Shown: positions 1 to 43,607 of the stretch, in pieces | Layout of the letters: each line of letters begins with the position of its first letter | Numbering within the stretch: position 1 is the first letter of the stretch | Source: Vicinamibacterales bacterium | Lineage (GTDB): Bacteria > Acidobacteriota > Vicinamibacteria > Vicinamibacterales > UBA2999 | Direction: 5' to 3' | Length of the DNA: 43,607 bases | Assembly (NCBI GenBank): GCA_035553795.1 | Contig: DATMJU010000733.1 | Coordinates: forward strand, 1 to 43,607 | Notes under the pieces: model-generated | What the model was told of the DNA's origin: nothing | The model's input: the letters and a program-made list of their open reading frames with translations, nothing else | Database searches by the model: none | Program-made: the position numbers and the translations under genes

Positions 1-30
1 CCTCGTTGTGCAACAATGTTGTTTCCTCGA

Positions 31-69
31 GGTGAGGTGGCCGAGTGGCCGAAGGCGGCGGTTTGCTAA
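31..69 (+). repeat. Left att core: 39-bp copy of the 5' half of tRNA-Ser(GCU), from the acceptor 5' arm through the anticodon loop. It is a truncated tRNA fragment.
   Basis: ggtgaggtggccgagtggccgaaggcggcggtttgctaa is identical at 31-69 and 32575-32613. Flanks diverge immediately on both sides. The left copy has no variable arm, T arm or 3' acceptor strand. Confidence 0.85.
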
Positions 70-90
70 GGTCGCCCAAGATCAGAGAAC

Positions 91-127
91 GGGCCTGAAA
101 TTCACGATTTCAGGCCCGTTTTTCTTT
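91..127 (+). terminator. Rho-independent terminator-like hairpin directly after the truncated tRNA fragment
   Basis: Perfect 10-bp stem gggcctgaaa (91-100) / tttcaggccc (108-117) with a 7-nt loop, followed by a gtttttcttt T tract. Confidence 0.7.
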
Positions 128-176
128 GGTCGCTTGGTTGGCGTTGGCTGCCGATGGATGGGATCTCGGACCGAGT

Positions 177-201
177 TTGGGCACACTGGCGGGCACACTG
201 G
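177..201 (+). repeat. 25-bp element holding two tandem GGGCACACTGG 11-mers; candidate integrase arm-type binding site (left arm)
   Basis: ttgggcacactggcgggcacactgg is identical at 177-201 and 32491-32515. The copies lie 107 bp right of the left core and 59 bp left of the right core, so they would flank the core in an excised circle. Confidence 0.6.
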
Positions 202-254
202 AGCCGACGCCAATGTGTGCCTCTCAAGCACACATCGTGATACCCTGAACGCCG

Positions 255-551
255 GTGAAGTACTTCGATTGGGATGACGCGAAGAACGCGAAGCTTAGGG
301 CGGAGCGCGGCGTCGGGTTCGAGGACATCGTCTTCCACATCGAGCGCGGCGACGTGCTCGACATCCTGGAGCACCCGAACCCCGACCGCTACGCCAGCCA
401 GCGCATCTTCGTGGTCCGGCGCGAGGAGTACGTGTACCTCGTGCCGTTCGTCGAGGACGAACACACGGTCTTCCTGAAGACAATCATCCCGAGCCGGAAG
501 GCCACGAAGCAGTACCTGGGTGAGGAGTCCGACGATGAAGATGGACGCTGA
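255..551 (+). CDS. brnT: BrnT-like (DUF497) type II toxin
   Basis: 98-aa ORF. N-terminus YFDWDDAKNAKLRAERGVGFEDIV matches the DUF497/BrnT pattern. It overlaps the downstream antitoxin-like ORF. Confidence 0.7.
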   Translation: MKYFDWDDAKNAKLRAERGVGFEDIVFHIERGDVLDILEHPNPDRYASQRIFVVRREEYVYLVPFVEDEHTVFLKTIIPSRKATKQYLGEESDDEDGR

Positions 552-801
552 CGAGAAGGAGTTGCTCGACTCCGTCGAGCGCGGCGAATGGAAGTCCGCC
601 AAGGGTGGCAAGCGCGAGCGAGCCCGATACTCCCGTTACGCGAAGGCCACGTTCCGCAAAGACCGGCGCCTGAACATCCGGCTGTCGAGCAAGGACCTGG
701 AGGCGATCCAGAAACGGGCTCTCGCGGAGGGCTTGCCGTACCAGACGCTGATCTCCAGCGTGCTGCACAAGTACGCGTCCGGTCGTTTGAAGGAAATCTG
801 A
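535..801 (+). CDS. brnA: BrnA-like ribbon-helix-helix antitoxin
   Basis: C-terminus RRLNIRLSSKDLEAIQKRALAEGLPYQTLISSVLHKYASGRL is typical of BrnA/CopG antitoxins. In-frame ATGs at 535 and 541 (ORF opens at GTG 520) overlap the toxin stop at 549-551. Confidence 0.7.
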   Translation: MKMDADEKELLDSVERGEWKSAKGGKRERARYSRYAKATFRKDRRLNIRLSSKDLEAIQKRALAEGLPYQTLISSVLHKYASGRLKEI

Positions 802-980
802 CGCCGCGCTATCAGTCTACCGGCCTTCGGGTCTGGCGCCCACGCTTCCCAACCGCGCTTCGTATAACGCTCCGACCGCTACCGTTCCTCGGGTGTGACC
901 CGCCCTGACACTGCCCTTGGATACGCTGCCGTTGAAGCGGGTGCCACCGTACGATATCGGACGCGCGTTCGTCGCTCATA

Positions 981-1439
981 ATGGGTTTGCGGCGAGGCAA
1001 CCGCGTGAGAAACTCAGCCATGGCGGGAAGCAGAACTGAACGCCCCAAACCGGTAGCGGAGTCCCCGATTGGGCTGTTTGCGTTGGCGCAGGCTTGCGAG
1101 GATGCGTGGAACGCAGCTACCTCCTCAGATCCGGAGTGCTGGTCCGACAAGAACCGGGCGCACGGGCAGTGCGCGGTTACTGCGCTCCTGGTCCAGGACT
1201 ATTTCGGCGGGGAACTGCTAAGAGCTCGTGTAAATGAAGTGAGCCACTACTGGAATCGATTGCCTTCCGGCGAGGAAGTCGACCTGACTAGGCAGCAGTT
1301 CGCCTCTTCCATCGACGTTCCGCCTGGCGAAGAACGTGAGCGCCAGTACGTGCTCTCCTTTCCGGACACGGCCCGACGTTACCAGGAGTTGAGCGACGCG
1401 GTGCGCGCCCGCCTCCAGCCGCTCGACGAATCCCGATGA
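981..1439 (+). CDS. Small conserved hypothetical, possibly YunG-like; first gene of a coupled four-gene operon
   Basis: 152-aa ORF with good GC3. The motifs GQCAVTALLVQDYFGG and SHYWNRLPSGEEVDLTRQQF resemble what I recall of YunG-family proteins. Alternative start at ATG 1020. The stop overlaps the next start (ATGA at 1436-1439). Confidence 0.45.
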   Translation: MGLRRGNRVRNSAMAGSRTERPKPVAESPIGLFALAQACEDAWNAATSSDPECWSDKNRAHGQCAVTALLVQDYFGGELLRARVNEVSHYWNRLPSGEEVDLTRQQFASSIDVPPGEERERQYVLSFPDTARRYQELSDAVRARLQPLDESR

Positions 1440-2527
1440 TGCCAGAGCCCAGACTCGCTTATCTGTATTCCTCGAATCAGTCACGCCTTTACGAGCAAGA
1501 CATCTTGGATGTCTTGGCGGCGCCGCGCGGGAGTGTTCGCCAATTCCGATACGAAGAGGGATGGCTCGCGCCCTCTCTTCGCGATCGAGTAGAGGATGCG
1601 CAGGGCACGGATGCACTTATTCATTTCTCGTTGCAGCAAGAGGAGAAGTACCACGACGCGGTTGTGATTCCGGTACGATGGGCACGGATCCAAGAGGCGG
1701 CAGTCAGCGGAGGCGTTTGCACGCTACAACTGCGAATGGCGGGATGGTGTTCGCTCAAGGCGCCTCGCGTGAATGGCCGAATCGACTTCGATTCAAAAGA
1801 AGCGCGCGACGACAAAACACGCATTGTGAAGTCATATCAGGAGTGGCTCAGGGCGTGCAATGCGCCGCGGCCCTACGACTATTGGGCGGGCCTTGGACCG
1901 ACTGTTTCAAATGAAGAAGGCGTTTTCGAACAAGCGGAGGACGGCCTACTTTTCCGGTATTGCTCTCAGTACCTGCGAGCTACGCGCTCGTTCACATCAG
2001 CGCGCTTCTACCGCATCAAGACTGTCCGGACGTTCGTGGGCAGTTCAGAAGAATCCCGAGAACTCGAGGCCGACGACGACGGCATCTTTGGAGTGACCGG
2101 CGGACGAACCCTCATCGTTGAACTGGCACACTTTCAACCCGTCCTTCCACAAAGCCCTGAACGAGTGCGCGTCGCTACTGACGGAAGAAACGTTCTTCTC
2201 ATCGGAAAACCAGAGTTCGAGATCGCTTCGCGATACGACGTTGTCAGTATCGAGTTGCACGTGGTAGAGCCGAGTACAACCCAAGCGCAAGAAACGGCCG
2301 TTTTGATCGAACCAGACGGCTCGATGTTTGGAGCGCGAATACGTCTCCGGTTGCGTGTGCTGCGATCTGCGATGCGAACGGCGACGGGTGTAACAGGGGC
2401 CGCTCTTGCCGCCGTGCTGCTCGGATTGCCTACTGTGCTGCCGATGGCGGATAGCCTTAAAGCGCTTTCCATCGCTGCAGCAACGGTACTGACAGCAATG
2501 CTGGCAAGCGCAGGACTCAGGCGATGA
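1436..2527 (+). CDS. Hypothetical 363-aa protein with a hydrophobic C-terminal anchor
   Basis: Long ORF with ATGA coupling at both ends (1436-1439 and 2524-2527). The C-terminal roughly 50 aa (GVTGAALAAVLLGLPTVLP...AATVLTAMLASAGL) look transmembrane. No family recognised. Confidence 0.6.
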   Translation: MMPEPRLAYLYSSNQSRLYEQDILDVLAAPRGSVRQFRYEEGWLAPSLRDRVEDAQGTDALIHFSLQQEEKYHDAVVIPVRWARIQEAAVSGGVCTLQLRMAGWCSLKAPRVNGRIDFDSKEARDDKTRIVKSYQEWLRACNAPRPYDYWAGLGPTVSNEEGVFEQAEDGLLFRYCSQYLRATRSFTSARFYRIKTVRTFVGSSEESRELEADDDGIFGVTGGRTLIVELAHFQPVLPQSPERVRVATDGRNVLLIGKPEFEIASRYDVVSIELHVVEPSTTQAQETAVLIEPDGSMFGARIRLRLRVLRSAMRTATGVTGAALAAVLLGLPTVLPMADSLKALSIAAATVLTAMLASAGLRR

Positions 2528-2940
2528 AGATCGATGACCTCACCCGAACCGTCGTTCCGTGGGTACTCGCTTTGGGATTGGCGATCGCAGGAGTCGTGTG
2601 CTCTCGTGGCCTCCTAAACGGGCTCGACGCGACTCTGGCGGAGGAAGCGGTGGCCGCTCAGTGCCGAGCGGGAGGCAGTCCCGATACGTGCCTTGAGCTT
2701 GTTAGACGGTTGGAGCGCCTCAATATCGCCAGTTGGTTGGCGGCAGCCAGCGTCGCGCTTGCCGGCATTGGTGGCGCGCTTGGCATTGGCATTGTCATTG
2801 TCGCCCTTGAGAACTCGAGTCTCTCGACCGGGCGTGCCGACCGAGATCGGCGTGCAGCCCTCGTCGTTGGATGCACACTTGCGACCGTTTCCTTCGCGAT
2901 GCTGGTTACATCGTTGATTACGATTGCACGCTTTCCGTGA
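2524..2940 (+). CDS. Small integral membrane protein (138 aa)
   Basis: Hydrophobic stretches VVPWVLALGLAIAGVV, ASWLAAASVALAGIGGALGIGIVIVAL and LVVGCTLATVSFAMLVTSLITI. ATGA overlap with the upstream gene. Confidence 0.6.
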   Translation: MKIDDLTRTVVPWVLALGLAIAGVVCSRGLLNGLDATLAEEAVAAQCRAGGSPDTCLELVRRLERLNIASWLAAASVALAGIGGALGIGIVIVALENSSLSTGRADRDRRAALVVGCTLATVSFAMLVTSLITIARFP

Positions 2941-2977
2941 GAACAACGACTCGGAGTTCGACGCTACAGGAGCAAGT

Positions 2978-3199
2978 ATGACAGCTGACATCGTGAGGCA
3001 ACTCACCGCCGCGCTCGAAGGGCTGCTACGCGCTGAGGACTGCGACGGAAATCGCCTCTTCTACGCCGAGCACCGTGAGCCCGTGCGCAACACTGTGGCT
3101 ATTGGAATCTGCCGCGTTTGCGGGGAACTTGAGGGCCATCGAGACGTCTGTGCCGTCGGAACCGCCGAGGAATTGTTACGCCGTCTCACTGATGCTTGA
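2978..3199 (+). CDS. Small hypothetical protein (73 aa, contains a CRVCG motif)
   Basis: ATG 2978 is preceded by aggag at 2968-2972. The ORF opens at 2924. Last gene of the 981-3199 cluster. Confidence 0.45.
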   Translation: MTADIVRQLTAALEGLLRAEDCDGNRLFYAEHREPVRNTVAIGICRVCGELEGHRDVCAVGTAEELLRRLTDA

Positions 3200-3723
3200 G
3201 CGTCCGCAGGGCGATCGTGTCGTTGCTACGAGAATCGCTGTTCACGATGCGTTCTGCGGTCGTGGAAGGCACATGGGTGATCTCGCTTACCCGGAACTCC
3301 TTTTACACGCCTGCCTTGTTCGTGTGCTGCACCTCCGAGCGCAGAAGTCGTTCGTTCGCGCAATTCGACCCTGAACTCAATCGTACCGCACCCTCTCTGA
3401 GGGTCCATTCGTGGGAGCGCCTCCGCTCCAGCTGACTGGGGCTCGCTCAACTTCCGCGCCCAGCAAAATCTGAGTGCTCGAACGACGTAACGCCGTTATG
3501 TTGCGCTAGTGTGCGCGGCACTCGTGTACTAAAGTTGGCTGTTTGCGGCTAACCTCTACCATGACGAAGTGCGGTGTGGACATGCGGTGATTCGCCAAAC
3601 ATTCGCCCAAATGACTGAATCAAAAGATCTTATAGACCGCAGTTGTGACCTGCTCTGTCACGCCTCCAATCGAGGCTAATCAGAGCAGGGGTTCAGCCGG
3701 CCGGTGTTCGGCATCACGGGACT

Positions 3724-6648
3724 ATGAACCTATCGGAGTGGAGCGGCCGTCTTCAGCGGCATTTCAACGAACTGCGAAGCCACCGTTTCGCCGCCGTCGG
3801 CGACAAGCCGCTTTTCGTCCTGGAACACGGCCTTAGCAAGTCGGAATTCCAGCAACTCTCCACGGAAGTTCAGAATCACGTACGGACATCGCCTCCGGAT
3901 GACGCTCATTGGCTTCCCTGGATCGTCTACGCGGCGGAACTCGGATACAGGTACTCCGGCGACGAGTACTGGCAGACGTTCGAAGAAGAGACGCCGGGTT
4001 GGCTTCTCCGAGGCGATCGTCATTGGATTCGAAGGTGCTTCCTCCGGTTCCACAAGGACTTTGGAGGAGCAAAACCGACAGGACCCTGGGCGGAACACTT
4101 CTCAATCATCTGTTGGCCCATCACCCACGCCATTCTTCCCAGGGATCTGCAGCGGCAACTTGCGCGCATTCTGTTTGAATTGCGTCACTCCTTCTCTGCC
4201 GAGCTATTTGAGGCACCCGAGAAACTCGGCGGATTTGTTGCCGCCCGGAGTTGGACGGCAACATCACGCTTTCAGAAACTGGCGGAGGAGCCCCAACTGT
4301 TAGGGCAGATCGCGGCTGCTTTGCTTCTGCAAGGCGAGTCGCGCAGCCGCGGGCTTATCCACGCCCCGACACTTCTGCGGATTACTCAAGACCTCGACGA
4401 CGAACGACGGGCTAGGGACTGGCTCCGCGCCGCACAAAAGACCGCAAATGAGCGAGCCCATGTCCGCGGTTTGGCGTTCGGTCGTGCGACGCGAACTGTC
4501 GTCCGCTCAGAGGAGGCCCGCGCCGAGGTCGCCGCGCTCGGAATCGAGCCTCGATTGATCCTTCGTCCAGCAGATCCTGCCTGCATACGGTGGGACGTCT
4601 CGCTGGAGATTCCTGATCTCTCAAACCTCCTCTTCCGCTTCCCAAGCACGCGAGAGACGCTGACGGGCTCACGGTGTGTTGTCGCCGGAGCGGCAGGCCG
4701 ACCACTGGCTCGCGAACGTGTTCTACACGGCAGTCAGCAAGTGATTCTCGACCGATGGCCCAGCGCCGACGAAGTGCTGCTGCAATTCGAGCGGAGCAAC
4801 GAGCAACTGAACTTCTTGTTCCGCACGGAATGCCTGCTTCGGCCCGGTCCCAATTGGTTGTTTCGAATCGGGTCTGATGGGTTGGCCTACGAACTCCGTA
4901 GTCTTCGAGTGAGAGCTGGCGAGCGGTACTTGTTGCTGACTACCGGAGGCCTGATTGGCGCCGGCGAGCGAGTCGAACCGATTCAGCTGTCCTGTCGCGG
5001 CGTGACCGGCGTGTTGATCGATGTACCAGAGGCGATCGACAGCGACCTCGAAGACAGATTGAAACGCATCGGGCTCTCACCAGCGAAGACGATTGAGGTG
5101 TGGCCAGCAGGGTTGGCTGCCGTGAGCTGGGACGGGGAAGGACACGGCGAATGGTTGGCGTCGGAGCGCGTCTGCCTTGGTATACGGAGTGACCACGCGA
5201 TTGCATCTCTCGCCATCTCGATGAACAGCGTGCTCCAGGCACCGCTCGAATTGAGACCCCTCCGCGCAGGGGAGACGGTCTTCGTGGAACTTCCCCAACT
5301 CCCTGTGGGCCTTCACAAAGTGCGCGTCTCAACACGAGATCAGGCAGGTAGGATCGAGCCGCTTGGCGATCTCGACGTAATGATGCGAATTCGGGAAGCG
5401 AGGCCGTGGTCACCAACGGCGAGTCTGCACGGTCCCTTACTTGTTGACGCCGACCCGCCGAACCCGACGCTCGAGCAGTTGTGGGAGGGACACGCGGCAA
5501 TTGCGATCACCGGTCCGCGCGGCCGTCAGCTGCGATGCCGTGCATCTCTTTACGAGAACGACGGAAGCCCTCCGACGCAGACAATTCAGCTTCCGCCTTT
5601 GCCTCTGCCCGTAGACGAGGAGCAGTGGGCGGCAACCTTCGATCAGCATTTTCGTCGTAGGCCGCAGGTGCAAGGCGCTTATGACGAAGCACGTCTCTGC
5701 ATCCTCGACTTCGCTGCGGAGGAGTTGGGGGCGTTCTCTCTTCGTTGTCCGCGGGACTTCGCCCCACTGAGATGGGCATTCGGTCGCGACGGAGGACAGT
5801 TCAGGCTCCGGCTCATTGACGATAGCGGAGGGGTCAGCGTTGCGGCAGTGTCGCGCTATCAGTATGAAACACCGGCCACCGAGGAACGCATATCCCTGCC
5901 TGCGCCGCACGTCACCGCGGCGTCAGGTGGCCTGTACATCGCCACACATGGCGAGTTCGTCGCCGGTGTGATTGTGCCACCCACCGTCAGGACGTTGGCC
6001 GATCTCGGATGCGTTCCTGTTATTCAGAGTAGCGTCCGCTCGTCGGGTTCTGTGATCCGACTGGTCGAAGTGTATCGGTTGTGGGCGCTGGCGCGCCTCA
6101 CGGGTAATGTCGTTTCATCGCTTCGGCAGCGAACGGTCCTTCAGGCGATCATGACCGCTGCATTTCGGCTGCTGTGTGGCGACGCGTGGGCCAGAGCAGA
6201 AGGCGCGTTTGTTGGAAGCAACAGCGACATCTCGCAACTGACTCGTATCATCTCTCCACGCGTCGGGAGCGATCCTTTCGTAAAGACGTTTGAGAGCGAG
6301 TTGGACCGATTGGCTGCAGCGACGTCGCTCGAGCGAGTGCAGATGTTCACAGCCCTTGTGCAACGCTACCGGCTTGTGGGCGCGCACTTAGGACACACGG
6401 GCGGGCCTGGACCTCGGGGCGTTCAGGCGTCAGACGACGTGGGCGCATTGGTCGAGTTCACGATGAGGCTGGCAAGCGATCCGGTCTGCATCGATTTGCG
6501 CGACAACCGATTTCGGACCAGGCTCCTTCGGTTAATGGATGCTCCAGCCCTGACTAGGGCGGCCAGATGTCTGGTCGTTTATGTAGATCGCATTCTAGGA
6601 TCGCGCACCACGCCAGGCCAGGCGTACGCGGGATGGAGTTGGTCATGA
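3724..6648 (+). CDS. Large hypothetical protein (974 aa); first gene of the helicase operon. DruH-like only by size and position.
   Basis: Uninterrupted 2.9-kb ORF with coding-like composition. Its stop overlaps the next start (ATGA at 6645-6648). I recognise no catalytic motif. Confidence 0.7.
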   Translation: MNLSEWSGRLQRHFNELRSHRFAAVGDKPLFVLEHGLSKSEFQQLSTEVQNHVRTSPPDDAHWLPWIVYAAELGYRYSGDEYWQTFEEETPGWLLRGDRHWIRRCFLRFHKDFGGAKPTGPWAEHFSIICWPITHAILPRDLQRQLARILFELRHSFSAELFEAPEKLGGFVAARSWTATSRFQKLAEEPQLLGQIAAALLLQGESRSRGLIHAPTLLRITQDLDDERRARDWLRAAQKTANERAHVRGLAFGRATRTVVRSEEARAEVAALGIEPRLILRPADPACIRWDVSLEIPDLSNLLFRFPSTRETLTGSRCVVAGAAGRPLARERVLHGSQQVILDRWPSADEVLLQFERSNEQLNFLFRTECLLRPGPNWLFRIGSDGLAYELRSLRVRAGERYLLLTTGGLIGAGERVEPIQLSCRGVTGVLIDVPEAIDSDLEDRLKRIGLSPAKTIEVWPAGLAAVSWDGEGHGEWLASERVCLGIRSDHAIASLAISMNSVLQAPLELRPLRAGETVFVELPQLPVGLHKVRVSTRDQAGRIEPLGDLDVMMRIREARPWSPTASLHGPLLVDADPPNPTLEQLWEGHAAIAITGPRGRQLRCRASLYENDGSPPTQTIQLPPLPLPVDEEQWAATFDQHFRRRPQVQGAYDEARLCILDFAAEELGAFSLRCPRDFAPLRWAFGRDGGQFRLRLIDDSGGVSVAAVSRYQYETPATEERISLPAPHVTAASGGLYIATHGEFVAGVIVPPTVRTLADLGCVPVIQSSVRSSGSVIRLVEVYRLWALARLTGNVVSSLRQRTVLQAIMTAAFRLLCGDAWARAEGAFVGSNSDISQLTRIISPRVGSDPFVKTFESELDRLAAATSLERVQMFTALVQRYRLVGAHLGHTGGPGPRGVQASDDVGALVEFTMRLASDPVCIDLRDNRFRTRLLRLMDAPALTRAARCLVVYVDRILGSRTTPGQAYAGWSWS

Positions 6649-7730
6649 GGCAACTGACGCCCGCTGATGTTCATGCGCTCAAAGTCAGCGAACTGTCACT
6701 TGACCCAGGTGCGGTTGACCTGACGACTGTCGAAGCGCTTGCCGGAGCTCTACGGAGGGCGGCGAGCTTTCTGTGCCCATGCACGGCGGCCACGTTGGTG
6801 CGTGCCGTCGAGCAACCGCTACGTGGGTTGGTGGGCGAGACGGAGGAGATACGAACCTCTATCGAGGAGACCCTTGAGTCCGCGATCGCACATGGCGACA
6901 TCGTCGAGGCCGCGGACATCGATGCCGCCTCGGGAGAGGACAAACCATCGCTGCTCTACGCGGCTCCGCCAAGCTTCGTCGCACGCAGGAGCGGTGCCAT
7001 GATCTTGCTAGGAGTGGCTTCGGACCAACTGTCTGCACTGCCCGACGAATTGCAGCGCCGCATCGAGTACGTCCATCACGTCAGACGGCTACGGCCGCTG
7101 GAGAACGAGGATCTGCGGAACGAGTTATTGGAACTGGGCCTGATTGAACTTCGCTACGACAAATGGTTGAATTCGCCAGCCGCCGAGTCTCCTGCGCAGC
7201 ATGTGGCGCGGCTCAATAGGCTGCTAGACGCGGCGGAGCCATCGCGGGACATTCCTGGACTGTCGCTGCTGGACCCTGAACGGCCTGTGCGTTTCTACCG
7301 CGGGCGCTGGGTCGGCGTGCGCTCGCAAACCGGGCGTTTCGTAGCGCGTCGAGACCAGGCATACGGGGCTCAACTCTGGTGCTACGCGCAGGTACAAGGC
7401 GGTCATCCAGAGCGGATGATCGATTTGCCTGCGCGTAATAGTAGATGGCGTGGCTGCGATGAAGCGTGGCGGCTGCAATTGGCTCTCGACGCGGTACGCG
7501 GAGAGCCTCAGCGCTTCAGGATTCGGAACCATGCCACGAATCCTGTTCTAGAGTTCTTTTCGCCCGTGCCAATGTGGGCACGGCGGCGGTGGGACGCCGT
7601 AGGCGAGCCGGTCCTGAGCTCAGGTTGTCTCTTCGCCTACAGAATTCCGCAGCAGGAGTTGGAGGAGGAAGTCCGCTTCATTCGAACCGAACTGTGGATC
7701 GAAGAACTGTCTCACGGTGCAGTGAAGTGA
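6645..7730 (+). CDS. Hypothetical protein (361 aa), translationally coupled to the 974-aa gene
   Basis: ORF opens at 6567. ATG 6645 forms an ATGA overlap with the upstream stop; ATG 6633 is an alternative. No family recognised. Confidence 0.6.
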   Translation: MRQLTPADVHALKVSELSLDPGAVDLTTVEALAGALRRAASFLCPCTAATLVRAVEQPLRGLVGETEEIRTSIEETLESAIAHGDIVEAADIDAASGEDKPSLLYAAPPSFVARRSGAMILLGVASDQLSALPDELQRRIEYVHHVRRLRPLENEDLRNELLELGLIELRYDKWLNSPAAESPAQHVARLNRLLDAAEPSRDIPGLSLLDPERPVRFYRGRWVGVRSQTGRFVARRDQAYGAQLWCYAQVQGGHPERMIDLPARNSRWRGCDEAWRLQLALDAVRGEPQRFRIRNHATNPVLEFFSPVPMWARRRWDAVGEPVLSSGCLFAYRIPQQELEEEVRFIRTELWIEELSHGAVK

Positions 7731-7749
7731 TAGAGCCAAGGACGCACAA

Positions 7750-10700
7750 ATGTCGCTGACGATCGGGCAAACAATTCAACAACTCCATCGGTCGCTGCGC
7801 GACTACATCGAAGCGACGTACCACGTCAGCCACCCGATTCTTGTAGATCAGCGTCAACGACTGCTGGATCAACGTGGTGTAATCCACCAACAACCGTATC
7901 TTGAAAGCACACCCCGCTACAGGAGCGGGACGCCCTTCGCCGAACTCGGTCTTGAGCCCGCCGTCCTGGATGCCTTCCATTGTGTCACCCAATCCCAAGG
8001 TGACCTGCCGCTCCTGGTCCACGATCCACCTTACGAACATCAGGCGCTGTCGGTGAAGCTGTCGCTGGTTGATGGACGCAGCCTCGTGGTGATGACGGGC
8101 ACCGGCTCTGGAAAGACGGAGTGTTTCCTCCTGCCAATTCTCGGGAAGTTAGCCGGAGAAGCAGCGCGGAAGGGAAAGGCGTTCGGCTCGACACCTGCGG
8201 TACGAGCGATGGTGTTGTACCCGATGAATGCGCTCGTTAACGATCAGCTGGGCCGACTCCGTCTGCTTTTCGGCGATCCGCGAATCGTCGACCGGTTCAT
8301 GACTTTGTCCGGCCGACCGGCGCGTTTTGCACGCTATACGAGCCGCACGCTATACCCCGGCGTGCGTGATGAGGACAAGGACAAAGAACGCCTGGGGGCC
8401 ATCGGGAAGTACTACGTTCGCAACCTTGAACTGGCCAGCGGCCCCCCATCACCACAGCAACAGGCGGCGCAAGCGCTCGTACGCGAGTTGCAGAAGCGTG
8501 GCAAATGGCCCGCTAAGCCCGATCTGATTGCTTGGTATGGAAAGAAGAGCACACGCTGGAAGGATGCCAAGACCGGGGAGTTCAAGCGTTGCGTTACCCT
8601 ACCCCGCGATCCGGAACTGCTAACGCGACACGAAGTTCACGCCGCGCCGCCGGACGTGTTGGTGACGAACTACTCGATGCTCGAGTACATGCTGATGCGG
8701 CCTCTCGAGCGGCCCATATTTGACCAAACGCGGGACTGGCTGCACCAGAATCCGGACGAACGATTTCTTTTGGTCGTGGACGAGGCACATCTGTACCGGG
8801 GGGCCGCGGGCGCCGAAGTCGCCCTGCTCATACGACGCCTGCGAATGCGTCTTGGGATTCCAGCAGACCGGCTACAAGTCATCTGCACGAGCGCAAGTTT
8901 CAACGATCCGGATTACGCCGTCGCCTTCGGTGCGGAACTTGCGGGAAAAGCTCCTTCGGATTTCCGGAAGGTCGAGGGACAACTCTTGTTCCGGAACGGC
9001 GCGGCGCCAGGCTCTGCCGAAGATGTCGCGGCGCTGAACGCGATTCAGATGGAACGATTCTACGAGGCCGTGAGCGATGTCGCACGGCTCGCAGAGATAT
9101 CGGGATTTCTTGAATACCGGCACGTGCCGCAGCCGTGGGACCTGCAGAAGTCGCTTTTTGCGGCTCTCGCAGAGTTTCCACCAATGGCGCGGCTCGTCAA
9201 CCAAACGATGAAGTCGGCGCAACCGGTTGATGGGCTTGGACAGCAGTTGTTTCCAGACAGCGATGCCGAAGCTGCCGCGCGTGCCGTGACGACGCTGATC
9301 GCTTTGGGTAGCATGGCAAGAAGAGAATCCAGCGAGCCAGGACTTCTACCCTGCCGCGTCCATTCCTTCTACCGGGGTTTGGCCGGCCTCTGGACCTGCA
9401 TGGATTCGAATTGTCCTGCTCTACCTCCGGACAAGCGGCAGGGTCCGGCCGGTCGCCTTTACAGCCAGCCGCGTGACCAGTGCGAGTGCGGCGCGCGAGT
9501 GCTCGAACTGTTCACATGTCGGAACTGCGGAACCGCATACAGCCGTGCTTACACGAACGACGTGAATGATCCCGACTTCTTGTGGGCTGAGCCGGGCGGG
9601 GCGTTCAGAACATTGTCGGGACAGTTCGAGGAACTCGCACCGATCGACCTGCTCCTTGAAAAGCCGGTCTTTGCCGAAATGGCGGAACCCGCGGAGTACG
9701 ATCTCGTTACCGGCAGACTGAATCCACGGACCTTAGGAGAGCGCAATCGGCTGGTATACCTGCGGGCTGGACGCTCTGCTCCACCGTCCACTGCGGACGA
9801 ACCTCGTACCGCAACGCCAGGCGAGTTTAGACCTTGTGCGGTCTGCGGGGAGAGCGCCACGTTCGGTCGCTCTTCTGTACAAGATCATCAGACGAAGGGA
9901 GATCAGCCCTTCCAAGCGTTAATCGCAAAGCAGATTCAAGTCCAACCACCGAGCGCAGTGCCTCCGACGCGGCTCGCACCATTACGCGGCCGGAAGGTCT
10001 TGGTATTTTCCGACTCACGTCAAACCGCTGCACGGCTGGCCCCTAACCTTCAGACGTACTCGACGCAAGACGCGTTGAGGCCGCTGGTGGTTGCTGGCTA
10101 CGCACGACTCGTCTCTGCGGGACCGATTATCTCCAGCCTGCTCTCGCTTGAGGATCTCTACCTCGGCGTGTTGCTTGCCGCTAAACAGATGGGAGTGAGG
10201 CTTCGTCCCGAACTCAAGGTTGGCGAGAGTTTTCAAGACGAACACCTCGTTGAGGAAGCTGTCAAGAACAACGTATTCGCGAAGGAAATGGATCTCCTTC
10301 AGCTCCTCGTGCGCCTGCGAGGATCCGCTCCTCCTGAGTCTCTCCTTCGAGCGATAACAAAGTCTCTCGTCGACCGTTACTACGGCCTTGAATCGCTGGC
10401 GCTGGCCTCAGTCATTGAGCGAACGGAGCACACCTCCAAACTCCCTGCGTTACCGGACATTCCTGGATATGCCCAAACGGCGGATGAGAAGATCGCACTC
10501 GGGCGAGTTTGGCTCCGTTCTTGGGGTCGCGCAGGATTCTGGCTCAGCCGAATGCCGCCGGCCTGGTGGTTGAAGGACGTGCAGGCACGTTCTGGGAAGT
10601 TCGACGACATTCGGTATTTTCTTCGTGACCGTGCCGCACGCGCTGTATTCGAGAAGCAGTGGGTACCGGAGCTTCTGAAAGTGTTCGGTGAGCAAACCGC

Positions 10701-13323
10701 GCCAGGCAAATTCCGGCTGAAGGGCAGTGAGCTATCGCTTGCCATCGGTGGCGAATGGGCTTATTGCCAGGCATGCCGAACGGCGCAGCGCCCATTTCCT
10801 GGCCGGCCGACGTGTGTGAACTGTGGGCAGGACACCGCGACTCATATCGACCCCGAAACAGACACAGTGTTTGCGGCACGAAAAAGGTACTACCGCGCCA
10901 GTACCGTCGAGGCGCTCCGCGCACAGCCGGTCGTACCCATGGCATTGATCGCCGCGGAACACACCGCCCAGCTGAATGACGCTCAAACCCAAGATGTCTT
11001 CTCCAAGGCGGAAGAGCACGAATTGTTGTTCCAAGACGTGGATCTCGGGCCGGACGATTCAGGACGGGAGCGTCCTGCGATTGATGTGTTGTCCTGCACG
11101 ACCACTATGGAGGTTGGCATCGACATCGGGACACTGTCCGGTGTGTCGCTTCGCAACATGCCACCAGCCCGAGCGAACTATCAGCAGCGAGCCGGCCGAG
11201 CTGGTCGGCGTGGGAACGCCGTCGCCACGGTCACTGCCTTTGGCAGCGCGGACAGTCACGACGAGCACTACTTCACGCATCCCGAGCAGATGATTAGCGG
11301 CGCGGTTGATGATCCACGATTGACCCTCGGCAACGCTGAGATCGCGCGTCGTCACGTCAGGGCGTACTTACTGCAGCGGTACCACCAAGCCAAGCTGCCC
11401 GCCATTAAGCCCGAGGATCAGCCCCACTTGTTCGCCGTGCTTGGAACAGTGGCGGAATTCAAGAATCCCACGAAGCCACTGAACCGATTCGGCCTTAACG
11501 AATGGCTGAACCAGAATGCTTTGGCATTACGCGAAGAGCTGGAACAGTGGCTTCCGATGCACATTCCGCACTCTGAGCGGCAGCGCATTCTTAGTTCATT
11601 CATCGCTGACACAATTGATCCAATCGATGCGGCGATCGAATACGTGCCGTCCGGTGGCGCCGACGATGACGCTGGTGAACTTCCGGCGGAAGCTGATGCT
11701 GCGGCTTCTGAGACACCAACAGAGGTCACTGACGAAGAAGGCGAAGAACAGCCAGGCCGAGATCCAGCCGCCGAGAACCTGCTCGATCGTCTGCTCTACA
11801 AAGGCGTTGTACCGCGATACGCGTTCCCCACCGATGTCGCAACATTTCACGTCTTCGATCCAGAGCGTTCCACTCGCTTCCGCCCGGCATTCAGATTTAC
11901 GCCATCGCAGGGACTACCGGTAGCGCTCTCGCAGTATGCACCAGGCAAAGAGGTGTGGATCGGAAGCAAGTTGTGGACGTCCGGCGCGGTGTACTCACCA
12001 ATGCGGAGCGACCGTTATCAAGCGTGGCTCGGACGGCGCTTCTACTACGAATGCAAGTACTGTCACTACGCGCGGACGGTGTCGCTGGACGCAGGCGTTC
12101 GAGGTGAGCGGAAGGATTGCGAAGCATGCGGCATGCCTGGGACATTCGGTCCTGCGTCGTACTGGCTACGGCCACCAGGCTTCGCGCACCCTGTTGCGAA
12201 GGAAGAAGGCACATCGCCAGATGACCAACCGGCTCGCAGCTACGCGACGCGCGCGAAACTGACGATGCATACGCCCACGGACGAGGCGAAGTGGACGCGC
12301 CTGAACGAATCGTTACGGGTGTACTACACCAGGCAGCACCTCTTGGTTACCAATCGGGGACCGAGAGAGGAGGGCTACACGTACTGTACGAAGTGTGGGC
12401 TAATCGAGCCGACCGCGTTGCCCAAGGGCGTCGTCGGTGCCGCCCATCGAAAGCCATTTCCCGACCTCAAAGACCCGAACTGCCCGGGAGGTGGTGCGAC
12501 GAAAGGCCTGGTGTTGGGCACCGACTTCATCAGTGACGTCTTGCTCATATCCATCAGCGCTGCGCCCCCGCTGAACCTTCTGCCGAGTCTTCTCGCCACG
12601 GACGTCGCACTTCGAACGGTAAGTGAGGCGCTGACAAAGGCGGCTTGCGCGAGCCTGGAGTTGGAGGCGAACGAGCTGCAGGCGGAGTATCGGCCAGCCC
12701 TGACAACAGCCGGGCGGGAAGGACGGGAAGCGGAAATATACCTCTATGACACGCTGCCCGGTGGAGCAGGCTTCGCCCAGCGTGTCGGCGGCTTAGGGTT
12801 GTCCGTATTCGAGGACGCGCTCGAGATCCTCGAAAGCTGTCCAGACAACTGCGATCGGTCGTGCTACCGATGCCTTCGAAGGTACAAGAATAAGTTCGAG
12901 CACGACCTGCTAGATCGGCATGTGGGGGCGAGCCTTCTGCGGTTCGCGCTCCACGGGATAGTTCCATTACTCGCTCCAGATCGATTGCGCCGGTCTACAG
13001 ACATCCTCTTCGAGGATCTGAATCGACACGGAGTCGAATCCCTCACGATCGGCCGCGACGTCACCCTCGAAATACCTGGCCTGGGTGAGATCAGCGCTCC
13101 GATAGTGATTACCAATGCTCAGGGGAACCAATTCGTAGTGGGGCTACAGGGGCCGCTAACCCCGGATGAGCCGTCAGAACCGGAACTTCGGGACGTTAAA
13201 GAATTTTCACCTGCGATTCCGGTCGTCTTGATCGATGAACTCGTCGTGCGCCGGAATCTCCCAAGGGCAACGGCCATCCTCCTCGAGAGAGTAGGCGTGG
13301 GCTCTGGACATGCCACCACCTGA
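7750..13323 (+). CDS. Giant SF2 DEAD/DEAH-box helicase (1,857 aa) with several zinc ribbons and a C-terminal DUF1998/MrfA-type zinc-binding domain; DruE-like
   Basis: Walker A GTGSGKTE (about 8095-8118), DEAH (8779-8790), helicase C motifs TTTMEVGIDIG and QQRAGRAGRRG (about 11183-11215), and the cysteine cluster CPDNCDRSCYRC (12838-12873). Confidence 0.85.
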   Translation: MSLTIGQTIQQLHRSLRDYIEATYHVSHPILVDQRQRLLDQRGVIHQQPYLESTPRYRSGTPFAELGLEPAVLDAFHCVTQSQGDLPLLVHDPPYEHQALSVKLSLVDGRSLVVMTGTGSGKTECFLLPILGKLAGEAARKGKAFGSTPAVRAMVLYPMNALVNDQLGRLRLLFGDPRIVDRFMTLSGRPARFARYTSRTLYPGVRDEDKDKERLGAIGKYYVRNLELASGPPSPQQQAAQALVRELQKRGKWPAKPDLIAWYGKKSTRWKDAKTGEFKRCVTLPRDPELLTRHEVHAAPPDVLVTNYSMLEYMLMRPLERPIFDQTRDWLHQNPDERFLLVVDEAHLYRGAAGAEVALLIRRLRMRLGIPADRLQVICTSASFNDPDYAVAFGAELAGKAPSDFRKVEGQLLFRNGAAPGSAEDVAALNAIQMERFYEAVSDVARLAEISGFLEYRHVPQPWDLQKSLFAALAEFPPMARLVNQTMKSAQPVDGLGQQLFPDSDAEAAARAVTTLIALGSMARRESSEPGLLPCRVHSFYRGLAGLWTCMDSNCPALPPDKRQGPAGRLYSQPRDQCECGARVLELFTCRNCGTAYSRAYTNDVNDPDFLWAEPGGAFRTLSGQFEELAPIDLLLEKPVFAEMAEPAEYDLVTGRLNPRTLGERNRLVYLRAGRSAPPSTADEPRTATPGEFRPCAVCGESATFGRSSVQDHQTKGDQPFQALIAKQIQVQPPSAVPPTRLAPLRGRKVLVFSDSRQTAARLAPNLQTYSTQDALRPLVVAGYARLVSAGPIISSLLSLEDLYLGVLLAAKQMGVRLRPELKVGESFQDEHLVEEAVKNNVFAKEMDLLQLLVRLRGSAPPESLLRAITKSLVDRYYGLESLALASVIERTEHTSKLPALPDIPGYAQTADEKIALGRVWLRSWGRAGFWLSRMPPAWWLKDVQARSGKFDDIRYFLRDRAARAVFEKQWVPELLKVFGEQTAPGKFRLKGSELSLAIGGEWAYCQACRTAQRPFPGRPTCVNCGQDTATHIDPETDTVFAARKRYYRASTVEALRAQPVVPMALIAAEHTAQLNDAQTQDVFSKAEEHELLFQDVDLGPDDSGRERPAIDVLSCTTTMEVGIDIGTLSGVSLRNMPPARANYQQRAGRAGRRGNAVATVTAFGSADSHDEHYFTHPEQMISGAVDDPRLTLGNAEIARRHVRAYLLQRYHQAKLPAIKPEDQPHLFAVLGTVAEFKNPTKPLNRFGLNEWLNQNALALREELEQWLPMHIPHSERQRILSSFIADTIDPIDAAIEYVPSGGADDDAGELPAEADAAASETPTEVTDEEGEEQPGRDPAAENLLDRLLYKGVVPRYAFPTDVATFHVFDPERSTRFRPAFRFTPSQGLPVALSQYAPGKEVWIGSKLWTSGAVYSPMRSDRYQAWLGRRFYYECKYCHYARTVSLDAGVRGERKDCEACGMPGTFGPASYWLRPPGFAHPVAKEEGTSPDDQPARSYATRAKLTMHTPTDEAKWTRLNESLRVYYTRQHLLVTNRGPREEGYTYCTKCGLIEPTALPKGVVGAAHRKPFPDLKDPNCPGGGATKGLVLGTDFISDVLLISISAAPPLNLLPSLLATDVALRTVSEALTKAACASLELEANELQAEYRPALTTAGREGREAEIYLYDTLPGGAGFAQRVGGLGLSVFEDALEILESCPDNCDRSCYRCLRRYKNKFEHDLLDRHVGASLLRFALHGIVPLLAPDRLRRSTDILFEDLNRHGVESLTIGRDVTLEIPGLGEISAPIVITNAQGNQFVVGLQGPLTPDEPSEPELRDVKEFSPAIPVVLIDELVVRRNLPRATAILLERVGVGSGHATT

Positions 13324-14575
13324 TCATCCGTCGCCCTGGGAAGCGACACCACCCGACAGGTGGCCTGCGCCGCCGTCCGACATGTCGGTCACCACACTAC
13401 TTGAGATTGAAGCCTGCCCTCGTCGATGGGCTTTGATGGCCGCGCCGTATCCGACGTTGTGGTCGGGCCGGGGCTATCCGCCGCGAATAACCGTGGCAAG
13501 TCTTGGGGGAACCGTAGTTCATCTTGCCATCGAGCGAATCACCCGAGCATTCGTTGAAGCGGGATGTAGTTCATCTGCGGAGCCAGCTGCTGTGCAAGTG
13601 ATGAGAGCGCTCGGTGGGTACACGGGCATCCTCAACGATTGCATTCAGGTCGTGCACACGCGCGTTCTGTCGAACCCTCGGGCATCCCGAATCGGTGACC
13701 AAATCACTCGCTCCTTACGGGCGCAGGTTCCCGAGTTGCGATCTCGCACGCAAGCACTGATAAGCACAGTGCAAGTCAATGATGGATTGGGAGCCGGGTC
13801 TCAGCACGCGCGACCATCATCTACTGGGACTCCCGCGCTTCCAGGGGCGGGCCGCGCGCCTTTGACGGCAGGAGCCTACTCCGAACTGGAATTGCGAGTG
13901 CCTTCTCTCGGCTGGAAGGGCAGAACCGACTTGCTCGTCCTAACTGAGAAGTCCTGCCACTTGACAGATTTCAAGACTGGCGCGATGGATCAGGCACACG
14001 ACTTTCAGCTGCAGGTGTATGCCCTTCTCTGGAGCAGGGATTCCGAACTCAACCCTAGCGGACGCCGCGCTGACCGATTGACGGTCGCCTACTCCAGCGG
14101 TCAGCGCGAGGTCCCAGCGCCGACCGACGTTAAGCTTCAGGAACTCGAACGAGAGATCGTCGAGCGTCGTGACGCCGCAGTTAGTGCGCTTTCGCGAGTT
14201 CCCCCCGCCGCACGGCCGACAGCGGAGAATTGTGGGTACTGTTCGGCGCGGCAACTATGCGGCGAATACTGGGAGTGGCAATTACAGTCGCCTACCGGTC
14301 AAGAGAACAACGACAGCTTTGGAGATCTGGAGGTGACCATCGCCCGACGACACGGGCCAGCGAGTTGGGACGCGACAGCCGAGGCATCGGCGCGATTTCC
14401 GAGGGGCCGGGCGATCTTGTTGCGAACATCCGACGACTTGCAGTTGCGGCCCGGCCAGCGGCTCAGGATCCTCAACGCCGGCTTTGGCGTTGGACTTAAG
14501 GACGAAGAACCCGCCGTCGTTACATTGGGATCCTTTAGTGAAATCTTTTCCGTGACATCGGTGCCAGGGCGATAA
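13310..14575 (+). CDS. PD-(D/E)XK nuclease of the Cas4/RecB type with a Fe-S-style cysteine cluster
   Basis: Motifs GRTDLLVL...LTDFKTG (D...D/ExK), QLQVYALL (QxxxY), an N-terminal Cys in EIEACPRRW, and C-terminal CGYCSARQLC. Overlaps the helicase stop by 14 nt. Confidence 0.7.
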   Translation: MPPPDHPSPWEATPPDRWPAPPSDMSVTTLLEIEACPRRWALMAAPYPTLWSGRGYPPRITVASLGGTVVHLAIERITRAFVEAGCSSSAEPAAVQVMRALGGYTGILNDCIQVVHTRVLSNPRASRIGDQITRSLRAQVPELRSRTQALISTVQVNDGLGAGSQHARPSSTGTPALPGAGRAPLTAGAYSELELRVPSLGWKGRTDLLVLTEKSCHLTDFKTGAMDQAHDFQLQVYALLWSRDSELNPSGRRADRLTVAYSSGQREVPAPTDVKLQELEREIVERRDAAVSALSRVPPAARPTAENCGYCSARQLCGEYWEWQLQSPTGQENNDSFGDLEVTIARRHGPASWDATAEASARFPRGRAILLRTSDDLQLRPGQRLRILNAGFGVGLKDEEPAVVTLGSFSEIFSVTSVPGR

Positions 14576-14581
14576 CAGAAT

Positions 14582-16738
14582 TCAGTCTGCAAGCGCCGCT
14601 GTCACGAACTCAACTCCAAGCTGGGTCGAGTGTGCCACCTCGTCGATCTGCTCGATGTCGGCGCTCACGGGTTCGTCCAATGAGTGTTGGCCGAACGTGT
14701 ACGGCGAGGCGCCCTCGGCAAACTCATTAGAGTCGTCGTCTGGAAGCACCACTCGCGCTCCATGACGCACAGGCGAAGCCAAGGAGTGACTAGCTACCGC
14801 TGTGAGCACCTCCTCATTCTGGATTCGCTTGACCACCCACCGCGTGAACCAGAAGTCAACAATCCGATTAGCCGCATCGGATCCATCTGGAACCAGATAC
14901 GAAGGCCTCGACTGCACGCCAAGAAGAATCTCCCTAAAGTTTTTTGCTAGAGGAATGCCGTAAACGAGTCTGGGGCTGCCGTGCTGCAGCAGCAGGTTCG
15001 ACGGGAGCCCAGCAGCATCCAGCGCGGCGCGAACCTTTCTCAGTTTGGGATTCACTCCTTCCCCAAAGATGCTGTTAACGGGCCGACCACGTTGCAGCCG
15101 TCCGAGGAGAGGTTCGAGTGAGGCGAGCGTGTCACGCGAGAAATGATATGACCCGTACCCGGCCGTTCGTCCTAGGCACTCGTACGACACCATCGCGTTC
15201 TCTGGTCCGCCGACGGCAGCCGCTGGCATCTTGAGCCGGTTGTACTGGCTTGGTGCAACTCCATAGAGACTAGTGGTCCCTAGCAGCACCAGACGTGGAG
15301 GCCGGGTGATCGTTCGACCGGCCATAGACGAAGCGATGATGCTGGATGCAGTCTTGTACCGGCGCGCGTATTCGGCTCGCACTTGTGGGCTTGCCATCAG
15401 CAGTGACACGAGCTTTCCGCCCAGCAAATGGTTGTACGGTGCGATGGCGCCACAGACCGTGATATCCATCACCTCGACGCCGACATGCGCGGCCTTTGTC
15501 TGTCGAAGAACCGTCGCGACTGCGCGCTTAAAGCCCTCTGTTGCGAGTGCTCGGGTCCAAGACTCCATGCGACGCCAGGCGGTGCGGGCTGCCTGTAATT
15601 GGATCCGAGCCGCGAGAAGGTCCGCCAACGTCGAGGCCCGCTTGGAACGAAACAAATGAGTCTTCGCTTGATTGGACCAAACGGTATTCTGTCCCCGACC
15701 GGCCGCTTTGTGTGCCTGCTGTTCTGGGTAGAGACGATGAATCCGGCGCTCCGCCCCCGCCAGATCCCGCAGCTTCGCAACGTCGTTTACGGTCGGGTGC
15801 CGCAGCGAACGCCTAGGTATGACTCCGTCCTTTACAAAGTCATTGGTGTAGACGTCGCTCAGTAGTCGTTCCAACGACGTGTCCAGCCATTGCATCCACG
15901 ATCCGCGAGAGCCGTTACGCATCGCCGTTATGAGATGGTCCGGCGTCCAGCCGATCCACCGGTCACGCACCGACAGCTGAACGATCGGGCTGCCAAGTGC
16001 CGCAATCGCGACGACTGGGTGATTTGCGGCAGCACGGTCGCGCACGAGGAAAAAGACCTTTCTGCCCGGCGTGCTCTGGTACGTCGTGGTCCATGTGTGC
16101 CGAAAATATCGCCACACGTCAAACAGATCGAGGCCAGTAAACTCGCAGGTCGTTCCCGCGCGTGCAACCTGAAGATAGGGATCGACCGCTTCACGCAGCG
16201 CCGTTCCATCTGAAGTCTCAGTCGGGCGGGGAACACTCGACAGCCGTTTCGCCAGATCGCGGCCGTCGCGCATCAGCGAAAAGATAGAGTGCCATTCGCC
16301 GTTGTGAAGTCGCCGATGCTCCATCTCTGCTATGAAGCGCATGACCCCCGGTTGCCGCAGTTGCGCGTCGCGCTCAATGACGTGTGCCGCGCGGACACGT
16401 GCTCTTTCCTCAACCGCGTCCATGCCGTTCATGGGCGCAAGCGCAAGGATTCTGCGGCTCGTTAGCCGCAGCTTCCAACCTTGCGCTCGGAGATCGCACA
16501 AGACGTTAACGCAGAAGATTAGTGGGACCGTCGTTCGGCTACCGGCCTTGCGCGCCCTCTCAATGCCATTCGCTCGAGCCGTCCGAACCGCTGCGGCCTG
16601 CTCGGATACGCGTGTGGAGCGTACGAGTTCTGTCACAACTGAGCGCAGCGTTTTTCGTGGATGCGAGTAACGCCACAACTGAGCCGGCGTGACGTCGATC
16701 CAGGCGAGGCGTTGATCTGGGCGCTGCGTCGACGTCAT
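14582..16738 (-). CDS. DUF4338-like (DruA-like) protein, 718 aa
   Basis: PGRKVFFLVRD...VAIAALGSPIVQLSVRDRWIGWT, GGKLVSLL, LVLLGTTSLYG and YECLGRTAGYG parallel the DUF4338 pattern I recall (LRYFV...LGFGAAAWKTAPRDRFIGWT...LLETFV...GxTxGRG). ATGA-type overlap with the upstream ATPase gene. Confidence 0.6.
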   Translation of the reverse strand: MTSTQRPDQRLAWIDVTPAQLWRYSHPRKTLRSVVTELVRSTRVSEQAAAVRTARANGIERARKAGSRTTVPLIFCVNVLCDLRAQGWKLRLTSRRILALAPMNGMDAVEERARVRAAHVIERDAQLRQPGVMRFIAEMEHRRLHNGEWHSIFSLMRDGRDLAKRLSSVPRPTETSDGTALREAVDPYLQVARAGTTCEFTGLDLFDVWRYFRHTWTTTYQSTPGRKVFFLVRDRAAANHPVVAIAALGSPIVQLSVRDRWIGWTPDHLITAMRNGSRGSWMQWLDTSLERLLSDVYTNDFVKDGVIPRRSLRHPTVNDVAKLRDLAGAERRIHRLYPEQQAHKAAGRGQNTVWSNQAKTHLFRSKRASTLADLLAARIQLQAARTAWRRMESWTRALATEGFKRAVATVLRQTKAAHVGVEVMDITVCGAIAPYNHLLGGKLVSLLMASPQVRAEYARRYKTASSIIASSMAGRTITRPPRLVLLGTTSLYGVAPSQYNRLKMPAAAVGGPENAMVSYECLGRTAGYGSYHFSRDTLASLEPLLGRLQRGRPVNSIFGEGVNPKLRKVRAALDAAGLPSNLLLQHGSPRLVYGIPLAKNFREILLGVQSRPSYLVPDGSDAANRIVDFWFTRWVVKRIQNEEVLTAVASHSLASPVRHGARVVLPDDDSNEFAEGASPYTFGQHSLDEPVSADIEQIDEVAHSTQLGVEFVTAALAD

Positions 16739-18213
16739 CGAGGCCTCAGGAACGCGGTAAGAGCATCACTCCACGCGCGTCGCAGACGCGCTGCGTGGCT
16801 CCGCTCTTTGTCACCGCGGGCTTCCAAGTCGGCGCGTGCAGCGGCCAAGATGAGACGCTCAATTCGCTCCGGTCCGCAGCCACCGGTTTCGGAAGCGCGC
16901 TGGTAGATCTCGGAAAAGAACGCGTGGTTTGTGTTAAGGCAGACGACGATTGAGTTACGTTCGACGCGCACTGTATAGAAGTCGGGCTCAGGAAGCGCCT
17001 TGTATTCCAGCCGATACCGAAGGCCGTTGGACGCGATTCTCCTCGATGCCAGGGAAGCGGGGGGTGCGAGAAGGGCGTCCTGCCGCGTCATGGTTACAAG
17101 GTGGGGAGGGGTGTCAAGGCGCTTGACGCGATCGAAAGCTTCTCTTACGCGGCGATTCAGCGTACGAGCGATCGCCTCCATGTCCGGCGAGAGCATTAGC
17201 TTTAATTCGGTTCTGGGATTCACACCCTGCTTGCTGTGCGTAACACCGAACAGTTCATCCAGGCTTGGAGAAAACCGCAACTCACAACGCCACCAATCGT
17301 CGTAGTTCTCGCGACGTTTACCACCGAACAAATACCAGCCATAGTCGATCTCACGTCCGGCACGAACGATTGATACACCAGCGCCGCCAACGATGCCTTT
17401 CTGCCTTTTGTCCTCGACCGACCACCGATGCCACTTGTCAACGGGAAGCTCGGAAAACTGCACCTCGATCACTGAAGGCCGTCCGTCAAAACCGACAACT
17501 TCGTAGCGCATGGGAGAACCGTACGACGTCGCTCCCCTGACCGCGGATCTTGCGTCGATAAACAACGGATCAAGGGCGTGTACTGCAACACCGTTGATTG
17601 AAATGCGCGCTCCGCTCCAAATCGTGTGGCGGTATACCCGTCCGAGGGTTACATGCAATCGTCGACTGAGCGTCTCTGACCTGAGGCGCCCCAAGCGGTC
17701 ACAACGCGTCCAGAGAATCAGCGTACCTGAGCGCCAACCTCGGGGAGCTACCCAGTTGGGTAACCGTGCGCGACGAGGCGTCGGAATGCATCGTAGTCGG
17801 CCCGTCGCCACTTCATCGACATCGAGGTACGAGTGGTAGACGTCGTTCGGTCGTTGCCACGAATACACCTCGAGACGTCGGGAGTAGCTCACCGAACTGT
17901 TGGGCAGGCCCATACCGAAACGTCCGAGCCCTGAGCGATCCCCGAACCTGTTCGTACCGCCAAACTGGAGTGCGCGACCGATGGCTGTCGGCGACATGCC
18001 GTCGCCGTCGTCGATCACGCCCAATATGGTCGTGTGGCTGCCCTCTGAGTCCACTTCTTTCAGCAGGATGTCGACGTGCCTGGCATTTGCCTGAATCGAA
18101 TTGTCGACCAGCTCGGCGACCGCCGCAGCAAGGCTTCGATAACCTGTGTCTCGTGTCGCTACCACGAAATGCTCAGCAGCGACGATGGGGACTACCCACG
18201 CATGGGAGTTCAT
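16735..18213 (-). CDS. GHKL-superfamily ATPase (HATPase_c_3, MORC/paraMORC-like)
   Basis: N box AELVDNSIQA, G1 box IDDGDGM and G2 box GLGRFGMGL. 492 aa. 4-nt overlaps with both neighbours. Confidence 0.75.
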   Translation of the reverse strand: MNSHAWVVPIVAAEHFVVATRDTGYRSLAAAVAELVDNSIQANARHVDILLKEVDSEGSHTTILGVIDDGDGMSPTAIGRALQFGGTNRFGDRSGLGRFGMGLPNSSVSYSRRLEVYSWQRPNDVYHSYLDVDEVATGRLRCIPTPRRARLPNWVAPRGWRSGTLILWTRCDRLGRLRSETLSRRLHVTLGRVYRHTIWSGARISINGVAVHALDPLFIDARSAVRGATSYGSPMRYEVVGFDGRPSVIEVQFSELPVDKWHRWSVEDKRQKGIVGGAGVSIVRAGREIDYGWYLFGGKRRENYDDWWRCELRFSPSLDELFGVTHSKQGVNPRTELKLMLSPDMEAIARTLNRRVREAFDRVKRLDTPPHLVTMTRQDALLAPPASLASRRIASNGLRYRLEYKALPEPDFYTVRVERNSIVVCLNTNHAFFSEIYQRASETGGCGPERIERLILAAARADLEARGDKERSHAARLRRAWSDALTAFLRPR

Positions 18214-18485
18214 CCGCGCGCCCTGCGCTTTCGGATCTGTTTTGACGTGTGGGGCAACTGTTCGGCGGAGATCGAACTCTGGTAGGCAGATTGGAGCGCC
18301 CGAATCAACTGCATCAGCGCACCGGGCTTCACCGGGTACGCTCCCGAGAGAATCTGCGAGACCCGTGCCTGGGTGACTCCCAGGCGCTTAGCAAGTTCCG
18401 CCTGCGTGCGACAGCCCATCGCCGCGGCGAGAACTCGAACGTCCTCCGCGGTGATCCCGTCGTCAGCGCTGGGTTGATTCGGCAA
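18210..18485 (-). CDS. XRE-type helix-turn-helix regulator (91 aa)
   Basis: TQAELAKRLGVTQARVSQILSG is a classic HTH_3 signature. Apparent TTG start at 18485, so the start is uncertain. First gene of the minus-strand operon. Confidence 0.65.
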   Translation of the reverse strand: MPNQPSADDGITAEDVRVLAAAMGCRTQAELAKRLGVTQARVSQILSGAYPVKPGALMQLIRALQSAYQSSISAEQLPHTSKQIRKRRARG

Positions 18486-18498
18486 ATGCGCACAGCAG

Positions 18499-18567
18499 TA
18501 TAAATGATTTATGACAGTATAAATAATTTATGAACAATAAACCGTTAATGTTATAAACCATTTATGA
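18499..18567. promoter_or_regulatory. Divergent promoter/operator region with three copies of a 16-bp site TATAAAT-N-ATTTATGA. Each has a palindromic core ATAAAT-N-ATTTAT.
   Basis: tataaatgatttatga (18499-18514), tataaataatttatga (18518-18533) and the degenerate copy tataaaccatttatga (18552-18567). It is an extremely AT-rich patch in GC-rich DNA. TATAAT-like hexamers occur on both strands between divergent genes. Confidence 0.65.
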
Positions 18568-18571
18568 TCTT

Positions 18572-19042
18572 TTGTGGCCGAGTTCAGTTCAGCGCCTGCG
18601 TGATCGCGGTGCCGAGCTGTACCGCGCCGCAGCCAAGAACCACGAGCTAGAGGGCGCGTATTACGCGCAGCGCACCGCCGAACGGGCGAAGCGCCGCGAC
18701 TCGGATCGCGAGTTGCGCGAAGGTGTGGCCGAAGCATTCCTGGCGGACAAGGGCCAACGGGCAATCGCGCATCCACCGCCAACGCCGAAGCGTTGCTGCA
18801 TCATCACCGAGCGCGGACGCTTCTTTTTTGACGTCGCCACCGATCAGGGCCTCGCCAAGGATGTCCCAGCCGAGGCGCATCGCCGCTTCCGCGCGGATCT
18901 GCGGAGCAAGCGGGAACGCGATCAACAGGTGCCGCGCAACTTGCACTCCATGAAGAAAAGAAGCGGTTCATTGCGGACTGGATCGCACGGAATGGCACCG
19001 ACGAACAGCGGACGCGGCAGGCAAATGGCGTCCTTCCGATGA
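18572..19042 (+). CDS. Hypothetical protein. Either coupled to the next ORF or the N-terminal part of one frameshifted gene.
   Basis: Strong GC3 in this frame up to about 18950. Apparent TTG start. The stop overlaps ATG 19039 (ATGA). Confidence 0.45.
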   Translation: MWPSSVQRLRDRGAELYRAAAKNHELEGAYYAQRTAERAKRRDSDRELREGVAEAFLADKGQRAIAHPPPTPKRCCIITERGRFFFDVATDQGLAKDVPAEAHRRFRADLRSKRERDQQVPRNLHSMKKRSGSLRTGSHGMAPTNSGRGRQMASFR

Positions 19043-19434
19043 ACGAGGCGATTGAAGTCATCACCGACCAGATCTTCTCTCCGCTTTGCGAACACATTCA
19101 GTACGCTTGCGACGGCGTGCAGCAGATGCGCGCGCAACTCGCCCGATTAGGCCGCGGCAACGAACCAGTTGCTCCCGGTGACCTGGTGGTCAACAGTGAG
19201 CACGCGAAGACGGCGAGCGCGGAGCAGTGGATGGTGGTGAAGGCGTTCAGCGAGCTCATGCCAGAGGCGACGGTGCACTTGCGGGTGCACCGCATCTCGT
19301 TGAAGGGGGATTCCGCGCCTCCGCCTATCGTTCAGCATGGAATCCTCGTGAACATGAAGCACGGGCCGTTTACGTTGCGGCGCGAATATGCGTTGTCGGT
19401 GGCGCCCGCGACCACGGTCGGTGCGATCGCGTGA
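19039..19434 (+). CDS. Hypothetical protein (131 aa as called). Its frame stays open and protein-like upstream to about 18946.
   Basis: ORF with coding composition. Upstream in the same frame it reads LHEEKKRFIADWIARNGTDEQRTRQANGVLP with no start codon. Confidence 0.5.
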   Translation: MNEAIEVITDQIFSPLCEHIQYACDGVQQMRAQLARLGRGNEPVAPGDLVVNSEHAKTASAEQWMVVKAFSELMPEATVHLRVHRISLKGDSAPPPIVQHGILVNMKHGPFTLRREYALSVAPATTVGAIA

Positions 19435-19525
19435 AACTCGCCACGTGTGGCATGGCCGTGTTTGACACGGCCGTGCGACGGGCGTAGATTTCGAGCATCT
19501 CTCGCTGTGGCCGTCCTGGCCGCCC

Positions 19526-19547
19526 CCTCACGTCGCCCGACGTGAGG
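19526..19547. repeat. Perfect 10-bp inverted repeat cctcacgtcg-cc-cgacgtgagg upstream of the DUF932 gene
   Basis: Read directly. It lies 49 bp upstream of ATG 19596, after the 19434 stop. Confidence 0.6.
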
Positions 19548-19595
19548 CTTCGTTCCACCTCGTCGCCCTCAGGGCACGCAGAAAGGAGCACTCCA

Positions 19596-20702
19596 ATGAA
19601 CGGGACAGGTGTGTCTGCTGTCAATGCGTACACGGCTCACCGGGAATGGGCATCGCGCCCACCCGACGAACGGTACGCCAGTGTTCAAGCCCTCTATGAT
19701 GCGGCACACGCACGTCGCCTCCGCACCGAAGAGCGCACCATTGAGACCGTCGCACTCAGGACCGAGGCGGTGGCATCCGACGCACTCGCGCTACGCGACA
19801 CGTCGGGTCGCCCGGCCGCTCTCACGCACTGGAGCTTCGAGCAGCTCGCCGGCATTGCCGCTGCGCCGCCGAAGTACCTCCGAACGCTCCCCGCGGCGAT
19901 CGCGTCCGACGCGATCAACTACGGGTTGCGGCGTCAACGTCGCGAAGAGCACCAGCTCCTCGTGGACCGCGACGATCCGTGCACCGTCCACGCGGTCACC
20001 TCTCCGAGGTACGCGCGGGTCCATCACGACGAGCTGGCCAACCGGGTGCTCGACCTCATGGCCCAACACCCGGCCTGGTCCCTGCCGCTCGCCTACAAGG
20101 ACGGCGTGTACGGCGCTGAACGGGTTCCGTTCGGCGCCTACCTGGGAGACCGAGACATGTTCCTGTTCCTCGTGGACGGCAACCGCGATCTCGAAGACCC
20201 GACCGATACGTCGCACGCTGCCTTGTTCCGCGGTTTCATTCTCCGGAACAGCGACGTCGGTGCCGCCGCCCTGACCCTGGATGTGTTCCTGTTCCGCGCC
20301 GTCTGCGGCAACCACATCATCTGGGGCTTTCAGCACGTCGTCGGATTCCGGCGCCGACACGTGGGTGCGTCGATTCAAGAGGTCTGGACCACGTCGCTCG
20401 ACAGTGTCCGGACCGCGCTCGACGCCGACCCTGCGCACGATCGCCTCGTTCTCCTGCGGGCCACGTCCCAGGAGCTCGGGCCGACCCGTGACGCGGTTGT
20501 TGATGCGGCCGTTCAGCGACTCGAGCTGTCGCAGAAGCAGGCCGCCGAGGCGTACACGCTGGCAGAAGCGTTCGAGTCGAATCCCCGTTCGGTCTGGGGC
20601 TACGTGCAGGGGCTCACGCGTTTGAGCCAACGCACGCCCTGGCAGGATGGACGTTTCACTCTCGATCGCGCCGCCAGCCGCCTCCTGACCACGGTCCACT
20701 AG
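19596..20702 (+). CDS. DUF932-family protein (mobile-element associated)
   Basis: FILRNSDVGAAALTLDVFLFRAVCGNHIIWG matches the DUF932 core (NSxDGSxA...R.VCxN). ATG 19596 is preceded by gaaaggag. The ORF opens at 19542. Confidence 0.7.
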   Translation: MNGTGVSAVNAYTAHREWASRPPDERYASVQALYDAAHARRLRTEERTIETVALRTEAVASDALALRDTSGRPAALTHWSFEQLAGIAAAPPKYLRTLPAAIASDAINYGLRRQRREEHQLLVDRDDPCTVHAVTSPRYARVHHDELANRVLDLMAQHPAWSLPLAYKDGVYGAERVPFGAYLGDRDMFLFLVDGNRDLEDPTDTSHAALFRGFILRNSDVGAAALTLDVFLFRAVCGNHIIWGFQHVVGFRRRHVGASIQEVWTTSLDSVRTALDADPAHDRLVLLRATSQELGPTRDAVVDAAVQRLELSQKQAAEAYTLAEAFESNPRSVWGYVQGLTRLSQRTPWQDGRFTLDRAASRLLTTVH

Positions 20703-20849
20703 ACCAGGTCATTCGCCGCTCGGGCGCAGCCCCGCGGCTCCTTCCACGCACAACGGGCGTCGGCACACGCCACGTCCTTCACCCGCCCCTCGCGACCTCC
20801 GTCGCGCAGGTGGCCGCCTTCGCTCCCAGAGCCGGGCGCTCTGCCGGAG

Positions 20850-21837
20850 GTGTCTGCCATGCGCGACGGATCCACACGCCGACGAAGCACGAGCCCACAG
20901 TCAGCGGCCGGGTTGATCGCCATCAACCACGTTCACGACTGGCGACGACACGGCCGTCTCGATGACCTTCGCACGTTAGCCGAAGGGGCGAACGATCTCA
21001 CGTGGTCGCGCGGGCTGCTGCACGCGTTGCTCGAAGAACTCCACATCAGCGACGACTTCGACGTGCTCGTCGGGCGTGTGGCCCACCTCCCCGCGAGCCA
21101 ATATCCTCGCCTGCTCGCGACAGCGGTGCTCCTGAGACACAGCTGGTGTCCTCAGGACCTGTCGCGCACAGCCGCGCGACTCGGACTGCCACGTCCTGCC
21201 GGCGGTTCTCCGCCACTCACCTCCGAATCACCCACACCTCGACCGCGGACACCGCCGCCGCGAGATCACGCGTGCGTCGCTCCCAGAGCCGCGTACGCAC
21301 CAGCGCTGAAAGGAGAAGTCATGCTGAATCCGTCTGTCTCGCCTTCGGCTCCAGCACGCGGTCACCGCGTGCGGGAACTCGTCTGCGCCTACCGACCGTT
21401 GCGCGACGGTGACGGCCGCGTCGTCGACGTGCCCACCGTGGTGCTGAAGGACCCACGCACCGCCGCCGCCGTCCTCGCGCCGCTGATCGCGGACCAGCCC
21501 GTTGAGGTCTTCGGCGTCGCGTGCCTCTCCACGAAGAATCGTCTGCTTGCCTGGCACGTGCTCTCGCGCGGAACACGTGCGAGCACGCCTCTCGATGCCG
21601 GATGTCTTCGTGCCCGCGTGTCTCACACCGGGCACGACTGGCCTGATGGTCGTTCACAACCATCCGAGCGGCGATCCCACATTAGGCCCAGACGATGCAC
21701 GACTGACGTTGCGCCTGTGTGCCGCGGCAGACGTGCTCGACATGCCGCTGCTCGACCACCTGATCGTCGGTGACGAGCACCGGCACTACAGCTTCCGCGA
21801 AGCCGGAGTGCTCGGAGCCACTCCGACAACGAGGTGA
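20850..21837 (+). pseudogene. radC: RadC-like JAB/MPN-domain gene interrupted by a frameshift, with an unusual N-terminal extension
   Basis: Frame of 20850 gives ...VEVFGVACLSTKNRLLAWHVLSRGT. Frame +1 gives SMPDVFVPACLTPGTTGLMVVHNHPSGDPTLGPDDARLT...LLDHLIVG (JAMM motif HNHPSG), ending at 21837. The frame switch lies between about 21573 and 21595. A strong internal start exists at gaaaggagaagtcATG (21321). Confidence 0.65.
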
Positions 21838-22001
21838 TGCACATGCCCGCCGCTCCGACATCTCGATTCTGTGGAAGTGCTCGCCCGAGTCAAGGCTTCG
21901 CTCGCTGCGCTCGCCGCTGACGCGGCCTTGACGGGTCTCGGCACTTCTCACGGAGGGCATTTATCGAAGCGGCGGGGGATCTCGAAGAAAGGAGAACGCC
22001 A

Positions 22002-22368
22002 ATGAACGACAGGTCGCTGGCACCGAGCATCAACGTGACCATCGGCCAACACACGCGCGTCTACTTCGCGTTCGTCACGACCAGCGCCGATCAGTCTCGA
22101 TTCGCCAGCGACGGTCACGCTTCACGGCGGGGTCTTCTCCGAGCTGGCCGGCTTTGCGGCCGATCCGATCACGTTCGACGACACCAGGGGCCGCACGCCT
22201 GCGCGTCTGGTGCTCGTCGACGCGATGGAGCTCGCCTGGCAACGAGCGAAGTACCGCGGCAACCAGCACCAGCTGCTCTCCGCGGATCCCGGACTCGTTG
22301 GCCTGAACACGCTGCAGCACTGGCTGTGGCAACGCCTGCAGGCGTCCACTCCACAGGTGGCCGCATGA
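22002..22368 (+). pseudogene. Small hypothetical gene with an apparent +1 frame break
   Basis: gaaaggagaacgccaATG at 22002 opens MNDRSLAPSINVTIGQHTRVYFAFVTTSADQS, which then turns Arg-rich. The +1 frame from about 22100 reads PATVTLHGGVFSELAGFAADPITFDDTRGRTPARLVLVDAMELAWQRAKYRGNQHQLL... and stops at 22366-22368. Confidence 0.45.
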
Positions 22369-22434
22369 ATCCCTCAATCGATTCGTCACCGTCAACCGCT
22401 CGCTCGAGCAGCGAGCTTCACAGGAGGTCACATC

Positions 22435-22740
22435 ATGGTGGTCAAGATCGTTCCGAACGACAAAGGCAACCCGCAAGGCAAACTCGCCGATGCCGAGCTG
22501 CACTTCAGCGACGGCGTGCTCGAAGGCTTGAAGCTGATCGGCTTCGCCGTGTGGGAGCGCCGCAGCGGTGGCGGGCGCAACGTCACCTTCCCCGCACGCC
22601 AGTATTCGGTCAACGGTGAGCGTCGCAGCTTCGCGCTGCTGCGCCCGATCGCTGATGCGTCCGGGCAAGAGCGCGTGCGCGATCTCGTGCTGCAGGCGTA
22701 CGCCGAATATGAGAAGACGGCAACGGAGGCCGCGTCGTAG
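22435..22740 (+). CDS. SpoVG-like small nucleic-acid-binding protein (101 aa); tentative
   Basis: aggagg lies 8 nt upstream of ATG 22435. KLADAELHFSDGVLEGLKLIGFAVWERRSGGGRNVTFPARQY...RSFALLRPI resembles the SpoVG layout. Confidence 0.45.
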   Translation: MVVKIVPNDKGNPQGKLADAELHFSDGVLEGLKLIGFAVWERRSGGGRNVTFPARQYSVNGERRSFALLRPIADASGQERVRDLVLQAYAEYEKTATEAAS

Positions 22741-22807
22741 CGGTGGAAGGCAAGGATCCTGGACGTCCTCCTCCGAGAGGGCGTCCGGGATCGCCGGGTG
22801 AACGATC

Positions 22808-23077
22808 ATGGAGACGACCACTGCTGTCAATTCCGGCGCCGACGATCAATCGCGTGAAAGGGTGAAGCCACGTCTGCTGAACATGCGGCAAGCGGCGGAG
22901 TACCTGGGCTGCAGCTTTTGGACCGCACGTGACTACATCCTTCAGGGTTTGATTCCAATAGTTGACATGCCACCGTTGCGTGCACGCGAGGGAGATCGGC
23001 AGAGAAAGGCGTTGCGGCGCGTCCTCGTAGATCGAGCCGACCTGGACGCGTTCATCGAGTCACGTAAACGCCGCTGA
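22808..23077 (+). CDS. xis: Excisionase/AlpA-type MerR-like HTH DNA-binding protein
   Basis: LLNMRQAAEYLGCSFWTARDYILQGLIP is the typical excisionase-family HTH. Alternative start at ATG 22883. Confidence 0.6.
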   Translation: METTTAVNSGADDQSRERVKPRLLNMRQAAEYLGCSFWTARDYILQGLIPIVDMPPLRAREGDRQRKALRRVLVDRADLDAFIESRKRR

Positions 23078-23275
23078 GGACGGAGGCCATGAGCAAGTAG
23101 TGGCGTCAGCCATGCGCGATTCCCGAGCAAATTTCCGTTTCGCGGGACTGGCCGGTTGTGCCACACTGCGCCGGGCAGGCAGCTCATCCGCGGCCTGCCG
23201 GAGCAACACGTGCCGGGCCGACTTCAGAGGGGTGCTGGAGATTGGCAGGAAGACCGACGGCAGCAGAGGAGCTTT

Positions 23276-24067
23276 ATGGCGCGACCACTGATACTGGTAA
23301 CGAATGATGACGGCGTGAATGCTCCAGGGCTAAGAGCCGCGGCACTCGTCGCACATGTCTTTGGCGATGTCTTGGTTGCGAGTACGAGGGATCCGCAGAC
23401 TGCTATGGGGCGCTCGTATCCAAAAACTCCAGACACCGGGATCATCGAAGAATACGACATGCGTTTGGACGACGGCACGAAGCTGGAGGCGTACTCAATC
23501 GTCGCCTCACCAGCGCAAGCGGTTTCGTACGCCATCCTGGAGCTGGCGCCGCGAATGCCCGACATCTGCGTGAGCGGCATCAACTTTGGCGAGAACCTCG
23601 GAACGACGCTCACTGGTAGTGGCACCGTTGGAGCCGCGATGGAGGCGGACTCATACAACATTCCAGGGATCGCGATTTCACTCCAGATCGAAGGAGGAGA
23701 CACTCCGGAGGCTGTCAACTGGGCGCCCTCTTCGCACTTTCTTGCGCGATTCTTGGACGAAGTGATTACGCACGGTCTCCCGAAGGGCGTTTCGATTCTG
23801 AACGTTAACATTCCACGCAACGCCTCCGAATCGACAGAGATCAGGGTGACTAGGGACAGTCGGCAACCGTATTTTGTTTTTGCCAAGCCGAAACGCCTTT
23901 CGCGAGACCAAGGCGCAAAACTTCCTGTCGTCGTCGAACTCAATCGCGACACGCTCGAGCCCGACAGCGACATACAGGCGTTGGTGCTTGACCACGTAGT
24001 GTCTGTAACGCCGTTGAGTGCTCACCTCGCCTCTGGCAATCCATGGGTGCCTCGGTTCGCGAAGTGA
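23276..24067 (+). CDS. surE: SurE-like 5'/3'-nucleotidase
   Basis: ILVTNDDGVNAPGL, PDICVSGINFGENLG and GSGTVGAAMEA are the SurE signature blocks. ATG 23276 follows gaggag (23266-23271). The ORF opens at 23156. Confidence 0.8.
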   Translation: MARPLILVTNDDGVNAPGLRAAALVAHVFGDVLVASTRDPQTAMGRSYPKTPDTGIIEEYDMRLDDGTKLEAYSIVASPAQAVSYAILELAPRMPDICVSGINFGENLGTTLTGSGTVGAAMEADSYNIPGIAISLQIEGGDTPEAVNWAPSSHFLARFLDEVITHGLPKGVSILNVNIPRNASESTEIRVTRDSRQPYFVFAKPKRLSRDQGAKLPVVVELNRDTLEPDSDIQALVLDHVVSVTPLSAHLASGNPWVPRFAK

Positions 24068-27000
24068 GTGCTCACGGGGCGATAGCGATGCCGCTCCGGA
24101 TTTTTGTTCTTGGAACGAAGTCAGATCGCGTTGAGCGATCGGAACTCGTCAGGCTCATCGAGAGTACTTCCGCATCTGCCTCAGTTGCATCGGTGCAGTG
24201 GCCCTGCGAGGGACCCTTGCCGTGGTCACATCAAAGCGACTCATGCATCATCATCGTACTCGTTACGCGAGACGGCCTAACGTCTGAGCGCGGATGGTCG
24301 CAGGCGTTGACGTCTAACCAGATTGATACGGAGCGAACTGTAGTTCTTTTTTTGCACGGCCTCGATCCGACAACTCAGCGAGATCTCAAGTTTCGTTACG
24401 CGAAGACGCTCGGTAGCAAAACGATAGCGGACAGTTCGCGCGAGCTGCAAAAGACAGTCGAAGGCTTAATCGCCGACTTGAAACGCTCGGCCACCCGGTG
24501 GGACGGGATTGGGTTGGATACTCGTCGCCTTCTCGGTAGACAAGAAGAATTGAACGCTGCCATCAGCATGGCGAATCCCCCGACAAAATCGATTGCGATT
24601 GTGGGACTTGGAGGACAAGGAAAGACGTCGTTCGCTGCCGCGCTGTCCGACGCGTTATCCTCCGCCTACTCTGATGCACCTTGGGTGTCACTCCGAAATG
24701 GTCCGACACTCGATTGGGTAGCCCAGCGAATTGCTCACCTTCTTGGCGCGGAGATCTCCGTCGCGGATGCGACGGCCGAGACTGCCACCACGAACATCCT
24801 CAGCATGCTGGCGGCACGACGGGTTCTGCTTGTTCTCGACAACGCTGAGACGGTATTCAACAGCAGAGGCGGAGCCGCATCAGCTGAGAATGCGCAGGAT
24901 CTGTCGTCGCACTACGAATATTTCTTTCGCTCGCTCGCACAGGCCCGGCTCGACTCGCTCGTTCTCGTCACGAGCCGTGAACTGCCCAACGCGTATCGAG
25001 TATTTCCCGAGACTCTGCGGGTATTTCGGCTTCCCGGCCTCGATGAGCCAGCAGTTGCACAATTGATGGCAAACAGCGGCGTGACCCTTGAGGCACGCCT
25101 GCTCAGCAAGGTACACGCGCGGTTTCTGGGCAATCCTCTCGCGATCAAGTTGCTTTGTGGCCTGTCTTTGGACCGAGGCGCGGCGGTTGTCACCGAACTG
25201 CTCGCCGCTGACGCGCCCGTAAGCGATGACATCTCAACGCTCATGGACGAGCACGTCTCGCGGCTGTCTCGGGAAGAACGGCTATTTCTCTCGAAATTGG
25301 CGTGGGAGGGCGGCGGTGTTGAGTGGTCTGTTCTTCGCGAACTCGCTTGGCCAGTGGACAGTTCCACGGCACAGCGGCATCTGGATCATCTCTCGCGAGT
25401 TCTGCTGGTGGACTCGAACGACGTGGAGATCGCGATTACGCATCCACTATTGCGCGAGCACTTGGTGGAAGACGTTAAGCGTCAAGTGCGGCTCGGGTTG
25501 TTGCTGGATGACCACGCCGGGCTACCGCAGGTGTTGTCAACGCTGCTGTTGGTTAATCCGCTTGCGGACGACTACGTCCAGACTCTTCAAGTCGCCGCAG
25601 TCGAGAGCCTTGTCGCAGATGTGCGACGACAGCTCGGAACAAAACACAAGTTGCGCGGGCGTATCCTAGCGTTGTTAGAGATCGCGCGGCGTTCGGCGCA
25701 CCCTGGCTACATCGTCGCCAATCTGGTGGAAATCGCGCGGCGTGGCAACGTCGACCTTCACGGCGTCGATTTCACGGGCCTTCCTCTTGATTCAGTCGAT
25801 TTCCGGGACATCGATGTTCGGGACGCCGATTGCTCCTCATCGGAGTTTCGGTCCTGTGTCTTCGGGGACAATTTTGGGCCGGTTACAGCCGTCGCGCGAG
25901 TAGCCGCCGGCCAGGAGCTTCTAGCAGCCGGTACGTTTGAGGGCTTTGTGCGGTTGTGGACGGCTGATGGCGAACTACAGAGTGTTGTCAAATGCGCGGA
26001 TGATTGGCTTTCGGCGATCAGTCCGGTTGCACGTGACGGCGTGTCGTACTTTGCCGCTGTTGACGGCGCAATAGGCAGTGTCCGATGGAGCAATTTGAGC
26101 GTGACGACTCTTCTCAACGTCGACGCTCAAGTCCGAGGCCTGGCCGTCGTCAACGACGTTCTGGTAGCAGCGTGCGCTGACGGGTCGATCAGGGTAGTGG
26201 ATCTCAATACCGGCCGTGCTCGCAAGCTCATGGTCGCGACCTTTCGTCTTAAAGTTGTCCGAGCGATTCCTGGGACGGCGCGCTCCGTCGTTGTGCTAGG
26301 CGGAGATTCGGGCGATCTTTTAGTCTTCGACGTCGAGGGTGGCAAAGAGCTGTCGCGCTTTACGAACGGCACTGCGTGGGTACGTGACGCACTTTTTGAC
26401 GCGGCTGGATCTACGCTGTTTACCGCCGACGATGACGGGCGCGTTCGAGCCTGGGAGCGACAGGCGAACGACGAGTTCCGCCTGAAGACGGAGGCCGGTC
26501 ACTCGCATCGTGTATGGTGCCTCGCGCTCGACCAGCACTCAGCGCGGCTGTTTTCAGCTGGCAATGACGCCGTTATCCGTGTGTGGGACGCGAACTCACT
26601 CAAGCAGCTGGACCTGTACGAAGGACATGGTTCATGGATTCGGTCCATGGCGCTCCTTGATGATGGCCGCGTGCTTGCGAGCGGCAGCGAGGATCAGACG
26701 CTAAGATTCTGGCACACCGAAGACGGCAAGTGCTTTCGGCGGCGTACTGGTTACGCGCGGCGCGTATTCGCGATCGGCTTCGCTTCCGAGGACGTCCTGA
26801 TATGCGGCACTGGCGACCACAAGCTGGTCAAGTTCGACCTCGGCGGCGACACTCCCAGGACAAGCTATTTCGACGGCCACCGAGATCAGGTGTTCAGCCT
26901 CGCGGTTGAACGGCGCTCGAACCGCGTCGCCTCCGCGAGCGATGACGGTGAGGTGCGCATTAGTGATGCCTCGACCGGCGACTCGCTATTTGCTGAGCGC

Positions 27001-27723
27001 CTTCACACGGGATGGATCGGTTCGGTGGCGTTCTCGCCATCTGGCCTGAGACTGGCGTCGGGAGCGGACGATCGTACGATCGTTGTTCTTGACGCCGTCC
27101 ATTTCACACCCATCAACCGCAGACGGACGAACGAGGGCCGCATCTCATCGATAGTATTTGCCGCAGAAGACGTGATTGTCTGTTCTAGCGAAGACGGCAC
27201 GATTCGAGTGCTCGCTGTTCCCGACCTTAGTGAGCGGGGCTGTCACGCGCTGGGCGCCGGACCGCTATACGCAGTAGGGTTGATCGAAAAAGGCACCGCT
27301 GCTATCGCGGCTGGCGTTGGAGGCAAAGTGTGGCGCGTGCCGATGGACAGTGTCTCGCCAGCCGTTCCCGTAGCGGAATTGCCGGTAAACGCGATTTGGA
27401 GCATCGACGTCAGCCCCGACGGTCAGATGGCCGCCTTGGGGGCCGACGACGGAAGTGTAGTGTTGCTTGAGGTGGACAGCAAGCAAGCGCGGACCATTGC
27501 GCAGGCGCACCAACGACAGGTGTGGTGCGTGCGCTGGTCACCGAATGGAAGCACGATAGCGACTGCGAGCGAAGACGGTGAAGTTGCGCTTTGGAATCCG
27601 CAGGGTGCGAGCAAGGCACGCCTAAGGCCGCCACTGTTGTACCACGGACTGCGCATCACGGGCTCTGAGGGGCTATCGCCCGCGGAACGACGACACCTTC
27701 TAGCGATGGGAGCTGTTCCGTGA
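24043..27723 (+). CDS. STAND NTPase: N-terminal alpha/beta (possibly TIR-like) domain, then NB-ARC, a pentapeptide-repeat segment and WD40 repeats (about 1,220 aa)
   Basis: P-loop GLGGQGKTS (about 24604-24630), Walker B LLVLDNAE, LVTSRE, and GNPLAIKLL (GLPL-like). Pentapeptide run VDLHGVDFTGLPLDSVDFRDIDVRDADCSSSEF (25747-25870). WD40 signatures include GNDAVIRVWD, GSEDQTLRFWH, ASDDGEVRISD, GADDRTIVVLD and ASEDGEVALWN. Alternative starts are GTG 24064 (GTGA overlap with the surE stop) and ATG 24088. Confidence 0.8.
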   Translation: MGASVREVSAHGAIAMPLRIFVLGTKSDRVERSELVRLIESTSASASVASVQWPCEGPLPWSHQSDSCIIIVLVTRDGLTSERGWSQALTSNQIDTERTVVLFLHGLDPTTQRDLKFRYAKTLGSKTIADSSRELQKTVEGLIADLKRSATRWDGIGLDTRRLLGRQEELNAAISMANPPTKSIAIVGLGGQGKTSFAAALSDALSSAYSDAPWVSLRNGPTLDWVAQRIAHLLGAEISVADATAETATTNILSMLAARRVLLVLDNAETVFNSRGGAASAENAQDLSSHYEYFFRSLAQARLDSLVLVTSRELPNAYRVFPETLRVFRLPGLDEPAVAQLMANSGVTLEARLLSKVHARFLGNPLAIKLLCGLSLDRGAAVVTELLAADAPVSDDISTLMDEHVSRLSREERLFLSKLAWEGGGVEWSVLRELAWPVDSSTAQRHLDHLSRVLLVDSNDVEIAITHPLLREHLVEDVKRQVRLGLLLDDHAGLPQVLSTLLLVNPLADDYVQTLQVAAVESLVADVRRQLGTKHKLRGRILALLEIARRSAHPGYIVANLVEIARRGNVDLHGVDFTGLPLDSVDFRDIDVRDADCSSSEFRSCVFGDNFGPVTAVARVAAGQELLAAGTFEGFVRLWTADGELQSVVKCADDWLSAISPVARDGVSYFAAVDGAIGSVRWSNLSVTTLLNVDAQVRGLAVVNDVLVAACADGSIRVVDLNTGRARKLMVATFRLKVVRAIPGTARSVVVLGGDSGDLLVFDVEGGKELSRFTNGTAWVRDALFDAAGSTLFTADDDGRVRAWERQANDEFRLKTEAGHSHRVWCLALDQHSARLFSAGNDAVIRVWDANSLKQLDLYEGHGSWIRSMALLDDGRVLASGSEDQTLRFWHTEDGKCFRRRTGYARRVFAIGFASEDVLICGTGDHKLVKFDLGGDTPRTSYFDGHRDQVFSLAVERRSNRVASASDDGEVRISDASTGDSLFAERLHTGWIGSVAFSPSGLRLASGADDRTIVVLDAVHFTPINRRRTNEGRISSIVFAAEDVIVCSSEDGTIRVLAVPDLSERGCHALGAGPLYAVGLIEKGTAAIAAGVGGKVWRVPMDSVSPAVPVAELPVNAIWSIDVSPDGQMAALGADDGSVVLLEVDSKQARTIAQAHQRQVWCVRWSPNGSTIATASEDGEVALWNPQGASKARLRPPLLYHGLRITGSEGLSPAERRHLLAMGAVP

Positions 27724-28385
27724 AGTTCTCTTCCTCGTTTCGACGTTGGATTCTGGCCCTTGGCGCGTCGCTGGGCGCACCATACCTCTGGCGTCGGTGG
27801 GCGAGGGTCATTTTGGGACTTGTGTGGCTATTGATTGTTACCGCTATCGCATTTGGCGTGACGGTGATTTCGGAGCGTATTAGAGATCCGAAGGTTCTCT
27901 GGGCGACGATCTTCGCCTCCTCTTTAGGGAGCATTGCGGCTGGACTCTTTGGGGCTGTGGCGACAGTGCTTAGTCTTGAGGTGCTTAGAGCAAGGCGCGT
28001 TGAGCGAGAGGAGAGAGCCACGTTCCTGAGTAGATTGCGGTCGCGCGATCGAGGGACGGTCTCGGCGGCGATCGAAGAACTGCGCAGTCGGCGATTACTC
28101 GACAGTGGATACCTTGACGGGGCCGACCTTCGTGGCGTGGTTTTCGCGGAGACGGACCTGCGAGGGATGCGCGCGGTGGCTGCCCGTTTTGACGGTGCGG
28201 ATCTGACCAACGCAGTTCTCTATGGCGCGGATATCCGCTTCGCGTCCCTGAGGGATGTGACGCTATCGGGAGCAACCAATCTACGTCTATGCAAATGGCA
28301 CGGAGCAGATCTGACAGGCGTTGACGGTTCTCTGCTTCGGGAATGCGGTCTCCCTCATGTCGCTCAGATCCAAGTTTCCAGATAG
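27720..28385 (+). CDS. Membrane-anchored pentapeptide-repeat protein (221 aa)
   Basis: GTGA overlap with the STAND stop. N-terminal hydrophobic helices (ILGLVWLLIVTAIAFGVTVI and ATIFASSLGSIAAGLFGAVATVL), then GADLRGVVFAETDLRGMRAVAARFDGADLTNAVLYGADIRFASLRDV. Confidence 0.7.
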   Translation: MKFSSSFRRWILALGASLGAPYLWRRWARVILGLVWLLIVTAIAFGVTVISERIRDPKVLWATIFASSLGSIAAGLFGAVATVLSLEVLRARRVEREERATFLSRLRSRDRGTVSAAIEELRSRRLLDSGYLDGADLRGVVFAETDLRGMRAVAARFDGADLTNAVLYGADIRFASLRDVTLSGATNLRLCKWHGADLTGVDGSLLRECGLPHVAQIQVSR

Positions 28386-29731
28386 CGTGCGTACGGCGCC
28401 GCGTATCGCGAAGAGTCGCCGGGCGCACACGCTTGATCCTCCACAGCAATCAACGACGTGAGCTTGTCGAGTAAGCCTTTGTCGATGGCTGCGGCTGCCA
28501 AGAGGGCACTTCCTACCCCACGATCGGCTGACGGCCTGTAGACTTGCGTTAGGCCGGTTACGTCTGAAACGATTTGCCTCCATAAATTGCTTCTCGCCCC
28601 GCCCCCCGCTGCCAGTGCCGCTGAGAATGTCGTCGATTCGGTCTCGATAGCCCAGCGCAACAAATACGCGAACCCTTCGAGAAGGGCTCGTGCAAGATCG
28701 CCTCTTGTGTGGTGAGGTTCAAGGTATCGGACTGAGCCGCGTGGGCGCGAACTGACGGTGGTCTGGCGCAGGTCGTCTGAGTGCAAGAAGACAATGCCGC
28801 GCGCGCCGGGCTCGGAGCTCGCGGCCAACGCGTCGAACAACGCCAACTGTTCGGTCCTATTCTCGCCATCAGTGATCAGGCCCGCCAGATGACTCAACTG
28901 TTCGCCAGCGCGTGGCACCGAGAGGATCCACTGGAAGGGATTCAACGGGCTCAATCCGAATAGAACCTCGTCGCGCGTTCGGGTGATCCTGGCTGCCGAG
29001 TTGAACGTGCCGTAATACACTAGCAACGCGTCACGTTCATTTGCGAGCCCGGCGCCGAGCGCCGTGGCCACGGTATCTGAAGATCCAACAGTGACCGGTA
29101 CGCCCCTCAGCTGCGGTACTCCGTAGCTCGCTCGAACCCTCCCTGCGAACGTGGCTGGTGGCATGATCTCTGGGAGACTGGATCTGTCGATGCCAAAGTC
29201 CCCCAGGATGGCGCCATTCCAGCCGTGGCCGGGCTCGATAAGGGATCCGCATTCACCGGCCGTTACGGTGTCGACTACGAAGGCACCGGTTAAGTCGCGA
29301 ACGAGCCAGTTGTGGGTGCTGTACCATCTGAAGGGCGTGGTCGACCCCTTGGACAACAACAGGACCTTAGAGAGCACCTCATTGGCCCACTTCGGCGAGT
29401 TGAGTTGCTTATCTAACGACAGTTCAAGTTCGTACGCATCGTCATCACAGAACAATAGGGTTCCGATCGGTTCATCAGATTCAGTCCGCAGCGCGACATT
29501 CGGGACCATCGACGTGATGCTCAACGCTTCGACGCGAACGCCGCTCTCGATCTGGTCAAAAAGTGTCGTTAGTATCCGCTCAAGCACAGACGACCAGCCG
29601 CTAGGAGAAGCCTGCGCGGAACGGCTCCCATAGGCCGAGGCGATCTGGTGCCTTTCACCACTGTTGACGTCTAGTGCTGTCGCCTTAACCACCGACGTGC
29701 CGAGATCCACGCCCACACAAATGGTCGTCAT
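28364..29731 (-). CDS. FGGY-family carbohydrate kinase
   Basis: ICVGVDLGTSVVKA (N-terminal ATPase motif), GSSDTVATALGAGL and GGGARSNLWRQIVSDVTGL. ATG 29731 forms an ATGA overlap with the upstream stop. The ORF opens at 29773. Confidence 0.75.
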   Translation of the reverse strand: MTTICVGVDLGTSVVKATALDVNSGERHQIASAYGSRSAQASPSGWSSVLERILTTLFDQIESGVRVEALSITSMVPNVALRTESDEPIGTLLFCDDDAYELELSLDKQLNSPKWANEVLSKVLLLSKGSTTPFRWYSTHNWLVRDLTGAFVVDTVTAGECGSLIEPGHGWNGAILGDFGIDRSSLPEIMPPATFAGRVRASYGVPQLRGVPVTVGSSDTVATALGAGLANERDALLVYYGTFNSAARITRTRDEVLFGLSPLNPFQWILSVPRAGEQLSHLAGLITDGENRTEQLALFDALAASSEPGARGIVFLHSDDLRQTTVSSRPRGSVRYLEPHHTRGDLARALLEGFAYLLRWAIETESTTFSAALAAGGGARSNLWRQIVSDVTGLTQVYRPSADRGVGSALLAAAAIDKGLLDKLTSLIAVEDQACAPGDSSRYAAPYARYLETWI

Positions 29732-31059
29732 TGTCGAGCCTCTGAACGATGTGTCATTGACGACCGCAGCCAAGACTTGAGCTGTGTGGCAGCATGTGGG
29801 TCTATTTCGATCGAATCAGGAATCCGCGAGTCGACCGCGTGCAGATCGAAGGCATCGCGCAAAGACGATAACTCGTGATGTACGGCGAGGTAGTGCGCAA
29901 GACCCATTCGTCCAGTCACAAGGATGTCCCGCAAGTTCACGGGCAGCGTCGATCCACCCCGGAGCCGGTACGCAGAGACGCCAGCAAGGCCCGTATGAAG
30001 GATCTCTACCCGCCAGGCCACTTCGGGTGGGACTGGAATTCCGATGCGTTGAGCCAATCGGGCACTTTCGGAAAGATATGGCGCTCCGGAGCCATAGGAA
30101 GTTCCTCCGGCAACGTCGAGTCCTACGTAGTCCGCAAGAATGTCCAACGCCACGCGCGGAATGATTCGTATGGACTCGTCCGTGAGAGGGTCTCGCTGAC
30201 GGACAAGCCCGCAGTTCGTGCAGTCAGCATCGACGCAGTCGGTGTTCCTGCGTATACGTTCGCGGCCTTGACACGAGGGGCAAACGGTCCAGTAGTATTC
30301 GAACCCCTTGGGATCAGGTCCAAGTTGTCGACTGAGGTCCACGTATACAGGCCGGAGATGGCCATGTAGTGCGGACAAAGGCACGAACAGCACATTGGGA
30401 GCAAAGCCGTGAACGTAGGCAACGCGCATCCATGCGTAGGCGGTGACCTCGGTGGTACCTAACGTGGGTTGCACGGGCGGACCTAGGTCTGCTGCGATAT
30501 CGCTTAGGGGCCGTGGTGGGCGCGAACCGTCCTGCTGAAGCAGCCGGGACAGCGATTCGATCAATTCTGCAAGCTCTGTGAAGTATCGCTGGGAGGGGAC
30601 GGGCTGCGCGTTTATCTGCTTATGGGGCTCGGCCACGGGATAGCGGATGCGTCTGAGAAGCGCCTTGTCGGAGGGATCAAATACTTGTGAAATGCGAAAC
30701 CGGCGATTAGTCGCAACATCGTGATCGACCAGAAATACGATACTGACGACGTGCTCGCCCAAGGCGAGAAGGGTCTGCTGTAGGTGATGTAAATACCGTA
30801 GCTGCAGAAGGAGGTTGTCGTAGGGCAGAAAGTTCGGTTGGTGCGCCAGGCGTACGATGGTCGCGCCGCCCCGAATGGCTTCAAGCTGCATGTCGAAGCG
30901 CGCCGGAGCCAGGCCGGTGCGGGAGTGAAACGCCGACACGGCTTCGGCGAGCGCAATTCGGTTCACTCTTGAATATCGGCGCTCAGATCCCGAGCGAATT
31001 GCATTGGCGACGGTCGCGATGCATTTGTGCGGGGTCCGAGTCATGGTGACGGTCGACAT
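29728..31059 (-). CDS. Hypothetical 443-aa protein with an HQPNFLPY motif and a zinc ribbon; WbqC/BshC-like at most
   Basis: LAHQPNFLPYDNLLLQL resembles the N-terminal motif of WbqC-like/BshC-like proteins. CPSCQGRERIRRNTDCVDADCTNCG is a CxxC...CxxC ribbon. Coupled to the kinase gene. Confidence 0.55.
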   Translation of the reverse strand: MSTVTMTRTPHKCIATVANAIRSGSERRYSRVNRIALAEAVSAFHSRTGLAPARFDMQLEAIRGGATIVRLAHQPNFLPYDNLLLQLRYLHHLQQTLLALGEHVVSIVFLVDHDVATNRRFRISQVFDPSDKALLRRIRYPVAEPHKQINAQPVPSQRYFTELAELIESLSRLLQQDGSRPPRPLSDIAADLGPPVQPTLGTTEVTAYAWMRVAYVHGFAPNVLFVPLSALHGHLRPVYVDLSRQLGPDPKGFEYYWTVCPSCQGRERIRRNTDCVDADCTNCGLVRQRDPLTDESIRIIPRVALDILADYVGLDVAGGTSYGSGAPYLSESARLAQRIGIPVPPEVAWRVEILHTGLAGVSAYRLRGGSTLPVNLRDILVTGRMGLAHYLAVHHELSSLRDAFDLHAVDSRIPDSIEIDPHAATQLKSWLRSSMTHRSEARQ

Positions 31060-31355
31060 TGGCGCGGTCCAACGTGCCGCAGCTCATCCGTGGTGTCAAG
31101 GCAATTCCGGTCCACCCCTTTCGGCACCGCTCTCGGGCCACTTTGAAGCCCTTGGTAGCGCCCGATATGCGCGAGGTGAAGTGAGCAGCAGGGGCGACTT
31201 CGGTAGCTGCTTCATTCAGCGAACGTCGGTCGGGAGCCACCGGCCGCTTTAGGGGTAAGATGGCCATTACTCACCACTGGCCTGCCGGCGCGGAGCACGC
31301 GCCGAGTTGGCCCTGCCAAGCGGAATCCAGCCACAACCGAAAGGAGGAACTCTGT

Positions 31356-32579
31356 ATGGGAACCGTGTATTCACGGAAGCGGTCGCCGTACCTCTGGATC
31401 AAGTACTACCAGCACGGTCGGCCTGTTCGAGAGAGCACAGGCACGAAGAACGAAGTCGTCGCACGCCGTATGCTGCGTGCGCGCGAGGGTGACGTCGAGC
31501 GCGGTATCCCGATCGATCCCAAGGTCGGCCTCGTCACCTTCCGCAACGCCGCCGAGGACATGCTCAACGACTACAAGGCGAACCGCAAGCGGACGTACGT
31601 CGATGCCAAGCGGCGGATCAACAAGCACCTCGCGCCGTTCTTCGGGAACAGACGGCTGTCGTCGATCACGGCGAGCGACATCCGTGCGTACATCGCGAAG
31701 CGCATGGCCGACACGTACCTGGCCCGGCCAGCGCGGCGGGTCAGACATCGCAATGGCACCTCGCAGGATCTGCCGGAGCTCCGAAGGCCTGTGTCAGCTG
31801 GTGAGATCAATCGCGAGCTGACCGTCCTCAAGCGGATGTTCAGCCTGGCGATCGAGGCGGGGAAACTGCACCACAAGCCGCACTTCGCCATGCTGCGAGA
31901 GGACAACGTCCGCGTCGGCTTCTTTGAGCGTGAGCAGTACGAAGCCGTGCTCTCCCATCTCCCCGCGGGCATGCGGCCGGTGGTGACGTTCGCGTACGTC
32001 ACGGGATGGCGAATCAACAGCGAGGTGTTGCCGCTCCGGTGGAGGCAGGTCGATCTCAACGTTGGGGAGGTCCGGCTCGACCCGGGCACGACTAAGAACC
32101 GAGAGGGGCGGGTGTTCTACCTGACTCCCGAACTGCATCAGCTCCTGAAAGAGCAGCGCGCCGCGGCGGACGACATCCAGCGCCAGAAGAAGATGATCGT
32201 CCAGCACGTCTTCTTCCATCGCGACACGACCAAGGCAGGGGCCTTCGGGCACTGGGCGGGGAAGGGGATCTCGGAGCACGGCTTCTACCACGCCTGGCGA
32301 ACGGCGCGGATGGCCGCCGGCTGCCCCGGCAGCATCCCGCACGACTTCAGGCGCACTGCCATCCGGAACATGGTGCGGGCCGGGATTCCGGAGCGGGTGG
32401 CCATGAAATTGAGCGGCCACAAGACCCGCAGCGTTTTTGATCGCTATAATGTCGTGAGCGACGGAGATCTGCGGGACGCTGCTCGTCGACTTGGGCACAC
32501 TGGCGGGCACACTGGCCCATCCTTGGCCTTCGGCGGCGGCGAGAAAACGCAAAATTCTTACGAAATCCACGCACGGTGA
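31356..32579 (+). CDS. int: Tyrosine recombinase / phage-type integrase
   Basis: aaaggagg lies upstream of ATG 31356 (ORF opens at 31260). The N-terminal arm-binding-type region is GTVYSRKRSPYLWIKYYQHGRPVRESTG. Catalytic blocks are TGWRINSEVLPLRW (R), HDFRRTAIRN (HxxR) and GHKTRSVFDRYN (H...Y). The stop TGA at 32577-32579 lies inside the tRNA. Confidence 0.9.
   Translation: MGTVYSRKRSPYLWIKYYQHGRPVRESTGTKNEVVARRMLRAREGDVERGIPIDPKVGLVTFRNAAEDMLNDYKANRKRTYVDAKRRINKHLAPFFGNRRLSSITASDIRAYIAKRMADTYLARPARRVRHRNGTSQDLPELRRPVSAGEINRELTVLKRMFSLAIEAGKLHHKPHFAMLREDNVRVGFFEREQYEAVLSHLPAGMRPVVTFAYVTGWRINSEVLPLRWRQVDLNVGEVRLDPGTTKNREGRVFYLTPELHQLLKEQRAAADDIQRQKKMIVQHVFFHRDTTKAGAFGHWAGKGISEHGFYHAWRTARMAAGCPGSIPHDFRRTAIRNMVRAGIPERVAMKLSGHKTRSVFDRYNVVSDGDLRDAARRLGHTGGHTGPSLAFGGGEKTQNSYEIHAR
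32491..32515 (+). repeat. Right copy of the 25-bp double GGGCACACTGG element (candidate arm-type site), inside the integrase 3' end
   Basis: Identical to 177-201. It encodes GHTGGHTG in the integrase C-terminal tail. Confidence 0.6.
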
Positions 32580-32669
32580 GGTGGCCGAGTGGCCGAAGGC
32601 GGCGGTTTGCTAAACCGTTGTAGGGCCTTTAAAGTCCTACCGAGGGTTCGAATCCCTCCCTCACCGCCA
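32575..32669 (+). tRNA. tRNA-Ser (anticodon GCU), class II with a long variable arm and encoded CCA
   Basis: Acceptor GGTGAGG/CCTCACC, D arm GCCGAGTGGCCGAAGGC, anticodon loop TTGCTAA, a long variable arm, T arm GAGGG-TTCGAAT-CCCTC, discriminator G and CCA. Confidence 0.9.
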
Positions 32670-32715
32670 GTTTCACGCGCTGTTTTCGCGCATCCGCACC
32701 GCCCGCCCGGGCACG

Positions 32716-33879
32716 TCACCCCTTGTAGCTGACACGGTAGATCACGCCGGCCTCGTCGTCGGACACGAGCAGGGCGCCGTCGGGCATGACGAACACGTCG
32801 GCCGGACGCCCCCAGGCATCGCCGACGGCCCCGCGGGGGCTCGACTGCCGGATGCCCCGCAGCCACCCCTCGGCGAATGGGGTGTAGCTCACCGGCTTGT
32901 TGCCGTCGAGCTTGATCAGCATCACGCGGTATCCCTGCGGCTGCGACCGGTTCCACGATCCGTGCTCCGCCACGAAGATCTGGTTGCGATATTCCTCGGG
33001 GAACATCCGGCCCGTGTAGAACTTCATGCCGATCGCCGCCACGTGCGCGCCGAGGTTCAGCGCCGGGCGCTCGAACTCGCTGCACTTGCGCTTGCTGCCG
33101 AACTCGGGATCCGGAATGTCGTCGCCGTGACAGTACGGGAAGCCGAAGTGCAGGCCCGGCTTGTGCGCCCGCAGGAGCTCGTCGGGCGGCACGTCGTCGC
33201 CCATCATGTCGCGGCCGTTGTCGGCGATCCACAGCTCGCGCGTCCGGGGATGCCAGTCGAACCCCACCGTGTTGCGGATGCCGCGGGCAAAAATCTCGAG
33301 GCCGCTGCCGTCCGGCTTCATTCGCGTGATCGTCGCGAACCGCTCGTCGTCGGGGCGCTCGCAGATGTTGCAGGGAGCGCCGACCGGCACGTACAGCCAC
33401 CCGTCGGGGCCGAACCCGAGGTACTTCCACCCGTGCGCACGCTCGGTGGGGAACTGGTCGTTGACCACCACCGGCTCGGGCGGCGACTCGAGCTTTGCCT
33501 CGATGTCGTCGTAGCGGATCACGCGGCTCACTTCGGCGACGTACAGTGAGCCGTTCCTGAAGGCGATGCCGCTCGGCATGTTCAGCCCGGTGGCGATCAC
33601 GTGGACGCGATCGGCCTTCTGGTCTCCGTCGGCGTCGACGACGGCATAGACGCGGCGCGCATTGCGGCTCCCCACGAAAAGGGTGCCCTTGTCGCCGAGC
33701 GCCATCTGGCGGGCGTTCGGCACATCGGCCGAGTACACCGCGATGGAGAACCCGGGCGGCAGCTTGATCTGGTCGAGCGGCAGCGTCTTCTCCTGCGCTG
33801 CGGGCATGTACGTCGATGGCGCGGCGACGGAAACGACGCACGCCAGCCCAGCCACGGCAATCAGGCGAGTCATATCCAC
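32716..33879 (-). CDS. PQQ-dependent sugar (glucose/sorbosone) dehydrogenase family, secreted
   Basis: Signal-peptide-like N-terminus. LPPGFSIAVY...ARQMALGDKGTLFVG...GLNMPSGIAFRNGSLYVAE and beta-propeller-type repeats typical of the GSDH family. Confidence 0.7.
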   Translation of the reverse strand: MDMTRLIAVAGLACVVSVAAPSTYMPAAQEKTLPLDQIKLPPGFSIAVYSADVPNARQMALGDKGTLFVGSRNARRVYAVVDADGDQKADRVHVIATGLNMPSGIAFRNGSLYVAEVSRVIRYDDIEAKLESPPEPVVVNDQFPTERAHGWKYLGFGPDGWLYVPVGAPCNICERPDDERFATITRMKPDGSGLEIFARGIRNTVGFDWHPRTRELWIADNGRDMMGDDVPPDELLRAHKPGLHFGFPYCHGDDIPDPEFGSKRKCSEFERPALNLGAHVAAIGMKFYTGRMFPEEYRNQIFVAEHGSWNRSQPQGYRVMLIKLDGNKPVSYTPFAEGWLRGIRQSSPRGAVGDAWGRPADVFVMPDGALLVSDDEAGVIYRVSYKG

Positions 33880-33977
33880 GATGCTAAGAGATTCGGTCGG
33901 CGCTTGCCAATCGGCGCTGCCGCGGTGCCGTCGCCCTGCCGAAGGCGGTTCGGCGTTTTGCTGTACGATTTTCGGGA

Positions 33978-35051
33978 ATGCTCGTCGCCCTGGCGATCGT
34001 GCTGTTCCTGATCCTGCTGAACGCGCTGTACGTCGCGGGCGAATTCGCAGCGGTAGGGGCGCGCAGGAGCCGCCTGCGGCGTCTCGCAGACGATGGCAAC
34101 GCCCTCGCCAGGCGGATGCTCCCCGTGGTCGACGACGCGCAGGCGCTCGATCGCTACATCGCCGTTTCGCAGGTCGGGATCACGCTCTCGAGCCTCGTGC
34201 TCGGCGCGTACGGGCAGGCAGCCATCGCGCCGCGCGTCAGCCCCTGGGTGACCGCGTGGACGGGCATGGATCCGCTGGCGGCGTACTCGACGACCGCCGT
34301 CGTGCTCCTCCTCGTGCTGACGGCCGCGCAGATGGTGCTCGGCGAGCTCGTGCCGAAGTCGATCGCCCTCCAGTACCCCACCCGGACGGCGCTGCTGACC
34401 GTGCTGCCGATGCAGTGGTCCATGCGCGTCTCCAAATGGGCCGTCGACGTGCTGAACGGAAGCGGCATGCTGCTGATGCGCGCGCTGGGCATCGACGTGA
34501 CCGGGCATCGCCACGTCCACTCGCCCGACGAGATCGACCTGCTGATCGCCGAGAGCCGTGATGGCGGGCTGCTCGAAGCCGAGGAACAGGTCCGGCTCCA
34601 GCGCGCGCTGCGCCTGGGCGGCCGCACGGCGGGTCAGTTGATGGTGCCGAGGGAGCGCCTGTCGGCGCTGGACGTCGCCACGCCGTATCCGGAAGTCCTG
34701 CGCCTCGTGGCGGCGAGCCCGTACAGCCGGCTGCCGGTGTACGACGGCACGCCGCTCAACCTGGTGGGCGTCCTCCACACGAAGGACGTCGTGACGGCGT
34801 TCGTGGGGCGCGGCCGGCTGAACGCCTCCTCGCTCCTTCGCCCGCTCGTGCGGGTGCGCGCCGACATGCCGGCCGACCGCCTGCTCGGATTCCTCCGCGA
34901 GCAGCGCAGCCACCAGGCCTTCGTCGAGAACGCTCACGGGCTGGTCGTCGGGCTCGTGACGCTCGAGGACGTTGTCGCCGAGCTCCTGGGGGACGTCGCC
35001 GACGAGTTCAAGGGCACCCGGCGCCGGCGCCGGCCGCAGGACCGGCGATGA
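33978..35051 (+). CDS. DUF21/CNNM plus CBS-domain membrane protein (hemolysin/CorC-like), short form
   Basis: LNALYVAGEFAAVGARRSRL is the DUF21 signature, followed by a CBS-like region. No CorC_HlyC tail. Confidence 0.7.
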   Translation: MLVALAIVLFLILLNALYVAGEFAAVGARRSRLRRLADDGNALARRMLPVVDDAQALDRYIAVSQVGITLSSLVLGAYGQAAIAPRVSPWVTAWTGMDPLAAYSTTAVVLLLVLTAAQMVLGELVPKSIALQYPTRTALLTVLPMQWSMRVSKWAVDVLNGSGMLLMRALGIDVTGHRHVHSPDEIDLLIAESRDGGLLEAEEQVRLQRALRLGGRTAGQLMVPRERLSALDVATPYPEVLRLVAASPYSRLPVYDGTPLNLVGVLHTKDVVTAFVGRGRLNASSLLRPLVRVRADMPADRLLGFLREQRSHQAFVENAHGLVVGLVTLEDVVAELLGDVADEFKGTRRRRRPQDRR

Positions 35052-36343
35052 CGGCGCTCCTGATCATCACCGCGCTCATCCTGCTCAACGGCCTGTTCGT
35101 CGCCGCCGAGTTCGCCATTGTCGGAGCGCCGAAGGCCGCGATCGAACGGCGCGCCGCGTCCGGACACCGGCTCGCGCGGGCGGTCCTCGGCGTGCTGCGC
35201 GATACGCGTCAGCAGGACCGTTACATCGCGACGGCGCAGCTCGGGATCACGCTGGCGAGCCTCGGTCTCGGCATGTACGGCGAGCACGTTCTCGCCGAAG
35301 CGCTGTATCGCCTGCTCGGCGGCACCGGCGGCCCTGCCTGGCTCGCCTCCCACACGTTCGCGAGCGTGCTCGCCGTGTCGGTGCTGACCTACTTCCACAT
35401 CGTCCTCGGGGAGATGGTGCCGAAGTCGCTCGCCCTCCAGCGCGCCGAGACGATCGTGCTCTGGATCACGCCGGCGATGCTGTGGACGAAGACGCTGCTC
35501 TTCCCGCTCGTTGCCGGCCTCAACGGCCTCGGCACGCTGATCATGAGAGCGATGGGCATACGCCGGCAGGCGCAGCACGCCGAGCAGTACTACACCCCCG
35601 AGGAGCTCCAGTTGATCGTGCAGGAGAGCGAGATGCGGGGCGCGCTCCGCCGCGACGCGAGCCGCATGCTCCAGGAGCTGTTCGAGTTCGGCGACCTCAC
35701 GGCCGAACAGGTGATGGTGCCCCGCGTCCGCATCATCGGCATCGAGGTCGGCACGTCACCCGCGGAGATCCGGGAGATGCTCGGCACCGCGCCGCACACC
35801 CGCTACCCCGTCTACGAGAAGGACCTCGATCACATCATCGGCATGATTCACATCAAGGACCTGCTGGGCCTGCTGCTGCGCGACGAGACCATCGCCGCCT
35901 CGCACGCGCGGCCGCTGCCGCTCATGCCGGTCACGGCGGAGCTCGACGACGTGCTCGAGACGATGCGGCGCGAGGAGACGCAGATGGTGATCGTGCTCGA
36001 CGAGCACGGCGGCACGGCCGGCATCGTCACGCTCGAAGATCTCTTCGAGGAGGTCGTCGGAGAGATCGGCGAGAGCCCGACGGATACGCCGCCGTTCTAC
36101 CGGGATGCGCAGGGCCGCCTGCGCGTGCCGGGAACGATGCGCGTCGACGAGGTGGGCCAGCAGTTCAACCTGGACGTCGAGCACGAGGAGGTCGACAGCG
36201 TCAGCGGGCTCGTGCTCACGCTGCTCGGCCGAGTGCCGAGGGTGGGAGATTCGGTGCGCTACGAGCGGCTCCTCTTCGAGGTCACTGCCGTCAAGGGGCA
36301 CGGTGTGGAGGAGTGTGCGGTATTGCTGGAGGACGCCCGGTAG
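35048..36343 (+). CDS. DUF21/CNNM, CBS and CorC_HlyC-domain protein (hemolysin/CorC-like)
   Basis: LNGLFVAAEFAIVGAPKAAIE (DUF21), a CBS pair and a C-terminal transporter-associated domain. ATGA overlap with the upstream paralogue. Confidence 0.75.
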   Translation: MTALLIITALILLNGLFVAAEFAIVGAPKAAIERRAASGHRLARAVLGVLRDTRQQDRYIATAQLGITLASLGLGMYGEHVLAEALYRLLGGTGGPAWLASHTFASVLAVSVLTYFHIVLGEMVPKSLALQRAETIVLWITPAMLWTKTLLFPLVAGLNGLGTLIMRAMGIRRQAQHAEQYYTPEELQLIVQESEMRGALRRDASRMLQELFEFGDLTAEQVMVPRVRIIGIEVGTSPAEIREMLGTAPHTRYPVYEKDLDHIIGMIHIKDLLGLLLRDETIAASHARPLPLMPVTAELDDVLETMRREETQMVIVLDEHGGTAGIVTLEDLFEEVVGEIGESPTDTPPFYRDAQGRLRVPGTMRVDEVGQQFNLDVEHEEVDSVSGLVLTLLGRVPRVGDSVRYERLLFEVTAVKGHGVEECAVLLEDAR

Positions 36344-36380
36344 CAGGGGTCCGGTAGTCGCGGCCCGGTAGAGGCCGGCT

Positions 36381-37154
36381 TCAGCCGGCCTTCAACCGCA
36401 CGCCGGGCATGAACAACGTCTTCGCCGTCAACTCCTGCACGTCGAGCCCTGCCCCCTTCGCCAGCAGCCGCTGGCGCGGGGGCAGCGGCACGCGGAAGCG
36501 CCACTCGTCCTCGCGCCCGCCCGCGGCGGTAACCGCCGTTCTCCACTCGCTCCACCAGAGATTCACGCGGCGCCCGATCGGCTCGATCACGAGCACCGCG
36601 GCGCCGCGGCGGTGCGCGTCGGCCAGCTTCCGGAGCAGCGCCGCGCGGACGTCCTCCGGCAGTTCGTTGACCGAGTACGCGGCGAGCACGAGCCGATCGG
36701 TCGCCGGGTTGATTGCGGTGTTGCGGATGTTCGACACGATCGCGCGCCCGCGGAGGCGGAGCGCGCGATACGTCCAGTTCGCTTCCGCGACTGCCCATGG
36801 GTTCAGGTCGTGCCCTTCGACCGCGGCGCCGGTGTCGAGGGCGATCGCGGCGCCGGCGGTGCCGGTACCGCAGCCGAGATCGAGGATGGTGCGCGGCGCC
36901 CTCCCGGCCGACGCCGCCAGCGCGCGCCAGATCTCGCGCGCGACGAAGAAGTGCTGTGGCCCGTAGAACAACGCGAAGGCGGCGCGCTTGCCGGCACCGT
37001 CGAGCGCCCCCCCGCGCGCGAGCTTCTCGCGCCGCTCGACGTAGCACGACGACAGCGCGCGCAGCGCGCGCGTCACTTCCGGCTGCGTCAGGTCCGCGAG
37101 GTGGCGCTCGTCGAGCGCCGTCAGCCACGCCTGCGCGAGGTCGCTGTCGCCCAC
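36381..37154 (-). CDS. Class I SAM-dependent methyltransferase
   Basis: Motif I ILDLGCGTGTAGAAIA. 257 aa. Confidence 0.65.
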   Translation of the reverse strand: MGDSDLAQAWLTALDERHLADLTQPEVTRALRALSSCYVERREKLARGGALDGAGKRAAFALFYGPQHFFVAREIWRALAASAGRAPRTILDLGCGTGTAGAAIALDTGAAVEGHDLNPWAVAEANWTYRALRLRGRAIVSNIRNTAINPATDRLVLAAYSVNELPEDVRAALLRKLADAHRRGAAVLVIEPIGRRVNLWWSEWRTAVTAAGGREDEWRFRVPLPPRQRLLAKGAGLDVQELTAKTLFMPGVRLKAG

Positions 37155-37212
37155 GCACCGCAGTCTACCAACGTGTGCGCCGCCGCAAGGCCGGGGCCGG
37201 TATTGCGGCGTC

Positions 37213-37241
37213 TTGACACGTTACTACGTTATACGTAGTAT
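37213..37241 (+). promoter_or_regulatory. Sigma70-like promoter with an embedded palindrome upstream of the PadR gene
   Basis: TTGACA (37213-37218), a 17-nt spacer, then TAGTAT (37236-37241). The inverted repeat TACTACG-ttata-CGTAGTA (37222-37240) spans the spacer and -10 element. Confidence 0.5.
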
Positions 37242-37258
37242 TACGCCTCACGGAGCAA

Positions 37259-37600
37259 GTGATGCCACGACTCTCTTCCGAACAGCAGCAGGAACTCGAC
37301 GACTTCGGGCGCTTCGCCGAACCTGCGCTCCTGGTGCTCGTCAGCCTCGCCGACGGTCCAAAGCACGGGTACGCCATGACCGAAGACATCGCCGAAATGG
37401 CGGGCGTGCGGATGGGTCCAGGCACGCTGTACGGCGCGCTCACGCGTCTCGAGGCGCGCGGGCTCATCGAGCCGCTCGCATCGGAGGACCGCCGGAATCC
37501 CTACCGCCTCACGATGCTGGGCGAGCGCGCGCTGCGCGCCCGGCTGGCAAGCATCGAGGCCGTGGCGCGTGTCGCACGGCGCCGGCTGGCTGCCGCCTGA
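37259..37600 (+). CDS. padR: PadR-family transcriptional regulator
   Basis: GPKHGYAMTEDIAEMAGVRMGPGTLYGALTRLEARGLIE is the PadR winged-helix signature. Confidence 0.8.
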   Translation: MMPRLSSEQQQELDDFGRFAEPALLVLVSLADGPKHGYAMTEDIAEMAGVRMGPGTLYGALTRLEARGLIEPLASEDRRNPYRLTMLGERALRARLASIEAVARVARRRLAAA

Positions 37601-37601
37601 C

Positions 37602-38114
37602 ATGTCCTGGCTTCGCGCAGCGCTCATCCGCCTGTATCCGACCGACTGGCGCCGCCGCTATGGCGGCGAGATGGCGGCACTCCTCGAGCAGGGGCCGCTC
37701 ACCCTTCGCGCCGCGATCGACCTCGTCGCCGGCGCGATCGACGCACGCTTCAACCCTCAGTGGACGCCAGCGAGCGTCCCCCCACCCGAGAAAGGAATGG
37801 CCATGACGACACGAATGTTCCGGTGCGCTCCAGCAGGCGTGACGGTCCGCGACCAGTGGAGGAGCGCCGGCTGGATGATCGGCGGTTCCATCGCGCTGAC
37901 AACCCTCGGCATCGCGCTCAGGACGGCCTGGGGGCCCAACGCGCTGTCGGAGGGCCTGCTCTATGCCGCGTTCCCCGCAGCGCTGATGCTCTCGAGCGAA
38001 TGCACGTACCTGAAGCCCTACTCCCGCCGCGCCCGAACGACGATGGCGGCCGGGGGCGCACTGCTGATCGTGCTGATCGTCTGGGCGGCGGTTGCGGTGG
38101 CGTCCCGGATCTGA
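37602..38114 (+). CDS. PadR-associated membrane protein
   Basis: ATG 37602 is 2 nt after the PadR stop. The N-terminus reads MSWLRAALIRLYPTDWRRRYGGEM. C-terminal hydrophobic helices are present. Confidence 0.55.
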   Translation: MSWLRAALIRLYPTDWRRRYGGEMAALLEQGPLTLRAAIDLVAGAIDARFNPQWTPASVPPPEKGMAMTTRMFRCAPAGVTVRDQWRSAGWMIGGSIALTTLGIALRTAWGPNALSEGLLYAAFPAALMLSSECTYLKPYSRRARTTMAAGGALLIVLIVWAAVAVASRI

Positions 38115-38168
38115 GCCGAAGGCGGCGGCAGGGTCCTCGGCTGCGGGTGGCGCGCGTCCGCGCGGATC

Positions 38169-38831
38169 TCACCGACGTCCGTTGTCGTGCTGCACGGCGA
38201 TCAGTTCCCGCCGCTCGGGATCGAACGTCACGAGCGTGACTTCGCGGGGGACGAACCGCAGGCGGCGCTGCAGGGCAAGGCGCGGCGGAACGCCCTCCCC
38301 TCCGGCGGCGGCAGGCACACGAGGAAGCACGTCGCCGAGCGTGGGGTCGGAAGCGGCCGCCGGGTGCGTGCCTGAGGGGGGCGCGTTCTCGGATCCCGGA
38401 GCGCCCGGCGCGACATCCGGATCGAGGCGCTCGAACCGTACGTCCACCGCCCTGTCGCCTGGCGTAACCACCACTTCACGGAACACGTACACCCGGCGGT
38501 CGCGCCGGAGCCCGCCGCCGTGCACGATCTGGTCGGCGACGACCTCGCCGTCCAGCCTGACCTGCAGCCGGTACTCCGCGGTCGTGCCCGCGCAGACCAC
38601 CTCCTGCCGCATGTGACGCGGCAGCGCCGCCAGTTCCTCTTCGGTCTGGCGGCGGCACCGTTCGATGCGCTCGGGCCGGGCACTCCACGCCAGGCGCAGC
38701 ATCGCGTCCGGGGAGGGATTGGCGGTCATCGGGGCGCTGGATGCACACGCCAGGCCGAGTGCCACCGCCGCGGCCGCGCCAGCTCCCGCCGCGCGCGTCA
38801 GCAACCTCATTCCTGCCGTACGCGTTCGCAC
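38169..38831 (-). CDS. Putative lipoprotein, function unknown
   Basis: Signal peptide with a lipobox-like VALGLAC. 220 aa. Confidence 0.5.
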   Translation of the reverse strand: MRTRTAGMRLLTRAAGAGAAAAVALGLACASSAPMTANPSPDAMLRLAWSARPERIERCRRQTEEELAALPRHMRQEVVCAGTTAEYRLQVRLDGEVVADQIVHGGGLRRDRRVYVFREVVVTPGDRAVDVRFERLDPDVAPGAPGSENAPPSGTHPAAASDPTLGDVLPRVPAAAGGEGVPPRLALQRRLRFVPREVTLVTFDPERRELIAVQHDNGRR

Positions 38832-40354
38832 GCGACCTCCTGAAGCCGGTCGGCACGGGACCGGGAGGGGCCGAGGCGGCGGATGTCGGCGGTGAAGGCA
38901 CGGACCGCCTCGAGGGCGGCCGGCCGTTCACCCGCACTTGCACTGACGATGCGGACACGTGCGCGATCCACCCGCGGCTGGAGCTCTGCTTCTCGTGCGT
39001 GGTACACGCGTTCGTTCAGCCAGCGCGCGCCCTCGCGACTCCAGCAGTCGCGCGGCTGGCACGTGAGCACCAGCACCCCCTCTACGCCGCCGCGGAGCAG
39101 ATGTTCGATCACGGACGTGTGCATGTTGCCGGCACACGGGATCGGCAGGGGAGCGACACCGGTCGCGGCGAGATCCGCCGCAAAGCGGCCGGCGCCGCGC
39201 TCGCAGCAGATCGCGACGATCGCCGCGCGGCGGGAGGGCGCGCTCGCGAGAAACGCCCGCACCCCACTGAGCTGGTCGCGCCCTGTGCGCCCCGGCGGTC
39301 CGACACCCATCGGCGGGCACGACCCGGCACAGATACCGCAGCTCACGCAGAGAGACGGATCGACGCGCGCGACCAGCTCCGAGCGGTGGCTCGCACGCTC
39401 GACCATCGTGATCGCGCCATAGGGACAGTCCAGTGAGCACTGCACGCACCCGACGCAGATCTCCTCGTCCACGGCCGATGGCGGGGAGGCCGCTCCGCCC
39501 TGCCGCGCCGTGAAGAACGGCACCGCGACGATGGCGAGCCCCGCCGAGACGGCAATGAGCAGCGCCGTGCCCCCGCCGGTCGCGCGCACGATCGGGATCC
39601 AGAAGGCAAAGAACAGGTCCGCAGGCACGTCGCCGGGGAGGACGAACGGATCCCCCTTCGGCAGCATCTCGAGCGGCCGCACGATCGCCAGCGCGAGGAG
39701 CCCGAGCACCACCGTCCAGGTCACCGGACGCGACGGCAGCATCGCCGGGCGTGCGAGGCGCTTGATGTGCAGCCAGAACACGACCCCCATCCCGAGCGGC
39801 ACCGCGATGTGCGCAAACAGGTTCAGGAAGAAGAACGCGGCCGGAAGCGGCTCCTCCCCCGTGAACGCCCGGCTCGTCGGCTCCGACAGCACGGGCAGCG
39901 TGTCGATCATGCGGGCTCCCTCGCGCGCGAGGTACTGCCCGAACGTGTCCCACACCATCACGTAGCCGGTCCAGCCGCAGACGAAGACCAGGAGGAGGAG
40001 GATCGCACCGCTGACCCAGGCGAGCGTCCGCGCCCCCCAGCTGCGTCCCTGCGCGAACATCCGGAAGGCGTGCACCAGCGTGGCAAGGACGGCAAGATCG
40101 CTCGCGTACCGGTGCAGCGTGCGGACCCAGTTGCCCGTCCACGGGTCGGCCGTGATCCGGGCCACCGACTCCCACGGCGAGCCCACGCGGTAGAAGAGCG
40201 TCAGCCAGAGGCCGGTCACCAGCAGCACCAGATACAGGGCCACGACGATGGTGCCGCTCTGGTAGAGCGGGTTGAAGCGCGAGCCATACAGCCGATTGCA
40301 GATCGCATCCGCCCATGTGAGGACCACGAGCGCGGTGCGCTCGACCCGTCTCAC
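38807..40354 (-). CDS. Fusion protein: cytochrome b-like membrane domain, 2x[4Fe-4S] ferredoxin and an MvhD/FlpD-like hydrogenase iron-sulfur domain
   Basis: N-terminal multi-helix region with the cytochrome b-type motif LHRYASDLAVLATLVHAFRMF. CVGCVQCSLDCPYGAI and CVSCGICAGSCP are Fe-S motifs. The C-terminal IVAICCERGA...PCAGNMHTSVIEHLLRGGVEGVLVLTCQPRDCWSREG resembles MvhD. Confidence 0.6.
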   Translation of the reverse strand: MRRVERTALVVLTWADAICNRLYGSRFNPLYQSGTIVVALYLVLLVTGLWLTLFYRVGSPWESVARITADPWTGNWVRTLHRYASDLAVLATLVHAFRMFAQGRSWGARTLAWVSGAILLLLVFVCGWTGYVMVWDTFGQYLAREGARMIDTLPVLSEPTSRAFTGEEPLPAAFFFLNLFAHIAVPLGMGVVFWLHIKRLARPAMLPSRPVTWTVVLGLLALAIVRPLEMLPKGDPFVLPGDVPADLFFAFWIPIVRATGGGTALLIAVSAGLAIVAVPFFTARQGGAASPPSAVDEEICVGCVQCSLDCPYGAITMVERASHRSELVARVDPSLCVSCGICAGSCPPMGVGPPGRTGRDQLSGVRAFLASAPSRRAAIVAICCERGAGRFAADLAATGVAPLPIPCAGNMHTSVIEHLLRGGVEGVLVLTCQPRDCWSREGARWLNERVYHAREAELQPRVDRARVRIVSASAGERPAALEAVRAFTADIRRLGPSRSRADRLQEVACERVRQE

Positions 40355-40652
40355 CCGGGTGGGCGGCTGAACGGTTCGAGGCGGCGCCTCCAGCGGCTGG
40401 CCGCGGCCTGCCGGCGGTGCATCGCACTCGGCCGCGTGGCGCCGGGGGGCTGAACGGGGCAGCGTCTCCTCCTGAGGAACACCCTTCTGGCAGCGCCGGC
40501 AAGGGCGGGAGGCACCCTCCGTGCCCCTGCAGCGGATCTTCCCCGCTCGGGCGGCGCCGCCATATGACGCGCGTCATACGAGGCAGGCCGGCTGGTGCCT
40601 TATGCTCCGGGCCGTTCACGCCACAACGCCACATCTGCTGCGCAGGAGTGCC

Positions 40653-40823
40653 ATGAATCATTCATCTCGCCACGCGGAATCGGGCGAGGCCATCCCCCTC
40701 GGCCAGCGTCTGTTCGACAACGTGTTCCTGCTGCTCGGCGCGGGCCTCCTCGTGATGCTCGTGCTGTACACCGGCTGGGGCCTCTGGGAGATCCTGACGC
40801 TCCCCGAGGCGCCGCTGCCCTGA
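40653..40823 (+). CDS. Small single-helix membrane protein preceding the oxidase genes
   Basis: aggag lies upstream of ATG 40653. Contains the helix VFLLLGAGLLVMLVLYTGWGLW. Confidence 0.45.
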   Translation: MNHSSRHAESGEAIPLGQRLFDNVFLLLGAGLLVMLVLYTGWGLWEILTLPEAPLP

Positions 40824-40832
40824 GGTCCGACC

Positions 40833-41411
40833 ATGCACATCGACACACACACCGGGCTCGATTCGCCGAAGGGCGTCTGGTGGACGCCCGCGCACCGCAC
40901 CGAGAAGGTCTGGGTCGCCATCGCGTTCGTCTGGTGCCTCGTGCTGTTCGCCATGATGCCGCTGTGGCACTGGAAGGGCGGACAGAACCCCTCGGGCATC
41001 CGCAGCCGCACGACGCCGCAGGCGTACGGGGCGCGCGTCGCCGAGTTCATCGAGCAGTACAAGACCGGCGAGGATCGCGGGATGCCGATCGTCAGCCCGC
41101 CGCCTGGCGCGGACGTCTACCTGGCCGCCACGGCCTACCAGTGGTTTCCGATTCTCAGGCTGCAGAAGGACGTCGAGTACACGCTGCACCTGTCGGCGCT
41201 CGACGTGAACCACGGCTTCTCGCTCTACCCGATCAACGTCAACTTCCAGGTCGTGCCGGGATACGACTACGGGCTGCGGGTCACGCCGAACGCCTCGGGT
41301 GACTTCCGCATCATCTGCAACGAGTTCTGCGGCATCGGCCACCACGTGATGGTCGGACGGGTGATCGTCGAGGACGGCCCGACCCATATCGCACAAGGAG
41401 CCGTTCGATGA
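40833..41411 (+). CDS. Heme-copper oxidase subunit II-like cupredoxin protein with a CuA-type motif
   Basis: CNEFCGIGHHVM matches CxExCGxxHxxM. One N-terminal membrane helix. Confidence 0.7.
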   Translation: MHIDTHTGLDSPKGVWWTPAHRTEKVWVAIAFVWCLVLFAMMPLWHWKGGQNPSGIRSRTTPQAYGARVAEFIEQYKTGEDRGMPIVSPPPGADVYLAATAYQWFPILRLQKDVEYTLHLSALDVNHGFSLYPINVNFQVVPGYDYGLRVTPNASGDFRIICNEFCGIGHHVMVGRVIVEDGPTHIAQGAVR

Positions 41412-43189
41412 CCACGTCCGTCACCGTTCCCCGCACCGGCGTTGCGGCGCAGCCCGCCGGCGGCGCAGCCTTCCGCACCTGTCCGGCGACCGGCCGCCGC
41501 ATCGACCTCGGCGCCGAGCTGCTGATCAAGGTCCATGCCGTCACGGCCGTGGTGGCGCTGCTCATCGGCGCCGTCGCGGCCGTCCTGCTCGTGCTGACCC
41601 GCTGGCAGGCGGTCCATCTCCTGCCAGCCGTGTGGTACTACCGCCTGCTCGGCGTGCACGGCATGAGCATGCTGATCTTCTTCATCATCTTCTTCGAGAT
41701 GGCCGTGCTCTTCTTCGCGAGCACCGTGCTGCTGAACGCGCGGAACAGCGCGCCGAAGACATCGTGGGCGGCCTTCGGCCTGATGCTGCTCGGCGCGCTC
41801 ATGGTCGAGTGGATGATGTGGGCAGGCAAGGCGGACGTCCTCTTCACGTCGTACGTGCCCCTGCGCGCCGATCCGATGTTCTACCTCGGCGTGATCCTCT
41901 TCGCCGTCGGCACCCTCGTGACCGTCGGCATCTTCTTCGCGAACCTCGTCGTCGCGAAGCGGGAACGCACCTACGAGGGCTCCGTGCCGCTGGTGGTCTA
42001 CGGCGCCGTGACCGCCGCGATCATCGCGGTGATCACGCTCCTGCACGGCGCGGCCATCTACATCCCGACCTACCTCTGGTCGCTCGGGCTGATGGAAGTG
42101 GACCCGCAGATCTACCGGATGGTGTGGTGGGGTCTCGGCCACTCGTCGCAGCAGATCAACGTCGCCGCGATGGTCGCCATCTGGTACATGCTCGGCGCGC
42201 TCACGATCGGCTCGGTCGTGCTGAACGAGAAGATCAGCCGCGGCGCGTTCGTGCTCTACGTGCTCTTCATCTCGATGGCCTCGGCGCACCACCTCCTGGT
42301 GGATCCCGGGATGGGTCCCGCGTGGAAGGTCGTCAACACGAGCTACTTCATGTACATGGCGGTGCTCGCGTCGATGATCCACGGGTTCACCGTGCCGGCC
42401 GGCATGGAGCTCGGCATGCGGCTCCGGGGCTTCACCAGCGGCATGTTCGACTGGCTGCGCCGGGCGCCATGGGGCGACCCGGGCTTCAGCTCGCTCGTGT
42501 TCTCGGTCGTCGTGTTCGGGTTCGTGGGCGGCATCACCGGCGTGACGATCGGCACCGAGCAGATCAACATCATCGTGCACAACACGCTGCGGGTGCCCGG
42601 CCACTTCCACGCGACGGTGGTGAGCGGCACCGCCATGGCGTTCATGGGGGCGACCTACTACCTGATCCCGCTGATCTTCCAGCGCAAGGTGGCGTTCTGG
42701 AAGCTCGCGCAGATCCAGCCGTACCTGTTCGCCGGCGGAATGCTGATCTTCTCCCTCTCGATGACCTTCGCCGGCAGCTTCGGCGTGCCGCGGCGGCACT
42801 GGGACATCTCGTTCAGCCAGGCGATGCACGAGGTGCAGTTCAACCCCGTCGTCGATCTCGTGCTGGCGGTGGTCGCGCTCGGCGGCCTCCTCGCGGCAAC
42901 GGGAGCCTTCGCCTTCATTGCCATTGCGGTGAAGTCCGTGTTCTTCGGCGAGCCGCTCGGTGAAATCACGAAAGGCGTGCATTCGCCGGGGGTGCCCCCC
43001 GGGCTGACGCACCCGCCGGTCCACGCGCCCGACGTCGACGCGCGGAACGCGAAGCTGCACGACGCCTCACGCGGCATCGCGGGGCCCGTGCCGGGCACGC
43101 TCGTGCTCGTCTTCGTGTTCCTCGCGGCGTTCGTCGTCTACTTCTTCGTGAACTGGAAGATCCTGTCGTTCCTGTGGAGGATCGGATGA
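41408..43189 (+). CDS. Heme-copper oxidase superfamily subunit I, divergent
   Basis: Histidine ligand pattern WWGLGH, SAHHLL and VPGHFHATV across about 12 hydrophobic helices. ATGA overlap with subunit II. Confidence 0.75.
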   Translation: MTTSVTVPRTGVAAQPAGGAAFRTCPATGRRIDLGAELLIKVHAVTAVVALLIGAVAAVLLVLTRWQAVHLLPAVWYYRLLGVHGMSMLIFFIIFFEMAVLFFASTVLLNARNSAPKTSWAAFGLMLLGALMVEWMMWAGKADVLFTSYVPLRADPMFYLGVILFAVGTLVTVGIFFANLVVAKRERTYEGSVPLVVYGAVTAAIIAVITLLHGAAIYIPTYLWSLGLMEVDPQIYRMVWWGLGHSSQQINVAAMVAIWYMLGALTIGSVVLNEKISRGAFVLYVLFISMASAHHLLVDPGMGPAWKVVNTSYFMYMAVLASMIHGFTVPAGMELGMRLRGFTSGMFDWLRRAPWGDPGFSSLVFSVVVFGFVGGITGVTIGTEQINIIVHNTLRVPGHFHATVVSGTAMAFMGATYYLIPLIFQRKVAFWKLAQIQPYLFAGGMLIFSLSMTFAGSFGVPRRHWDISFSQAMHEVQFNPVVDLVLAVVALGGLLAATGAFAFIAIAVKSVFFGEPLGEITKGVHSPGVPPGLTHPPVHAPDVDARNAKLHDASRGIAGPVPGTLVLVFVFLAAFVVYFFVNWKILSFLWRIG

Positions 43190-43607
43190 GCGGCCCCGCA
43201 CGCGGCCGGGCCGCAGTCGCCGCCCTGGCTGCCATCATTGCCATCACCGCCTCGTGGTGGGCGCTGGCGCTGTGGCCCGTCGGCTCCGCCGCGCCGGAAT
43301 GGTTCCTTCGCACGCGGGAGGTCTGCTTCGGATCGACCGCCGACGCGCTGCCGACGTCCGCCGGGTGGCTGCTGCTCATCGGGCAGCCGCTCGGCATGAT
43401 CGCGCTGCTGGCGACCGTCTGGGGGCCGGAGCTCCGGGCGGGCCTGGCGCTGATGATGGCGAAGGTCAGCGGCCAGCTGACGGTCGCGGTGGTCTCGGCC
43501 CTCGTCGTGGCGGGGCTGGGCGCAACCGCCGTCCGCGTCCGCACCGCGGAGCTGGAATCGTTCTCCACCGGCGCCGCGGAGCTCGCGAACGAGTTGACGC
43601 GGCTCAA
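43186..43607 (+). CDS. Membrane protein, partial (runs off the window end), coupled to oxidase subunit I
   Basis: ATG 43186 overlaps the stop at 43187-43189 (ATGA). The frame is open with high GC3 to the window end, with hydrophobic segments. It is absent from the ORF track because no stop is seen. Confidence 0.5.
   Translation, partial: MSGPARGRAAVAALAAIIAITASWWALALWPVGSAAPEWFLRTREVCFGSTADALPTSAGWLLLIGQPLGMIALLATVWGPELRAGLALMMAKVSGQLTVAVVSALVVAGLGATAVRVRTAELESFSTGAAELANELTRL

Follow-up and report, generated by a model that had tools for sequence, protein, structure and literature searches.

A MORC-like ATPase paired with long-form DruA opposite a DruX-DruD-DruE cassette: a probable convergent variant of type I Druantia

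In the window analysed (the whole stretch of 43,607 nucleotides from a Vicinamibacterales bacterium, contig DATMJU010000733.1), an operon for an HTH regulator, a MORC-like GHKL ATPase and a long form of DruA converges on an operon for DruX, DruD, DruE and a nuclease (Table 1). The two operons probably represent the DruA arm and the effector arm, respectively, of a variant type I Druantia anti-phage system. This assignment was made because the plus-strand cassette lacks a DruA of its own and DruX-type cassettes are otherwise accompanied by one. The ATPase and long DruA together constitute an uncatalogued module, and this pair is portable between cassettes. Type I Druantia is among the broadest-acting anti-phage systems; neither a mechanism for it nor a role for DruA was found in the literature examined.

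Table 1. Features of the two convergent operons and of the island boundary (positions in the window).
Feature	Position	Strand	Support
DruX, 974 aa, occupies the canonical DruB/DruC position	3724..6648	+	adjoins DruD-DruE in most related loci
DruD	6645..7730	+	PADLOC DruD1 E 4.8e-120
DruE, YprA-family SF2 helicase, 1857 aa	7750..13323	+	PADLOC DruE1 1929 bits, full length; DEAD, Helicase_C, MZB/DUF1998
Cas4/AddB-like PD-(D/E)XK nuclease, 421 aa	13310..14575	+	PDDEXK_1 PF12705 E 7.8e-15
Gap separating the convergent nuclease and druA stop codons	14576..14581	.	6 nt, direct reading
Long-form DruA, 718 aa	14582..16738	-	PADLOC DruA1 PDLC00001 E 1.8e-177; Pfam DruA matched as two segments
MORC-like GHKL+S5 ATPase, 492 aa, upstream partner of long DruA	16735..18213	-	HATPase_c_3 PF13589 E 3.2e-19
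XRE-type HTH regulator, 91 aa, TTG start, first in operon	18210..18485	-	HTH_3 E 7.9e-8; HTH_31 E 1.2e-7
Tyrosine integrase	31260-32579	+	Phage_integrase E 6e-19
tRNA-Ser(gct), adjoined by integrase, island boundary	32575-32669	+	ARAGORN

The three minus-strand ORFs are intact and follow one another in the order XRE HTH gene, ATPase gene, long druA. The original prediction had joined them by 4-nt overlaps, and both overlaps were verified along with the coordinates: the HTH/ATPase junction is the ATGA start/stop overlap GGATGAAC (18210-18213) and the ATPase/druA junction the ATGA start/stop overlap CGATGACG (16735-16738). Every motif that had been quoted for the operon was present in the translations. 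The long ORF starts chosen at that stage are backed by conserved N-terminal residues among homologues; the starts given by NCBI are shorter (ATPase 476 aa, DruA 616 aa) and remove conserved sequence. No terminator-like site was found at the 6-nt junction between the operons, and comparably tight convergent junctions were seen at three further loci (L012, L045, and L089).

The DUF4338 identity proposed for the 718-aa protein was borne out by Pfam DruA/DUF4338 (PF14236, E 5.2e-35, well past threshold) and by the PADLOC model, of which profile positions 33-669 of 675 were aligned; DruA is also the name that NCBI gives to the protein. It is the sole DruA-like sequence in the window according to a six-frame search. 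The DUF4338 core is interrupted by a helical insertion of approximately 155 aa (residues 268-420) and preceded by an N-terminal extension of approximately 100 aa, and short DruAs align to the protein at residues 208-267 and 421-643 only. The description of this DruA as enlarged is thus correct relative to the canonical form of approximately 400 aa, by virtue of the insertion and the longer N terminus, but the long form is no oddity, since a full-length PADLOC model and an NCBI name exist for it.

The ATPase matched HATPase_c_3 well past threshold (Table 1), and MORC2/3/4 are its nearest relatives in both sequence and fold, in agreement with the MORC-like identity suggested for it. When a profile of its family was compared with PDB sequences, MORC2 was the best match (E 7e-12), followed by MORC4, MORC3, and then MutL. 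With an AF2 model (pLDDT 78.6), the top Foldseek matches were MORC3/2/4 (E approximately 1e-12, 380-410 columns approximately, TM 0.42-0.54), with similar scores for Hsp90 and SMCHD1. An S5-fold transducer follows the GHKL domain, as judged from the Foldseek span over MORC3, MORC2, and MORC4 and from K328. This lysine is invariant among 26 homologues, as are the Bergerat residues E34, N38, D68, G70, G72, G95/G97/G100/G102, and T164, so that all ATP-binding and hydrolysis residues are retained. MutL models scored far under their cutoffs. The best match in both PADLOC and NCBIfam was MzaB (residues 15-120 and 18-219 of 492, respectively); assignment to the MZA system was rejected, the match being partial and reaching 66.7 bits against an NCBIfam cutoff of 850, and none of the other window proteins scanned matched an Mza model. 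Annotation pipelines name the protein merely "ATP-binding protein", and the gene has therefore been overlooked as a system component.

The HTH protein scored above the gathering score of HTH_3 (PF01381, 32.7 bits, cutoff 23). It had been regarded as a dedicated regulator, and this did not hold: homologues of the gene are confined to the closest relatives (L001/L002 and L010/L011/L013), and it is no conserved member of the module. At other loci, those upstream ORFs with any Pfam match belong to assorted HTH families, and some loci have no HTH gene. The XRE protein would act as a local, exchangeable transcriptional regulator.

On the plus strand, the DruE-like operon said to face these genes was recognised from the DruD1 and full-length DruE1 matches (Table 1). 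DruD likely begins with the ATG at 6645, where start codon and druX stop codon share an ATGA; the longest ORF runs from 6567, and the PADLOC DruD1 alignment begins at residue 27 of this long ORF. DruX gave no Pfam, PADLOC, or NCBIfam match and no similarity to DruB or DruC, and a distant homologue of it is linked to an SNF2 helicase at seven loci. Neither DruB nor DruC was matched by PADLOC in the plus-strand ORFs tested, and nothing similar was present in six frames of the window. Of the features of type I Druantia, the window therefore has DruE, DruA (DUF4338), and DruD, and lacks DruB plus DruC and a single co-directional operon. The PDB relatives of DruE include 9tu7 (E 1e-83) and 9wae (E 1e-67), both DEAD/DEAH-box helicases of approximately 2,000 aa, as well as YprA (6znp). 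The nuclease, the gene for which comes after DruE in most DruX-type loci, scored 55.9 bits with PDDEXK_1 (cutoff 22) and matched PADLOC DruK (E 3e-10) and Cas4 models; with the TIGR00372 Cas4 equivalog it remained below the cutoff of 65 (31 bits, E 2e-7). Its translation contains one N-terminal cysteine and a C-terminal CX2CX5C, a four-cysteine pattern that suggests an iron-sulfur cluster. A link between Cas4-like nucleases and YprA-type helicases has been noted (PMC5704561). The GC content is approximately 0.60 to the left of the integrase/tRNA-Ser boundary and approximately 0.70 to the right, and the island additionally carries a STAND NTPase-WD40 gene. Relatives' loci adjoin integrases, T4SS genes, relaxase, or prophage genes.

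The pairing of GHKL ATPase and DUF4338 proved strongly conserved: at approximately 250 related loci, the ATPase and long-DruA genes are neighbours with hardly any exceptions. Common ancestry and an origin in MAGs apply to many of these loci, and the counts given below are therefore not counts of independent events. Among 80 species-level genomes selected through the ATPase and spanning more than ten phyla, 78 have long druA as the next gene downstream, the median gap being 2 nt; of the two exceptions, one is a contig end and the other a truncated ATPase. When IMG/VR loci were chosen by DruA, the ATPase was found upstream in 5/5. Long DruA of this bacterial clade is always accompanied by the MORC-like GHKL+S5 ATPase directly upstream, usually within a few nucleotides; on a haloarchaeal plasmid, long DruA including the insertion was found without the ATPase. 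The two proteins have co-diverged tightly (correlation of distance matrices r = 0.94, compared with r = 0.66 for DruA and DruX; Mantel p = 0.001). The arrangement had been supposed to be undescribed, and indeed no PADLOC or NCBIfam model and no published description of the pairing was found.

DruE lies within 10 kb of the pair in 40 of the 80 genome loci and is not found within that distance in the other 40; the pair is therefore not dependent on DruE in general. At each of the 49 loci flanked by a full 9 kb, some partner cassette was present beside the pair, whether DruE, SNF2, DndFGH-like, or a further GHKL, and the pair was never alone. The alternative partners were a sigma-like protein with a second GHKL ATPase, an SNF2-helicase cassette (SNF2 helicase near the pair in 7/80 genome loci), and DndFGH-like genes, and the pair was also found in a prophage and on a plasmid, both without DruE. 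The DruE-linked genome loci (n=40) comprise 17 colinear, 13 divergent, 6 convergent, and 4 tandem layouts. The opposing operons inferred originally are accordingly genuine in the window but represent a minority layout, and the nearest relatives are colinear: L001 and L013, the closest, carry HTH-ATPase-DruA-DruX-DruD-DruE on a single strand, and L011 shares the colinear layout.

A further sample of 80 metagenome loci was chosen by DruX. DruA was present at every DruX-type cassette with enough flanking DNA. Short DruA was found upstream at 42 of the loci, with genes always colinear and the ATPase at 0/42; where long DruA was present together with upstream DNA, the ATPase was found in 18/18. Since the short-DruA systems work without GHKL, the ATPase is dispensable for DruA-DruE coupling as such.

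The original prediction had offered either a bipartite Druantia variant or an independent module. Because the pair supplies the sole DruA of the window's Druantia cassette, the former description holds here, and because in about half of the genomes the pair keeps company with other partner cassettes in the absence of DruE within 10 kb, the latter holds as well; the two are not mutually exclusive. In the proposed mechanism the ATPase and long DruA would form a complex in which the ATPase, by analogy with MutL and MORC, would act as a dimeric clamp on DNA, gated by ATP, or as a matchmaker. The ATPase would keep DruA, a putative enzyme or sensor with a GNAT-like DUF4338 domain, in place on DNA and would couple recognition of foreign DNA to DruE and the Cas4-like nuclease, which would unwind and degrade that DNA.

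Several other readings were weighed against this one. Self-sufficient defence by the ATPase-DruA operon, as a module that shares a defence island with the Druantia cassette but is functionally unconnected with DruE, is rather unlikely: it accords with the DruE-free half of the genome loci, with the prophage and plasmid copies, and with a separate transcription unit that has repeatedly been reoriented with respect to DruE, but the DruX-DruD-DruE cassette of the window would then be without the DruA that such cassettes otherwise always have, and the constant partner cassettes at fully flanked loci and the DruA-DruX correlation speak against independence. XRE genes commonly stand at the head of toxin-antitoxin operons, GNAT toxins exist, and the HTH protein gave weak HigA/HipB-like matches; DruA could on these grounds be a GNAT-type toxin (for example, one acetylating aminoacyl-tRNA) restrained by the ATPase and the XRE protein in an abortive-infection or toxin-antitoxin module. 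This is highly improbable in view of the lack of conservation of the XRE gene, the size of DruA (660-740 aa, far bigger than GNAT toxins), and the constant helicase/nuclease company, which points to DNA-directed action.

A GNAT-type activity of DruA also enters two readings in which DNA is the site of action. In one, to which a quite low probability is attached, the pair marks self: the MORC-like clamp would load the acyltransferase DruA, which would place a chemical mark on the host's DNA or on a protein bound to DNA, and the helicase-nuclease cassette would attack unmarked DNA in the manner of restriction-modification. DUF4338 has been termed a GNAT domain (PMC10853773), the strand/helix order of the DruA model is compatible with the GNAT beta4-loop-alpha3 layout, and the weak Foldseek matches of the model are enriched for GNAT enzymes. 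The pair also swaps among unrelated motor/nuclease cassettes, as modification modules do, and a new "m6A-like" nanopore motif was reported in E. coli with type I Druantia, which contains no methylase (preprint 10.1101/2024.04.14.589459). Against this, the fold match is not significant (best PDB match malonyl-CoA decarboxylase, E 0.17; several GNATs, E 4-9), no Pfam GNAT family cross-matched DUF4338 at E up to 10, the canonical Q/RxxGxG/A motif was not found in DruA, modification has been demonstrated for no DruA, and the preprint signal is unexplained. In the other reading, likewise rather improbable, the ATPase and long DruA would serve as a portable front end for marking or sensing, powered by ATP: a bacterial MORC clamp would load a GNAT-type enzyme on DNA, and the pair would provide self/non-self discrimination for three or more unrelated kinds of motor/nuclease effector, namely DruE, an SNF2 helicase, and DndFGH-like proteins. 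If true, restriction-modification would have an acyl-based counterpart that does not rely on methylation, and both DruA and prokaryotic MORC would receive their first defined molecular role.

The ATPase emerges from these observations as an obligate partner, previously overlooked, of the DruA proteins of a large clade. Across cassettes with differing motors the single constant is DruA, whether or not the ATPase accompanies it, and naturally occurring forms of one system that have or lack the ATPase are open to comparison. Prokaryotic MORC-type ATPases are likely ancestors of the eukaryotic MORC chromatin regulators.

Among known systems, canonical type I Druantia (DruA-DruB-DruC-DruD-DruE; for example, L097 on P. 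putida plasmid pKF715A) shares with the window the homologous DUF4338 core of DruA, DruD, DruE, and carriage on mobile elements. The window differs in the unrelated 974-aa DruX in place of DruB and DruC, in the separate Cas4-like nuclease after DruE, in the long DruA with its inserted helical domain and the MORC-like ATPase gene before druA, and in the division of the genes between two convergent operons. The short-DruA variant (DruA of approximately 400 aa, DruX, DruD, DruE, nuclease), common in metagenomes, agrees with the window in the families and the order of DruX, DruD, DruE, and nuclease, but neither the insertion nor the N-terminal extension is present in its DruA, a GHKL gene was seen at none of its 42 loci, and it is always colinear. 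DndFGH/SspFGH-like modules with DUF4338 fused or adjacent to DndF (PMC10853773) likewise place a DruA-type domain on a translocase-based restriction module, as seen at L079, L095, and L178; the window carries DruE rather than DndFGH, and the haloarchaeal example has no ATPase gene. The MutS-MutL-UvrD-MutH pathway offers a functional analogy only, with a GHKL ATPase amid a recognition protein, a helicase, and a PD-(D/E)XK nuclease; homology is limited to the GHKL domain, and the setting in the window is defence, not repair. Prokaryotic MORC/paraMORC genes associate with SFII helicases and restriction-endonuclease-fold nucleases, and a MutL-like role in DNA manipulation was proposed for them (Iyer, Abhiman and Aravind 2008, PMC2292703). 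No DNA methylase is present in the window, the constant neighbour is DruA, which does not figure in that work, and the helicase is of the YprA/DruE type; as in those restriction-like systems, a GHKL+S5 ATPase, an SFII helicase, and a nuclease occur together on a mobile island, with DruE and the PD-(D/E)XK nuclease adjoining.

The window is a 43.6-kb contig of a Vicinamibacterales (Acidobacteriota) MAG. Its three minus-strand genes, for which 4-nt overlaps had been noted, were confirmed as intact ORFs joined by two ATGA overlaps, and profile matches bore out their assignment as XRE HTH, GHKL ATPase and DUF4338 proteins (see table). The overlaps are hidden in the public annotation by the NCBI starts, which lie 16 codons (ATPase gene) and 102 codons (druA) downstream of the N-termini conserved among homologues. 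The 718-aa protein, already named DruA by NCBI, matched the PADLOC model DruA1 (PDLC00001) with an E-value of 1.8e-177 over model positions 33–669 of 675; it is thus the catalogued long form, so that the enlargement claimed for it holds in comparison with short DruA but not as an oddity.

Features of the window (lengths in amino acids)
Feature	Length	Coordinates	Strand	Evidence
XRE HTH	91	18210-18485	minus	intact ORF; HTH_3 match
GHKL ATPase	492	16735-18213	minus	intact ORF; HATPase_c_3, E 3.2e-19
Long DruA	718	14582-16738	minus	intact ORF; Pfam DruA/DUF4338, E 5.2e-35
DruX	974	3724-6648	plus	no family match
DruD			plus	E 4.8e-120
DruE			plus	PADLOC DruE1, 1929 bits
Cas4/AddB-like PD-(D/E)XK nuclease			plus	last of four genes
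Uncharacterised protein	363	1436-2527		no family match
DUF932 and RadC-like genes		19542-21773
SurE-like gene		23156-24067
STAND NTPase with WD40 repeats	1226	24043-27723		weak NB-ARC/NACHT matches
Pentapeptide-repeat gene		27720-28385
Tyrosine integrase and tRNA-Ser(gct)		31260-32669

Relatives of the ATPase were found in 289 of 185,579 genomes scanned (one genome per species), and 80 loci from more than 10 phyla were fetched with flanks of up to 10 kb; the loci sample one clade because they were picked by short peptide patterns, many of them come from MAGs, their ORFs were called mechanically, and locus counts do not represent phylogenetically independent events. The pairing of GHKL and DUF4338 genes was borne out by this search: in 78 of the 80 fetched loci, the next gene 3′ of the ATPase was a long DruA (ca. 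660–740 aa) in the same orientation (median gap 2 nt), the two exceptions being a contig end and a truncated ATPase. The ATPase was likewise located upstream in each of five IMG/VR loci that had been selected with DruA, and pairwise distances of the two proteins were correlated (r=0.94).

A profile built from 26 homologues of the ATPase matched MORC2 (E 7e-12), MORC4 and MORC3 in the PDB, all ahead of MutL, and the residues of the Bergerat motifs and K328 were invariant in the 26 sequences. For the AF2 model (pLDDT 78.6), the best Foldseek matches were MORC3, DNA-bound MORC2 and MORC4 (E ca. 1e-12, approximately 390–400 columns); the aligned span covered the GHKL domain and the transducer, and SMCHD1 and Hsp90 scored close after the MORC proteins. 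Membership in MzaB or MutL was rejected, as both models scored far under their cutoffs. Taken together, these results justify the label "MORC-like GHKL+S5 ATPase" for the protein, which may belong to MORC proper or to a paraMORC family. PADLOC 2.0 and NCBIfam contain no model for it.

Short DruAs aligned with the long DruA at residues 208–267 and 421–643 only; the long form thus adds a helical insertion (268–420) and about 100 N-terminal residues. Invariant positions of DruA include R233/D234, G441/K442 and a block at 551–568. Searches with DruA gave no sequence match in the PDB and no Pfam cross-match, and a full-length Foldseek search of the PDB with the AF2 model (pLDDT 77) gave nothing significant, the best match being a GNAT-fold malonyl-CoA decarboxylase (E 0.17), with several GNAT enzymes at E 4–9. 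The order of strands and helices around the invariant PYNxLLGGK loop of the model fits the GNAT β4–loop–α3 layout; this predicted order is consistent with the published GNAT assignment and does not prove it. In BFVD, the model matched giant-virus proteins that are uncharacterised, from Faunusvirus (E 6e-8) and Yasminevirus (E 4e-6), and a fragment from a tailed phage (E 3.6e-3).

The HTH protein had been regarded as a dedicated regulator, a description that did not survive comparison with other loci. When upstream ORFs were searched iteratively with an HMM, only the nearest relatives yielded homologues, by which a role as core component was rejected, and ORFs located 5′ of the ATPase elsewhere belonged, where Pfam-matched, to many different HTH families (HTH_17 n=8, HTH_23 n=7, HTH_3 n=3 and HTH_31 n=3 among 92 upstream ORFs). 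Judged from this distribution, the XRE protein would act as a local regulator outside the core of the module.

The original prediction left a choice between a bipartite Druantia variant and an independent GHKL–DUF4338 module. The former applies in the window, where the minus-strand DruA is the only one: six-frame searches detected no hidden short DruA or second DruA, DruB, DruC, second GHKL gene or sigma-like gene. The latter applies elsewhere in so far as the pair is combined with other partner cassettes, but not in the sense of a pair on its own, since a partner cassette lay beside it in 49 of 49 genome loci with full flanks. These cassettes included DruE in 26 loci (plus one in which DruX–DruD lie at the limit of the retrieved sequence), a second GHKL ATPase (ca. 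610–650 aa) as sole partner in 15, often together with a sigma-70-like protein (ca. 200 aa), a DruX-like protein with an SNF2 helicase in six and DndH/SspG/SspF-like genes in one. In a reverse test, 80 metagenome loci were selected by DruX: 42 carried a short DruA (ca. 390–460 aa, or 523 aa where the N-terminus is extended) immediately 5′ of DruX and no ATPase, 18 carried a long DruA, with the ATPase present in all 18, five had a convergent long DruA cut at the contig end, and the remaining loci were truncated by contig ends. According to these counts, each sampled DruX–DruD–DruE cassette with enough flank has a DruA; the minus-strand DruA is the DruA of the cassette in the window.

Opposing operons, also noted, are present in the window but are not the rule. 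DruE was found within 10 kb of the pair in 40 of the 80 loci, in colinear (17), divergent (13), convergent (6, as in the window) and tandem (4) layouts that were intermingled on the tree of DruA. The closest relatives of the window (L011 and L013) carry HTH–ATPase–DruA–DruX–DruD–DruE on a single strand. Within the plus-strand cassette, the DruX/DruD and DruE/nuclease gene pairs overlap. The nuclease gene and druA converge with only 6 nt between their stop codons (14573–14584); a promoter/terminator scan gave nothing usable and detected no terminator at this junction, so the transcripts probably overlap. Comparably tight convergent junctions were observed at L012, L045 and L089.

Among the other partner cassettes, the sigma-70-like protein and the second HATPase_c_3 ATPase often flank the pair and in some cases are all that accompanies it (L004, 13886–16404; L015, L051, L053, L054, L061, L062, L096 and L179). 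A prophage and Roseobacter plasmids carry the pair with a second GHKL gene and no DruE nearby; on the plasmids, the ATPase directly 5′ of DruA belongs to the second HATPase_c_3 family. At L069 (13589–20711) and at L042, L059, L067, L081, L082 and L088, the genes 3′ of the pair encode a remote homologue of DruX (ca. 1000 aa) and an SNF2 helicase instead of DruD–DruE, so that DruX-like proteins bridge two kinds of helicase. Linkage of long DruA to DndH/SspG/SspF-like genes was seen at L079 (13465–21352), L178 (8608–18437) and L095 (10692–22943). A strict rule tying long DruA and the ATPase to each other holds in the sampled bacterial loci but is broken by a haloarchaeal plasmid, on which a long DruA precedes DndFGH-like genes and the ATPase is absent. 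On a Hymenobacter plasmid, SspG- and DndH-like genes lie behind a DruA that is itself a fusion protein of 1198 aa. Both linkages agree with the reported fusion of DUF4338 to DndF (PMC10853773).

The integrase abutting tRNA-Ser(gct) and a step in GC content from ca. 0.60 to ca. 0.70 at ca. 31–33 kb place the Druantia locus within an island that is integrated at a tRNA gene and spans at least 31 kb. The STAND NTPase–WD40 gene lies in the same low-GC island, flanked by the SurE-like and pentapeptide-repeat genes, and may be a second defence gene there. The DUF932 and RadC-like genes, which are typical of the leading regions of conjugative elements, adjoin the minus operon. Weak homologues of the 363-aa protein were observed beside ATPase–DruA or DruX at L052, L063, L071 and L167.

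The gene arrangements support a two-part system with DruA, here together with the MORC-like ATPase, as front end and a motor plus nuclease as back end, which would consist of DruX–DruD–DruE and the Cas4-like nuclease. Judging by what MutL and MORC proteins do, the ATPase would most likely dimerise upon ATP binding and clamp DNA, and the clamp would most likely couple DruA to the helicase and nuclease; a comparable DNA-acting role was proposed earlier for prokaryotic MORCs (PMC2292703). Because an unexplained modification-like signal was described in a preprint for E. coli with type I Druantia (10.1101/2024.04.14.589459), DruA may have a self-marking role. Among the papers searched, none connects a GHKL/MORC ATPase with Druantia or DruA, and none names both "Druantia" and "GHKL"; DruA is not treated in the YprA-family survey (PMC12458937) or in the 2026 Druantia III papers.

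The cassette of the window differs from canonical type I Druantia in that DruB and DruC are absent and DruX is related to neither; a reading of DruX as a fusion or a diverged form of DruB/DruC was rejected by hmmsearch (E>0.1) and hhalign (probability <1%). In one relative, L008, HTH–ATPase–long DruA is divergent from true DruB, DruC, DruD and DruE. The canonical DruABCDE locus of the P. putida plasmid pKF715A (L097) has a DruA of the short form and lacks a GHKL gene, whereas the window combines a long DruA with the ATPase.

Follow-up and report, generated by a model that had tools for sequence, protein, structure and literature searches.

A five-gene module around an Apaf-1-like STAND NTPase

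The window, the whole 43,607-nt stretch of Vicinamibacterales DNA analysed here, contains a module of five genes arranged around an Apaf-1-like STAND NTPase gene (Table 1). The genes for a SurE-like protein, the STAND NTPase and a membrane pentapeptide-repeat protein lie on the forward strand, convergent with those for an FGGY-family carbohydrate kinase and a BshC-like zinc-ribbon protein on the reverse strand. An earlier note on this DNA had proposed a unit made up of the first three genes; these lie where the note placed them, but the unit extends further, since the FGGY and BshC-like genes are also conserved.

Table 1. Features of the module and of the element that carries it (positions in the window)
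Feature	Position	Strand	Remarks
Left att repeat	31-69	+	39-bp perfect copy of tRNA-Ser(GCT) 5' half
SurE-like gene	23276-24067	+	First gene of + strand operon; 263 aa
STAND NTPase gene	24088-27723	+	1211 aa from probable start ATG 24088; Apaf-1-like
STAND N-terminal domain	24088-24522	+	aa 1-145; predicted flavodoxin/TIR-like fold, no family match
NB-ARC nucleotide-binding domain and helical/winged-helix arm	24523-25767	+	aa 146-560
Pentapeptide-repeat-like linker	25768-25962	+	aa 561-625
WD40 beta-propeller sensor region	25963-27720	+	aa 626-1211
Membrane pentapeptide-repeat gene	27720-28385	+	221 aa; GTG start
FGGY-family carbohydrate kinase gene	28364-29731	-	455 aa from ATG 29731
BshC-like zinc-ribbon gene ('unk443')	29728-31059	-	443 aa
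Tyrosine integrase of carrying element	31260-32579	+	Phage_integrase 6.4e-19
tRNA-Ser(GCT)	32575-32669	+	First 39 bp (32575-32613) are the right att repeat

The surE open reading frame runs from an ATG at 23276 to a TGA at 24065-24067, with a Shine-Dalgarno-like sequence (GAGGAG) upstream. As the earlier note had recognised, the gene is complete: its product matches Pfam SurE (1.5e-40) over profile positions 1-186 of 189, with the NDDG, SGINxGxN and SGTVGAA blocks intact. The enzyme looks catalytically intact. It is 100% identical to a protein annotated as SurE in a Vicinamibacterales MAG and scores below every NCBIfam SurE equivalog cut-off (131.7 bits for TIGR00087, with a cut-off of 135.1).

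The STAND reading frame is open from 24043 to 27723 and encodes, in order, an N-terminal domain, NB-ARC, a helical arm, a pentapeptide linker and WD40 propellers. A GTGA junction with surE (24064-24067) had been proposed as the start. GTG 24064 is present and in frame, but the homologous STAND proteins begin at the equivalent of ATG 24088 (MPLRIFVLGT...), and the SurE-STAND spacer is 13-22 nt in loci L001, L002, L003, L049 and L051; hence, translation most likely starts at ATG 24088 and probably not at the GTGA junction. The second proposed GTGA overlap, between the STAND stop and the pentapeptide start (27720-27723), was verified. It has GGGAG upstream, and a 4-nt overlap at this position is also found in L001, L002 and L005.

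Profile searches confirmed the NB-ARC motifs and WD40 repeats noted earlier. Residues 141-660 of the frame from 24043 match NB-ARC (3.5e-7; 6.3e-7 for residues 1-660) and, more weakly, NACHT (4.3e-5) and nSTAND1 (1.6e-4). Five homologues with 25-56% identity share, without exception, the Walker A, Walker B, TSR, GNP and HPLL residues, among them G173-K179 (Walker A), D251, T295, R297, G348, N349 and H452. The solved structures nearest to the NOD region are those of the plant CNLs Sr35/CNL9 (E 0.009); its nearest relatives in genomes are cyanobacterial STANDs, beside which all four partner genes are absent. Domain searches of the STAND protein found no DNA-binding or other output domain.

The N-terminal domain has a rare, predicted flavodoxin/TIR-like fold. 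Only two real relatives were found among 1.84 billion representative proteins, and Pfam gave no match for this domain in any of 10 homologues. Its AF2 model (pLDDT 71) has an alternating beta/alpha fold, and Foldseek ranked a cryptic TIR (5for, E 1e-3), TIR-STING and receiver domains as its closest structural matches (TM-scores 0.4-0.5). We detected no profile similarity to a real TIR_2 domain and, by eye, no Glu at the canonical TIR catalytic position. The comparison with TIR and other effector folds that had been suggested for this region thus gave a TIR-like domain by predicted structure, but not a recognisable effector family. No part of the STAND protein evolves faster: the domain is 41% identical to its L001 counterpart, the NOD region 61%. 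The linker is the most conserved part, with identities of 82% (L001), 69% (L002) and 48% (L004); it matches Pentapeptide_3 and Pentapeptide_4 weakly (E 0.06-0.14), and the STAND ORF of L004 is also picked up by an HMM of the membrane pentapeptide proteins. The sensor region matches Pfam WD40 (4.3e-51) and many propeller models, including TEP1 propellers, and its length would fit about 14 blades, or two propellers. At 62-65% identity to L001 and L002, it is no more variable than the NOD region (56-61%).

The pentapeptide protein, described earlier as having two or three membrane helices, has two clear hydrophobic helices (approximately residues 26-54 and 59-90) and the expected pentapeptide domain (Pfam Pentapeptide, 5.1e-13). 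The 3' end of its gene overlaps the convergent FGGY gene, the reading frame of which is open to 29773. The kinase is a divergent member of the FGGY family: it matches FGGY_N (1.8e-11) and FGGY_C (6.1e-14), its top NCBIfam match is xylulokinase (99.5 bits against a cut-off of 380), and its best matches in the PDB are xylulokinases (3hz6, 4.8e-20), with the AI-2 kinase LsrK at 1.7e-10. Its translation contains DLGTS, GSSDT and GGGARS, and the DxGT and GGGA motifs are conserved.

The stop of the BshC-like gene overlaps the FGGY start (ATGA; verified). Its 443-aa product is a putative, BshC-like ligase. Pfam, PADLOC and PHROG gave no match for any family member scanned; for the window protein, there was no NCBIfam match and PDB profile searches were empty. 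The eight members of the family have HQPNFxPY, VDxDxxxxRF, CxxC...CxxC, LDDxxD and GGxSY in common. An hhalign comparison with Bacillus subtilis BshC (4WBD) gave E 9.6e-4 and a probability of 22% with collinear motifs, and one member matches TIGR03998 thiol_BshC at 7.1e-4.

The module is cargo of an integrative element

The module is carried by a 32.5-kb integrative element flanked by 39-bp tRNA-Ser repeats, none of which would be expected by chance. The GC content of the element is ~60%, against ~70% in the host, and the element also carries a type I Druantia system. The att repeats, integrase, GC difference and Druantia support the earlier proposal that this surE sits on a mobile defence island as an accessory copy. 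The module is bordered by Druantia genes in L004 and L051 too, and by a gene for a GmrSD/HEC-05 protein in L007. Recombinases flank the module in L049, as do a relaxase gene and a coupling-protein gene (faint TrwB match) in L051. The neighbours in L047 and L005 include none recognisable as defensive.

The neighbourhood is conserved across phyla

We sampled 12 SurE homologues with 44-78% identity. A STAND NTPase gene adjoins surE in 10 of these, down to 46% identity, and the ten loci include the FGGY kinase in nine cases and the BshC-like gene in seven (it is missing from L002 and L048, for example). The most constant partners of SurE are therefore the STAND protein and the FGGY kinase rather than the membrane pentapeptide protein, whose gene occurs in just 6 of the 11 module loci (HMM searches found homologues in L001, L002, L004, L005 and L049). 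For all five proteins, tblastn and HMM searches bore out the homology. Gene order varies: the STAND gene directly follows surE in the window and in L001-L005, L049 and L051; the order is STAND, BshC-like, SurE, FGGY in L047 and FGGY, BshC-like, SurE, STAND, pentapeptide in L049; and in L007/8 the SurE-FGGY pair is divergent from the STAND gene. Since the neighbourhood is conserved in 10 of 12 cases despite this rearrangement, it goes beyond chance, and the co-conservation of SurE and STAND that the earlier note had asked about is strong. Relatives of this SurE sit in the same module instead of the housekeeping context that, according to the earlier note, would have counted against its proposal.

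Hosts include Vicinamibacterales, Micromonospora and Rhizomicrobium, and come from Acidobacteriota, Actinomycetota, Alphaproteobacteria and metagenomic lineages; the module occurs in at least four phyla. In a tree of the top 120 hits, module-linked SurEs turn up in most parts; related SurEs in L050 and L052 lie in plain metabolic or biosynthetic contexts. The N-terminal domains of the STAND proteins vary (unknown fold, PNP, short, TIR + trypsin) while the enzyme set stays constant: the partner STAND in L008 carries PNP_UDP_1 (3.9e-13), and the SurE-FGGY pair in L048 adjoins a Trypsin-TIR-ATPase_2 protein.

Possible function of the module

Our tentative best explanation is a horizontally mobile, STAND-controlled conflict module, most likely anti-phage, with enzymes that act on nucleotide or ribose-phosphate metabolites. 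The propellers would bind a ligand derived from the invader, and nucleotide exchange would drive STAND oligomerisation, as in Apaf-1 and Avs. Oligomerisation would cluster the TIR-like N-terminal domains and turn on a metabolic arm via the tightly co-translated SurE. SurE (by dephosphorylation), the FGGY kinase (by ATP-consuming phosphorylation) and the BshC-like enzyme would have as substrates nucleotides or the ribose phosphates released when nucleotides are cleaved, so that the nucleotide or energy pool would be drained, or cleavage products made non-recyclable, and the infected cell would no longer support replication. The membrane pentapeptide protein may use repeat-repeat contacts to hold the complex at the membrane, or be an added membrane effector.

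In favour of this explanation are the retention of the neighbourhood despite shuffling, its wide host range, its defence and mobile context, and the intact SurE and FGGY motifs. The PNP_UDP_1 domain, the TIR protein and the TIR structural matches fit a nucleotide theme. Precedents in the literature are PNP nucleosidases, CARF-HAD phosphatases and Apaf-1-like defence STANDs. Against it, PADLOC has no homologue for four of the five genes, the N-terminal domain appears by eye to lack the canonical TIR Glu and shows no profile similarity to TIR_2, the WD40 region is not extra variable, unlike many fast-evolving immune sensors, and the L047 neighbours are not recognisably defensive. FGGY kinases, moreover, normally phosphorylate free sugars or polyols, not nucleotides. 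SurE and FGGY persist where the STAND protein already carries its own effector (PNP, TIR + trypsin), and hence may be accessory rather than primary effectors.

Alternatively, the kinase, BshC-like ligase and phosphatase, a classic set for a small-molecule pathway, might make, modify or destroy a small sugar-phosphate or ribosyl conjugate that is the activating ligand of, or a brake on, the STAND protein or the membrane pentapeptide effector, the enzymes themselves not being toxic. Comparable cases are known: the FGGY kinase LsrK with AI-2, the ring nucleases of type III CRISPR and the amino-acid-ADPR signals of Thoeris. The nearest relative detected for the 443-aa protein is BshC, which attaches cysteine to a sugar amine; the solved structures closest to the FGGY kinase include an AI-2 kinase; and constant enzymes beside varying STAND N-termini fit a common upstream or downstream signalling role. 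We nonetheless consider this rather unlikely: domain searches detected no CARF, SAVED, Macro or SLOG small-molecule receptor domain in any module protein, two loci lack the BshC-like gene and five the membrane protein, and WD40 propellers usually bind proteins. A non-immune regulatory or stress module, in which the STAND protein scaffolds or regulates a niche metabolic pathway and the islands reflect ordinary accessory-gene mobility, seems improbable. Such a module might help cells to turn over a sugar-derived compound or to survive in stationary phase, or might carry out programmed cell death in bacteria that form filaments or aggregates. Some STAND proteins, MalT among them, do regulate metabolism, SurE is classically a stationary-phase survival factor, and the undistinguished neighbours of L047 and L005 and the metabolic contexts of L050 and L052 would fit; however, the STAND protein has no detected output domain, the module is repeatedly found within integrative elements and next to conflict genes (Druantia, GmrSD, trypsin/TIR), and its architecture is that of bacterial Apaf-1-like STANDs grouped with defence STANDs (PMC13581612). 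Finally, an ordinary housekeeping surE could lie by chance beside an unrelated STAND gene, as its canonical motifs and its annotation in the source record would allow. This is extremely unlikely, and is effectively refuted by the context survey, given adjacency in several phyla with rearranged gene order, the att-bounded, GC-distinct element and the sub-cut-off scores. A single recent clone is likewise excluded, because identities are 46-78%.

Comparison with known systems

Like housekeeping SurE (E. coli surE/umpG and the T. maritima and P. aerophilum structures), the window SurE has the full-length fold (top PDB match 1l5x, E 6e-20) and conserved metal- and phosphate-binding motifs. It differs in falling below all equivalog cut-offs, in its location on a mobile element beside STAND and FGGY genes, and in belonging to a subfamily with a QQTAMGRSYPK loop. 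The 443-aa protein shares with BshC, the bacillithiol cysteine-adding enzyme, collinear LAxxxxxxHxxxG, QQ/QP...PLY/PY, (E)DHD/VDxD strand, GPGE.xY/GGTSY and G.xxPPxxxR motifs, a similarity that is marginal (hhalign probability 22%); unlike BshC, it lacks the C-terminal coiled-coil domain and has an inserted CxxC...CxxC zinc ribbon, and no bshA or bshB pathway genes are nearby.

No PADLOC model exists for four of the five module proteins, and literature searches found no paper tying SurE, FGGY or BshC to defence, in line with the earlier note, which knew of no described system with this make-up. Known effectors that attack the nucleotide pool include the PNP ATP nucleosidases of CBASS Cap17 and Detocs (bioRxiv 10.1101/2023.01.24.525353), nucleotide-depleting CARF-HAD phosphatases (PMC12715507) and NIR/TIR NADases (bioRxiv 10.64898/2026.09.04.749371). 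The PNP fusion in L008 and the TIR pairing in L048 resemble these, and SurE, a nucleotide phosphatase, may be functionally analogous to the HAD effectors; unlike them, it has an unrelated fold, is not described as an immune effector, and is free-standing, without a sensor domain and usually accompanied by a kinase.

Avs proteins likewise combine an N-terminal domain, a STAND NTPase and a C-terminal repeat sensor, occur in defence islands, and are presumed to share activation by oligomerisation. An Avs system consists of a single gene, whose product has a TPR-like sensor and a recognised effector (nuclease, SIR2, TIR, NIR and others), whereas the window STAND has a WD40 sensor and usually travels with separate enzymes. 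Since no Avs model in PADLOC matches it and its N-terminus has no recognisable effector family, filing it as Avs-type is unjustified. It is closer to the bacterial Apaf-1-like NB-ARC + WD40 STANDs surveyed in Nature 2026 (PMC13581612) and by Kaur et al. 2020 (PMC7159879), the former of which grouped bacterial Apaf-1 orthologues with defence STANDs. As in these, there are Walker A, Walker B, TSR, GxP and His motifs, C-terminal WD40 propellers and a defence-island location. In published variants an effector, for instance a caspase-like protease, is fused at the N-terminus, where the window protein has its rare, predicted flavodoxin/TIR-like domain, and the main text of both papers leaves SurE and FGGY unmentioned; unlike the published STANDs, the window gene is linked to three separate enzymes and a membrane protein. 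The module looks like an apparently undescribed, enzyme-equipped variant of NLR-type immune systems.

Conserved linkage of a SurE-like phosphatase and a STAND NTPase

The earlier note described a module of three + strand genes, encoding a SurE-like nucleotidase, a STAND NTPase and a membrane pentapeptide protein. All three genes are present in the region and the STAND stop codon does overlap the pentapeptide start as GTGA, but the module is larger than proposed: two more conserved genes, encoding an FGGY kinase and a 443-aa BshC-like protein, converge on it from the - strand. The BshC-like stop and the FGGY start themselves overlap as ATGA, with AGAGG upstream. In tblastn and HMM searches, both genes accompany SurE and STAND in other genomes.

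Features of the window, and Druantia regions near the module at two compared loci
Sequence	Feature	Coordinates	Strand	Remarks
Window	att repeats	31-69 and 32575-32613		39-bp perfect direct repeat; 5' half of tRNA-Ser(GCT) up to anticodon loop
Window	Druantia region	6567-16738
Window	DruD1	6567-7730
Window	DruE1	7750-13323
Window	DruK/Cas4-like PD-(D/E)XK nuclease	13310-14575		after DruE
Window	DruA1	14582-16738	-
Window	GHKL ATPase	16735-18213		MzaB-like, 8.9e-15
Window	SurE-like gene	23276-24067	+	ATG start, GAGGAG upstream; Pfam SurE 1.5e-40
Window	STAND gene	frame open 24043-27723; start taken as ATG 24088	+	1211 aa; NB-ARC and WD40
Window	Membrane pentapeptide gene	starts at GTGA 27720-27723	+	221 aa; GTG start, GGGAG upstream
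Window	FGGY carbohydrate kinase	28364-29731	-	Pfam FGGY_N 1.8e-11, FGGY_C 6.1e-14
Window	443-aa BshC-like gene	29728-31059	-	no family assignment for the window protein
Window	Tyrosine integrase	31260-32579		right end of element; gene ends inside tRNA gene
L004	Druantia region	2096-7021
L051	Druantia region	1-7043

We compared the gene contexts of 12 SurE homologues with 44-78% identity to the window SurE. The earlier note had proposed checking whether SurE-like and STAND genes co-occur across genomes, and they do: with the window included, a STAND gene was found at 11 of 13 loci, an FGGY gene at 10, a BshC-like gene at 8 and the membrane protein gene at 6. The neighbourhood is kept in at least four phyla despite shuffled gene order, and we regard this as strong evidence of functional coupling. 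At one locus (L048), the partner is a Trypsin_2-TIR_2-ATPase_2 protein; thus, the SurE-FGGY pair also combines with an NTPase-based conflict system of quite another kind. Locus L052 also encodes radical SAM enzymes, a DegT aminotransferase, a glycosyltransferase, a SpoU methylase and an APH; it appears to be a biosynthetic cluster of the nucleoside or aminoglycoside type and not the module. At locus L002, a RuBisCO-large-like gene (16236-16666) lies a few kb downstream of the FGGY gene of the module.

Gene neighbourhoods of the SurE homologues (443, homologue of the 443-aa protein)
Locus	SurE identity	Neighbourhood
L001	78%	five of five genes, order as in window
L002	76-78%	all but the 443-aa gene
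L003	63%	contig stops within STAND gene
L004 (Micromonospora)	56%	SurE, STAND, pentapeptide, 443, FGGY; single strand
L005/6	56%	SurE, STAND, pentapeptide, 443, FGGY; as L004
L047	50%	STAND, 443, SurE, FGGY
L048 (10001-16892)	49%	SurE-FGGY, then Trypco1, Trypsin_2-TIR_2-ATPase_2 protein, TPR protein
L007/8	47%	SurE-FGGY divergent from PNP_UDP_1-NACHT-WD40 protein; 443 nearby
L049	46%	FGGY, 443, SurE, STAND, pentapeptide; serine recombinase on either side
L051 (Rhizomicrobium)	45-46%	SurE, STAND, FGGY(-); distant 443 upstream, 2e-6
L050 (Chloroflexota)	45%	module absent; sugar-utilisation genes
L052 (1-11979)	44%	module absent; adjoins 568-aa protein with weak Nuc_deoxyrib_tr match

Predicted enzymes and membrane protein of the module

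In a Pfam scan, the SurE-like protein covers positions 1-186 of the 189 in the PF01975 profile (E 1.5e-40), and PDB SurE structures match it at 6e-20 and weaker. Its NDDG, SGINxGxN and SGTVGAA blocks are intact, and N10, D11, D12, G13, G101, N103, N107, S115, G116 and T117 are invariant in an alignment of 11 SurE sequences. The protein scores under the cut-off for all 13 NCBIfam SurE equivalog models, including TIGR00087 (131.7; cut-off 135.1) and NF001491 (155; cut-off 290). Judged from these comparisons, it is a full-length SurE-family member with catalytic and metal-binding motifs that falls outside orthology to housekeeping SurE. When the top 120 SurE matches are arranged in a neighbour-joining tree, module-linked sequences are scattered over most branches; hence, the module SurE represents a large subfamily. 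A 410-aa SurE (P0065) was considered as a fusion protein and rejected, its extension being low-complexity sequence. Searches of viral contigs, with both the SurE sequence and the SurE alignment as queries, returned no SurE relatives, and the viral contigs likewise held no relatives of the FGGY kinase. A plasmid collection searched by tblastn gave no match to SurE or to the BshC-like protein.

The FGGY kinase carries VDLGTS, GSSDT and GGGARS, corresponding to the DxGT, catalytic Asp and GGGA motifs. Among proteins of solved structure, xylulokinases and the AI-2 kinase LsrK come closest to it. We could assign it to no NCBIfam subfamily of known substrate; xylulokinase TIGR01312 matches best, at 99.5 bits where 380 are required.

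Members of the BshC-like family share the motifs HQPNFxPY, VDxDxxxxRF, CxxC...CxxC, LDDxxD and GGxSY. We used the B. subtilis BshC sequence, confirmed as PDB 4WBD, as the reference; hhalign aligned the family with it at E 9.6e-4 and a probability of 22%, with predicted motifs collinear over ~380 columns. One of eight family members matches NCBIfam TIGR03998 (thiol_BshC) at 7.1e-4. The window protein itself has no match to the BshC family profiles (TIGR03998 / PF10079), a PDB profile search with the family returned nothing significant, and a single-sequence AF2 model of the window protein reached a pLDDT of only 34 and was set aside. We regard the 443-aa protein as a probable distant relative of BshC, without its coiled-coil domain but with an added zinc ribbon. 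Scanning metagenomes with the BshC-like alignment identified no locus beyond those already sampled.

The membrane protein has two hydrophobic helices, where the earlier note had described two or three, and a domain of pentapeptide repeats, which the note had also described. The domain matches Pfam Pentapeptide (5.1e-13) and Pentapeptide_3 (5.3e-6) and has tandem A(D/N)LXX repeats of the PF00805 type. Locus L005 encodes a second pentapeptide-like protein (17682-18563, 293 aa, HMM E 1.8e-18) just downstream of the module, adjoining a gene for an AAA_16-TPR protein.

An Apaf-1-like STAND NTPase with a divergent N-terminus

The STAND gene had been proposed to start at its GTGA junction with the SurE-like gene. 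The GTG at 24064 does lie in the STAND frame; in homologues, however, the protein starts where the window has ATG 24088 (MPLRIFVLGT...), and the SurE-STAND gap is 13-22 nt at loci L001, L002, L003, L049 and L051. From the N-termini of the homologues, we took ATG 24088 as the start; domain boundaries given as aa are counted from it unless the ORF (frame from 24043) is specified. When residues 141-660 of the ORF were scanned, the ATPase core matched NB-ARC at 3.5e-7, with weaker matches to NACHT and nSTAND1. Walker A (GLGGQGKT, G173-K179), Walker B (LLVLDN, D251 and N252), TSR (T295, R297), GNPLA (G348, N349) and HPLL (H452) are all invariant in five homologues that are 25-56% identical. H452, from its position, may be the MHD-like His of the winged-helix domain. 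Residues 640-1226 of the ORF match Pfam WD40 at 4.3e-51, together with many other beta-propeller models. Walker A and B motifs, a sensor-1 Arg, GxP, the His and C-terminal WD40 repeats like those of Apaf-1 together place the protein in the NB-ARC/AP-ATPase clade.

The nearest solved relatives of the NOD region (the NB-ARC core and helical arm) are plant CNLs (E 0.009); among genomes, cyanobacterial STANDs come closest. This agrees with the account of bacterial Apaf-1 orthologues in PMC13581612. Scanning genome contigs with the NOD alignment identified 37 loci, mostly cyanobacterial STANDs at ~28% identity that serve as an outgroup only; SurE, FGGY, pentapeptide and BshC-like genes are absent from all 37. 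The best-conserved segment of the STAND is its pentapeptide linker (aa 561-625), with 82% identity to L001; such conservation suggests that the linker serves as a surface for docking, perhaps of the membrane pentapeptide protein.

The N-terminal domain (aa 1-145) evolves fastest, with 41% identity to L001 compared with 61% for the NOD region and 65% for the WD40 region. An exhaustive HMMER search of 1.84 billion representatives returned only two real relatives; a third match, a repetitive 3272-aa protein, was judged spurious. In a homologue search, the N-terminus plus NOD gave two matches and the N-terminal domain alone gave none, the word index being saturated or too insensitive. A structural model built from a two-sequence alignment (pLDDT 71) has an alternating beta/alpha, flavodoxin-like fold; in the PDB, it is most similar to a cryptic TIR, TIR-STING, the TcpB TIR and receiver domains (E 1e-3 to 2e-2, TM-score 0.4-0.5). 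The comparison with TIR and other effector folds that the earlier note recommended did yield a structural likeness, but none of 10 homologues has a Pfam match in this domain, and hhalign showed no similarity to the TIR_2 domain of L048. A PDB profile search with the domain also gave nothing significant. On this model, the domain would be TIR-like in fold only. By eye, it also resembles DUF4062/NIR (T..D...ER, SE..W..A), which we mention as a lead only; it has no Pfam DUF4062 match.

A mobile element that also carries Druantia

The att repeats bracket a 32.5-kb integrative element of ~60% GC; the adjoining host DNA is ~70% GC. The integrase gene runs into the tRNA gene and stops there, which suggests integration in the 5' half/anticodon loop and not at the usual 3' end. 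A type I Druantia system lies on the same element (DruA1 1.8e-177, DruD1 4.8e-120, DruE1 E=0). Its layout is unusual: DruA lies on the other strand, where it is coupled to the GHKL ATPase. DruB and DruC were not matched; the ORFs at 1436-2527 and 3724-6648 fit no model of either. The element also carries DUF932, RadC and an HTH_17 protein. The segment that encodes these (19001-23000) has a GC content of 0.64-0.67, against 0.57-0.62 in the rest of the island, suggesting that the element is of mosaic origin. In the host region, at ~71% GC, the interval 39001-40000 has a strong AT skew (+0.287) over long overlapping - strand ORFs (38807-40661).

At 3 of 11 module loci (the window, L004 and L051), in three phyla, Druantia genes are found 10 kb or less from the module, and at locus L007 a GmrSD/HEC-05 protein flanks the module. 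Inheritance of module and Druantia as one block was rejected, because DruE identities (42% and 28%) do not track those of SurE (45% and 55%). The pairings therefore look like independent, repeated co-localisations.

Possible functions of the module

The module has a defined architecture, intact catalytic motifs, conserved gene linkage and a mobile, defence-rich setting. In the mechanism that we propose, the WD40 propellers would sense an invader molecule, the NB-ARC core would oligomerise and the enzymes would provide the output. The N-terminal domains that accompany SurE-FGGY have a TIR-like fold or are PNP_UDP_1 or TIR. Because all such folds cleave the N-glycosidic bonds of nucleotides, and SurE is a predicted nucleotide phosphatase, they point to a nucleotide/ribose-phosphate theme. 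SurE and FGGY persist where the STAND has an effector of its own, so two roles are possible: the pair could act as a phosphatase and kinase that burn ATP and dephosphorylate nucleotides, or it could process the products of effector cleavage. The main rival to such an output role is that SurE, the FGGY kinase and the BshC-like protein make or remove a small signal.

We also considered a broader reading, which we think unlikely, that these three proteins are a portable "metabolic arm" of NLR-type immunity, handling ribosyl-phosphate products of N-glycosidase effectors (TIR-like, PNP and TIR). Such an arm could make NAD+/ATP depletion irreversible, leaving phage NAD+-reconstitution pathways without substrate; in a second version, it could build an amino-acid-sugar-phosphate as a new immune signal, by which the membrane pentapeptide effector would be gated. 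If true in either version, a kinase/phosphatase/ligase pathway would be a new functional layer in STAND immunity.

Comparison with known systems

A relationship of the STAND to Avs-type proteins, raised in the earlier note, found no backing in PADLOC: no Avs model matched, and the STAND was matched by HEAT-ARM_XIII only, via its WD40 region. At the position of the N-terminal effector domain of Avs proteins, the module STAND has the flavodoxin/TIR-like fold (TM-score 0.4-0.5), Pfam-negative across the 10 homologues. Like the author of the note, we know of no described system of this composition. PADLOC v2 has no model for the SurE, FGGY, BshC-like or pentapeptide protein, full-text literature searches gave nothing relevant linking SurE or FGGY with defence, and the defence surveys consulted do not mention either in their main text; the top-ranked literature on BshC and defence terms does not mention BshC.

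Attack on the nucleotide pool is known for PNP ATP nucleosidases (bioRxiv 10.1101/2023.01.24.525353), CARF-HAD phosphatases (PMC12715507) and NIR NADases on Avs and TEP1 (bioRxiv 10.64898/2026.09.04.749371). The module would belong to the STAND-based conflict systems and constitutes no new category. STAND/NLR-type sensors are a main theme joining bacterial and eukaryotic innate immunity, and in almost all bacterial examples described so far, sensor and effector are fused in one protein. In the present module, an Apaf-1-like sensor is linked to three predicted small-molecule enzymes, in an arrangement that recurs across phyla and on defence islands. If our reading is true, the module connects an NLR-like receptor to metabolism in a new way, and it would place SurE, FGGY kinases and a BshC-like enzyme in an immune context for the first time.
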